From Trichoplax sp. H2 (taxonomy: Eukaryota), in the NCBI GenBank assembly GCA_003344405.1, contig NOWV01000012.1:868001-932000 (forward strand): a stretch of 64,000 nucleotides of DNA, written 5' to 3'. The notes beneath the pieces are model-generated. The model was not told the DNA's origin. It saw only the letters and a program-made list of their open reading frames with translations, and did no database searches. Positions 1 to 64,000 of the stretch are shown here, piece by piece; positions within the stretch are counted from its first letter, which is position 1, and each line of letters opens with the position of its first letter. The position numbers were made by a program, and so were the translations under genes.

Positions 1-202
1 CTCATACTCTTGTTTAACACATGTATGGTACAGATCAACAGCATAAGTGGAATCTGTTATGCACTTTATATAGTAGCTATGGAGCATGTTTGGACTGAAA
101 TATGTTCAGTCGCCGCTTCTAAAAAAGTAATGACAGCTAGTGGTGGCAGGGATGTACTAAAAGTCACCAGTAGCCTCTAATGGCAAGTGTTTGTTGCTTT
201 AC

Positions 203-3200
203 CTGCGTAACTCGACAGGCTTCAGCAATTGAATGTCTATGAAATCTCCTTTAATAGGTTTTACGCCCCAAAACATTCCTTTACCATTATAAGCAAATTC
301 AATGGAATAACTTTGATGATGCTTTATGGTGGTTTTTATTTTAGCTGGAGGATTATTATGAGCCACAAACAGATTACCCATCCTAAATGATTTATCCTAG
401 GCAAAATGAAATATTTTTAATCAAATAAGACAATAACCGAGAACTAATCACGTCAATAAAAGAAATCGTCTTCTCATTTAACAGTAAAGCTAAACTATCA
501 ACTCCACACACGTGCTAAATTACTAACGCTAACGTCTTAGTAGTTAACAAATCCTTAATGAAAGCTGATATGTCGGAATCCTAACCTTCAATGGCTGAAC
601 TTTACCAGCTAGCGAGGAATGCTTTCCGACGTGTTGAAATAGTGAAGGTCGAAAACGTTTAGATAATTTCTGTTTCTGAAGAGAACAGTGTCGCTGGAAA
701 TTTATAAAGAAAATATTTTAGAAGTTCCATTTTAATAATACAAACTTAATCAATTCAAACTAGATAAAAATTCAAGACTAAATTGTTGCACGTATGAACG
801 GGTAAAAATACTACATTCGAAATTATGCGAAGATCTGTTGACCAATACCATTGATTTATCTATTGAGCAAACTTTAGAATATAAAATATGATCTAGAAGC
901 CAATCGCAAGGTTGGTCTTTATGAAACATTAACATGTAATTAACCATGTAAGCTAAATTTTCAGTTCGGAACAATTTACCTATCAATACAAAAGATTATA
1001 TATACATCAATTGTTAAGTACCATCAAAACATGTATCTAAAAAGAAAAACAACACAAAATTTGAAGAATAAATGCTACTCTATTCTTATAATAGAGTAGT
1101 TTGTATTTACCAATAAATCCTAATTGCGAAAAGAGTAAAACAAACCACTGTTGATCGCGTTGTTTCATAGCGAAATTCTTCATTTTAGAGATACAGTTAG
1201 GAGCAGAAATGACGTCATCTTCTAGCTAATTTGTAGCAGAAAGCGCGTTATTATAAACATCGAAAAACAACAATAATTGAGAAAAAATATGTATTCACAG
1301 TTTATTCAACTTAGTAATATATTGTTAGCAAATAGGTATAAGTAGAGGGTACTAGCTATAATCCATTTGATATCAAAATAGGTTCCTACTTTAATTATAA
1401 AAGTTAATAACCAGCATTACTCTGCCAAGGCAGTTGATGACGCTGTAGGGATTTACATGGAGGTAAATGCAGATAAAACTGGTGACTAACATACTGTACT
1501 GATGAACACTTAGTTTTACCTGAACGTAGTAAACGCCCTTGTTCATAACGTACATCATAAGGTAAGCATAATCCAAATTTTGTTTAGTTCTCCATCTTAA
1601 GTTGTACATCATAACATAATTTTTGTTAGAATATTTTTAATGATAGATGAAAGGAAGACTTTAAAATTTTATTATTTGCTACCTAACACGTTGTATATTG
1701 TCTCCTAACGTCAACGGCAGATGAGTAAGATCTGGATAATAGTCAGCTGCAGGTGCAATCATTTCTAAAAGGCCTGATGCAATGTATTGGCTAAACCTTT
1801 GCAATAAATCATTAAGTAATGAACTTAATACAAATATGTAACACACCGAGAAATGTAATATTGCTATAAAGATAAGAAATATTTTCTTACTTATCCGATA
1901 AGACTTTAGCGGTATCCTTGATAAATTTTATATTCGTCTATACAGTAGTTAAGGAGAAACAGACTTTCAATAATTCGTATATTATAATATAACGCTAAGG
2001 AACATTCCATACAGATATTTGTTGCTGTAATACCCGTATTCCAACATTAGTATATTGTAAGTAAATTTTAAAGTTACCTTTGTCTTTTAAATTGGTAAAC
2101 TAGTACTCAAATTAATGAATTTATGATTGACCATGAAACAGATGAGTATTAAAAGGATATTACACTGTATATACTTACCTCGGCTATAAAAACTACTACA
2201 ATAGTGATTTCCTTTTCTTCATCAGACATACTATTAAATAGGGATCCCAAGGTCTTAACCAAATAGCTTTCTTTGCTTCTTTTAACTGTTGGAATGCCAA
2301 CCACTATCGTGGCTAAAAGCACAAATATATACAAAACTATTATGATGAAATCAAGTTATTTCATTGACCTATTTTGGAGTTGGTTTAGCGATAATCAGAT
2401 TAGCAAGTCTTCTAGTAACTAATAAAGCTGCGTTTATAGTTTTATCCCATTTAAACTTATATTCGAAGAGGCTGAATATAAGTAGGACTACTAAAACTTT
2501 AGAGCTATCAAACAATTTATCCTCTATTGATATTAATACATTATATATTTTCAGTTTACATTATTCCTCATTCTTTCAAATAAAATATTTTTATCGTAAG
2601 GTACACCGAATAATACAAGTTTACAACTTGTTCTTTTCTGACGTACAAGCAATAAACAAAATAACTTGACGTCTCAATTTAAATTCATATCAGAGCACCG
2701 AACTTTCATTAGATTATTTATTGCCTTATTTAAAATATATTTTCCTGATTTCGGTTAATAATAAATTTTTATTTACCTCCTAACTTATTCTTGCCAATTT
2801 TTAATGACGGTATTAGGGCATGCGGTTTCTTCTTTAGATGAGGTAAATAGTTTTGAATTGATGGCGCATGAATTCGATTCGATAGTGACATATCAGCCGA
2901 TTGTGCAGTTGTATTGCTCAATAGGTTATAATTATTACTGATAGACAGAAATTTTTGCTGCTCACTAGCTAATCGATCCTTTAATTGCAAGACTTCATTC
3001 GATTTAATTAGAGAATTTAAGTCAGACTCTTGTAGTTGCGATTTTAATTTTTGAATTTCGTCTTCATACTTTCTGGCTGAACTACCTAGAATGATTACAT
3101 GACATACATTTAAGTAATTCTAAATGCCTATCTACGTAAAGATATAAAATATGTATGCCACATAAATACAATTCTCATCATTTACAACCAGACTAGTTAA

Positions 3201-4535
3201 CTGCCTAATGCTCTATATCAATATTAACTGTAAGGAATAATAATTAATCGTATAATAAGTAATTTTGATACCGCTACTAATATTGTGCGCTACATCTACT
3301 GTTATCTTAAGCATTGTATCGCCTACAAAGTAGTACAGTACAGCAAAGGCAAAATACTCTGATAATTATATAATTTAAGGACATTATACAGACATATAAG
3401 TTAATGTGATAAGATCACTAGGCTGTTTGAAGTCAAAAACTTCATGATGTTAGCATATACTACATTACCGAGAATAATTTAAATTCAACTTTCATGGCTA
3501 TCAATTTATATACGCATATATATCTCTACAGTATTATTACGTAACACTATTTTCTCATAGCATGTCTAAGCAGCAATGGATTTTCAAAAATATAAATAGT
3601 ACAAATTATTAATTGCTACTCAAATTGTATTTGAAGAGCAAGGGAAATGGAGAAAAAATGTCGATAAAGACGTAAAATAGTGATTGATAACGGAAATCAT
3701 CTTGTTGGTCGATTTCAATTAACTATAGCAAGCATCAATTACTAGTTAATGTTCTATTTGGTGTCCTATTTTTAACGGTAGTAAAGGAATACAATCATTT
3801 CATTCAATTACGATGCGTTAGTATGGAGACACGAAGAGCGATTGACAAAGGGGCTCGCGTTGATACATCGATGGTCGAGTTTAATTAACTGTAGTATGCC
3901 AAAATTACTACTCATGTTATATTTGGCATTATGTACTTCAATAATAGCAGAGGGAAAAAATTTCTTAACTTAATGTACAATTCATTGTGTAGTACTATCG
4001 CTGCTACAATTACAACGTGTTAGCATGGACAAGAAATAGCGATTGATCAAGGGGCTCAAGTTGATGGGTCGATTTTAATTAACTTTAGTATGTCAAAATA
4101 TTATTAATGTTATATTTGGTATCATTTACTTTAATAATAGTAAAGGCATGAAATCTCTTAATTTAATGTATAATTGTACAGGACTGTCGATATTGCAATT
4201 ATAATACGTTAGCATGGATAAGAAACAGTGATTGATGAAGGGGATCATGTTGACACGTTGATAGTCGATTTCAGTTGACTGTAGTATGCAACAATTGCTA
4301 CTAATTGATATTATTTTATAGTATTGAGGATTATCCTGCAACAGTATTAGAATAAGCATCAAACCTTTTCATTCCATGTACAATTACAGTACTGTATGAT
4401 CGGAAACTGCAATTAATTACTACAAGGCGATAACATTAATCAAAATACTCGACCTTGTCGGAATATAGCGATCCATAAACAACAAATAATTATCACGAGT
4501 AGTATCAACATCGACGAATGCGCTCGCCTAAGCAT
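203..4535 (-). CDS. MGAT4: MGAT4/GnT-IV family (GT54) N-acetylglucosaminyltransferase, copy 1, multi-exon, 3' end beyond left edge
   Basis: Exon 4535-4454 gives signal anchor [27 protein letters not shown]; stem exon 3085-2777; 2312-2179 [28 protein letters not shown]; later exons [60 protein letters not shown]; exon 396-203 ([19 protein letters not shown]) starts the lectin domain and ends at a GT donor. Confidence 0.92.
3680..4400. repeat. Degenerate ~160-200 bp tandem repeat, about 4 copies, in MGAT4 copy 1 intron
   Basis: Core GATTGAnnAnGG..GTCGATTT.AATTAACT.TAGTATG recurs near 3682, 3840, 4041 and 4230. Confidence 0.7.
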
Positions 4536-6917
4536 GTTTTGTAATGGAAGATTTATCCTGCCAGAATGTGCTGTCTCTAGTGCATGTAAAAATTGATCCC
4601 AATGAGATTGTCCACCAATGCAAGCGTTAGTATTTCACCTTGGCTGCCAGTGTACCGGTAGTACCATGTAAGGAGTAGCATTGACCAATGACAAGGCCAA
4701 CAATTTTTCTCCGTTTAAGAATATTATTATTTTAAATCATTCCAGTCAGAAATAGTTCATTCGACAGCTGAAATTGCTTGTATAATAATCCTTTTAACAA
4801 ATTAAATCAATGATGTGTAAGCGCTTGAGAACTCTTTGAAAGTTAATCAAACTTGTTATTATTGATGCACTCAATCAAAGATAGACTTGGACACTATGAC
4901 GTCGATTTAGGCATAAAGAATCAATCATGAATGAATACGTTAATGTGGACCATTAACTGAATTCCAGTTGGATCTTTTGGATAATAAAGTCGTTAGTAAG
5001 ACAGAGTGGTTTATAATTCTGTCATTGGAGCTTTTATTAAGTTGAAAATTGAAAGGATATGAGCGGCCATTCCCCAAGAAGACCAGAAGAACGGACCAGC
5101 CGCAAGTACAAGTTTGCTTCCTTGACGGAAAGGCACAATTTTGATCGAGTAGTCCTGATACCCTGTCCGCCTGAATTCCATGGAATTGGCTTCCACTCAG
5201 TTAAAACCTGATACAGTACTGAATAAGTTAGCACTGTAGCGTACAGTATATAGTACTGTACACTACAGTAAGTATGGAGGGGCTGAGCCAGGGCCCGCTG
5301 AGGTCCTGCAAAAGACTACGAAAGAGAATCGAGAGTTGTTCCTGATTTTCAATTCGAGATACTTTTCAAAGTATTGAAATACTTTGAACGATGTTTTGCT
5401 TGTACCTTGTCAGACTAGTTAACAGCAGTCTGTGTTAATATTAAGAAATTGCAACTCGTCCGTTGTGCTGATACAGTTCGCCAGTTCACTGCCAACGGAC
5501 CAGCTGCGTGCTCATACTTACAGTAGTCTGAAATCGAATCTTCGATATGACTGCCCACTTCTGCACAACAAGTTCCACCGCGGTTAGAAGTTACAACTGT
5601 ACATATACTGAGTGTTAGTAAGAGCGAGAGAGAGAGAAAGTACAGTGGAAAAAATCTACCGGTTTTACTTGAGTAGTTCCTGGTAGAGTAATGTCCCGTA
5701 CTAAACTCGACGATGGACTGATCACTCTTAAGGTGAACAGACACTTTCGGCCTCATCTCATCAAAATATTCGGACAAACACTTGGTTGTGATAGGGACTT
5801 AAGTATGCAGATGGTCCATTCTGAATTGACTGATTTTGTTCTAAATTAAGTAATATTACATTGAATCTTACTATCTGTTACTAAAGTTCTACTTAGAAAC
5901 AGTTCTATAAGATCGTAAATGTTATTTAAATTAGTACTATTGATGTAGAAAACAGATATGGAAGATTCATACTACAGTAATTAGCGATTTTTCGACATTA
6001 ATGCCATCATTTGGTTAGGAACTCCGTCTGTCTGAGGGAGGTGATCAGTCCAGGTCTCCTTCTAACTGTATGATACACTGCATAAACCTCTCTTCTTTCA
6101 ATTGACTGATCAACTTTAGTCATTCAGTTTATATATTAAGAGGTGATTACGTAGTTCAGCTACGTAATAGCTTTATATCATCGCAACATCAACTTCATAG
6201 CCTTTAGCTTGGGTATTAAGACAAATATGTATATTTCAATCCTTTCCAAAAATTTGGAATCATTATCTTTAGTTGCATATTAAACCAATTTACTTTCCGA
6301 CTACACCAGGTAGTATTGAGGCTCTTGGATAGTAAACTACTTAGCCCCAATTACAGCATTATTCATTAATCATCTAAATTCTGACTGATATGTATCTATC
6401 TGCATTAGCAATAATACTGTATGCTCTGATATTAGTGATTTTTACCGCCCATTACAAATTATATAAATGATACCTTCTGCAGTTGTAATAATTGTAATCG
6501 TAATAGAACCTAACCGTTTCTTATCTAAAGTACGATTTCGGACATTGCATTAGCACTACAGGAAACAATGGTTCATCAACAGTCCCACTGTAAATAGCAT
6601 CTCACAAGCTTAAAAATCATTTAACATCTGTCATTAGAGAATTTTTAAATATAATACAAAACATATTTAGTTCATCTACAACTAGAATGAAATACAGTAT
6701 TTCATCTAAAACGCAGAATCCTCAAGTTGACCGGGCTCCGATGTAACAATATACTAAAGATGTACAAGTTGCTACTAGTAACAAAAGAATCGCAATTTAA
6801 TAGCAATAAATAGACATCATCAAATAAAAACTAAAATTTCATATCCACAACATAGATATCGCTAAAAAAAGATATACATTGACTTCAGTTGCTTCAAAAC
6901 CTCTGTTATATGACGCT

Positions 6918-9900
6918 CTATTTTGGTCTAAATGAGTTATCCTAAATTATAATAGAAAACAGGAAATTAATTCGTCAATTATTTAGTCACAGCTCTCCCA
7001 ACTATGAACTAAGCTCACCTTCAATGTTTGCTTTTTCCCAGCTAATGACGAGTTCACACCCATGTGCTGGAAGAGTGAAGGTTTATATTGTCTTGTAATA
7101 CCTTTTTTAGACCTATTACATTGTGCCTAATGATCAGGGACATAAACAAAATCAAAAAATGATACAAATTGAAATAATCAACAGTTCAAATAGTTTAGCT
7201 TACCGTAGAGACTCCAACCGAACAAACTTTAGATTCCAAAACATTTTCAATTATCCAGTCACACGGATGATCAACATGGAACATTATGAGGAAATCAATC
7301 ATATAACCTAATTCTGATGTTTTAAACAGTCTTCCTACAATTGATTAACACAAAATACTTTTTTAATTCAGAAGTATAAAACTAATAGCAACATCAATGG
7401 ATAATTGATAATGCATTTGAAGTTTAGATTTTTACCTATAAATCCTAATTCGGAGTAATAAATGACAAACCAATTACCAGATTGACTATCGGCATAAGAG
7501 ATAATAGACGAAACAAATCCTTTTGCGGCAATTACATCATCTTCTAACTGCAGCAAAATGCGCAATCATAATTATATTTATAAATATCAGTCTTAAGTTT
7601 GCATTTGCATGACTATTGCTTGCAAGTAAACTGTACTATGGGTACGCTACTATGTGTCGTATTTAGGCAGTACATAATGTAAGGTACCAACTGCAAACCT
7701 GTAAATAATATTTTCCTCTCTTCGTTGAATACATCATTATCCAAGCATAATCTAGATTCTGCTTTGTTCGCCACCTTGGAAACAACCATAAAACAACATT
7801 AGGCAAAAGCATAATTGAAATTTAACATACTTTTTGTTCAGATATGGGTGAATTATCTATTGAAAGTCAAATTAGAACTGCTGTTGTCACTTTATGTTGC
7901 AATATTAAATGACTAACTTCACTCGGGGAAGTGGATCACCATAGGTTCTTGGCAAGTTCGTCATGTCTGGATAGTAAGCAGGAGAGGGAGATACAATTTC
8001 GATAAGTCCTGATTCAAGATCTGCCAAATACCTAAATTGAAATAAAAAATAAACATTCGTAAATAGTGTCTTATCCAGATAAATAGCATCCACGAAGTAG
8101 CTAATAAGTATATTAAATATAATTGCAACAATATACGTAGCTCAACGTACTTATTAGAAATATCCGCCTTAATTGAAGCTATATATTCCGGATTTTTCTA
8201 AAATTAATTAATTGAATGATATTCACAACTGCAGTATTAGTGTTTACTGGCACACATAAATGGATACTTATCATCCATACAGGAGTTATTTTAAGAAACG
8301 AATCTACAATCGTAAAGACGACAATAGTAACCTCAGCAACAAAGATTACAATTAACGTTTTCGATTTTTCATCCGTGTTCATCTGAGTAAGTAGTGATCC
8401 CAAAGTTTGCATTAGATAATTCGCATTTGATCTCTTTACTGTCGGGATTCCAATTACTAAAGTCACTACAAAGAATGCAATGAACATAACCGAAGCACAT
8501 TAAATGTGTTTAAAGTAAATATCTATGTTCCAATAAAATTTTAACTTTAGCCTTATAAAAGATCAATCAAATCCGACACTTGAGTTTACCTCCAGTTCTT
8601 CCTTTACTCTCTTTAGCAGCAGGCTTTAAAGCATCTGGATTGTTAGCTAGATGAGGTAAAAATTTATCTATGGATGGTAAAGATAAGTCGGCCGAGATAA
8701 GATCCGTCTTCTCTCTCTTTTCCATAGTGTTTCCATTATTGACATCAGTGTTCACGGTTTTTACGTCTTCCTTTTTAGACTGAATTTTCTTATTTTCTTC
8801 GCTTATAACCGAAATATTCTGTTGTTGTTTCAATATTGTCTCTTTAGCTTCAACTAGGTCTTCTTTCAGATGGACAACTTCCTCTTTATACCCATTAATT
8901 AATTTTTTAATGGCTAATTCAGCAGAATTATTTAGTTTGGGCTTATCATTCTTTAAATTCTCCAAGTGTAGCTCAGCAATAGCGTGCTGTTGTTTATCGA
9001 TCTTTTTATGCGACTGACTAAGTTCTTGTTTCAGGGAATTGATATTTTGCTCATAGCTTGCGACTAATTGCTTTATATTCTTACCACCACTTTTTATACC
9101 AGAGATAGTTAGGTTACTATTCTTGGCAGTTTCCTCGATATAATGAATTTTATCTTTCAGGCGATCGATTTCAATTCGTAATCTGTCTGGCTTAGCTAAA
9201 TTGAATATTTGCATTTAATAGATGTTCAATAGGAGTTCATTGATACGCATACTCTACCAACATACGAATACCTTATATGTAATATTATCCAAATAAGTAT
9301 CGTAATTTACATAAACACACAAGTTGTAACACATAAATAATAATGTATCTACGATATTGTATCATTCGCAACACTGTCAGTAAATCACATGCTACTGCAT
9401 ATATATGAAACAGTCCTTAGTATATTCTAGATTGTAAGGATTACAAAATTAATTTAATTATTTGATAATTGGCAATAGTAAAATCAAAAGCAGATAGCGC
9501 CGCCATCTAACCTAATACTGAAGCTTAGGCCTAGCCTTTCTGTACATGAGCATAAATTTATAAATCTTTAATCGATTTATGGTTTTTCTCTTAACCCTTA
9601 AAGACACGTTTCGTACAGAGTACAACTGCACAAGTACGGCACCGTTCTTTAATTAGGGAATGAATTCTAGCTAGAGTATTACACTATCTGTTCTACAGGG
9701 CGTAATAGTTACTGTATAATGGCGATGACATTTTGATACAATCTTTCAACATGATAGTACATTTGGTAAAAACTTAAGCATACGCGCATACAGTACGTAA
9801 TGATGTAACATCGTCAACTGATTTTGAAGATTACAATTTTTCGTCATTGAGTTCATGTACAATCAATTCTTACCTTGGCTATAAAAATAATAGGTAATGT

Positions 9901-9970
9901 AAGCGGCGGTGCTTAAAGTCATCAAGATTACAGCTAATCGCAACGATTCCCTTCTTGATAATCCTGGCAT
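6918..9970 (-). CDS. MGAT4: MGAT4/GnT-IV family glycosyltransferase, copy 2, long coiled-coil stem, ends after the catalytic domain
   Basis: Exon 9970-9874 [32 protein letters not shown] (signal anchor, phase 1); stem exon 9195-8590; [41 protein letters not shown]; exon 7126-7019 [22 protein letters not shown]; last exon 6941-6918 DNSFRPK-stop. Confidence 0.9.
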
Positions 9971-11740
9971 TTTGTTTGCAGCCTAGGTTTAAGCTCAACC
10001 ACAGGTAAAGGGAGAGCTAGTAGAAAAGTTATGAAAATTTAATTAATAAAGAATTAACAAATATACTGTAGCATTTGCCAATGCATACTTGTAGCGATTC
10101 CATTTTAATATCAGCAGATACAATCAACTACTGAAAATAAGACCTCAACAATTGAAAAAGGTAGGCGTTCATTTACAAATAATGCTTTATTATGTACTGT
10201 ATATACGCGTACATAGGTGAATATTCATTTAGTATGTTGCAATGTACTGTAAGCGGACTTGACTGTGATCAAGTGATGCTCTTGATCAGCATGTCATTCG
10301 TTATATTAGTACAGGCGCTAAAATACTAGATATGGGTAAATCATAGTAAGTAGCGTCGATAAAACAGCTTGCAGTAACTTGCAGTGCCAAACTACTGAAA
10401 CTGGAAGGAAAATTTTTCGGTTACGGCACATAAATAAACCATATATAATGACGTACGTAAAAAATGGAGAAAAAATTTAGTCAAGATTGTGCTCTCTACT
10501 CGAATGCGAATACGCGAACGAATATGCGTATATAACACACCGTTAGTGTCGGACAAGGGTGATATCTGTTCCTATAAAGTTATATGCAGATCTACAGCTG
10601 TATTAGCTTCGGTCGTAAGCATTTGCAGTTCCATCATACGATTGACGCTGAAATAATTCTGCAAATGAAATTTGAAGGAGAACGTATACTGTGGTGAAAT
10701 AAAATAAAATGAACAATAGAGGAATCTCAACATCGAGGCTTATTTAATCCACGTGTAACCATGACATTGTGTCAATTCTACGGTATAATATCCTAATTTT
10801 ATAGTACTGTATCATAATGACATGGAAAATAGAATGATAGCGACTACTAAAGCGCATACTAACTGTTCTAATCCTAGACTAAATTACAACAATTATTCAT
10901 CGAGGTGAGACAACGACAGCATACGATCCTTTCGTATCGAAGAATGGAACAATCGATAATAATCACCAATATCGCAGATGGCAGTTGTATTTATTACGAG
11001 AATAATAGCACAAATCTTGCAACGCGTGAATACTGAATAGTGTCATTTCCTACATTGAAATAGCAGCATAGCAACCTACGAATCAAAAAATTCTTTACAA
11101 ATGCAGCCTATTTAAATTGGAGCATCCATCATAATCTTGCCAAGAAAAATACCATTACTGTGGTTTTTATTGGGTGTGTGTTGATATGAGCTACAGTACT
11201 CGAAACAACGGAAACAACCAAAAGATGATCACTACAAGAACAACAGTACCGCTAGATTGCAGTATACTCGTAAAATAATTACATACAAGTATAATGATGA
11301 ATCAGTCAGTGCCTGCATGACGATAATAGCTCAGTCATCAGAAAATGATTCAATCCTATTTCCTTAGCTAGCTACAACAATGTTAAGGATCAGGTATATC
11401 TGACAGAAATTCAGCTCAGTAATGAACATCGAATCCCTATTTGTAACTGTAACACCCGTAAAGACGTGTACAACTGCTAAAGATTCGAACTGATGATCTC
11501 CATAACTTGATATAGACGTAGAGTGAAAGATTACTACAGTAGTACTTTTGTACAATGAGCGTAGCCTTTACCATTACTAATCAACTAGATGCTCGATCAA
11601 GACTACAATTACTGTATTCATTCATTAATATTATAAACTGCAAATTGGGCGATCATGCGTTATAATGGTCAACAGATCGAGTCAATTAACTTCAACTACC
11701 TACGGATATGAAGATATGCGTTCTGTATATCATTTTCTAG

Positions 11741-12110
11741 GATTTGAGTGCAGTACAACTCGAATAGAATGCTCGAATTGGACGTAAAAAGACACCTGCT
11801 ACACTTTTAGCCTCTGACAATGGCGAACAGCCAACAATTGATATCATTGATAGTTAATTACGCGTATTTGAACAAGCTTCTAGCGATAAAATTGAAATAT
11901 GAGTATATTATATGCGCGATATTATTCATCAAGCCAAAGGTAGTACAATCATTTTTGAATAAAGTGATCAAAGTGAGATTACCACAGTAGAGAAAGACCA
12001 TTAGGGTAGTATTCTTAACTGGGTTCGATTGTAATGGGAGAATTGCAGGGCAATATTACAAAAAAATTTAACGTTACTGTTCTGCAAGTGCGAATTATAC
12101 TGTAGTCCAT
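11741..12110 (+). pseudogene. Possible decayed C-type-lectin-like exon
   Basis: After an AG acceptor reads GFECSTTRIECSNWT*KDTCYTFSL*QWRTANN*, later LNWVRL*WENC; resembles CTLD C..W....CY.F...W..A spacing but is full of stops. Confidence 0.25.
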
Positions 12111-12660
12111 CATGCATCGTTTCCGTTATATGAACAACTTGATGGAATGTTGGCTAACACTACGATCGACGATTAGACGCGTACCACTGCATATTGCAGT
12201 ATTCTCGATCAATTACAGTACTTGATCGTTCCTATAGATCGATACAACCACGCTCAATGTAAGAATAACAACATCTGCTAATGGCTTTACCTCTACAGCT
12301 GCAACTATTCCTCCTCTGAGATTGTCCACGCTCGCAAATCCCTAGCGATACTGTATGGGAAATTCAAAAGTTTTTTGCTAGCCCCCCCAAACTTGGATGG
12401 AATATTTTGCGGCCCCTCCTTTTCTTTCCAGTTTGTGCTGTACAGTACAGTACCACAGACTTCTGACTCAACGTTACAGTGTACAGTACAATGTACTGTG
12501 CTGTACAGCACGCTAGATTCTATTGGAGTCAACGTCTATAGTACTGTACTGTACATTGTATTAGTATCCAACCCTTACCCTAACCCTTACAAATTCATGT
12601 ACGGTACTGTAACATCTGTAATATTAGGACCATTCAAAGCGTTGACGATTCTAGTTTGAA

Positions 12661-13325
12661 AACTTGGGTGCAACTGAGCTTTAAAAAAAACTTGGGTGCA
12701 ACTGAGCTTTAAAAAAAAGGTGCAACTGAGCTTTAAAAAAAGGTGCAACTGAGCTTTAAAGAAAAGTTGCAACTGAGCTTTAAAAAAAAGGTGCAACTGA
12801 GCTTTAAAGAAAAGTTGCAACTGAGCTTTAAAAAAAGGTGCAACTGAGCTTTAATAAAAAGGTGCAACTGAGCTTTAAAGAAAAGTTGCAACTGAGCTTT
12901 AAAGAAAAGTTGCAACTGAGCTTTAAAAAAACAACTGAGCTTTAAAAAAAGGTGCAACTGAGCTTTAAAAAAAAGGTGCAACTGAGCCTTAAAAAAAAGG
13001 TGCAACTGAGCTTTAAAGAAAAGTTGCAACTGAGCCTTAAAAAAAGGTGCAACTGAGCTTTAAAAAAAGGTGCAACTGAGCTTTAAAAAAAAGGTGCAAC
13101 TGAGCCTTAAAAAAAGGTGCAACTGAGCCTTAAAAAAAGGTGCAACTGAGCTTTAAAAAAAAGGTGCAACTGAGCTTTAAAAAAAAGGTGCAACTGAGCT
13201 TTAAAAAAAGGTGCAACTGAGCTTTAAAAAAAAGGTGCAATTGAGCCTTAAAAAAAAGGTGCAACTGAGCTTTAAAAAAAAGGTGCAACTGAGCTTTAAA
13301 GAAAAGTTGCAACTTGCACCTTTTT
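12661..13325. repeat. Satellite, 22-23 bp unit AAAAAAAGGTGCAACTGAGCTTT, roughly 28-29 copies
   Basis: Head-to-tail units with variants AAAGAAAAGTTGCAAC and GAGCCTT; ends in an inverted partial unit TTGCACCTTTTT. Confidence 0.97.
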
Positions 13326-13640
13326 ACCCTTCCTAGCTGCATAGACTACTAGAAGAAGACCATCTACTGTAGTCCGTGCAACGGGTGTGAGAATGGGTAG
13401 TAGAACTTCTTTTTTAATATACTGTACGATAGTATTAATTGATTAATTGATTGATTGATGATGATTGATATTGTTAGTGTACAATACAGTGTACTCTTGT
13501 GCAAGACGACGGCTGTTCGACATAGAACAGGTTAATAGAACTTCCAATTTAGATTATCAATGAAGATGTGTAGTTTGGTGTTGTATTTGGCCTACGGTTC
13601 AACTTGCCTAACTGTTAATCACATTACCTACACTAATGAA

Positions 13641-13820
13641 GTTACTACCCATAGTTAATTGAATAAATTGAACAGTAAATGTACTCTACGGTAGCAACAT
13701 GCTATTCAACGACTAGATGGATTAAATAGTTACTACCCATAGTTAATTGGATAAATTGAACAGTAAATGTACTCTACTGTAGCAACATGCTATTCAGCGA
13801 CTAAGTAGATGGATTAAATA
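13641..13820. repeat. ~88-90 bp tandem duplication
   Basis: GTTACTACCCATAGTTAATTG..GATGGATTAAATA occurs twice back to back. Confidence 0.9.
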
Positions 13821-15583
13821 AATTTTACAATGAATGAGCAAATTTACAGTCTGACTAATGGAGGTAACTCGCGTGCTCCAGGTAAAAATGGAAGCACTGT
13901 GGTCCATGTCCGATAGAGATAGTACAGTCATAGATCTCTAGATTGCAAATACTATATACATGGTGTACCATGGTACAGTAAACGAGTATGGAGACAAAAA
14001 AAAAAAACACGTATCGATGGTATCCTGTTGGTACTGTAATAAATACAATTAGAATTAATAAAACATCTTGCGAACACACTTGACCGTTGCAATATAAATA
14101 AGGTCCAAATCGTGCAAATCGCAGCCAAGCGGCTATCGGTCAAGTCCACTAATACTTAATGATTAAGTAGTTGCAGATGCTACCTATCTACTTTATGATT
14201 TGTAAATATCTCTTCTATAAGAAACATAAATGAAGTTCTCTACTAAGGACAACGACTGCACTGTACAAACGCCATCGAGAGATTCATATCCAATGTCCAG
14301 TTATCAACTCATTGCTGATTGCTATAAACTAAACACATGGTGTAGTCTACAATGTTTTCTCTCTAAAACGATCAAGTACCATCATCAGTCGAATTTAGCA
14401 AGCTATCTTTAAAGAACTATACAACATGTATTGGCAACACGACAATACCTGCGTACCTTATTATGCTGAATTATTGTAAAGGTCATGTACTAGTCCTTCT
14501 TATAACCCCGTTATGTTACTGACGAATAGCGCCTTTTACAATTATAAACGTCAGTATTAACAATCTCTAACATACGAGTTATAGTAGTCAGTTCTAAATC
14601 AATTTGTACATAAATTCAGTCCAAATTACTAAAATATCATCTTTGTTACCTAAAAAGATCTCTACGCATTTAAAAAATTTTTAACCAAAATTTCTTTGTA
14701 TATACTGTAATTTCTAGTTTTTATTGCACGCTTAATTAAATTAATCAATGCGTAAGTATATTATCAACCCTAATAAACCATAATTGCAAGCTTTTGCTAA
14801 GCATATTATTATTAATTATCGTCAACGATTTGGAAATTATCTACGAATCAATATTTGCTAGTAAAATTATTTCATTAATCGATAATACCAGTTAATGATT
14901 ATTATAAATTAAGCAACAAAAGATATTACACGATATGGTAAGACACCTTACATTTGCTAATTTCATTACTACAGTTATCAATAGTGACTAAGGCCTTAAT
15001 TAATTAATTTATGTGTTTTTTAGTAATTATAATTCCTAGAACAATTATCATTACTGTAAATAGCTATAAATAAATATTATCACGCCACTGCGGCCGTCTC
15101 TTGTAGTCATCGACGTCACTACAATAATGATGAAATTAAATTAAATTATTAACTATTGCATAGGCTGTATTGGCACTATTACTAATTAATCAAGTCAATA
15201 TTTGGATACAGAAAAAGGCGTTTTAGCCCAGGAAAATTATTTGTTATAGAGTAATAAAATCAATACAATATATCAAATTTTATATTAGCGCCAGCAATCC
15301 AATTACCCAAAAGCAAATTCGTAGTTTTAACTTCGTATTACATTATTCAGCGTTAAATGTTGATACACCAGTGTTATGTGTGATAGACTGGTAATGTCTA
15401 GGAGATTAAAGAAGTGGACTCCACGCATCAGGCTACTTTGCTGTGCCTAACCGAGTATTGCATGATTAACCTAGGGTCGCAACAGAGAACATAACGACCA
15501 GCAATTTTAACTCAGTTATACTGTAGATTCTACATACGTACTTGGTAGCAGTTATAATTAACAAAGTGATAGAGCCACGCAGT

Positions 15584-16535
15584 ATGGCGAATCAAACTGG
15601 AAATTTTACTATAAAACAAATTTACAGTGGGGAAATTTATGTTTACGCTATCATCAGCGCTATTACTTTTCTTACCAATACTATCATGTTCTGCTTTATT
15701 GTCTTTGAGCGTAAAATGCACATCATGTCTAATTGGATTTTGGCTAGTATGTTTTGCCCTGGTATTATTTACGCTTTGGCTTATTTATTGCCCCCGTTGG
15801 GTTATGTTTGTACCGTGGGATCTACTTGATAGCTACGCTTGCCAAATTTTGCCTTTGTTAGGCTCTGCTTTAATTATAAATTTTAACTTGCATTTGGTAT
15901 TAGTTAGCTTAGATCGTTACTGCTGTATTTTATTTCCCTTTCAATATAATATGCCTCAAGCTTCAGTCATTACTCGATGGGCAACTTTTGCTGTATGGTT
16001 AATCAGCTTCGCCTCGGCTTCCATACCACTGTTCACATTCTTTGTTCCAATACCTGGCATGTGTATTATTCAGCTTAATAGCCGCTCTTTTCATATTTAT
16101 ACCCTCAGTGCTTATATTGCACTTTTTTACGTGCCGATATTTATTTTAGGACTTGTTCACTCTAGAATCCTTTGGACTGTTAGTATCCATACCAAGCGCC
16201 GCCATGAAATTTTTGCACTCAATAACTCTATTCCAACATCTGTTTTACGACGCAATCTGCGTGCTATTACTTACATGGCGATTTTAATTGGACTCTTTTT
16301 GATATTTTGGCTACCAGCTATGATCTACTATGCTATCCTCTTCCCAACAATACATTTAGGTATAAGCATAAAGCAGGTTAGTATAGGAAACATATTGCGC
16401 TATATTTCTTTATCTTATCCAGCAATCAATCCAATTCTTCATGCATATTTTACTCCATGTATACGATCGGAGATCTCTAGAAAATTGGCAAGAGCAACTT
16501 GCAAAACTGAACACAAACGCAATGTATTTGTCTGA
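15584..16535 (+). pseudogene. Intronless class A GPCR split by one extra base (pseudogene or sequencing error)
   Basis: MANQTGNFT, TM1 and TM2 in one frame; TM3 SLDRY, TM5 FYVP, TM6 FWLP and TM7 NPILH in another. Removing one C from CCCCC at 15791-15795 joins them (..YLLP-RWVMF..). Confidence 0.88.
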
Positions 16536-17426
16536 CTAGAATACTCCGAAAAATAATGTTGTATAGGTAGAACAGCTACCGTACTATTATAAATTAATCT
16601 ACCATAGTACACTAGTTGTATTAGCTACCAGCGTCGAATATTTATACACCATTATAGTTACATACTAAATTGCAAAACCCCTTGATGCAAATATATGACA
16701 AATATCAACTCACTTCACTTCTTAGATTCCTTTGTTCCGAATAATCATCTATTAAAATGGCATTAAACTTAATTTTGCTTCACGATGAAAAGCAATTCCA
16801 CGTCAATCATTATTCGATTATATTCAAGATATTTAAAGTGGTCAAACTATATGAAGCGAGCATATTTCTTAAAGAATGCATACTATCTTATTATGAGAAT
16901 ATGCTACAAGATCGAATAAGAATTTCTTTAAAATTCTCCGAATCTCAATTGAATCAAAGTCATCATTCCCGATATACTGTACCTATTAAATAGTTTAAAA
17001 TTCAGGACCTTTTAAGGGCTTGCATTAAAATTTAAGTTAAAGAATATTTAATAACTATGGTTAAAAATTCCAAAATAATTCTATCATACCTGGTTTAAAC
17101 TAATAATAAAATTTTGTTGATTTTAGATAATAAAAATATGGTCCTATCTTTAGATAAAGTCTCGATTAAAATAATTCATTAATCTTACCTAAAGATTAGT
17201 AAGTTTCAAGTATTCAGTTAATTATTGATTAGTACTTTATAAGCACGATTCAGTTCATGAATAAAGGTAAATTCGAATCGAAATTGAACCGTGAACAGTC
17301 TACTATCCGCCTGTAGAAATGCTTATGCTTATACATTTGTTTTAGAATCTGATCTTGTGGATTTACATTTAAAAAGTTTCCTTCTAATTTAAACTATATC
17401 ATCATTAGAATTGTTTATAAATCTTA

Positions 17427-17884
17427 ATGCTTGTCGACAATAAAACTATAATATTAAATTATGTATTCAGAATTCTCCGTTCGATGATTATCGCAGTTAT
17501 TGCAGTTAGGATTACAGATTTCGTATCTTTCTCAGCTCTCAGGGATGCTCTTATTTTTCGTTTGCTATCTATTATTCTTGAGTGTTACATCTATTACTTG
17601 ATGGCATGCGAAAGATATATCTTCAAGAAGGATAAGATCTTTAGGCAATTAGATTTATTGTCTCATTTTACGGCTATATAAATTGTGCTATCATCATTTA
17701 CATGATATCTGATATACGTACAATATCATGCATCATTACCGTTGGCAATGAAAAAACTATTATAACTAATAATACATTCTTGCGTATATTTGCTGCATTT
17801 ATAAAAAGAATACCTGAGACTTATTTAGAAAGTAAAATTATACTTATACCATTTATAATGTTTTGGCGTATGTTTCTATACTAA
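17427..17884 (+). pseudogene. Possible decayed class A GPCR fragment
   Basis: Hydrophobic ORF with YYLMACERYIF (TM3-like ERY), then TAI*IVLSS where the TM4 Trp is expected, then a frameshift. Confidence 0.3.
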
Positions 17885-19539
17885 CTATACAGTCCTGTTC
17901 TCGTATACATACTGTACATACCTGTATACTGAGTGTACAGTATACACGAGACTGTCATAAATTTTACTTTTTTTCCTACCCTAGATGAATCAAGCTGTAT
18001 TTTTTTTAGGTAAATAGGTAGTAGTTATTTCGGTTATAGTATAATTTAATAAAGTAGAATACTTATGCAGTTGAGCATTAATATTTTTTTTGAAATTATT
18101 TTTACTTTAATAAAGCATTAGTATACATTTTAATAATGGCCGTATGCTACTGAAATAACTTTTTATATTGTCAGCTTGAATCTGACTAGTAAAATTCCAT
18201 TAACTAAGCTCTAGTCATTGTCTATAGAATTTCCTAACCTTACTATATCATGCATAACGCTTAACTACATGTAAATTTTTAAGTTTTGAATCTGATTCTT
18301 GAAATATTGGATCGGAAATCAAGATTCTTTCTGCGGTTGCTTTATCGAATTGGATTTTCATTATATATCTAAATTGTTGCTAACTGTTCTATTGAGTAAG
18401 GCCTGATTCAATTACATTCTACAAGAGAAATATATATCTTTATTCAAATCTTAATCGTTTTCGAGCGAATGACAGTTAAGCAATATCATGGGATGAATTT
18501 ATCCGTTGCATAGAAGGGAAAAAATTAAACTAAATTTCATTGTACAAAACTGGTAATAGTCCATCGGCTCGATAGCGAGATACAGACTCTAGTAGTATAC
18601 GGTAATCATCATAATAATGTTGATAATGAGCTACAATGAATACTGCATAGTGGTAATTATTGTATTTTACAGTATTCAAGCACGGTTTTTAAAAGTAGTT
18701 GTAACTATAAATTAGTTTAGAGAATAAAACAGGGCCCTGGTATGTGATCTTGTAATTATTAGTAAATTTATAAAAGTCTTGTTAGTTTAAACTGTAAACA
18801 AGGTTATACGTTATTATCTAATTTATTTGCGAACTATTAAATCTTCACGTATCTATCCAATAAATATGACAGTACCTTTTATTTTCTAATTTATTCAATT
18901 TTCTTTACATCTCATAGAGTGACAAAAGAACTTACATCTTTCCTAATTTTAATAAGTCACTATGAACTTCATTCTTACAGTAAAGCGATACCAATTCCGA
19001 TATTCTGAAAATTACTGTACTCGTTTTGTTACTTCTTGTCCTTTCGGATTGGTTATAATTTCCTGAATATACTGAAATACTCGTTAATGAATTTATCTGC
19101 AATAGCTTAGGATGGTCTCTGTAATTATACTTGATGTCGATGACGATAAGCGAGAAAAGTAGGACTAGCATAAGAACGCTTTACTATTGCCATTGAAACC
19201 AGATAATTCTATATTTGGCGTGGGCCTTGAATAAAGTTCTAACCTTTACATCATTCCTTCGAAAATAGAAAATTTGAATTGAAAATTAATAATTTATCTG
19301 CTAGCATTTATTAATGTGAATATGTTATTAGTATTAGCAGTGCATAGCTGTTCAAATAAAAGGAGCTTTTTATTTCACAATAATGAAGATAAGTGGATAT
19401 ACTAGAATGTTCTGTGACTTATTGATTGGCAGAGCGAACTCCTTAGTATTAAGAAGGTGACTAGATGCAGTCATGCAGATATCAGATGCTATAGAGTTTC
19501 TTTTGATAAAGTAATGATAATGAAGTTTAGTTCCAAAGG

Positions 19540-20280
19540 TGCAAGCCTTAGCCTTGACTTACCTAAGAATATAATAATGGGAGTCAATAATTATTTACTT
19601 CAACCTCTAAATCGTGTTGATGAGCATTGCAAGTAAAATATCGTATCTCATTCTCGGGGAGAAGAGTAACATGAGTAGCGTAAAATTACTACCCCTAGTA
19701 CATTTAATTGTTGTTTAAAATTCCCTTTTCACTTGTAAGGAGACATGACTTGAACCAAATAGAATCGAAAAGGGAGTAGAAATATCACAGCTACTGTGGG
19801 AAATAGTCACATAGTAGAAAGAAATTTCCAACTAGTGAGGCTATACGCCGCGCGTGTACAATAAAAAGGCATTATGCAGTACAATATCGAACGAAAGGAA
19901 TGTCGAAAATAGTATCGGCAGTGTAATAGATTAGAGTTCGAGGAAGTAATGAGAGCCAGATAAGTTAAAGAGAGTTTGCTATAAAGATGGTTACATATGA
20001 GCGAATTTTCAGAGTCTTACACATAAAGTATCATCAAAGTATAATAATATAAGAGTAATAGAGTGAAGAGAGAGAATGACGTACTGTAATAATATTAGTT
20101 AATATGTAATAGGCAGGACTTAGAAGAGGCATTTTTGGATACTATATATAATTTGGGTTACGGGTATTAATCTGCATAACAAAGTAATAAAAATAAGAAT
20201 AGACACGGGAGCTCAGATGACGGTAATCGTAGAGGAAACGTTTAAAAACTTAGGCAAGATTAAACTAATTAAATCATCAA
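19540..20280 (-). pseudogene. Decayed class A GPCR
   Basis: With stops and frameshifts, motifs appear in order: LILLYFD(R)YFMCKTLKIRSYVT, LIWLSLLP, VIFLLPF, QLNVLGVVIL, LTPIIIFLGKSRLR (TM3 to TM7/helix 8). Confidence 0.55.
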
Positions 20281-21678
20281 GATCTCTATTTGGTCCAAAT
20301 CGTATCCCCTAAAGTAAAATGGGATTTTCAAACGACAATTGAATTTACTATGGGGCTGCAATTTTGCGCTACGCATGTTATTTTTCTTAGTGAGAATCCC
20401 GTTTCTGACGCCATGTATGAATTTTTATTTACGAACATGATGCGTTCATGGCTCGCAGCCCTTACAGAGAAAAAGAATTGAAAAATGTATTCCCTTACAC
20501 GCGGTCCTTGCCTTAAACATCTGTCTATCGTTACGTACTTACTATCATGTACAATAATAGGTGGTACACTTATCCATGGGCTACTAGAAGAAAGTCTAGA
20601 TAATCTGCTAGTATTACTGTATATTTCATATTCTTTAAGTTATTAGTATTATTTGGTAAAAACTTAGTAAGAATGACTTAGTAATATATATATTAAGAAA
20701 ATTGTATTTTCACTACAATTACGACTCTTCGGAGGGATAAAATGATTAATGTAAATATCACAAAAAAATCGATGTCACAATAATTGTACTATTAATTATA
20801 TTATATAATTACTACATTTAAGAAAAATTAAAGTACTTTCAAAATAAAAACTACATTATATTAAAAACTGACACAATTGATATGATATATCAACCACATG
20901 ATTTTATTTCCTTTATGAAATTCGATATAAAATAGTGGTATAAGGGAAGCGCATCTATAACCAACTAGCAGCTCATCAGCATCATTACCATGAAATACTT
21001 GTATAAGCATTCAATACAGAGCGTACTCAATAACAAGCTTTCTTAACAGCTACAGTATATTAGCTTTAAGTTAACAAGCGAAATAACAATGACTATTGAT
21101 TAATTATTAGTGTCGGCTAAAATAAAAAGCTTTTAACGATGATATTCTGTAATACCACCAATCTTATCCTGACCTAAGAATATGAGAAACCTTTGCTTCA
21201 ATTCTATTCTAAATACGTTAACTAAATTCAATCAATAAATAGAATCCTACATGACTTTCACCCTGAAATATAGTCAAATCTAAATTAAAGAGCAATGATC
21301 ATCAGGGATAAGGTCTGCAATGGCTAATATGGCATCTTAACTTGAATGCACTTCTAATTTACCTAAGTTCGCTATGTCCTAGCAGATACTGTATCAGTAA
21401 CGACTAATAGCCTTTTTTAAAAATCTCCATATAAAAGTATTGAATAAGTGTCGCCGACTACTGACATCATTCTTCAGAGTAGTTGATCAATGTGATCTTA
21501 ATAAAATATTCATATAAAGCGATTAAATATTAGTCAGCTTTGAAATACAAGTAGCAAACAAGTGCAATTTTCAGATGTGTAACGTTATCAATAGTACAAA
21601 TAGGAAGAAATTAAAAATTAAAACAGATTAATAATTATTTATATTAGTAATAGCGAAATTATTGCCTTCTACAATACA

Positions 21679-23313
21679 TTATTTTGTTTGAAATTGATTA
21701 GCTAATTTACTTAATTTGGCATGTTTGACTCTCGGTGTATGAATGATTGGATTCAATGCAGCATTGGTATAAGTAAATAGGAGAGTAACAGTTTTTATCC
21801 AAGCTGGTATTATCGCCATAGAATTGAGTATAACCGAGACGGTAAGAATAATAGTAAAAGGCGTCCAACAAATTATCATAGAGATAATGTTGCCTCTTAA
21901 AACTTTAACATTAACTAAGATATGCTTTTTGGAGCGAATTGATGCTAATCTATCCAACAGAATTCTTGATCGCCGAAATGCTCTTGCTCTGTAACGATAT
22001 CGGGGCGTTGGTGCCTTATTTCTATTTGAAGAAGGAGATTCATTTTCGGTACAAAGTTGGCCATTATTTCGATGGTTTTTGCCTTCGAAATTATCTATAG
22101 CTGTCGATATCATGGAAGTACCTGTAACGCATCGTGCACGTGAAACTGGAGCCATATCTTTCAAGTCTGTTAACGCAATAGTGGTAGATGCTACCGAAAC
22201 CGGCGTTTTACTATCATCTCGATCTTTAGCAATTGAAGTATTATCGTGATGATATTCAGGCTCAGTTTGAGTATCGGTTTTACTCCTTTCGATATTATTG
22301 TCATCAGGGAATACATTGCTTTCTGGTAGTACCATTTGATTATTTGATGATTTCTTAATTTGATCTACAACTTCATCTGAAGCACTAGTGTCTACTTTCA
22401 AACGGGTACTTCCTCGATGGAGGCGACGACGATGAAATGGAGCGGTTACGGACGAAAATATAGACCAAAAATTAGGACTGTCATGATTTTTGGGGGACTT
22501 GGATGATTTCGAAATTTGATGAGATGGTATTACATTATCATCACATACATAATATGGTTGATCGCTATGTGAGGATCTTAATTCAAGGTGATCCGAAGTG
22601 GAATAACTACCTTTCTGCTTCATCATTTTTCGCAATTGTTGCCTGGCTGTAATAACGTTAGCTTTTATCTTAAGATAACATATTATTAAGATGATCAAGG
22701 GTATTAAGTAAGCTGCTGAATTAATAACAAGCAGTATAACTAGACTGATGGATTGATTACTGGACCACTCATAAAAACAGTTATTACCATTACTAGAATC
22801 GTTTGTTAATCGAATCAGGGGCAAGCTGGCAACCAAAAAAGCAAGCATCCAAATCGTAATTACTGAATAGCAACCATTGCGTTTAGTAAATATGCTTGCA
22901 TACTTCATGGCACGAAGAGAAGCGTAATAACGGTCGAAAGCTACAGCCGCTAGACTCATGTTAGCAGCAATAGTTAAGACCATGTTAATGGCACCAATTA
23001 TTTCGCACCCTGCATGACCAAATGAATGATTAGGTTGCAAAATAGTGTAGAGATTTAAAGGCATAATAGTGCCAGCCTTTATTAAGTTAGCGCTAGCTAA
23101 ATTGCTAACGTGTAATTTAGATACGATGCTTAACGAATGACATTTTCGGAGCGTAGCAAGCATAAAAAGATTACCCAAGAAAGCAATAATTAGAATGATA
23201 GATAGCAAGATAGAAAAGACAATATGAGTAGCCAAGTTGGTATCAGGATAAGATAAATTTTGATTCCCAGTACTGTTAATGTCATCATTCGGGTTATAAG
23301 TAGTTCTTTCCAT
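21679..23313 (-). CDS. Intronless class A orphan GPCR, 544 aa, very long third intracellular loop
   Basis: FLGN (TM1), LASAN (TM2), GCEI..AFDRYY (TM3), IW..LP (TM4), YLIP..CY (TM5), CWTPF (TM6), ALNPIIH (TM7); N-terminal NST and NLS sequons. Confidence 0.95.
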   Translation of the reverse strand: MERTTYNPNDDINSTGNQNLSYPDTNLATHIVFSILLSIILIIAFLGNLFMLATLRKCHSLSIVSKLHVSNLASANLIKAGTIMPLNLYTILQPNHSFGHAGCEIIGAINMVLTIAANMSLAAVAFDRYYASLRAMKYASIFTKRNGCYSVITIWMLAFLVASLPLIRLTNDSSNGNNCFYEWSSNQSISLVILLVINSAAYLIPLIILIICYLKIKANVITARQQLRKMMKQKGSYSTSDHLELRSSHSDQPYYVCDDNVIPSHQISKSSKSPKNHDSPNFWSIFSSVTAPFHRRRLHRGSTRLKVDTSASDEVVDQIKKSSNNQMVLPESNVFPDDNNIERSKTDTQTEPEYHHDNTSIAKDRDDSKTPVSVASTTIALTDLKDMAPVSRARCVTGTSMISTAIDNFEGKNHRNNGQLCTENESPSSNRNKAPTPRYRYRARAFRRSRILLDRLASIRSKKHILVNVKVLRGNIISMIICWTPFTIILTVSVILNSMAIIPAWIKTVTLLFTYTNAALNPIIHTPRVKHAKLSKLANQFQTK

Positions 23314-26300
23314 TTATTTTAATTATTCTGTTATTTTATCTTCTGCTATCGGAAGATTATCTTTCGAAATTCAATTGTATCAATACAGGGAATCTAAATT
23401 CTTGATATCAAAGATAATGATATCGCTATTTGATGATGTTACTTTAGCTGACGATCTTTTACCTCGCTCATTCCAATGTTGTCGATCCTGCAACTATCCA
23501 AAAATATATAATTTACAATTAATACTGAGTGATATTGACGTGATGATCTTTATTTATTTAATTAGCGTATAGAATTCTAACTACTCTAGGTTCTTGGTTA
23601 TGTTTGATTAAGATAACTCAATTTAATGTTTTAAGACAGAATATGCCGTATTCGATTAAAGTTCTAAATAGGCTGCTGTATCATAGGTTATAAAATTTCT
23701 ATTTTCAAATGGATATATCAGCTCTTTTTGGCAGTACTAAAATGCCGTGACGTGACAGGAAAAATATTACAGTTATAGAACGGGAATCTTATGTAAAGTT
23801 AAAAGAAATATTTTTCATTTCGTGCCAGGTATGACTAGCTCAATTGAAGTATTATACGTATAGCAACCGGCTACTTGAAAATATTCAACAGCAGGCTCTA
23901 CATTTAATGCGATAATGTGAAATAATGTTGCTAAATATGTGTATCAAAGTAGCATTTACTGCTTAACTTGGGTGTATTGCTACTAGTTCTTGAACCTTTC
24001 CGTCGTTTTATCTATTAAGTTAAATTGCGAAAACAAATAATTAATGCATACGTGCGTTAACTTATGAATTAAGGATTTCTTATGTTTTATCAAACAAGAG
24101 CGGATTAGCTATTGCGAAGAATTTATTATCAAAATTTTTCATAAATTTGATTTTTAAAATTAGCCAAGCGATGCTCAGAGAACGGATAGATGTGTTAATA
24201 ACAATCATGCCTCGTGCAATACTCCATTCAAATCATTACAGAAATATAACTACGGGTATGCTCTTGTCGTAGTTCTTTTCTCGACAATAGTAAATCTGTT
24301 AGCTCTGCTGTAATTTCAGAGAAAACATATGCGCTGTAGACAGTAGCATTATAAACTATAAGATTTCATATCTCAATATCACTTTTAAACATTCTAAGTT
24401 TCTGATTAAATTTGATCGCTGTTAGACTATCAACTTATTAATAAGAGTATTTTACATCAATCACGTTACCGATAGAATGTTCACATGAATACAACAGTTG
24501 TAAGATTCTCTTGACATGCATTGACAAGAAAGATGTTATGGAAAAGCATTGTAATATTTTTGTGTGATGAGAAATATACGAAGAAATCGATGTTTACGAA
24601 ATGGATTAAAACCATTATACTAACTGATGAAGAAAGAGTACGAACGACATTTACTATATGTTGAAAGAAAAGTACTAATTTAGAAAATAAAGGTTAGATA
24701 TTATCATCTATTAACCTTTGATACAATTTTACATTCATTCGAGATGTGAGTACATATTAAGAATCAATTCAATATTCAGTGACAAAAGATTCTTTAAAAA
24801 TGCCATAACTGACATTACTTATAATGATTGTATCTACCACGGTGCTACGAAGGTTACCAAATAGTCTAATATGAATCTCTTGAATAACATTGAAAGTGAT
24901 ATTTCATTTAATTTTTATCTATAATTATAATGAATCAATTATTAAAATAATAAATGGAATGTATTTATATTATAGTAAAATTGGAAATATCATTCAAAGT
25001 AAAATGGGTTGTAAGAATACGTTTAACTGCAGGCAGGCTAACACGAGTTAGAAAATAGTACAGCGATATAAAATCTCTTAATGCGTTAGCATTGAATGAT
25101 TTGGTGAATGATTTATATGATATCGCGCCAGAGCTTAGGAAAGAAATCAGATGAACAGTTATTGTAAACTTTCTGTTAAAGAAATCAACTATAATTGTAG
25201 TGTAAGAGTACATGATATTTAAATCTGATATAAGTAGCACTGATAGAGCACCACTGCCCGAAGGCTCGTAGATTACAATAAAGTCAGATATTTGTTTTAA
25301 AATTGTTGCGAATGGGTGATTATTAACGACTCTGTTAGTAATAGTTCACTCAAAAATGTATCCTGTAAGAGATTGCTTGTATTTACGATAAAATGACTCC
25401 TATAGCTATTTATGAGCATATAATAAAATAGTTTCATTTCTTAGTTACTATAGTAAAGTGGCAAATTATCAATGTTACGGACAAGATGCTCATTCAATCC
25501 CTTTATTTGCTGTCTATAATGCTAACGTTAAATATTCCAGAGCAATGTTGAAAACGAAATGCAAAAAGATAACACCTAACCACGAGTTAGCAATATTGCA
25601 ATATTCCATGGGTTTTTAGGCTTTAAGAATTGAGTTGTAATTATTCTTGGAGACTATGAATTACATTTCCGCATTTTCATTAGCCTATTATTCTGCTTGT
25701 GTAGTTTTCAAAATTGAACTTAAAATTAAAATAAGAAAAGTACTTCAAAGGCTGTAGACCATATACAAAAATACGGGTGATGTACATTATCTTTCATTCT
25801 CCAGGATTCGTAGTTGCTGTTAAATGTAATAACTGGAGCGAAATTATATGGAAGACTTTGTCAATAGGAAATAGCTATATCTTATAGACAAAGAGGTTAT
25901 ACTGTACTACGTACTAGTATAAAATTAAAATTGACGGTGAAGCAACCATTGCTATAGAAGATCAGAGGTTATGGAGAGGTGTTTTAAGAGCTGATAAAAA
26001 TTGAGGAATAATAAATATTCGATAAAATCACTTACGAGTTAAATTTGTTTCACGGACTAGATATTATAAAGATATGTTTAAGAAATTTCGAATACTTAAG
26101 GAAGTTGATTTCAAAATACTATAAACAACACTTCTTAAAAATTAGATATTATCCTGGATGAACAGAAGCAAAATCGATATACGTACACGCGTGTAAAATC
26201 TGAATACTTTTCGATAGTTTCTTATTTCATCAATATCGTAAATTTTATAGATACATTAATATAAACTGTAGTTTCTTCTATCATTAATATCAGGATCGTC

Positions 26301-28069
26301 TAAAATGATGATGCATTAATTGAAGAAAGGTCTAATTGAAATAATCAGAATTTCAGAATTACGATTTTGTTGGTACTTTGGGTATTTATCATACAAACGA
26401 CTTCATTCTTTGTAATCTATTGATACAATTATAATTATTATCAGTATCTGGTCGCCGGTGCTAAATAAATACGGTTTATACTATATCAACGGAAGATAGT
26501 CAGAATAAATTTGTTGAACACGTACGACCGAATGATTATATTAACGGGTAATTCCAAAGTGCAGTCATAGTCGAAGTTCGTTTTAGTAAAGATTTGTAAT
26601 ATTCTAAGTATAATGCCTTAAGTTGGTTTAAGATAACTTCATGTGCAATTCTATGCAAGACCTAGCAAATGGTAGAAGATAGCAAATTCTATTGTATGTG
26701 GTCGAAGTAAATTATAGCTTTACTTCATTTATCAGGATGGACTGAAATACGATTAAATTTAAGTGTGCAAAAGTCATCCGATAGACATAGCTTACATTTT
26801 AATTGGATAATAGCAGATAATAATCGTAACTATGTAAAATATTATGCTGTATAATTGCTTATATTAGACAGTTTAAAAGCTAGAATTATCTAGAAATATT
26901 TACCTAATAATAGCTTGATAGAAGCTCAGCCATTAGACTATGACAGAAAAATTTGCCTCTTATAAAAATTCAGTCTCCAGGTCAATAGTTCAATTATTTC
27001 AATCTAAGCGCGAACGAAGAATTAAAGCAAAGAACTTAATTGAGTGTAGGTTGAAACTTTTCAGTGTTAATTTAATAATTTCCAAATCATTAGTATTCAA
27101 AATTTAAATTGCTGAAAATGATCTAAAAATAAATTGAATTACCACTGTTTTAAGCCTATAAATGATCAATTTTTCTGTCTGTAATATTGCTTATCAAGTT
27201 TTTGATAATATCCTGATCTTGAATTTAGTCCGTTTATATACTTTATAATATTGATTCTTATGTAAAAGAACACTGCTATTATTATTTTTCTTATTGTGTC
27301 TGTATTTAGGTTGAATGCAACTGGGGTGGAATATATGTGTATTGTACGATGTAACTGTGGTGGCTTTGTCTCTTTTAGAGTATACTTATAGGAAATATTG
27401 TATATTCACATAGGCAAATATGTAAATATGCGAAAGGAGGAAAGAATGAAAGGGTTCTATAAAGTATAATGGATTGACATTGGCTATTTCGATTATATTT
27501 TTAAAAATACGGCACTATAATTTTTCTATTACGATTAATAGATAAATGACAATTATTCATAATTTTAACCAGTCGTAGAATAACCAGGGGAAATAAATAC
27601 TAAAAAAATTAGGAAAATATAAAGAAAAATGTAATAGACGATATTAATAGTAACTTAAACGTCTTAAAAATTTTTTGACCTAATCAAACAGATATCTTAC
27701 TTGCTACCATTTTCTTCACTTTTAGACGTATTAATTATTTTCAATTATTATCGATGGCATTAAGACAATATTCTATCACGAACTTATTGAATAGTCATTA
27801 GAAAACGTTTGTTGCGATCTTTACCTTGGTTTTATTGATTGTTTATTATCATTGATCTAAGAAGACTGTATGGCAATATAATACTGTATAATTAGAGAAA
27901 ATAATTTTTTATAGTTCATAAATATTTAAGGCGACCTTTTTCTTAACTACAGTACCCTATTTTAAATAAAGTCAGTGACTACAGTATATGCAACCCAAGA
28001 TTGGTACAAAAATAGGAAATATTATCAATAGTAATAAGGATAACAATAACAAATTATAAGACAATATCA

Positions 28070-28680
28070 CACTTTATCGAGGCATTATTAGTATTAACTG
28101 GTATGATTTTACTGTATCACTGTATTGCTATTATTATTCACAGATGTTCTCTAACTTAATCGTTCGCTAATAGCTATCATATGATGTGTCATGTTATCGT
28201 CAACGATTACTATCTAGTTTAAGAATATCATTCTGTTGCTTACCACAACTCGAGCTACGATGCGATTGACTTGAATGTCAACGTAAATTGCGTAGCTATA
28301 GTACTTACAAGTACTCTTACGCTAATTTTTAAAATCTACATATCGATATTATGGATAGCTCGCTAGGCAAATTATTTCTGTTAGAATGGGCAGTGTATTT
28401 GGTAGGATACGCTACTGAGTTTATACGGTAGTTAAGTCGTAGCATCTAAATAGTAGCGTATCTGTTTTGCTATCGTTGTATTTACAGTACATGATAATAA
28501 TCTAATTGGAATATTCTCCTTCGTGGTTACTGTTTATTATTCATTTGCTGGACTGGAGTAGATTGGGACTTTTTTCGTTCCGTTCATTAATTCAATAATA
28601 TTGGGATCCGTTGCAATAGTATCCATAGTTACAATATCACAAGATCATAATATGGTACACTAACAAAATCAATATTGATC
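28070..28680 (+). pseudogene. Decayed class A GPCR resembling the 15584 receptor
   Basis: ILLYHCIAIIIHRC (TM3-like), LTLIFKIYISILWIAR* (TM5 end), YMII-LIGIFS-SWLLFII across frameshifts versus YMAILIGLFLIFWLP in the 15584 gene. Confidence 0.4.
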
Positions 28681-29560
28681 ATGCAGCAGCAGTTTCGGTC
28701 AAAGATAGATCAATTATTTTGATCTAGCTTGCTTTAAAAGTTATCTTTTTACAAAGCAGTTCTCATGGCCAATAAAAGGGAAATTATTATACTCTATATC
28801 ATTTTTACATAGTTTTGGAGATATTTAATAAAGTAGGGATTGGATTCTTACTATTACTGATGTAAACTTTCATTGACGACAGAGGTCTGTAAAGCCTGAT
28901 GAGCCTAGTGGCATCCCGTGGCGTCTTTCAAAGAATAATATCAAATCATGCTTTATGCATTAAAGTGATATTAAATGCGATCGCCTAAACAATTTTAGGT
29001 CCAGTTATTGCGTTTGATAGTACAGTTTAAGATCCTAGGCTGTGGAGGTTCGTATGCCACATAAAAGAATCTGTATCAAGTTAGTCAACTTTTTAAGAAG
29101 GGAGAACTTGGTATGCCAAGAACAAAGCACAGGTTTAAGTAGCATAATTATTCTGCATTACCCGTATTATTTCATGGGTTCATATTATTACATGATGGGG
29201 CATATAAACAGTGAAAATCTTTGTTAAACCTACTCATAATTTAGAGAGACACATATGGGTTGCTAGCATATTTTATGGTGAGCTAAAACAGCGCAGTTTT
29301 TGTATCACATTGACGGTTTGATTCCAAATTGTCAAGGCATACTAGAAATGACTACGTACCCGACCTCTAAGTATTGTAAGCTATGATAGTGCTGTAGTTG
29401 GGATTACTCCAGTACACTGTATTTTGATCACATGCGTTAACACAAACATGAAAGATAGTTACTGAATACAATATGGATGTACACTATTACTCTATTTACG
29501 TTACCATTTTTTAGATTTTCAACTGGTAGTTGAGAATGCGGTTACAGCACTACCTGATTC

Positions 29561-30006
29561 AAAGATATGAATAGTTAAATAATTCTTCTTCAGTTGTAAA
29601 TCCTCAAGGAGTCTTTGAATATCGGTAGAGAACAAATGATAGTACTACTACCGTACAGAAAGTATGTGCGCTATCTTTAACAGAATGGTCTACCGGCTGG
29701 TTAAAGATATGAATGGTCGAATAATTCTTCTTCAGTTGTAAATGCTCAAGGGGTCTTTGAATATCGGTAGAGAACAAATGATAGTACTACTACCGTACAG
29801 AAAGTATGTGCGCTATCTTCAACAGAATGGTCTACCGGCTGGTTAAAGATATGAATGGTCGAATAATTCTTCTTTAGTTGCAAATGCTCAAGGAGTCTTT
29901 GAATATCGGTAGAGAACGAATGATGGTACTTACGCTGTTACCGCGTTTATTCAAAAATCCGTCATTTTACAAAATATCTTTAACAGACTGATCTACCAGC
30001 TGGTTA
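29561..30006. repeat. 142 bp tandem repeat, about 3 copies (third degenerate)
   Basis: AAAGATATGAAT..TTCTTC starts at 29561, 29703 and 29845. Confidence 0.93.
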
Positions 30007-31032
30007 ATACAGTATTACATTTGCGTTTAGTCCAGTTGTATAGCCCGTAACAATAATTTCAACTGCTGAGCCATAAACGGCTACTTCTACTTTCATTTTC
30101 AGGTCTTTCTTGACTAGATTAACCGTTCAATTCACATTCATGCAGAATCATGCAGACTAAGACTGGTGTTGGAAGTCCCTGCTATTATTAATTATTAGTG
30201 CTATAGCACTGTAATGCATAATATACTGAACAGTATAGTAGTATTGAATATCAACTTGGACACGACCATTGGCATAGGCGCAACAATGGTGCAATATGAT
30301 CTTGTTGTCTTAAGCTTATTTCCACTGTACAAGACTGCGCTAGATAAAGATCGATCCGTATCCAGTGGACTACTGTGGTTACGCTGACGTTCCAGTGTAC
30401 AGTACCGTCAATCCATAGTAGTGTAAGTTGCAGGGAAACTTTGCAACTTTTCAATCGCTTCGATATAAATATGGTAATCCAAAAGTATCTTGTGCATAAG
30501 ATTGATACTTTCCAACGATAGAAGAAGTGTTCTACTACAGCATTTTTCTGTCAAAATGATCGTCAAGAATTTAGATTGGACGCGAACAACTACGAATATT
30601 CTTCCTGTACAGTACTGTATACTGTACACTGTACACTGTACAGGATATTTTTATGTCCGATTTTGATACCGCTTTGGTCAGTGGCCATGTGTACAGTACA
30701 GTACTGTACGTACTGTACTGTACACATGACCTCCGTGGGGTACAGTACTGTTCATGTCTAAAAATATCCATTACATAACACCCAGGTGATCTGTCTTACC
30801 ACCACTACAGAGGATGAGTCATAGTTAAACCGAGCCGAACCGCACCGTACCAATCCATCGCAGCCCTATGCATCTTATTCATGTACAAACTCAGGGGGTG
30901 ACAATTGGGTTTGTAAAGGGTGTACAGTAGAGTACTGTACCTGTAGTAATAAGCTTCTACACTACATTAAAATGTAACTCAAATGCTATGGAATGTAACG
31001 ACTCTTAACTCTTAATCAGTATTTGCTTATTA

Positions 31033-32070
31033 AGATCACTGGTCGACGCTTTTCAAAGTGACAAAATACTTTGATAAACACCCGTACAGTACACGGTGTT
31101 CCGTACTGTAGCCTACCGTACTGTACTGGACTGTACACTGTACTAGTTTTTCCTCGGGTTTTACAGTACTGTATACTGTACTGTACGATACAGTACCGAA
31201 CTATACACTGCTACTCACTGTAGACTCAGTTCATTTAGAGAACAAATTTACCGAAAGGAATCATTATTATTGACTCTATTCTATACTTAGGGTCACCAGG
31301 GTGAAATTTGATTTTGATTCCCAAGTCAACTGCATCTTCCAAGATCCTTTTTAAGGTCACTGGTTGATGCTTTTCAAAGTGACAAAATACATACTGTACT
31401 GTACAGTACTTTGATACACACTGTACTGTACACGGTGTTCCGTACTGTAGCCTACCGTACTGTACTGTAGTTTTCCCCGTTTTCTACAGTACAATGTACA
31501 GCATACTGTACACTGTACACTATCTAAAGAGAAAATCAACATTGCTGCTACAGTGTACAGTGCACGGCGTACAGTACTGTACTGTACACTGCTACTCACT
31601 GTAGACTCAGTTCATTTAGAGAACAAATTTACCGAAAGGAATCATTATTATTGACTCTATTCTATACTTAGGGTCACCAGGGTGAAATTTGATTTTGATT
31701 CCCAAGTCAACTGCATCTTCCAAGATCCATTTTAAGGTCACTGGTTGATGCTTTTCAAAGTGACAAAATACATACTGTACTGTACACTGTACTGTAGTTT
31801 TCCTCGTTTTCTACAGTACAATGTACAGCGTACTGTACACTGTACACTATCTGAAGAGAAAATCATCATTGCTGCTACAGTGTACAGTACAGTGCGCGAC
31901 GTACAATACCGAACTGTACACTGCTACTCACTGTAGACTCAGTTCATTTAGAGAACAAATTTACCGAAAGGAATCATTATTATTATTGACTCTATTCTAT
32001 ACTTAGGGTCACCAGGGTGAAATTTGATTTTTGATTCCCAAATCAACTGCATCTTCCAACATCCTTTCAA
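31033..32070. repeat. ~320-380 bp tandem repeat x3 with variable TACAG/CTGTA tracts
   Basis: Units start near 31033, 31353 and 31734, sharing CACTGCTACTCACTGTAGACTCAG..GGGTCACCAGGGTGAAATTTG..CATCTTCCAA. Confidence 0.93.
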
Positions 32071-32154
32071 TATTGGACAGTAATAACTTTCAACAAATCG
32101 ACCCATTTGCAGCTGTTACCTTGTCAGTCTACTACGTTCGTTGATAGGGTGAGG

Positions 32155-35100
32155 ATGGACGTTTTGGATAGCACTTTTGCTTCTACAATGGATTACACCA
32201 AAGGTAAGACTTTCCTGGACATGATCAATGTTCGTCTTTTACTAACATACAGTCCAGTACAGTACCCGTGTACTCTACAATAGACAGTAAACCAACTGTC
32301 CAAGCTTACGGTCGAAATGTGTCGACTTCATCAGATCAAGCGTTAACGCTTATACTGATCCAATTACGCAATGGATCCATTGGATGGTGAAGTTTAGCAA
32401 TTACGCAATGCATCCATTGGATAGTGAAGTTTAGGATATATATACAATCGCTCTAATCGACAACTGGATTAACTACACTTATTTGCCCATCAAATGGCAT
32501 TAAAATCCATAGTCAAGCAAGTCCAAACTTGAAACTGCTTTTGAAGTATTTCTGCGCGCATGCTTTTCCACCCTTAAGTACAGTAAATAGTAATACAGAA
32601 CTGTCTACCAAGCAGAGTTCATCTTTCCATGTGCATCAATAATTGTATATAGAAGTTAAACAAGTCCAAACTACTTGACAGTTTGTTGTATCAAACAGTG
32701 TTATAATAGACGCATATTGAATTTACCCTTACTATAAGTGCGGCTCTTATTTTGACCAAGATAACAAGGTTGAATTGGGTTGCGCGCATCTTTGCATAAT
32801 TACACGATCAAGCTGGTCAGAAATGAGACGCATAAAGGCTTCTTCCTTCCGTATAATTACATAAGTTGCAGCTACAGTAGTTCAATACGCCGATGATATC
32901 ATTCTGGCTGCATCGATGTGCGTAGAATATTGATATATCCTAGTGGCTACCTAGCCTGCGTATTGAAAAATGTATCCACCAGAAATTCAGGAGCTTAGAT
33001 TTGACATGTTCTGAACAGTGGCTGACACAGAAAGTGATTTACAATGATAACAAGGATGAACTGATGATTGTAGGTACAAACCAGCGATTGCATAATTACA
33101 GCCCTGCCAGACTTGGATAGAAAATCTCCTACACAGTGTGTAGGTGATCGTGTACCACCTACTGATACACCCTTTTAAATGAAATGATTAGCGTATGTAC
33201 TAGCCTTCACAGTCGAGTGTATTCGGTCTCTTATAATTGCTTTATATCTATCGATACAGTGCTATACTGAAATTACCTTTAGCGTAATGATGTACAAATA
33301 AAATACGACAGCTATCTTTTTTTATCTTGATGATCCATTTAGCTCAATAACGATCTAGAAAGGCGTCGCCTTGCTCAGTAACATGTGGTTAGGACTTTGC
33401 AAACTGTGTAGTAAACGCATCTTCTATACGCATATGTATATTTCAAAGATGTACGCTAGAAGGGTCCCGGGAGTAGTTATGGAAGACCAAATATGTAAAA
33501 TCATGCAGACTGAGAAATTGTATTTGTACTCGTATAACTTCTAATGCAGATTAGACCAGTTTTACACTCGACACTTCCTGATTGGTTAGGTACGCTTAAA
33601 TTGTGATACGTGGGCTTCGATATCTTGAGTATCTAATTTTTGAAATTATTCTCGGTTGAATAAACTTGTTGAAAATGGAACTAAATATTAAGCTAGATAA
33701 ATCGTAATAATGCTACAGTATATACTTATAAGTGGCTCTTCTAGTCCCAACTGTCGCTCTGGAGATCTGCTAGCAATTTTATTATCAACGTTCTCTCTTA
33801 TTTTACACTATAGAGTAACAGGGTAAATAGATTTTTAGTGGTGTATTATATCCGCCTTATCTATACCAAGCGAGTCATCATTGCTGCAGATTAGTATAAC
33901 TTTTTAGCGTGTTCCATAGACGATGTACTCTGAGCATACGTAAGCGTATAGTAAACATCGCGCAATCAAGTAACTACCTACAGTATACTGTACAAGCATA
34001 AATACAGTATTAGTATGCATTATTATTACTTTGAGGTATTTTTGGTTTCCCCTTGACATTCTTGGAATTGACAAAACTTTGGCAGTAATATTAGTTTTGA
34101 TGTTGAAACTGAGAGTTGCTTTAATCTGCATCAGGGTATATTCGATGCAAATTTACAATTAACAACAAGATCAATTTAATCATCAATAGCGTAAGAAAAA
34201 ATGATAGTTCTATTGAAGTTCGAGGCCTTAATTTCGGTTGAATTGGCAGGCAATTACCATCTGTAATGCTCTGATAAATGACTTGTGTATAGTATACTAT
34301 AGAAGTACACATAATCGGTATGATTGAATTAAGCTATAAACTGCTATGGTGTTATATCGAATTTTGTACAAGCTTTTGGTATTGTTGTAAACACTATACA
34401 GCAATATCATTGTAATAGCATCCAATTAGATAGCTAACCAATTATTCACATGGAGTTATTTTCCTCTTTCATAAGGACCTAACGATGTAAAGAATTCGAA
34501 CAATCTTGTTATTGGTGTGCTGTTAGCAATATCATCTAGTATTCTAATTGGAAGTAGTTTTATAATAAAGAAGAAAGGTTTATTAAGAGTATCAAGAGGC
34601 GGTGATTCTTCGAGCAGAGCAGGTAGGCTCATTTATTCACGTTGATGTTAGTATTTGTTTATTTAGGGAGATAATAAATATTCTATAATATGGTATTTTT
34701 AGGGAGCGGTGGTTATGGCTATTTGAAAGATTGGGTATGGTGGGCTGGTTTCATTACAAGTATGTACTTTAGCTAATGTATATCATAAACGTAAGGATAC
34801 AAAAAATATATATATCTTCTATATTATCTTACAGTGGGCACTGGAGAATTAGCGAACTTTATCGCTTATGCCTTTGCTCCAGCAAGCTTAGTAACTCCTC
34901 TTGGCGCTTTGAGCGTACTATTTGCGTAAGTATCATTAAAACGGGCATATATCATACGTTTTGCATTGATCTTATTTTTTACTGTATACAATTTTTTAGG
35001 GCTATTTTAGCATCATATCTGTTAAACGAAAATCTAAATATTTGTGGTAAAATTGGCTGCTTTGTTGCTATTCTTGGATCGACTATGATTGTTATTCACG

Positions 35101-35826
35101 CTCCTGCTGAAGCTGAAGTCGATTCATTTGAGGTTTTAACGAAAATGCTGGCGAGTCCAGGTATGTTAATTATGCTTTGATTCAAATTTCATGTCCATTA
35201 AATAGTACTATATTTTGTCGACAGGATTTATCGTATACGTCTGCATTGTTGTGCTAATGTTTGGAATCTTGGTCTTCATACTGGCTCCTCGATACGGACG
35301 AAAAAATATGATAATTTATATTGCAACTTGTTCTGTTGTTGGATCTCTAACGGTGATGGCATGCAAGGGCGTCGGCATTGGAATCAAACAGACCATTGGT
35401 GGTCAAAGCCAATTAGGAAATTGGGTGTTTTGGCTTCTTGCGCTATCAGTGGTATTTTGTATTGTGATCCAAATGAATTACTTAAACAAAGCATTGGACA
35501 TCTTCAATACCGCTGTAGTTAGTCCTGTGTACTATGTTCTATTTACTACTTGTACTATCGTTGCATCAGCTATTTTGTTTAAGGAATGGGCAAGTTTAGG
35601 GGCTAAAGATGCAGTCGGTTCTGTTTGTGGTTTCTTAACTATCATTGTTGGTGTGTTTCTACTCCATGCTTTTAAGGATCTTAAACTCTCTTACAAACAT
35701 TTACCTAGTGCTATAAAAAAGGACGATCGTAGACTTCCGAACGGTGAAGGTGAAAAAATGATTGACGACTGGGATGGTAATTTAATATCTAATTCTAATA
35801 GTGGTGATGGCGATGCGGAATTTTAA
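32155..35826 (+). CDS. NIPA2: NIPA family magnesium transporter (NIPA2-like)
   Basis: Exons 34476-34622 ([22 protein letters not shown]), ~34703-34759 ([14 protein letters not shown]), ~34835-34925 ([25 protein letters not shown]), ~35000-35160, 35225-35826 ([14 protein letters not shown]). First exon 32155-32203 ([16 protein letters not shown]) is phase-compatible with a GTAAG donor but less certain. Confidence 0.93.
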
Positions 35827-37555
35827 TGTTTAATAATGGTATGGTAAAGGCTAATGATCGTAAAATGTTGTATATAACCGCTGCCTGAGACCTGTAAAGA
35901 GATTAATGGTATAATACAACATTCCCGTTATTTTATCATATTGCATTTATGTTGTCGTGATTTTAGTACTGATCAAAGATCACCAAATTAATTAGGTTTA
36001 TTATCAATATATTACCGCTTAGGTCTTGGCGTTATTGTCGTGACACTAATTCTTATTTCATTACTGGCGATTTCTATATTATTCCATGTTCTGTTACTGT
36101 ATTACAATCTAGGAGTTAGTGGTACACTTTTCTTCATCTGTTCTGCTTTGTATTACTGCATTATGTTGGTTCCTTATATATATATATATGATTTTCGTCC
36201 TGATAACAAAGTGTAGTCTTGTCAGGTACGCTAGAGTCATCTACAAGATTTTCTTTTTATTTCATCATACATACATACCAGATACTTCTCATATATACCG
36301 TAACTATTGCGTTTAATTAACTTAAAATCTGATTACTATAAATGTTGTACCATTTCCGTTGTATGAAAATCCTTTCGTAATTTTATTTTATTTCCAAGAC
36401 GTAGGGGTATTGTAGATTCTTATCGATAGTAATATACAATTTTTATTTGCGATTTGAAGAAAGAATTGTATTGTTTTATAATGTCTAGATCTATCTGTCC
36501 TTAGAACATTTTCAGCATATTAAGTTTTATTTATAAATCTTTAGCGTTCACTTAAGATGAGATTGAGTCATTTTTTGCAATTGGGCTACAGAATATCTGT
36601 GCTGCTTGTCCAATAGTAACGTCATATATGGATTAAGATGTTGCTATTACCTTATCGGAATAATAAATACAGTCCGCGTGTCCGCTTAGAAAGAAAATTG
36701 CAAAGTATGATGCAATTTGTACTATAGAGTATGTCGATGGGTGAAATGATTGCATGATTGATTTATATTAGAAGATAGCTACCTTGGATTTGTAAAATAT
36801 TCTGGATATTTACACGTATATGAGAAGATTGATTTAAGTAAAGTAGACTGCTAATTACGTGTATTATGGAGATCAAATTGATTCTCAGATAGGCTGCTGT
36901 TTAGTGATCGTTTGGTATGATGCTTCAGAACTGCGTAAAATACGGTAGTGGATTACAGTACCACCTCCATTTACTGTACTGGACGCATATTTGATGACTA
37001 ATATAAATCTTAAAATGCGTTTTAGTAGTTTGTGTGAATTAATTAATTTTAAAGAGTTGGGTTTGAGCTGCCGTAAAGTAAATAAATGACTAATTACCGC
37101 TGTTGACTATCAATTTATCATCAACGGAGTTGATTGCTTTTATACTTTGCAGTGGATGACAATACCCTAACGTTTGGATTAGTTTGGATCGATTGAAACT
37201 TTTATCTTTTAACATGGTTATCCACCGTACAATACAGACACGCTGATCTTTCGTTTTTATCCAGGCGTGGCATTTATTTTACGTCAGGTTGGATGACTAT
37301 CAAGTTTAATGGATTACTGTGTGTAGTTGATTAATTGGAAATTGTAATCCGTCAATCGATCACTTCTGAACCAGGCTTTGCCTCTGCAGATTCTATACAG
37401 TATATATATTATTAACGTCTTACATTACTGGATTTGCGGCAGCAGCAGGTTAATCACGCTAGACAAGTTTTACGTTGAATACATAACAGACTTGGCGTAC
37501 GAAGCGTGGATGAAAAATAATAAAAACGACAGAATTTGATTTTGTTTCACCGTCG

Positions 37556-38010
37556 TTATATGCTTGATGTCGATGCTGAAGGAACTAACTTGGTCATGGA
37601 TTGCTAATACAGTATAAGCGTATCAAATATACTTGCAGTAGAAATTGTGGAACAGTAGACATAGGCACTGACATTAGTGCAATGTAAAGGAAGAGATTGT
37701 TCGAGTTTATATACTTGATGTCGATGCTGAAGGAACTAACTTGGTCATGGATTGCTAATACAGTATAAGCGTATCAAATATACTTGCAGTAGAAATTGTA
37801 GAACAGAAGACATAGGCACTGACATTAGTGCAATGTAAAGGAAGAGATTGTTCGAGTTTATATACTTGATGTCGATGCTGAAGGAACTAACTTGGTCATG
37901 GATTGCTAATACAGTATAAGCGTATTAAATAGACGTATAGTAGAAATTGTAGAACAGTAGACATAGGCACTGACATTAGTGCAATGTAAAGGAAGAGATT
38001 GTGCGAGTTT
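37556..38010. repeat. 151 bp tandem repeat x3
   Basis: CTTGATGTCGATGCTGAAGG at 37563, 37714 and 37865. Confidence 0.95.
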
Positions 38011-38044
38011 TAGGGGCGGCGTGAATGTGTGCTGTAAACAATGC

Positions 38045-39110
38045 AGTAGCGAAACAACAACTGACTACCGTCTCCTTTTCCACTGTACCATACTGCTGCA
38101 AGTTAGACCTGAGAAAGGTTTGGTTCAATCAATAACTTTTAGATTACCGACAACAGCGAAACAACAAGAGACTACTGGCTCCTTTTCTGCTACCATACTG
38201 CTGTAAGTCCATAGCACAGATTACTGACAACAGCGAAACAACAACTGGCTCCTTTTCCATTGTACAATACTGCTGTTAATTTATAGCGTAGATTACCGGC
38301 AACATCGGAACAACAGCTGACTCATGTGTACAATATTGCTGTAGTAAGTCCATCGCACAGCGAAACAACAACTGACTACAGGCTCCATTTCTGTTACTAT
38401 ACTGCTGTAAATCCATAGCATCGATTACCGACAAGAGGGAAACAACTGATTACTGGTTCCTTTGTACAATATTGCTGTAAGTGCCTCGCACAGCGAAACA
38501 ACAACTGACTACAGGCTCCATTTCTGTTACTATACTGCTGTAAATCCATAGCATCGATTACCGACAAGAGGGAAACAACTGACTACTGGCTCCATTTCTG
38601 TTACTATACTGCTGTAAGTCCATAGCATCGATTACCGACTACAGGGAAACAACTGATTACTGGCTCCTTTGTACAATATTGCTGTAAGTGCCTCGCACAG
38701 CGAAACCACAACTGACTACTGGCTCCATTTCTGTTACTATACTGCTGTAAATCCATAGCATGGATTACCGACTACAGGGAAACAACTGACTACTGGTTCC
38801 TTTGTACAATATTGCTGTAAGTCCATAGCATGGATTACCGACTACAGCGAAACAACTGATTACTGGCTCCTTTGTACAATATTGCTGTAAGTGCCTCGCA
38901 CAGCGAAACAACAACTGACTACTGGCTCCATTTCTGTTACTATACTGATGTAAATCCATAGCATCGATTACCGACTACAGGGAAACAACTGATTACTGGC
39001 TCCTTTGTACAATATTGCTGTAAGTAAGTGCATCCCACAGCGAAATAACAACCGACTACTGGCTCCATTGCAGAATATTGCTGTAAATCCATAGCATCGA
39101 TTTTGACCGA
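38045..39110. repeat. Minisatellite of two related ~55-75 bp monomer types
   Basis: Type A CAGCGAAACAACAACTGACTAC.GGCTCCATTTCTGTTACTATACTGCTGTAAATCCATAGCATCGATTACCGA and type B GGGAAACAACTGATTACTGGCTCCTTTGTACAATATTGCTGTAAGTGCCTCGCA mostly alternate. Confidence 0.93.
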
Positions 39111-41118
39111 CTTGGAAAGCCGTCAACGGTAACGTACTGTTAGTGTACAGTAATGATCATGATGAGGGACACCTAGCGCTGCAGGATAATTTATTGTACT
39201 AGAACTTTGGTAATCATACGTTTACTGTCACGCAATTCATCATCTACACATCCCTGATATAGTTAGTCTTCCATTCTGCATGATAGCAAATAGAATTGGA
39301 AGAGTCTTGGGGCACAAAAATGGAGGCATTACCGGCTGCTAGATGGCAAACACACTGACTGTCGGTAATGATGGTCACAGGGCGGTAGACAGTCCATACA
39401 GTACAGTGTAGAGTGTACAGTGTAGAGTAGGTTTGTATTCGGTACCGGTAGTGTTGACACTCAGTGAACACTACCGGTAGGGGGAGTAGGGCGTCGCGGT
39501 CGAGTAGACGGATACACCGATACTGTGCACAGACACGAGTAGAGTCTCTAGTCACTGCATAGTAAAAGTTCAAGTCTGACCTAGCACACAGTCACACGTT
39601 CTCGATCCTTATGCCACGTGCTGACAACTTGTGCTGCTAAGTGGGTTGATGGCGGTTGAGTAGAAGGATCTCCATCAAGATGGACTTAAATCGATCATCA
39701 ATATTGTTGTAAAGCGATATTCTACATATATTATTGGCTTTCAACCAGCATCTGTCGGCGATTTTTCAAGTCTTGTTTGAAGTTGATGAAGGACAGCACT
39801 GTGCTATTATGAGAACTGTTGGCTGATCAGACACCAACGATCGAAAATACAACTCTACCACATTTCAAGCTTGGATGCATCAGCATTGAGCAGCTACTGG
39901 ATGCTTGATCTTCCACATTGATGGTCTTCTAGACACACGTTATTGCTGCATGCAAAAGATACTTCAGGATATCGACAAGAAATAGTTTCCATCCTGTAGA
40001 ATGACCAATTGATTACTGTTGTGTTTTATTTTCGACCTCGTTGTTCTTTCAAGTCCAATCTGTCTTTTACGACTCCAATCCCAATCTCTCCTTGCATTTC
40101 TATTTCATCTCCGATCTACAATCATCCTTGATTGTGGCGCTGGGTCATACTGTCGTCTTTTACTGTCGCTGTCGTATCCATTAAGTTGGCTGCACGGAAA
40201 TTCACCTTTCCTACAAAGAATCATCTTGCTAGCTGGCTAGCAACACGTGTACTGCTGTCAACTTGAGTGCAACACACGAGACATTCTGTGCTATGCCATT
40301 TTCTGAAATGTAAATTGATGACTACATTGCAATACTCGTATGTCATATCTATATACAGTACGTCAAACAGATCCGCAACATTTTTTTCCTACAACTAGTG
40401 TATCTATACTGTATACTGTAAACACTTGGCTAACGCCAAGTCGATTTCAAAGCTATTTGAAACGCTTAGGCCAGGACACGATAATGTCCTAATATTCTAG
40501 TCCCTGAGAGAAAATTCATATTGACCAACACCATAATTGGTCATTTAATATTACTATCTTCCTTCAAAACATGCTAAATTTATGCATGACTTTATGTTGA
40601 AGAAATTGGGCCAGACTCTTCATAATCTCTTCATAATCCAAAGGGAACTCCGCCTACACTTTGCTCAGCGAGTTGTTATCGAATTCAAATCACTGCAATT
40701 AAAGCGTTCAATTGACTCACATCTTGTAATACACTGTGTATTCTCCAACAGTAAAGAAATCCTATCAAGATTTTTGACTTATCAAGTCATCATCAAATTG
40801 CAATCAAGAACTTTATTAACGAAAAAATACTGTACATCAATACGGTAAAATTGAATCATTTTTAAAGTACTAAATCGACTCTTGAGAAGGGAACTAAAAT
40901 ATATGGTCAGGCTATTGGAAGGGACTTTTGAAAAAGCAGGAGAATTTTGAACATTACAATATTACAGCCTTAACAATCTAAGGCGTGCTGATGAAGTTAG
41001 TAGATAAGTAATTGTATTAACAGTGATTGAACTTATTTGCTACCAATAATAATTTGGGGATATTTTACGCAATAATCTTCAAGACTGCAAGTGTTGACTG
41101 ATTCTTCTTTCCATCAGA

Positions 41119-42603
41119 ATGGATATGACACTGAACACAGATATTGATGTTGTGGATCAATTCGTTATATTCTCCTTTTTCTCCCAGGATGAATTGAATT
41201 CTTTTACCACTTTGCAGCAAAGTCACTTTAATGGTGCTTTTCCTAATACACGACCTATTCAGAATATTGTTGGCAGCGATAGTGACATATCTACTACCAA
41301 AGACACACCTGAAAAGATACAATCCACTTCCAGTTCGCAAGATTTCACGCCAAAGTCATCGCCTACAAATAGGGATGAAGTTGAAGTAAAAAGAAATTGC
41401 CAGACTGAGGTGACTTCAACGGAACCAGATGAACCAATTCAGTCATTCACGTCCGATGCTCTCTCAACAGATTCCGTAAATCACCATAATAAAGTTGATG
41501 CATTACATAGTTGTAGCAGAAAATCGAAAAAAGCAAGCAAACGCAAATTGCAAGCTCACTTAAGTGACGATGATACAAGTAATACAGCTTCTAGTTCGGT
41601 TACAAACTCCACAAATAATATACATGATGTTCGCAGGAGAAAATATCGTGAGAATGAATTCAAGAAAAAACAAGACCGTCCAAATGCTTTACTTGGAACA
41701 TGTATGCAATCTATACCGGACGTCAAGTTTCCTGTACCCAAATCTCCCCCTATTAAACGTTGGTGTGTTACTTGCCCTGAAGAGCAATGGTTACACGAAC
41801 GTCGAAAGGATAGCAATATACGACTACGCTTCCAAGCGGATTACAGGCATAACGATAAAGATGGTAACCCTGCTCGGAACAATAAAACTAAGATTGAACA
41901 ATCTGACCAGTCCGACTTGAAAAAGGCCGGAAATAACCGTGGACAAACTCTTGAGCTTCACGGTAAAGGTCAACATAATTGGCGCTTAGATCGGACTGAT
42001 CGTAGGGCAGGTTGTAAAGTTAAAATAATACATGACAATCGTACGAGAGGTAGCAATGAAATTCTGAATATATCTGATCGCCAATATCTCGCTACGCCTA
42101 CTTCTCTGGATGAAATAACCGACTTCGATGGTGATAGTAGTAACGTGAATGATTCATTTTATTACTCAAATTCTTCATCAGCTGAAGAAGGTGAAGTCTC
42201 TGTTGATGATAAAACGTTGAAATTTCATACGCCTCAAATGATTGCAATGAAATCACTATATCATGAAAATACTGACATTATTCATACGAGTGATACCGAT
42301 GCCAGTGACTGGAATAGGAAGGTAACTCACAATAAGAAAGAACGCGAAAGACGCTCAAAACAGAAAGTTCAGTTCTTTCGCTTACAACAGTCTCACCCTG
42401 ATTTAGTTCGATTAGAAAAATGCCCCAAGATAAAAATACTTCAATCTGCTATAAATCTTATTCATAATTTGTACGATGAGGAGCAAAGGTTGGTTAACAT
42501 CAAAATGATTTTGCGAGATAAAAATGGTAGATTAAAGAATAAACTACAGACTTTACGGCAAGCAGTTGATATGGGCAGGAAAGAAAGATATGGAATACGT
42601 TGA
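41119..42603 (+). CDS. Divergent Myc-family bHLH-leucine zipper transcription factor, 494 aa ORF
   Basis: C-terminal RKVTHNKKERERR..FFRLQQSHPDL...KCPKIKILQSA..EEQRL..L..LKNKLQTL parallels the Myc bHLH-ZIP; Ser/acidic low-complexity N-terminal region. Confidence 0.85.
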   Translation: MDMTLNTDIDVVDQFVIFSFFSQDELNSFTTLQQSHFNGAFPNTRPIQNIVGSDSDISTTKDTPEKIQSTSSSQDFTPKSSPTNRDEVEVKRNCQTEVTSTEPDEPIQSFTSDALSTDSVNHHNKVDALHSCSRKSKKASKRKLQAHLSDDDTSNTASSSVTNSTNNIHDVRRRKYRENEFKKKQDRPNALLGTCMQSIPDVKFPVPKSPPIKRWCVTCPEEQWLHERRKDSNIRLRFQADYRHNDKDGNPARNNKTKIEQSDQSDLKKAGNNRGQTLELHGKGQHNWRLDRTDRRAGCKVKIIHDNRTRGSNEILNISDRQYLATPTSLDEITDFDGDSSNVNDSFYYSNSSSAEEGEVSVDDKTLKFHTPQMIAMKSLYHENTDIIHTSDTDASDWNRKVTHNKKERERRSKQKVQFFRLQQSHPDLVRLEKCPKIKILQSAINLIHNLYDEEQRLVNIKMILRDKNGRLKNKLQTLRQAVDMGRKERYGIR

Positions 42604-43470
42604 ATTTGTAAAATTTTAATCCCGTCGATTTTAGACTATCAAGCAACGACAATTAATTAAATATCCTTAGGTAAAAGAAAGAGGATCGATTTTAACGTCT
42701 AGGCTATACATTTTCATTATGCTAATAATTTCATGGATAATGTTATGACTTTTACTACTGTGCATTGCCCCTTTTCCTTCGTCTTAGCCGTCAGTAAAGA
42801 CATCCGAAATCTGTACATATTAAATGGTTAAATAGTGCTAATAGGAAGTGCTCTTGATTAGCAGTTATAATCTAATTTGTATTTATACATGCTTATTACT
42901 GTACAGTCGAATGGCTTAATGAATATATACTCTATTGCTGCGATTTGGCATTTTATGATATAAAGACTACGATCAATGTCTAGACATTGAAACAACAGTG
43001 ACATTTGAACGTAAATTGGTATTCTGTAAATATTATAGCGGCAACATTGTGCGAACTTTTATATCTGATACTTGCGTTTGTTGTTTAAGAAATTTTTTTA
43101 TTCTAATGCACTTAATCCTTATCTAGACTGACTGAGCTGAGAAGTAAGCATTTTAAACGTATTTTTTTATTGAACTTTGGCCACTGAAGCTATTTTTCCC
43201 TACATCTCTAATTCTTGTCCTATTTTACTGAAATCCCTTGTTTTATGAACGATTTTGTATAAATGCTTTCATAATTTATTAAAAGAAGACTAAATTGGTT
43301 ATCCGTAATCTGTTGAATCAAATTCCTTGATCGAGGGAGGGTCTTGATCGCTTCGCTACCGCAACCAGTAGCCAACGTAGAATGCACACTGTCCATAACC
43401 AAAGAGATTATAAGTTAATTTAAATAACTTTATTTTCCTGATTCCTTGCTGATATCGAGCTATATCATCA

Positions 43471-44113
43471 TCTTTAAATTGTGGATTATTTGATATGAAC
43501 GTTAGGACATAAAGTAAGGATTTTCAACTGATCCATTTTTACATTCGATCTTTAAATTGTGAATTATTTGATATGAACGTTAGGACATAAACTAAGGATT
43601 TTCAACTGATCCATTTTTACATTCGATCTTTAAATTGTGAATTATTTGATATGAACGTTAGGACATAAACTAAGGATTTTCAACCGATCCATTTTTACAT
43701 TCGATCTTTAAATTGTGAATTATTTGATATGAACGTTAGGACATAAACTAAGGATTTTCAACCGATCCATTTTTACATTCGATCTTTAAATTGTGAATTA
43801 TTTGATATGAACGTTAGGACATAAACTAAGGATTTTCAACTGATCCATTCTTACATTCGATCTTTAAATTGTGAATTATTTGATATGAAAGTTAGGACAT
43901 AAACTAAGGATTTTCAACTGATCCTTGCATTCGATCTTTAAATTGTGAATTATTTGATATGAATGTTAGGACATCAAACTAAAGATTTTCAACTGATCCA
44001 TTCTTACATTGGTGCTATAAATTGTGAATTATTTGATATGAAAGTTAGGACATAAACTAAGGATTTTCAACTGATCCTTGCATTCGATCTTTAAATTGTG
44101 AATTATTTGATAT
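43471..44113. repeat. 78 bp tandem satellite, about 8 copies
   Basis: TCTTTAAATTGTG.ATTATTTGATATG at 43471, 43549, 43627, 43705, 43783, 43861 and onward; later units carry small indels. Confidence 0.97.
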
Positions 44114-45470
44114 AAACATTCATCATGTTGGTACCGCGTGCGCTCATATTTAACGGTATACTGTATTTGCGTTAAAAGTAATGACACTGAATTATAGCAC
44201 GTTAGTCTGTTGAGGATGATAATCCGTCTCCTAGCCATTGATAGGTTTCATGGCCTACATGATAGCTCCATTCACCGTTGTGTGCCTGCACACTCACTCA
44301 GTGTAGATTGCATTACAGAGCAACTGCATGTCTGCATCGAATCGATTGGATATCCCTAGAGGTTCAATTTTTAAGCTTGAAAATATGTTGCATACGAATG
44401 AAGTTGTCGAGACTAGGATATTGCAACTTTAACAGTCGTTCAATTGGAAGAGTTGATCCTATTTTCAATCTGCTTTCAATTTCAACCCTTGACCTGTTAT
44501 GGTCATCTTTGCGGGATATCACTTCGTCAGTCGTCTATTGAACTCCATAACTCCCAGCTGATCAATGCTGTATACAGTAGGTTATTTTTAATGAATGATC
44601 GTGATTCATAGTCTAGTGATGGATGAAAAATCAAGATCATTTCGTTGAGACGATTTTTGTGACTTGCCATATTCTACTGAACCCTAACTCTACATCACAT
44701 TATTGTATTGCTTTCAAATTAGCTCAAACGCCAAGCCAAATAAATATTCAGCATCAACTGGATTTGCAAACCTCTTCCCAACTTCCACGTCTACCTGTCT
44801 GTCTGTCCATAGCATCTTTCAGTGACAGTTCGGACTGTTCCGTACCGTGCCTAGTACTGAACCGCTCCAGTCCAGGCTAGAGCCAATCCACGTGACGATC
44901 ATACGCAAGGTACAGTACGGCTTATATATCAACGACGTCTAGGATCGACCGATTGCAGAAGTCGTTGGTAGTGCCTATGGAATTCTATTGGATCGACTCG
45001 TGTCCAGGACACTAGGGTCTCAATCAATTGCTCAAGCTGAGGTGACGTAGCACTTGAGCTATATAGATGATAACGGTTTGAACCGAACCGAACCGAACCG
45101 GTCTCAGGTCTATAATAAATTGAGCCTCCAAGAGAGATGTTGCAAGTGGGCTAAATTGATGGTTAACTAGGCGACCACTTTGAAACTAAGGCATAAATGA
45201 CTGGATTAACTTGTAAACCAGTTTATGGCTAAAACTTGATCAGTTAAATAGCCGCATTGAGATCAATGTCGATCACTAGGTGTTTTATGCAGATTTGCAA
45301 ACCAGCTGATACATACTTTTTGCACCAAGGCTTTCTACTAAAAGTACAGGATGTGATATAGTGACTATCATACCGTAAGTCGTCTATCCTACTCGACAGT
45401 GATACTCATACACGCTGCAATGACTATAGGACAGTATGGCCAGCAGTGGACTGGAGTCGGCTTGGGAGCA

Positions 45471-45520
45471 CTCACGTGACCCGTCGATGGAACATGCGTA
45501 GACGCATGTGATGACGTCAT
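45471..45520. promoter_or_regulatory. Candidate Rab9 cis-module: TCACGTGA (CLEAR/E-box), short inverted repeat, ATGACGTCAT (CRE)
   Basis: TCACGTGA 45472-45479, ACATGCGT-AG-ACGCATGT 45492-45509, ATGACGTCAT 45511-45520, in a locally GC-richer patch ~1.1 kb upstream of the Rab9 ATG. Confidence 0.45.
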
Positions 45521-46564
45521 GATGAGCTCGATGAGTGGATTGGGTGAAATTGCAACTGAGCGTTAATCGGCAAACAGGATGAAGGTCTTTGACCGCCCCA
45601 AGCCAGTGTTTACATCACCTTCACTGTGGCGTGTGCATTGCTAGTCAAAATCATGACCATCATTTTTGCCTGATTGGAATTGATTTAAAGACAGCGTTGA
45701 TGATGGCGGGGAGTCTCTGATGGATGATCATGACTGACATGTAGGCAAGATCTTATAGGAAATTCAGGAATAAATAGAGAAGAAAAAGACGCGTAGATGA
45801 TACTTGGTCATTGATTGATAGGGATATGCCATAAAAGATTGCAATTTTTCTACGCCTGTTTGTAGAGATTATTTTATTTTGATCCAATAGTTGAGTGGAT
45901 TGCATTATCGTCATCATTATTACGGTGTTTTATGCCTATAGTCATTTGGATCGATCATCAGGATCCCATGATCAACCATTTTAGGATACAAGAACTTTTG
46001 CCTGTTGTTACTTTAAAATTTTGCAACGGACTAAGAGAGAGAGAGAGAGAAAGACGACCCCAACTGCAGTAAATTAGATCGCTTACAATTGACTTTTCCA
46101 ACTTGATTAGATCTCGGGGAAAGGGTAAAAGTTCCTTTTTTTTTTGGGATTTTATTTTGAATGGATTCATCTACTAACTGTTTACAACTACGAACGCAAT
46201 TGGATTATTGAAAGCCGTTCCAAACCGAATATTCATTTGATATCAGGACGATCAAACGTTTAACCTTAATTCATGACAAGCCAAAATACACACCTAAATT
46301 AGAGCCAAATAGCGTCAAAGGACGAATCTTTCTATTGAATTGGTGGCTGGGTAAAAGAAGACGTCAACAACTACTGTACTTTCCTTATTTTAACCGAATT
46401 ATTCCTAGTGAACAATTAAAATACTCATTCCTACTTGAACGCATACACTCTACTAACTTACCAAGTGGTTAGTCATTCGATCCATTTGGACCATTCATAT
46501 TGGGATACGCCTAGCAAATCATTATTGCCAGTACCCTACTGTACATGCACAAAAAGACAACATT

Positions 46565-47197
46565 ATGGCGAATGACAAAGCTGCTATATTACTCAAAGTT
46601 ATCCTATTAGGGGACGGTGGTGTTGGCAAATCATCTTTAATGACTCGATTTATACAAGATAAATTCGATGAAAATTCATACCACACTATTGGCGTCGAAT
46701 TTCTGTCCAAAAACATCAATGTCAATGGCATTACTTACACTATCCAAATTTGGGATACAGCTGGTCAAGAACGCTATCGCAGTTTGCGTACACCATTTTA
46801 CCGTGGTGCTGATTGTTGTTTATTAACCTTTGCCTTAGACAATCGTAATAGTTTTGACAATTTAGCTACCTGGCGTAAAGAATTTATATTCTATGCTGAT
46901 GTTAACGATCCTGAAACATTTCCATTTGTAGTCCTTGGTAATAAAGTAGATATACAACATGAACAGCGACAAATTCATCGTAGTGAAGCTGAAGAATGGT
47001 GCTACAATAATTATCAAATGCCTTACTTAGAGACGAGTGCTAAAGATTCAACAAATGTTGAAGTTGCTTTTGTCAAAGCAATTGAAAAAGCTGTTAAATT
47101 AGAAGAAAAAGTAGCTATTAAAACTGATTTTAACAGTACAATTGATCTAACCAAATGCAAAGGTCGGAACAACAAAAATAACAGTTGTTGTACATAA
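46565..47197 (+). CDS. RAB9: Rab9 small GTPase, intronless CDS
   Basis: GDGGVGKS, HTIGVEFL, WDTAGQERYRSLRTPFYRGADCCLLTF, FIFYADV..PETFPFVVLGNKVD, ETSAK, terminal CC prenylation motif. Confidence 0.96.
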   Translation: MANDKAAILLKVILLGDGGVGKSSLMTRFIQDKFDENSYHTIGVEFLSKNINVNGITYTIQIWDTAGQERYRSLRTPFYRGADCCLLTFALDNRNSFDNLATWRKEFIFYADVNDPETFPFVVLGNKVDIQHEQRQIHRSEAEEWCYNNYQMPYLETSAKDSTNVEVAFVKAIEKAVKLEEKVAIKTDFNSTIDLTKCKGRNNKNNSCCT

Positions 47198-50100
47198 TTC
47201 TATAGGCTATTCATCTACATGAAGGATATATTATAATTTAAACTTACTCTTCAACCATGTACGAGTCAATCAATTCCATTTCTTTTTCTTATGGATTATC
47301 ATCAATTTTGACTACTGTATTAATTCATATGCTAACGATAGATGATAATTCGTGTTATAAATTGTTAAAGTAATTACGGATTTACGATAACGGTAGTCAG
47401 TGACCAGATTAGCTAAAGGTGTAGACAGACAATCAATCACTCGATAAAAGTAGAACTAGCAAAATTGTAATATGAATGCAGTAGGTAATCAGTAAGTATT
47501 GTTGTGTCATATTTCATGAAGTACATCAGTGCGTTATTTCTAGATGTTATCAAATTGTACGAAAGTTGCACTTAGAGTATGATAGCAATGACTCCAAGAT
47601 TAGATTAATCGTTACTACCTTACATTACCTCTCTAGTTAGTTGTTATAGTGTGGCTTACAAATTCGACACGTAGTTTACATCTCGATGAAAATCTTCTAC
47701 GCTGTATCAAGATAGGCGGTCGTGATTTTTTAAATATTCATACCGATCACAAATCATTTCAAGTACAGTCCTACCTCTATAATCCATGTCATGACATCAT
47801 AGTCTCAATTTTTTACATTGATATTAGCAATATGTAGCCACAAAAGAAATGTATATTGTAGACTATACCATTTTCATTAGTTATGATTGTGATATAAATT
47901 TTTAAAATAATCAGAAATATAATGGCTAAAACACTTGCCAATACGAAATATGAATTATTATGATAGATAAATCAATCGCATCGCTACTAACATACTGGGC
48001 AACCTTTGCCTTTTAGTGCTTGCGTGGACGTATCCGTGACTGTTTTAATGTTTTACAGTATGCGGCAACGTGAATAAATATTCTGTTCCTGTGCTATGTT
48101 ATGGTTAAATTGTAGCTAAAGTCAAAATTGCACTTTAGCTGTAAATCAATATTTGCGATGCATAGGATAGATTACGATCTTAATCTGGTCTATCAGTTCA
48201 GTAGAGAGAAATGAAATCAATTTCGATTGATAGTATAATCTACCAAATTTGACTAAAATCTTTGTAATCAATTTATAACAGATTCGTTAAGTTTAATAAA
48301 TAATAAGTTTTCAATATAGCGGCTTTATATATTCTTGAAATGGAACAATATAATGGTGGCTAACGTTGCCACAGGTGTACAATATATAATATATATTGTA
48401 TAATATTATAATATTATTATTGTATAATATTATAGTAAATTTTTCTTGGGATGAGTAACAATCGCAATGTTATAGTCGATACACAATCAATCACATTCAG
48501 TAATATATATCTCATATGAAGTTCATTTTAAGTCGCGCCTTGTAGTATGTTGTAACGATATTTTTAATTTAGGAGATCTATCTTTATTTACGAACAGAAC
48601 AGTTCTTTAGATTAGAAACGTAAAAGTTTAAACTTTACTTCATCATAAGCTTAGGCCACAATCTCAATGGTTAACCGTAATTAGGATTATCATTATTTAC
48701 ATTTATAATATCTTAGTACGCATAAAGATAATTTTTACTAAGAATTTGTTAATGCAATCATGAGAAATTTATAATTAGACAAAGGATATCATGTTGGAAT
48801 CATGTAATGAATATTTTCCTTACTGAAATCATTGTGATCAACAATCTTCAATTAAAAATCATCGACATTGTATGATTGCCATTTCTTTTACCGTTCACTT
48901 AATATGCTGGTAAGTATGCATATTATGATGGGCATGGATAATGGATAGATATGATATGGTAATTAATGTCATTTATTAATCTCTCATTATACTCAGATAT
49001 ACAGATCCTATACGGTCATACAATAGTTAGATTAGAATAAAGTAATATTAAAAATTTCGGATGAAGGAGAAATACGAACTGACTACCGTACTGTATTATC
49101 TAGATTTTTTTCCTTTTTTAATCGAACACTACTGTGCCGGGTAAATTGATATCTTCAAGTTTTAATCTTATCAGTTTCGGAATAAAAATTGGATATTTTT
49201 ATACAATAACTTACCACTTAAAAACTTATTAAAAGAAATTCTAAGCCAGTTTTATAATTTTATTAAGTAATTGCTATCGCTACACAAATATATATTATCT
49301 AGCAGATTTCATTCGGAAATTTCTTTACTACAAATTGACCGATGATACTGAATCATTTATTACAAGACGGTAATATATGAGATTATTTTAGATTATATAT
49401 TAATCGTATATTAATATATATGGGTATATGTAACGGTGCAAAAACTACATTTAATTAGTTATTAACCCCGTAATACAACATACTTTCTAGTTGTATTTCT
49501 CTATGCTGTGCAGGTGGGCTGAGACCACACGCTATATAATTATATCCAAGTGAGATTTTTTAATTTAGATACGTTTTAAATCTTTTTACTTGATATCATC
49601 GCTCGTATGTAATAGACTAAAAAGTCTGATCTTATTTTCTATGCAAAAACAACATACGTCAATAACTGGTCAATTGTACCGGAATAAAATTAGATATGAG
49701 TCATACTATTCTTTATAATTTCGCTATTGTGTGTATTGTATGCAGATAACCTGCACTCTACTACTGTATAGAATTTTATACTTATTGGATGTTTTCTCTC
49801 AATACATAATGCTTTCTAATCTTTCTATCGCGATTATTATTTTACAATGACACCTTTAATCTGGGCTACTGCAGATATAAGTAGCTTTTAACTAATAAAA
49901 TGATAATTTTATTTTTAATATTACTATTTGGATCAAAGTTTACTGCCAAACTATTCTGTACAGCACTGCATAATCTCTAGATAAATTGGACAACCCTTGC
50001 TAATGATGTATTCTTACTTTATCAAAAGTTTACCAATTGCGACAGAAATTGAATGCATATTTATCTTTTTTATAGCTTATCATATTCAAATATTATATCA

Positions 50101-53100
50101 TTTGATTTTCTTTAATAATAGTTGAAATGAGATTTAGTAGATAATTAAAAACTCGAATTATGATGCTAAATGAAAACACGAATTCATAGGTTGTAGTAAT
50201 TAGTTAAATCTTAGAATACTACTAACTATATTTTTAGAGTTGCTTATCTATCCAACACTAATTAAAATGCAATAAAGGATCAGTTACTGTATGTATTGTT
50301 TTTTTTAGCCTATTCTTTGATTTATATACGTACACTATCTCATAATTTAGGTATTGATGTCAAGCTGGGAAAAGTTTGGCTACTAGAAAGACGCATTGTA
50401 TATTATATAATTGACGTGCATTCTAGTAGATAATATGCTGTACTACAGAAGTAATAAAAATTTCAATAACTTCCAAACATATAAATATTTGCTTTGATAA
50501 TCATTTTCATTCTCAAAATTGTTACGGCTTGCTTGTTTCTATAGCAGAAATATGAGATAACAGTACTTTCAATGTAATTCATTTTTCGTAATCATATTCT
50601 CCCATATTTGATGATATATCCCCTTGCTTTATTTATTTCTGTGTTAATTCATTATTGATTCGTAATCCGATCTTGTAATTGATCATTACGGCATATTATT
50701 TTTGATGCTTTGATAATAATTATGTTTTCGACCAAGATTCACAGTCTGTCATTTTTTATTGGGCACGTATTTTACATGAATTACCTTATATATCATTGTT
50801 TATCAGGAAAAGCATGAAACAAATATTCATAATACCTTCTATTACCAAACATGAAGTTTACATCATTTTATTTTTGTATATTGTAAACATATTCTACATT
50901 AATTGCCATATATATCATTGTTCAACAGAAATAATGCTGGACGAATTTTCACAATACCTTTTCCTTTTCCTTAACGTGAAGTTTATATCAACTTATTTTT
51001 GTATAATATCAAGTGTTGGCAATCAGGCTGATATGAATGACGCGAATAAATAGTAAAGTTTAAAGCATAAATCTGTTTCAAAGAATTTCTAAACTGATTC
51101 AAAGATCTATACAGCATTCCGATCGCTGTAAACTTTGTAAACTTCCTTGTTTATGCTGCATTCTGTCAAGAATATTAAATCAGTTATACTCGTATGGCTA
51201 TTTGGCACTTCCTCAATAATAAAACTACGTTACTTTAGAGTAAAAGAATAGTAGAAAGTCAGGATAAGAGATTTCCAGATAATGATTTTTGAGTTACAAA
51301 ATAGCCATTATGCGTATGATTATAGCCACAACATGTACTTATAAATATAATTTGAAGACTTATTATTTCGATCAGTTCCAATTTCGATTTGATTTCAAGA
51401 GATAAACGCGCTTACTACCACGATTGCTACCATTTGTAGCATATAAACTTGATAGCTCTGCCTCGAAGTAGAAATTTAATCTTGATAGAAAGAAAGGATT
51501 ATAAACTACTACATTGTTATTTGTTGGTGCCCGACAATCGTATATATTGGATCGAAACATCCTTCACTTATGGAACTTAAATGGATTAAAAATATGGCTA
51601 CTGGTGTAAAACATAGATGGCAACTTTGCAAGTATAGATTACTGTAAGCTTTACTGTAGTGGTGGTATATGTTACGTTTAAAGCAATTAGCTTGATCGAA
51701 TTGTTGTAAAAGTTGTTAATTTTTCCAAATTTATTGAATGATATAACTAGTTCTATACTATTCTTTATACACTAATTCAAATCAATACTGGATTATGAAT
51801 CGATTTTAGAGATCAGGATAGAGGTTTAGTCTCGGTCTTAAAAATTTGAATTCAACTTTCAACTGAATATTTAAATCTGCTATCAATATAAAGTACTTGA
51901 AGACTTTCCGCAAATTCTTTCTTCTGTGTTAGATCGTGAGAGATTCTGTATTGATAATAACAATGTGAAGAAAAGGCTATTTATATTACTTTGGCTTAAA
52001 TTAACTTTCTAATTGAAAAGAAAGAGTATTTTAACATAAATTCAGCCTGTTTAGGCGATTGGTCTACTCCAGTGACCCTGCTGCCTATTGTGTGCAAGTT
52101 ATGATTGACATTATCATAACTTCGTTTAGAAGTTAGTTATTAAAAGATATCACAGTAAACTAATTAAATCAGTTCTATGAGTTGACTTTAATATAGTGCA
52201 TCAATACTAGCATCCTTAATAATTACGACTATTAATTTCAAAAATATTGGCAGTAAGAAATCAATGCGGCTTTGAATTCAATCTATTTATCAAATCAATT
52301 ACGTTTACATACTGGTCCCACTATCTTCTAGCATGATTCAAGGAATAAGCAATTTAGATACTTAAATTGAATTATTTGTTTTTGATAGTAGCAATACCTC
52401 AACGATTATGCTAAAGCTGTCAAAACTCATAAAACGTAATGATGTACATGTTAACTGTTTATTGATGTGGTCTAAATGGATCATTCTGTTTTTTATCAAC
52501 TTTACATCTCACTTGATCCAGATCAGAGATTGTAAAGGTAAAGTTTTTTACCCGAATAGCGATTTAAGAAGTCAGTATACTGTGATTATCTAGTTATATT
52601 GATAGGATTCTGATATAATAATTTATTGTATATTTACAATAATGAGATTAGAATAAAATTTCCTATTCAAGGTGAAAAAACTTTAAATGATTAATGCGTA
52701 TCCGCGTAAGCAACATGACGGGAAACTCTTTTATGCTTACAATATAGTACAGCGTATATCACTTCTAAATAATACATCATCGAGTACGTCATTCGAGGGA
52801 AAAATATTCCAAAATGTGATACAGAAAGTCCCTACAGATAAAAGACTTTTGCTTATCGATAGGCAACCTCGATAAATTGATTTACTAAAGGCATGGATGG
52901 TACGATGATCTATGCCATAATAATGGATCGGTAAAAACTTTCTTCACAGAAATTTTAATGGTGCAGATGTCGTTTCTATTGTATTAGTTCAATAGTACTT
53001 ATAGGTTTATGCGTATGCTAGATTGATCACCAACATTTTTTCTATGATTGGTATTGATATCGATTTAATTAATCTAATTATGCATTAACAGCGTCATCGA

Positions 53101-54805
53101 CATTAATTATTTATTCGTCGCGCTAAGAAGTAAATCGTAATTGGAAATCGTCTCATCTCTGTAAATGGATGGGGTTTGCTTGTTCTTAATGACATTTTTA
53201 AAGTAATAGTAGTATAACATTTGCTAATTTTCCTTTACTTTAAAGTGTTATATATTCAAAATGGTAAAATCTCGAAATTGCTATAATACATCGCTTGACT
53301 CACGTACATACAATATCACGTTAAAATTGAATTTTTGAATATGTCTGTCATGATATAGCGTTATTTTTTTCTGCACAGGGGTTCACTGAATTGCACTAAT
53401 TTTTTGATACCTAGATGATATATTTATGTTTACTAAAGGATATTCAACTAAGACTAGCTGTATCTTAGTAATTTTAGTGTCAATCTTGCTTATGAATTTG
53501 TATAGATATTCTTTCCCTTTAAAGACTTTGGATACAACTATGGCATTGTATCATTTATGTCTGTAGTTCTATTCTATCTTGATATTATGAAACAGAGCCG
53601 AGTACTGCAAGTTAAAATTTACGTAAAGCATAAAATAATCTTAACAAATTAAAGGGCGTTGAGATTTTATGCACTTGTGTAATTCTGATGGGATAGGCGA
53701 AGGTAGATACTATTATATAAGCGTATAATTATACGAAAACACAAAGTGATTTTTATCGCATGGATAATTGGGCTATCTACCTTTCGTCTACCTATAACAA
53801 AGGTAGCATTATTTGGAAAGGAAACTAGCAACATACGGAAGTGTTATGTCCTCAATCATTGAATGTTGTTCTAAAATACACGTGTAAATGGGCTCAAGAT
53901 TTCGATCTATCTTCCGTCTCTTGATATGTACATTTATTGTGATACAGATATGCACTCATCCACTTCAAGCTCAAGCCACACATACTGTCTAAAATACATT
54001 ATCGTCCGCAGGCACATTTAAAATCGATAACAAGAGATCCAACATAACATTATATTAATAGATTTCAATATACGATCAAATGATAGTTAGTTATTTTATA
54101 ACATTTACGACTTAAGAAATAAGATTTCTATGAACTAGCTAAATTCGTAATATGCTAGCTGAAGACTTATATAACAATACTATAATATCATTTTACACGG
54201 TAACAGCAAATATCTTTCCTATTAAGAGATACAATTGAATATTAATTCTAAATGAAGCAAAGAAAGTTAAGTAATATTAGCAGATAAAAATTTCTTCATC
54301 AATGTGTTATAAAGTCGACAGGTATAGCTAATTGATGTACTTTAACAACGTTCTAGAACTGCAGTAAATTTCAGGTTTTAATACCATGTTGCATACAACT
54401 GAGTATCGAGAACATTAAACAACGTTATACAGAAATGCCAAAACAAAGTGTACATTACAACAGTAAGTATGTACAAGTTTAATATTAATCTAAGTTTAGA
54501 TAAGAGTGTTTTCGTTGTATACAGTAGACAAAACTTGGACTGCAAATACAACAGTCTAAAGAATTAAAACAAGATCATAAGTAGCTTAATTTTCCTCGAT
54601 ACAGTTGACACAGTCACAAGTGAACGCGATCGAAGACGCTAAAGTAATCAAATAATAATTATTAGTGACTCTTGCTTCTTTTGCAGAGTCGTTAAATGGC
54701 ACTTGTAAAGTGCAATTTGACTAAGTTCTAAAACGTGTACTACAAGTAGAACGTCCGATTTCAATTGAGTTTGAATACGACACAGACAAAATAAAAAAGT
54801 TATTT

Positions 54806-57140
54806 CTACAGTATCGTACAACAGCCTCCTTCGTCGGTTTTCCCTTGGACTTTACCTAGAAGTAATATATAATGCGTGAGAATCCCAACACTAAATCAAT
54901 TGACTTTTTGTACTTTCCAATTATTACAGGGCAGGTTATAAACAGATTACGAGTCGATACAGTTAGTTTTTCTAACATATGGAGTACGCCAGAATTGATT
55001 AACTGATTAAGTCACGTATTCTATCGCAAATGCTACCATCTACTGTAGCATGTTAAAATTGGATTTATACCTTGTGATGAAGGCTCTGGAATGTTTTCCC
55101 TCGCAACTAGATGCATAACAGTTGTTTTACCTGCCGGCAACCTCATTGCTGGATACCGTAAATAGGAAATGAACAATTTGAGTACGCATCGATTAATTGT
55201 AGAAACTTTACTGTTCAGCGAAAAACACATGTACTGTACAGTATTATAACTATGGAATGGCTATAAATGCATATAGGGGAAAAACTTTTTTTTAATACTT
55301 AGATAACATCAATTACATAATTATCAGCTAGTGCTATTACCAAGCGATAAATGCCTGCTAGTACGGTAATAGTTATCAGAGTTGGATATAGTACGATTAA
55401 GTACAAAGTTAATTATTTGTAATCCAGCTACTTTGAATAATAATATTTGTCCTATTGATTACCATGTTATTAACGTTTCTACACGACCGAAGTTACTTAC
55501 AACTTAATATTGATTCGTTTTGCAGAAATCTGCCTTGATAGATCAATCGTAACTTGCTGGAATTGTCGACAGCTTCGTCTTCCCATTCTATAAATATAAT
55601 TTATTTTTAAGTTAACGACCAACGGCAAGAGTTATAATCATGTTAGCTATAGTAGACAATGGAGATTACAGACTGTATTACAGTAATTTATCCTCTATGG
55701 TCTTGTTAGCAAGGAGTTACTTGGTTGAAAGACCGTAATATTACTGAGCATTTGTAGAACATTACTCCAAAAATTGGTATTATCCACTGTTAAGCGGGCA
55801 TACAAAAACTATTGAATAAATTGGTTTGAACCATGTTGGTGCTTTTTTTCAATATCTAATTGTAGAGTCTAATATCTTCGTGGAGAAGGCTGCAGTGTGC
55901 AGTACAGTATAATATGTTCATCTTATCTGTTTACCATCTAAATACTGTACCTTATCCTATGAGTTATCATGTTTTTACGTGCTACTACGGAGATTTTGAC
56001 TAGTTTCACTATTGTAGGTATTTATTGAGGATTTTTACCTGGTGGCCAATTATTGAAAACGTGCTGTGTTATGTCTCCAGCAGCAGTTTCCGGAAGAAAT
56101 AAGAATTCGTGCGTTTTACCGGTCACCAAAATTAATTTTAGGTTTATCTGTTAAGAATAGAGAGGTATAAGAAAAGCAAGAATCAAATTTGATATTCAAA
56201 AGAATGGCAGTACGCTTCTGACTTTGTTAAAATTTTTTCTATCTATAAGAAAATGCATCAGCAGAGTGATTGCAAAGTCAGTACGAATATTCGATTGCGT
56301 AGTAATATTAAAGATTTCCATGAATAGCCTGATCAGATTTCAACTATTCCAATTTCATTTTAAAACTAGGTTATAGCATCAAGCGGAAAAGGCTACACCT
56401 CTATACAGAATAGGGTTAATATTATACAGTAAGTACATTCAGTGCTCCATGAGCAATGGATTATGTACTGTGTCTAAGATTTGGGCTTAAGTTAGCATTT
56501 GTAATTTGTGGAGTTTATTGGTTATAAACTCTTTGGACAAGGAGGATATTGCTTGATACAACGCATGGAGATTTTTTATCTCTATTAAATAAGACTTGGA
56601 TAATTAACGCTTCGTCAGTCCAACCAAATGATCAATTCTTATGATTGATCGTAACATAATGTTGGTTAATATACAGTAATAGCAGTTTATCAGAATGATC
56701 CATTCAGCCCACTGTGCAGCGTGTACAGTATACGTGGTTAGTAACATGGTCAACCATCGAGGGTAGAAAGTTAAAATGAACTGTGCACCAAACAAGGTAG
56801 ACCAACTTTGCTTGGTGGTATTTGTTTTGCAATGTAGAGCCAAAACATTGAATACCATCTAGTACAAAAGTGGCAAGATAGTAACCGGTGTTTTTACCAC
56901 TACTTTTAAAAAATACTGTACGTATTTATCATGATCAGGATGATGTTATTTTGGCTGGAATTGAATGAGTGGAAAGTTGGTTTTACTGATGATCGGTATA
57001 GCAGTTTGTTGGTTTTCAATTCACTCTTTCATCTTGTCTATATAGTATTTTTAATATTAAATACGACAGGACTTTGTTGGGTGGTCTGATGTTTTAAAAA
57101 GGCAATGTCCGCATACCTCCTGTACGGTATTCGAATTCAT
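54806..57140 (-). CDS. UBL3: Ubiquitin-like protein 3 (membrane-anchored ubiquitin fold), 5 exons, 115 aa
   Basis: Exons 57140-57117, 56147-56039, 55587-55501, 55148-55071, 54855-54806 splice in phase (348 nt): MNSNTVQE-INLKLILVTGKTHEFLF..NNWP-EWEDE..LRLIYQGRFL..-MRLPAGKTTVMHLVARE..PEPSSQG-..GGCCTIL stop. Confidence 0.95.
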
Positions 57141-60100
57141 TTATGATCTTGCTGTACTGTATTGAACGTACATTCGATCAAGGCCAGAGGCATGTTGATT
57201 ATCAATTGGATGAATTTACGACTTTAGGAAAGAGTACGCCAATAGTTTTGATGATGATTGCCCTGGTTAACCAGGGTCGTCTACACTTCTTCGATCGTTA
57301 TTTGTTAAGAATTTTTTTTTATTGCCTACAAGAAGTGATGCTCGATGAAACATTTCATCTAGTAAATAGGAATGTACGTGTGTGCGATCTAGCGCAGAGT
57401 GTGATAGCGTCTGGGGTTTTGAACATTGCACTGTCATAATGCTTGTCAAAGCAGGGTTTTTACTTAGATAGTAGAGTCCAACTCTACTAAATCATGGCCA
57501 TAGTACTGGCATGGATTAGTCATTTATTAGTAATCCACACTACAGTATAGGTGTATCCATTAGCTGATCAACTTTCTCGTTGTTAACATAATGTAGTACT
57601 GTATTCAAGTCATGACCGGGTAACAATGTAGGAATTTATAAATTAAATGAGAGAGATTATATATTCTAAAGAGTAAATACATCTACAGTACAGTAGTCGA
57701 TCGTAGTCGGGCAATCTGTCCATGGTAAATAGATTCCATCCAAATGGATCTCATTGACAGAGTCTTGTAGGTTAGCGTGATCTCATTGGAGGCTTGAAAA
57801 CGAAGTAGGTTTTATTAGAATGTGTATTTATTTTGGGTTATGGCAAAAAGAAAGTCCAGTCCAGTCGATGGTAATCCAATAATGAAAGGCATGAAAACGA
57901 AATGAGATAAATAAAATTAATAAACAGTTGGTCCCGACAGGAAGTGTGGAAATGCGACACCCGACATCTCTTTAATGATGCATTTATTGACTGTATTATG
58001 AGTACTTGAGTGGTGGAACAGGGTATCCTTCATGTTGAGTAAGTGGATAACGAAAAGAGTATTGGACTGTTAGCGTCTTGGTCAATCTATATCCGCGTAG
58101 TTCCTCTTGAGTTAAGGTTGGCAGTCTTTGTTCAAGACATGATCAAGAATGAATTTTATCAAGTTGGTAGTCGACTACCACGGTAGAAAGGATCAGTCTT
58201 CCCGTCTATGCTGTCCTTTATTCCATACATGGATGTCTACTATTCATTTTACCCTGGACTCCATGCAGTACACTTTACAGTAGAAGCGGGGGGGACAAAG
58301 TGAATTTAACATGAAGTAGGAAGATTGTCTCATGTCAAGAAAAAAAGAAATTGACTTTTCTACCATCAAGCATACTCTAGTAGTTGGTGGTTTTTTACGT
58401 TTGTTGCAAAAGAAATAACTGCAAATAGCTAGGAATCAATCGATCGATCAAAGCGATGGATTTTTTTTTGTTATTGAAGGGATCATTTGATGGACTGTTG
58501 AAAGATGCAACAGTCTTGGTGGTTGCATTTTCTACTACTCGTAGAGTAGTGCCAGCGATGAACACGCCAAAAAATGATACTGGTCGGATAGACCGGTGTA
58601 TCGAGCGTTGATTCAGTATGTTAAATTGTTAATATTGTCGGGCGATTAAATGGATCTTTATTATCGGCCATCGACTAAAAATAGCCAAGGACGTATTTTA
58701 TGAATGGCTACAAAATTGCAAAAGGTAGACAGTACTTGTTGATGATGTTGGCAGCCTGGCACGGGATAGTCACTGTATTGCAGTAGTAGTAGTAGGATAC
58801 CTTGCAATTTCTGTTGTTATGAATAGAGTATGGCCATTTCCTTGTCTTGCATTGCAGTCCATTAGTATTGGCATATGCAACATGGCCTACTTGAGAACTC
58901 CATGTTGACGTTTACAAAACTGCATGAAAAGACAAGTGGTGAAAAGTGTGTATGGACTAGTAGGCTACACCCAACACTACAGTAAGATGGCTCAAATAAC
59001 AGCAGTACCGGTCAGCGTTGTTGCGATAGAATTGGATAGGACAAATTGGGGTAGAAAGGAAAAATACACCTTGACTGCAAAACCAAGTTCTACTCCAAAT
59101 TCATGGAACTAACAATACATGCATGACATGATATACTGGAAGGGATCAAAATGAAAAAGGATTGAAGGCAAAGAAATAAATCAAATGGTTTACCTTGTCC
59201 GGTGGGATCGTCGCAGGCATCACGGAATCGACCTTGGTGTCGAACGGCAGTTGAATGCAATGAACGACTTGCTGGGAAAAATAGCAGCAAAGCGGTGCTT
59301 CAAAGTATCCTTCAATTGATGTATTTGTTGTCGAAGAGTGTCAAGGCAGCAAGTGCGCCCGTACAACAGATTTTTAATGTTGTAATAACGTTTTAATTCC
59401 ACAAAATACTTGATTAAAACTGCTTTGAAAAAAAACCCAGCATAGAGATGAGTGACGATCAAGTCGAAAAGGATGGCAGGGTCGTCACTTGAAACAGTGT
59501 CCAGTCCAGTACAGTACTGTACTGGATGGAAAATACTGTACCATACAGTACAACAGACAAAGTACTGTAACACTACAGTACACCGTACTGTGCACTGTAC
59601 ACTTGTACAGTACGGTATCTGAACTGTCTGTCTATCGTTGTGCCGATACAGTACTACTGTGCACTATACTGTACACCATAGTACAGTGCTGTAAGAAAAT
59701 TCGCACTGACCTGAATTTTCTTACAGTGTACAGTACAGTAAGTACAGTGCAGGACAGTACTGTAGACTACTGTGTATTATACTGTACTGTACAGTGCAGT
59801 AGCTGACCTGTCTATCGTTGTGCCGATACAGTACTACTGTACACTATACTGTACACTATAGTACGGTGCTATAAGAAAATTCGCACTGACCTGAATTTTC
59901 TTACAGTGTACAGTACGTACAGTGCAAGACTGTACTGTAGACTACTGTGTACTGTACTCAATAGTGTACTGTACAGTACAGTAGCTGACCTGTCTATCGT
60001 TGTGCCGATACAGTACTACTGTACATTATACTGTACAGTATATTACAGTGCTGTAAGAAAATTCGCACCGACCTGAATTTTCTTACGGTGTACAGTACAG

Positions 60101-60233
60101 TACGTACAGTACAGTACCGTACTGTAAGCTACAGTGTATGATACTGTACTAGACGTGGTTCACAAGTACTGTACACTGTACACTGTACAGTACAATAAAG
60201 TAGCTGACCTGTCTATCATTGTGCCGATACAGT

Positions 60234-60253
60234 NNNNNNNNNNNNNNNNNNNN
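60234..60253. other. Assembly gap (20 N)
   Basis: Run of N. Confidence 1.
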
Positions 60254-61569
60254 GTTCACAAGTACTGTACACTGTACACTGTACAGTGCAGTAGCTGACC
60301 TGTCTATCGTTGTGCCGATACAGTACTACTGTGCACTATACTGTACACCATAGTACAGTGCTGAAAGAAAATTTGCACTGACTTGAATTTTCTTACAGTG
60401 TACAGTACTGTACTAGACGTGGTTCACAAGTACTGTACACTGTACACTGTACAGTGCAGTAGCTGACCTGTCTATCGTTGTGCCGATACAGTACTACAGA
60501 ACACTATACTGTACAGCATAGTACAGTGCTGAAAGAAAATTTGCACTGACCTGAATTTTCTTACAGTGTACAGTACTGTACTAGACGTGGTTCACAAGTA
60601 CTGTACACTGTACACTGTACAGTGCAGTAGCTGACCTGTCTATCGTTGTGCCGATACAGTACTACAGAACACTATACTGTACAGTATAGTACAGTGCTGT
60701 AAGAAAATTCGCACTGACCTGAATTTTCTTACAGTGTACAGTACGTACTGTGCAGGACCGTACTGTACTGTACTGTATGCAGTACTGTACTAGACGTGGT
60801 TCACAAGTACTGTACACTGTACACTGTACAGTACAGTAGCTGACCGGTCTATCGTTGTGCCGATACAGTACTACTGTACATTATACTGTACAGTATATTA
60901 CAGTGCTGTAAGAAAATTCGCACCGACCTGAATTTTCTTACGGTGTACAGTACGTACAGTACAGTACCGTACTGTAAGCTACAGTGTATGATACTGTACT
61001 AGACGTGGTTCACAAGTACTGTACACTGTACACTGTACAGTACAATAAAGTAGCTGACCTGTCTATCATTGTGCCGATACAGTACTACTGTACGCTATAC
61101 TGTACTGTACTGTATAGCACAGTGCTGTAAGAAAATTCGCACTGATCTGAATTTTCTTACAGTGTACAGTACGTACAGTACAGGACAGTACTGTACAGTA
61201 CTGTACTGTACACTGTACAGTACTAGACGTGGTTCACAAGTACTGTACAGTACTGTATTGTACTGTACCATTAATATTTGATGATTACAGTAATAAAGTA
61301 CTGTACTGTACTGTACTGTACTGTCTTAACGTCAACTGTAATTCAAGTGACATGGAATATCTTCATGACGTCATGCAGCATCTGGATCTTGGACTGACAG
61401 AGTGACAGTACGGTCCTCAAATGCTTCGCTGGTAGAACAACTGTACCAGTACACGACAGACCCTCTATGAACTACGGTGGCTGACAAGAGCCACCGTAAT
61501 GAACTGTATACTGTAGTCAGGTCTATACTGTACAGTGTACAGTACACAGCTCGATAGGTTACCATGGAA

Positions 61570-61589
61570 NNNNNNNNNNNNNNNNNNNN
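61570..61589. other. Assembly gap (20 N)
   Basis: Run of N. Confidence 1.
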
Positions 61590-62284
61590 GTACAGTACGT
61601 ACAGTACAGTACCGTACTGTAAGCTACAGTGTATGATACTGTACTAGACGTGGTTCACAAGTACTGTACACTGTACACTGTACAGTACAATAAAGTAGCT
61701 GACCTGTCTATCATTGTGCCGATACAGTCAGTGCTACTGTACTGTACGCTATACTGTACTGTACTGTATAGCACAGTGCTGTAAGAAAATTCGCACTGAT
61801 CTGAATTTTCTTACAGTGTACAGTACTAGACGTGGTTCACAAGTACAGTACTGTATTGTACCATTAATATTTGATGATTACAGTACAGTCTTAACGTCAA
61901 CTGTAATTCAAGTGACATGGAATATCTTCATGACGTCATGCAGCACCTGGATCTTGGACTGACAGAGTGACAGTACGGTCCTCAAATGCTTCGCTGGTAG
62001 AACAACTGTACCAGTACACGACAGACCCTGTATGAACTACGGTGGCTCACAAAGCCACCGTAATGAACTGTACAGTATACAGTACTGTAATCAGGTCTAT
62101 ACTGTACTGTACAGTACACAGCTCGATAGGTTACCATGGAACGGATCCAGACTCGTCCACACGGCGATCCATCATCAACATCAAATGCGAGATTCAACTT
62201 TGCAACACTGCAGCAAATGGAAATCATAATACTTCGAATCGACTAGCCTTTGATTCAAAGTATTCGTAATAAGTAGTCATCAAA

Positions 62285-63952
62285 ATGGATTGCAATGTGC
62301 AAAACAATGAAAGGATAAAGTTAAGCAAGGCACAGAAGAAAGCACTACGAAAACAGCAACGTGCCAAGCGAATCCTTGATCGACATAATGTTTTGAATGA
62401 GTTTAAAGTCAGTGATCAACCTTCTAGGCATTTACTCATCAGCAATGGAGGATTGGGTTGTGGTATAACTCGAACAATCTTAACATCGGTGTTTGGCCGA
62501 TATGGACAAATTACTAATATCATCATGTTACCTGATAAACCGTTCTCTGTCTTGTCTTATCAAACAGTAACCGATGCAAAGCAAGCATATGATAATATCC
62601 ATGCCATTGAATTGATCACCTTTTGTGATACCGATGTCAAGTACTTGGTAAAATCGGGTATTAAGGCGTTTATTCTCAATTACTTGGAAGATTATTTTTG
62701 CGAAACCAATAAAGACTCTAACTTAGGCTATCCTGAAGGATTGTTATTAATTCAAAATTATGTCAGTGAGCAAGAAGAAGATGAATTATTGCAAAGTATA
62801 GGTTGGTACACCAATCACGGTCAAGCTTCTCATGATACTCATCCGTGTCAAACCGTGCAATCCGATCGGGAATCAATGCAGCGACGCCTTAAGCATCGTC
62901 ATGTAAAACACTATGGCTACGAATTTCGATATGATACAAATACAGTGGATAAAGATAAACCCTTACATGCCACAATACCAAGTAAATGTAGATATATCTG
63001 TCAACGTATGACAGACGACGGTTATATCCAACATCAACCTGATCAACTAACAGTGAATGAATACATGCCTGGCCAAGGTATTTGCCAATAGCGATACTGT
63101 AGTTGTTTCGTTAAGTGGACAGCTGATAATAATAATATAATATACAATGATACAATAAATTTATGTATGTGCTGAGCAGGGATACCCCCTCATATTGATA
63201 CTCATTCTGCGTTCCAAGACCAGATCGTTTCACTATCGCTGCTGTCTCAGGTACCCATAATTAGGATATGTTCTAATTATTCTTCATAACCATATTATTT
63301 TACTTCCATTCACCAATTGACCATATTAGTAGAGTAGCCACTGACGTCCTCAATGATTACTGCAAAAATATTAGATTGTGATGGACTTTCGGCATCCGGA
63401 TGGAACTCGAATATCGATTAATTTGCCTAGACGCAGCCTATTGGTGATGTCAGGCGAATGTAGGTACTTATGGAGCCATGGGTAAGAAGAATTCCTTTGT
63501 TCATTTGATGATAGAAAGAGCCTTGCATCACATACTATTTCATACGATAATTCTACAAATTTCTCAAGCCTAAGCTGAAAATCAATAGGACACGTTCATG
63601 TAACATAATGCTGTTTGCTATTGGAAATATTGATTTAGAATTACACCTCGAAAATATGATGTGGTTTGTGATGACAATGACAACAATAGCAACATAACGT
63701 TATTGGAGAGATCCCGAAGGGTTTCGTTTACTTTTCGAAAAATTAGACATTCTCCTTGTAATTGTAGTAAGTAATGGGCTATTCGCTATATTCTATATTT
63801 CGACCTTTGATCTGTAGGGTTGTTAAGTATCTTCGAGAGTTATAAGTATAGTTTTTATTGGTACGTTATTTTCCAATATAATACTAACTTTGGACGTCAA
63901 TTACGATAGAGTATCCTAATTCGTGTGACACACAGCTAAATCTCCTTTCAAA
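62285..63952 (+). CDS. ALKBH8: ALKBH8 tRNA wobble-uridine modifying enzyme (RRM plus AlkB domain), continues past right edge
   Basis: Exons 62285-63077, 63180-63250, 63375-63481, 63639-63766, 63910-63952: [91 protein letters not shown]. Confidence 0.96.
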
Positions 63953-64000
63953 GTAAGTATACTACAATTTTAATTTTCATTCATTGCAATTTCAACTTAT

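Follow-up and report, generated by a model that had tools for sequence, protein, structure and literature searches.

The open reading frame at 41119–42603 of a 64-kb stretch of Trichoplax sp. H2 DNA (here called the window, meaning the whole stretch that was analyzed) raises the question of whether it encodes a Myc paralog that lost the regulatory boxes of the family, as a sequence-only reading had proposed. Positions below are those of the window, and all features lie on its plus strand.

The stop-to-stop frame covers 41098–42603, with an ATG at 41119 and a TGA at 42601–42603, and its 494-aa translation is identical (100% over 494 aa) to the protein of TRIADDRAFT_56571 (P0002). This corresponds to UniProt entry B3RYI5, which has the same N terminus and length (supplement of PMC3782479). 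A full-text literature search for TRIADDRAFT_56571 by name found no paper. The protein was catalogued in 2013 as Myc-like and without N-terminal signatures (PMC3782479), and a transcription factor phylogeny of 2023 labels its orthogroup, OG_8074, as “like:MYC/MYCL/MYCN” (supplement of PMC10580291). The gene and its Myc-like status are already catalogued in print, and the idea of a Myc-box-poor paralog is not new, having precedents for B3RYI5 itself (PMC3782479) and for Hydra Myc3 (PMC10177328). What is added here is a noncoding first exon, a protein start that lies behind an intron and at an IDVV motif, and a conserved block specific to placozoans.

Transcript structure and expression

The gene is transcribed and spliced, and it consists of two exons, one of which is coding. 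A joint from 40995 to 41118 is present in RNA-derived contigs from three studies (X5, X13, and X6) and absent from a DNA-like run (X2). It removes an intron of 122 nt (40996–41117) with GT and AG ends and a polypyrimidine tract ahead of the acceptor. Exon 1 is a noncoding 5′ leader that spans at least 40003–40995, as seen in X6 record 27, where this segment is joined to 41118–42514; this extent is to be read with the reservation that a contig is no proof of one single transcript. A second contig (X5 record 21) stops at 40995. Exon 2 (41118–43520; X5 record 22) contains the entire annotated coding sequence and approximately 0.9 kb of 3′ UTR, and its 3′ end is approximate, as it enters a tandem array at 43470–44117. 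RNA contigs also cover 39403–40358, so that the 5′ leader may be longer. One X13 contig contains a joint between opposite strands (40548/40900), which we took as an assembly artifact, and a search of 36000–45000 with Rfam matched no family.

The AG directly preceding the ATG, which had been noticed from the sequence and taken to leave room for upstream exons, is a real acceptor that is used in the RNA-derived contigs. An upstream exon does exist, but it is noncoding and supplies no Myc boxes. It carries 10 upstream ATGs before position 40991. In the spliced frame, only Gly-Val-Leu separates a TAA (40979–40981) from the ATG at 40991, which means that the final five bases of exon 1 (ATGAA) can open the reading frame two codons earlier. 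This would add Met-Lys at most and give a protein of 496 aa. In c-myc, the first exon is likewise noncoding, and the second one opens almost directly with the start codon. The vertebrate Mycs and the Trichoplax gene are alike in this arrangement and differ in that the coding sequence of the latter is contained in one exon.

A second Myc-type gene in Trichoplax adhaerens is real and expressed. It belongs to the coexpression module Tadh.darkolivegreen, with a modest membership of 0.554, whereas canonical Trichoplax Myc belongs to darkgrey. The top members of Tadh.darkolivegreen include DNA polymerase alpha, primase 2, TAF1C, EMG1, and ERCC6L, and the module bears no annotation in the module sheet of PMC10580291. 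Within the 64-kb window, CACGTG occurs at chance frequency (8 sites vs 7.4 expected).

The C-terminal domain is of the Myc type

Residues 400–451 (42316–42471) form a basic region and helix-loop-helix, as judged by Pfam and by alignment to c-Myc, and residues 451–479 (42469–42555) form a leucine zipper, as indicated by conservation, AF2, and a dimer model. The basic region (residues 400–413) contains the sequence HNKKERERR, which had been suggested to keep the E-box contacts of the family. Indeed, His404, Glu408, and Arg412 of RKVTHNKKERERRS align with the same three residues in the c-Myc chains and are invariant in the orthologs. The loop, KCPKIKIL (residues 434–441), has the Myc-type pattern K.PK..IL. 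The d positions of the zipper are occupied by Leu451, Leu458, Leu465, Leu472, and Leu479 in exact heptads, and the a positions by I448, E455, K462, N469, and L476, all of which are invariant in the three placozoan orthologs. In the same three sequences, 80 to 85% of the HLH/bHLH columns are invariant, and the AF2 pLDDT over the zipper is 85 to 96.

Pfam HLH matches residues 400–451 with an E value of 1.5e-7 (31.5 bits; cutoff 20.7), and Pfam Myc-LZ (PF02344) reaches 19.7 bits, which is below its gathering cutoff of 24.3. Several invertebrate Mycs that bear Myc_N also lack a Pfam Myc-LZ match. The claim that loop and zipper are nearer to Myc than to Max or Mxd was borne out by a search of the PDB, in which c-Myc chains scored E values of 2.2e-11 to 3.9e-10 and Max chains 0.12 to 0.77, while no Mad/Mxd chain appeared at E ≤ 1. 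Expressed in bits, four distinct c-Myc sequences scored 26 to 47 and Max 12 to 15. Alignment by hhalign to a profile of 19 canonical Mycs covered residues 387–483 with a probability of 98.85 and an E value of 4.2e-17. A library search gave 93 matches at E ≤ 1e-3, and all nonplacozoan ones cover the C-terminal part only; every nonplacozoan match inspected is Myc-type, with Myc-type loops upon reading of their domains, and 24 of the 37 matches that were scanned contain Myc_N. In the InterPro table of PMC3782479, PANTHER family PTHR11514 is assigned to residues 349–482 (8.8e-16).

Ahead of the basic region lies an acidic Ser/Thr cluster, SDTDASD (42289–42309), identified by conservation and by the profile alignment. 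Its residues S391, D392, T393, D394, S396, and D397 are invariant in the three orthologs, and the cluster aligns with “sSDsEd” of the canonical Myc profile and with similar stretches in the library matches. Its counterpart in canonical Mycs is SD(S/T)E(D/E). Judged by these sequence comparisons, a Myc-type bHLH-leucine zipper is supported as the identity of the C-terminal domain.

The N-terminal region lacks Myc boxes I and II and carries DIDVV near its start

The N-terminal stretch of about 390 residues is predicted to be disordered and lacks Myc boxes 0, I, II, IIIa, and IV. AF2 run on a three-sequence alignment gave a mean pLDDT of 42, with no confident residue before position 400. The absence of LPTPPLSP (box I) and DCMW (box II), first noted from the sequence alone, held in every search. 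Pfam Myc_N gave no match at E ≤ 1 in B3RYI5 and none at E ≤ 0.01 in two orthologs; the patterns PTPP.SP and [DE]C[ML]W are absent from the protein and from all six-frame pieces of the window; hhalign aligned no N-terminal segment with canonical Mycs; and a full-length Myc profile matched no six-frame piece of the window except the 41119–42603 frame itself. The nearest ESM Atlas clusters for residues 1–390 bear Myc_N (0.83, 0.82, and 0.81), but these values fall below 0.9, the level from which a match counts as more than a lead, and were not used.

One candidate for a box I or Fbw7 degron, TPKSSP (residues 77–82), formally fits TPxxSP and aligns with “tpPlSP” of the Myc profile at low posterior probability. 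It was rejected: it occurs in T. adhaerens only and is absent from both orthologs, which makes an Fbw7 degron unlikely. PMC3782479 describes equivalents of T58 and S62 as conserved in B3RYI5, and with TPKSSP rejected, that statement is unsupported beyond T. adhaerens.

A likeness to the acidic EEIDVV box had been seen at two sites, of which one survives comparison with the orthologs. SSSAEEGEVSV (residues 352–362) is not conserved, with E357 as its only invariant residue, and its likeness to the acidic box is not supported. DIDVV (residues 8–12; 41140–41154), in contrast, lies in a conserved N-terminal block (residues 6–34; 41134–41220) in which N6, T7, D8, I9, D10, V11, and F15–F20 are invariant in the three orthologs and residue 12 is V or I. 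In Myc box IIIb, IDVV forms the core that binds WDR5 (PMC10279693 and PMC6911241). The pattern [DE][IVL]DV[VIT] persists more widely than any other Myc box among our Myc-family proteins, occurring in 99 of the 114 that have at least 290 aa (a set in which B3RYI5 is counted twice, as P0001 and P0002) and in 20 of the 29 proteins without box I and box II patterns. Among 20,000 shuffles of residues 1–390, 0.115% contained [DE]IDV[VI], a figure that applies to a four-residue motif found after being looked for. We regard DIDV[V/I] as a putative surviving remnant of box IIIb that matches the WDR5-binding core.

Two further segments were delimited by conservation among the orthologs. The basic patch RKSKKASKRKLQA (residues 134–146; 41518–41556), in which R134, K135, K137, K138, K141, K143, L144, Q145, and A146 are invariant, resembles a nuclear localization signal and may act as one. 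A central block (residues 169–240; 41623–41838), with the peak PIKRWCVTCPE.Q.L..RRK.SNIRLRFQA, appears to be specific to placozoans. Over residues 201–240, 60 to 75% of the columns are invariant in the three orthologs, compared with 31% over residues 1–390. Its pLDDT stays below 50, no nonplacozoan relative matches the block, and a profile built from the three placozoan sequences recovered just those three when used for searching.

Relationship to canonical Myc

A separate canonical myc, one of the checks that had been proposed, was found at another locus, and the gene at 41119–42603 is not the sole myc of this animal. The canonical protein (P0135; TriadG57914; identical in sequence to B3S238 of the PMC3782479 supplement) has 321 aa, matches Pfam Myc_N (E 6.6e-16), contains PTPPLSP, DCMW, and EEEIDVVTVE, and is annotated “Myc_N/HLH” in the supplement of PMC10580291. 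Besides genome and family, the two proteins have in common [DE]IDVV and the H-E-R basic region with an acidic Ser cluster ahead of it, whereas Myc_N, PTPPLSP, and DCMW are found only in the canonical one. Identity over the bHLHZ is 32% between the two; compared with c-Myc, it is 58% for the canonical protein and 40% (to a representative) for B3RYI5. As a canonical myc is present elsewhere in the genome, the 41119–42603 gene is a derived paralog.

One ortholog per species is present in four placozoans (supplement of PMC10580291). In three sequenced orthologs, the reading frame is intact at approximately 473 to 494 aa with the same start region; two of these (P0003 and P0004) are 46% and 45% identical to B3RYI5, with conserved islands. 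In a tree of 49 rows, restricted to Myc-type sequences, the stem of the placozoan clade measures 1.81 changes per column. The clade groups with other long, HLH-only rows, which probably reflects long-branch attraction. An AU test on this Myc-only tree did not reject grouping the clade with canonical Trichoplax Myc (p = 0.074). Because of the long branches and the Myc-only rows, which include no Max, Mxd, or Mlx outgroups, the tree does not date the duplication.

The sequence-only reading had named three findings that would speak against a derived Myc paralog: upstream exons supplying boxes I and II, this gene being the sole canonical myc, and placement outside the Myc clade. None of these was encountered upon examination, with the third judged by the similarity of the domain and the published label, and the derived-paralog reading is supported.

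Dimerization and DNA binding

A homodimer model of residues 395–494 scored 0.68, compared with 0.24 for the best of three controls. The runs agree in at least 98% of contacts, the partner pLDDT is 86, and the d–d and a–a contacts are symmetric. Of 30 proteins solved as pairs of one chain, 21 reach the mark that this model passed, and of 23 solved as single chains, none does; for eukaryotes, the number is 17 of 29, but 1 of 7 for those without an older solved relative. Since bHLHZ dimers are solved structures, the pass may reflect memory. We read the model as predicted likeness to bHLHZ dimers, and it says nothing on the choice of partner.

The protein would act as a dimer on E-boxes of the CACGTG type, and its most likely partner would be Max. 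The polar residues E455, K462, and N469 at a positions may resemble the partner-selecting core of c-Myc. At the positions of c-Myc R423 and R424, the protein has K468 and N469, which is half Max-like. The lack of boxes I and II suggests that the TRRAP route and the Fbw7 degron route would both be closed to it, and DIDV[V/I], as a retained box IIIb core, could tether the protein to WDR5 on chromatin.

Alternative explanations

The overall best explanation, which we consider likely, is that 41119–42603 encodes a divergent placozoan Myc paralog (OG_8074) with the E-box, Max, and WDR5 roles proposed above. Membership in another bHLHZ family (Mxd, Mnt, Max, Mlx, Mga, USF, or TFE), with an accidental likeness of the zipper, is very unlikely. 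The subthreshold Myc-LZ score, the unsettled placement in an outgroup-free tree, and the mere “like” in the 2023 atlas would be compatible with it, but c-Myc outscores Max in the PDB search (26–47 vs 12–15 bits) and Mad is missing at E ≤ 1, the inspected nonplacozoan library matches are all Myc-type, PTHR11514 covers residues 349–482 at 8.8e-16 (PMC3782479), and the acidic SD.D cluster aligns with canonical Mycs. That the gene is a decaying or nonfunctional duplicate seems less probable still. Its evolution has been very fast, as reflected in the long stem (1.81 changes per column) and in the share of invariant columns in residues 1–390 (only 31% among three orthologs); against decay stand a frame that has remained intact at about 473 to 494 aa in three orthologs with the same start region and sharp conserved islands, the presence of a single ortholog per species across four placozoans, splicing documented in RNA-derived assemblies of three studies, and assignment to a coexpression module.

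Two further alternatives accept a Myc ancestry and concern partner and origin. The protein could act independently of Max, forming homodimers on E-boxes as a passive competitor or repressor outside the Max network, and the homodimer score of 0.68 versus 0.24 fits this, as does N469, which occupies an a position and thereby recalls the Max asparagine linked to homodimerization in the McFerrin paper. We consider this improbable: the pass may be memory, with just 1 of 7 eukaryotic proteins without an older solved relative reaching the mark; the like charges E455/E455′ and K462/K462′ should disfavor a homodimer, as in c-Myc; and Hydra Myc3, the nearest characterized analog, pairs with Max (PMC10177328). 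Doubtful, too, is an origin by retroposition of canonical myc mRNA, followed by loss of the N-terminal half through truncation or divergence and gain of an intron in the 5′ UTR, with the position of IDVV a coincidence. The coding sequence is intronless, and intronless retroposed copies such as MYCL2 are known (discussion of PMC3782479). A retrocopy would, however, be expected to have a full-length coding start, and the protein instead begins within 9 codons of the used acceptor. Its start coincides exactly with the box IIIb-like motif, and I9 lies approximately 9 codons downstream of the acceptor. In human c-MYC, the residues of the WDR5-binding motif are encoded in exon 3 (PMC6911241), and two partial models of tunicate type (P0134 and P0145) begin with about 15 odd residues that are directly followed by EEEIDVV, as if an intron lay there.

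As part of the best explanation, these exon positions suggest a likely origin for the derived paralog, in which an ancestral myc would have contributed a copy of its final coding exon, from box IIIb to the zipper, along with the preceding intron. A fresh start codon at the junction, fast divergence, and the gain of the placozoan-specific central block would have followed. The boundary between exons 2 and 3 of human MYC is part of the basis for this proposal. In its full form, such a “last-exon-only” Myc would have kept only WDR5 tethering and E-box/Max binding, with PIKRWCVTCPE...NIRLRFQA as an effector block in place of boxes 0 to II. We offer this full form as speculation and rate it as unlikely.

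Comparison with known systems and implications

The nearest described system is Hydra Myc3 (PMC10177328), which has 197 aa with a short N terminus that lacks any Myc box and binds Max and an E-box in vitro, the behavior proposed here for the placozoan protein. Like the latter, it combines a Myc-specific bHLH-LZ with the lack of boxes I and II, exists beside canonical Myc paralogs, and has an N terminus that is unstructured in AlphaFold, in line with the predicted disorder in B3RYI5. The N-terminal region of the Trichoplax protein, in contrast, is approximately 390 residues long and contains conserved islands as well as the box IIIb-like DIDVV, and its bHLHZ is far more diverged (40% identity to the c-Myc representative). 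The Hydra gene is reported to have three exons; the Trichoplax gene has two, one of them coding. In terms of sequence, B3RYI5 counts as a Myc-box-deficient paralog as defined by Hydra Myc3, but not as one with a short, box-free N terminus. With vertebrate c-, N-, and L-Myc, it shares the bHLH-LZ, the K.PK..IL loop, the IDVV core of box IIIb, and hydrophobic residues at five heptad positions, and it differs from them in lacking boxes 0, I, II, IIIa, and IV, in K468/N469 at R423/R424, and in a Myc-LZ score below the Pfam cutoff. Mxd and Mnt could share a role in the network with this protein, namely competition for Max and E-boxes without the coactivators of Myc, but they show no sequence likeness to it, with no Mad chain at E ≤ 1 in the PDB search. 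The part played by this protein as a modulator of the Max network, with Max binding and loss of TRRAP recruitment, should be seen as presumptive.

Placozoans, which are among the simplest animals, have a two-member Myc set with one canonical and one stripped-down gene, and stripped-down paralogs of Myc are on record for cnidarians as well. If the last-exon origin were true, WDR5-assisted recruitment would be an ancient, separable module of Myc, and the gene would be a natural deletion experiment. A conserved and expressed Myc without the TRRAP and degron boxes, seemingly with the WDR5 motif, lets one see in nature which functions of Myc depend on which boxes and could show how competition for Max was used early in animal evolution.

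Identity, splicing, and surroundings of the Myc-like gene

The window is AT-rich (G+C about 28–43%). Its Myc-like ORF is open from stop to stop over 41098–42603 (+), with an ATG at 41119 and a product of 494 aa. Searching 5.8 billion proteins yielded a 494-aa entry with 100% identity, [quoted passage not shown], and two unnamed orthologs, P0003 (482 aa, 46% identity) and P0004 (473 aa, 45%), which together with the Myc-like protein make up the three placozoan sequences compared below. The supplement of Mahani et al. 2013 (PMC3782479) contains UniRef50_B3RYI5, a Trichoplax adhaerens protein of 494 aa with the same N-terminus; because N-terminus and length match, the Myc-like protein is UniProt B3RYI5.

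Contigs of four public sequencing runs were aligned on positions 33000–45000. Runs X5, X13, and X6, from three studies, are RNA-like, with four GT..AG joints in the neighboring NIPA gene; X2 is DNA-like, with even depth and no GT..AG joints. A joint from 40995 to 41118, seen in X5, X13, and X6, skips 122 nt (GT..AG), which means that the AG noticed in the sequence-only reading is a used acceptor. Record 27 of X6 joins 40003–40995 to 41118–42514. After a TAA (40979–40981), the spliced frame reads Gly-Val-Leu, the ATG at 40991, Lys, and the annotated Met, and since this stop lies four codons ahead of the ATG, the upstream exon adds Met-Lys at most. As a 5′ leader, this exon measures 993 nt or more and carries 10 upstream ATGs, all within 40003–40990. 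Hence, the earlier suspicion of upstream exons was borne out as to the exon and its acceptor, but this exon supplies no Myc boxes.

Transcription upstream of the intron (39403–40995) extends for 1.0–1.6 kb without a long ORF, and this region may represent either a leader gated by uORFs or a non-coding transcript of its own. It contains CACGTG E-boxes at 39615 and 40244; the eight in the whole window correspond to chance level. The gene is flanked by tandem arrays at 37556–38010 (151 bp × 3), 38174–39102 (about 70/133/207 bp, up to 12 copies), and 43470–44117 (78 bp × 8.4). RNA contigs break at all three, and X2 depth is 2- to 4-fold higher there, which indicates that the array units are repeated elsewhere in the genome.

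The NIPA-type magnesium transporter gene (34473–36690, +; Pfam Mg_trans_NIPA, E 4.9e-58) is highly expressed and has four mini-introns of 64–80 nt, all GT..AG, in the three RNA-type runs; the gene has a loose end at 34473, its 5′ exon falling outside the stretch 33000–45000. Downstream of the Myc-like gene, a single ORF encodes a Ras-family small GTPase (46457–47194, +; Pfam Ras, E 3e-54). The window also holds rhodopsin-family GPCR ORFs at 15615–16532 (+; 7tm_1, E 1.2e-13) and 21682–23313 (−; 7tm_1, E 1.9e-36), the latter with a match over residues 47–524 and hence with a long insert that is probably a large intracellular loop. An ORF at 62273–63088 (+) weakly matches 2OG-Fe(II) oxygenase (26.7 bits, under the 31.2 cutoff).

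By similarity, the DNA-binding and dimerization domain is of the Myc type

Pfam HLH matches residues 400–451 above cutoff (E 1.5e-7), and Myc-LZ matches 454–481 with 19.7 bits, under the 24.3 cutoff. Among all PDB chains, eight distinct sequences matched at E ≤ 1, namely four c-Myc constructs (2.2e-11 to 3e-5), three Max constructs (0.12–0.77), and one unrelated PRDM11 chain; no Mad/Mxd chain was found at this threshold. The alignment to c-Myc retains the basic-region His, Glu, and Arg, the loop K.PK..IL, and the heptad leucines, so that the Myc-type basic region, loop, and five-Leu zipper proposed from sequence are upheld. All three placozoan sequences have Leu at 451, 458, 465, 472, and 479 and agree at the zipper a positions I448, E455, K462, N469, and L476. 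E455 is the counterpart of a core Glu in c-Myc, and K468/N469 align with c-Myc R423/R424, a pair tied to Max pairing in the McFerrin paper (PMC3177325).

An exhaustive HMMER search of 1.84 billion representatives gave 93 matches at E ≤ 1e-3. Full-length matches were limited to the protein itself and P0004; all others matched the C-terminal part, beginning past residue ~320 with the sole exception of P0086 (from 251). A Pfam scan of the longer matches (37 of the 93) found Myc_N at E ≤ 1e-3 in 24, 23 of them over cutoff, and in the remaining 13 HLH, with or without Myc-LZ or sub-cutoff bHLH_INO4. Inspection of the bHLHZ of all 95 stored proteins showed that the basic-region pattern fits 93/95 and, judged by eye against the Max and Mxd loop signatures, that the loops are Myc-type and none is Max-type or Mxd-type. 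A profile of the three placozoan proteins aligned to 19 canonical Mycs over residues 387–483 only (probability 98.85, E 4.2e-17).

A box-less paralog beside a canonical myc

Myc_N gave no Pfam match in the Myc-like protein even at E ≤ 1, and the motifs PTPP.SP and [DE]C[ML]W are absent from every frame of the whole window, in agreement with the earlier remark that MBI and MBII were not evident. No segment of the N-terminal 386 residues aligns to the profile of the 19 canonical Mycs, and a full-length HMM of these proteins, run with filters off on 2886 six-frame pieces of the whole window, matched only the Myc-like ORF.

P0135, a 321-aa protein titled "Transcriptional regulator Myc-1 [Trichoplax sp. 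H2]", came up in a protein search that used a cnidarian-like Myc fragment as its query; P0135 is identical to T. adhaerens B3S238 as printed in the PMC3782479 supplement. P0135 has Myc_N (E 6.6e-16, 59.4 bits) and HLH in Pfam, and contains PTPPLSP, DCMW, and EEEIDVVTVE. The supplement of Najle et al. 2023 (PMC10580291) places the canonical gene, TriadG57914 (Pfam Myc_N/HLH), in OG_5050 "MYC/MYCL/MYCN" and the window's gene, TriadG56571, in OG_8074 "like:MYC/MYCL/MYCN". Since each orthogroup has one gene in each of four placozoans, the Myc-like gene is not the sole canonical myc but a derived paralog, as the sequence-only reading had supposed, and it is older than the divergence of the placozoan lineages sampled. 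Its bHLHZ is 32% identical to that of canonical Trichoplax Myc and 40% to a c-Myc representative, whereas canonical Trichoplax Myc and c-Myc share 58%.

An IQ-TREE tree was built from 49 bHLHZ segments out of 173 stored proteins (the named ones plus divergent representatives); all are Myc-type, with no outgroup from Max, Mxd, or Mlx. In this tree the three Myc-like proteins form one group (98/97), whose stem measures 1.81 changes per column and which adjoins four other long rows, a placement that is probably due to long-branch attraction; canonical Trichoplax Myc falls within an unresolved canonical cluster. Forcing the paralog and canonical Trichoplax Myc together, a constraint chosen after the tree had been seen, costs 13.6 log-likelihood units and is not rejected (p-AU 0.074). 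The four rows, P0072, P0090, P0053, and P0086, are unnamed HLH-only Myc-like proteins of 328–545 aa that lack the box I, box II, and IDVV patterns used here, and they may be further box-less Myc paralogs.

The N-terminal region and a possible origin of the paralog

S, T, N, D, E, K, R, or Q make up 62% of residues 1–390, where 31% of columns are invariant among the three placozoan sequences, compared with 67% in 391–482. AF2, run on the three-sequence alignment, gave pLDDT <50 at residues 1–17, 30–166, and 184–403 and 85–96 in the zipper. Invariance defines conserved islands at residues 6–34, 134–146 (a basic patch), 169–240 (peak PIKRWCVTCPE.Q.L..RRK.SNIRLRFQA), 365–370 (K.LKFH), and 391–397 (SDTD.SD, aligning with the acidic Ser cluster ahead of the canonical Myc basic region).

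The N-terminal island opens N-T-D-I-D-V-(V/I). IDVV is described as the WDR5-binding core of Myc box IIIb, and WDR5 no longer binds once the motif's I, V, and V are replaced by Glu (PMC10279693, PMC6911241, PMC11308778). Of 20000 shuffles of residues 1–390, 0.115% contained [DE]IDV[VI]. The looser pattern [DE][IVL]DV[VIT] occurs in 99/114 stored Myc-family proteins of at least 290 aa and in 20/29 of those failing crude box I and box II patterns, the Myc-like protein being counted twice among the 29 (as P0001 and as P0002), which also include some partial models. Because the IDVV-type motif is the most persistent Myc box in this set, its retention is plausible, and DIDVV may, by its sequence, be a retained box IIIb motif.

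I9 lies about nine codons past the acceptor; human MYC exon 3 presumably starts near codon 253, which would place IDVV at a similar distance from its acceptor. P0134 (Clavelina lepadiformis) and P0145, Myc-type models without boxes I and II, begin with about 15 hydrophobic or odd residues followed at once by EEEIDVVTVEK, as would be expected of gene predictions whose start is at the last coding exon and includes the end of the intron before it. In human c-MYC, the WBM residues I262, V264, and V265 are encoded by exon 3, according to PMC6911241. Taken together, these points suggest that the paralog corresponds to an ancestral myc's last coding exon and has kept the intron in front of it.

Dimerization, proposed function, and expression

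The domain, missing boxes, expression, splicing, conservation, and canonical paralog are observed; the working proposed here would build on them. The protein would bind the E-box as a dimer. Charged and polar residues in the zipper core point to a selected partner, by analogy most simply Max, and Hydra Myc3 is described in PMC10177328 as pairing with Max; the rival reading is a Max-independent Myc-like factor. A homodimer model of residues 395–494 passed with a score of 0.68 versus 0.24 for the best of three controls (contacts agreeing ≥98% between runs, pLDDT 86). This pass mark was reached by 21/30 solved one-chain pairs and 0/23 single chains, and by 17/29 eukaryotic proteins but only 1/7 of those lacking an older solved relative. 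Because bHLHZ dimers are already solved structures, the modeled pass speaks for a dimer-competent fold and not for the choice of partner.

Boxes I and II of c-Myc provide the TRRAP route and the Fbw7 degron route. A Myc-like protein without these boxes should lack both routes; its role would be that of a competitor or of an alternative factor tethered through WDR5. The atlas supplement (PMC10580291) assigns the gene to module Tadh.darkolivegreen (131 genes, membership 0.554), whose top members include DNA polymerase alpha, primase 2, TAF1C, EMG1, ERCC6L, and CEP57 and which is absent from the module annotation sheet of that source; canonical Myc belongs to Tadh.darkgrey (gc007a, "multiple" cell types). 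This membership faintly hints at expression in proliferating cells.

Relation to earlier work

Myc was recovered in Trichoplax by McFerrin and Atchley 2011, as stated in a section of PMC3177325. In their discussion, Mahani et al. 2013 class both B3RYI5 and B3S238 as Myc-like and state that the two "almost completely lack" signatures at the N-terminus, which conflicts with that paper's own InterPro table and alignment, where B3S238 has Myc_N, PRINTS LEUZIPPRMYC, PTPPLSP, DCMW, and EEEIDVV (PMC3782479). Najle et al. 2023 named the gene "like:MYC" in their supplement (PMC10580291), and Lechable et al. 2023 (PMC10177328) established that cnidarians have Myc-box-deficient paralogs and announced a study across metazoans. 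A full-text literature search found TRIADDRAFT_56571 named in no paper, and no functional study on a box-less placozoan Myc paralog was among the matches listed. The feature is real and its structural reading correct, but both the gene and its box-less state had been catalogued before. New leads come from three points: the non-coding exon 1, the start of the protein right behind an intron at the conserved IDVV, and the placozoan-specific central block.
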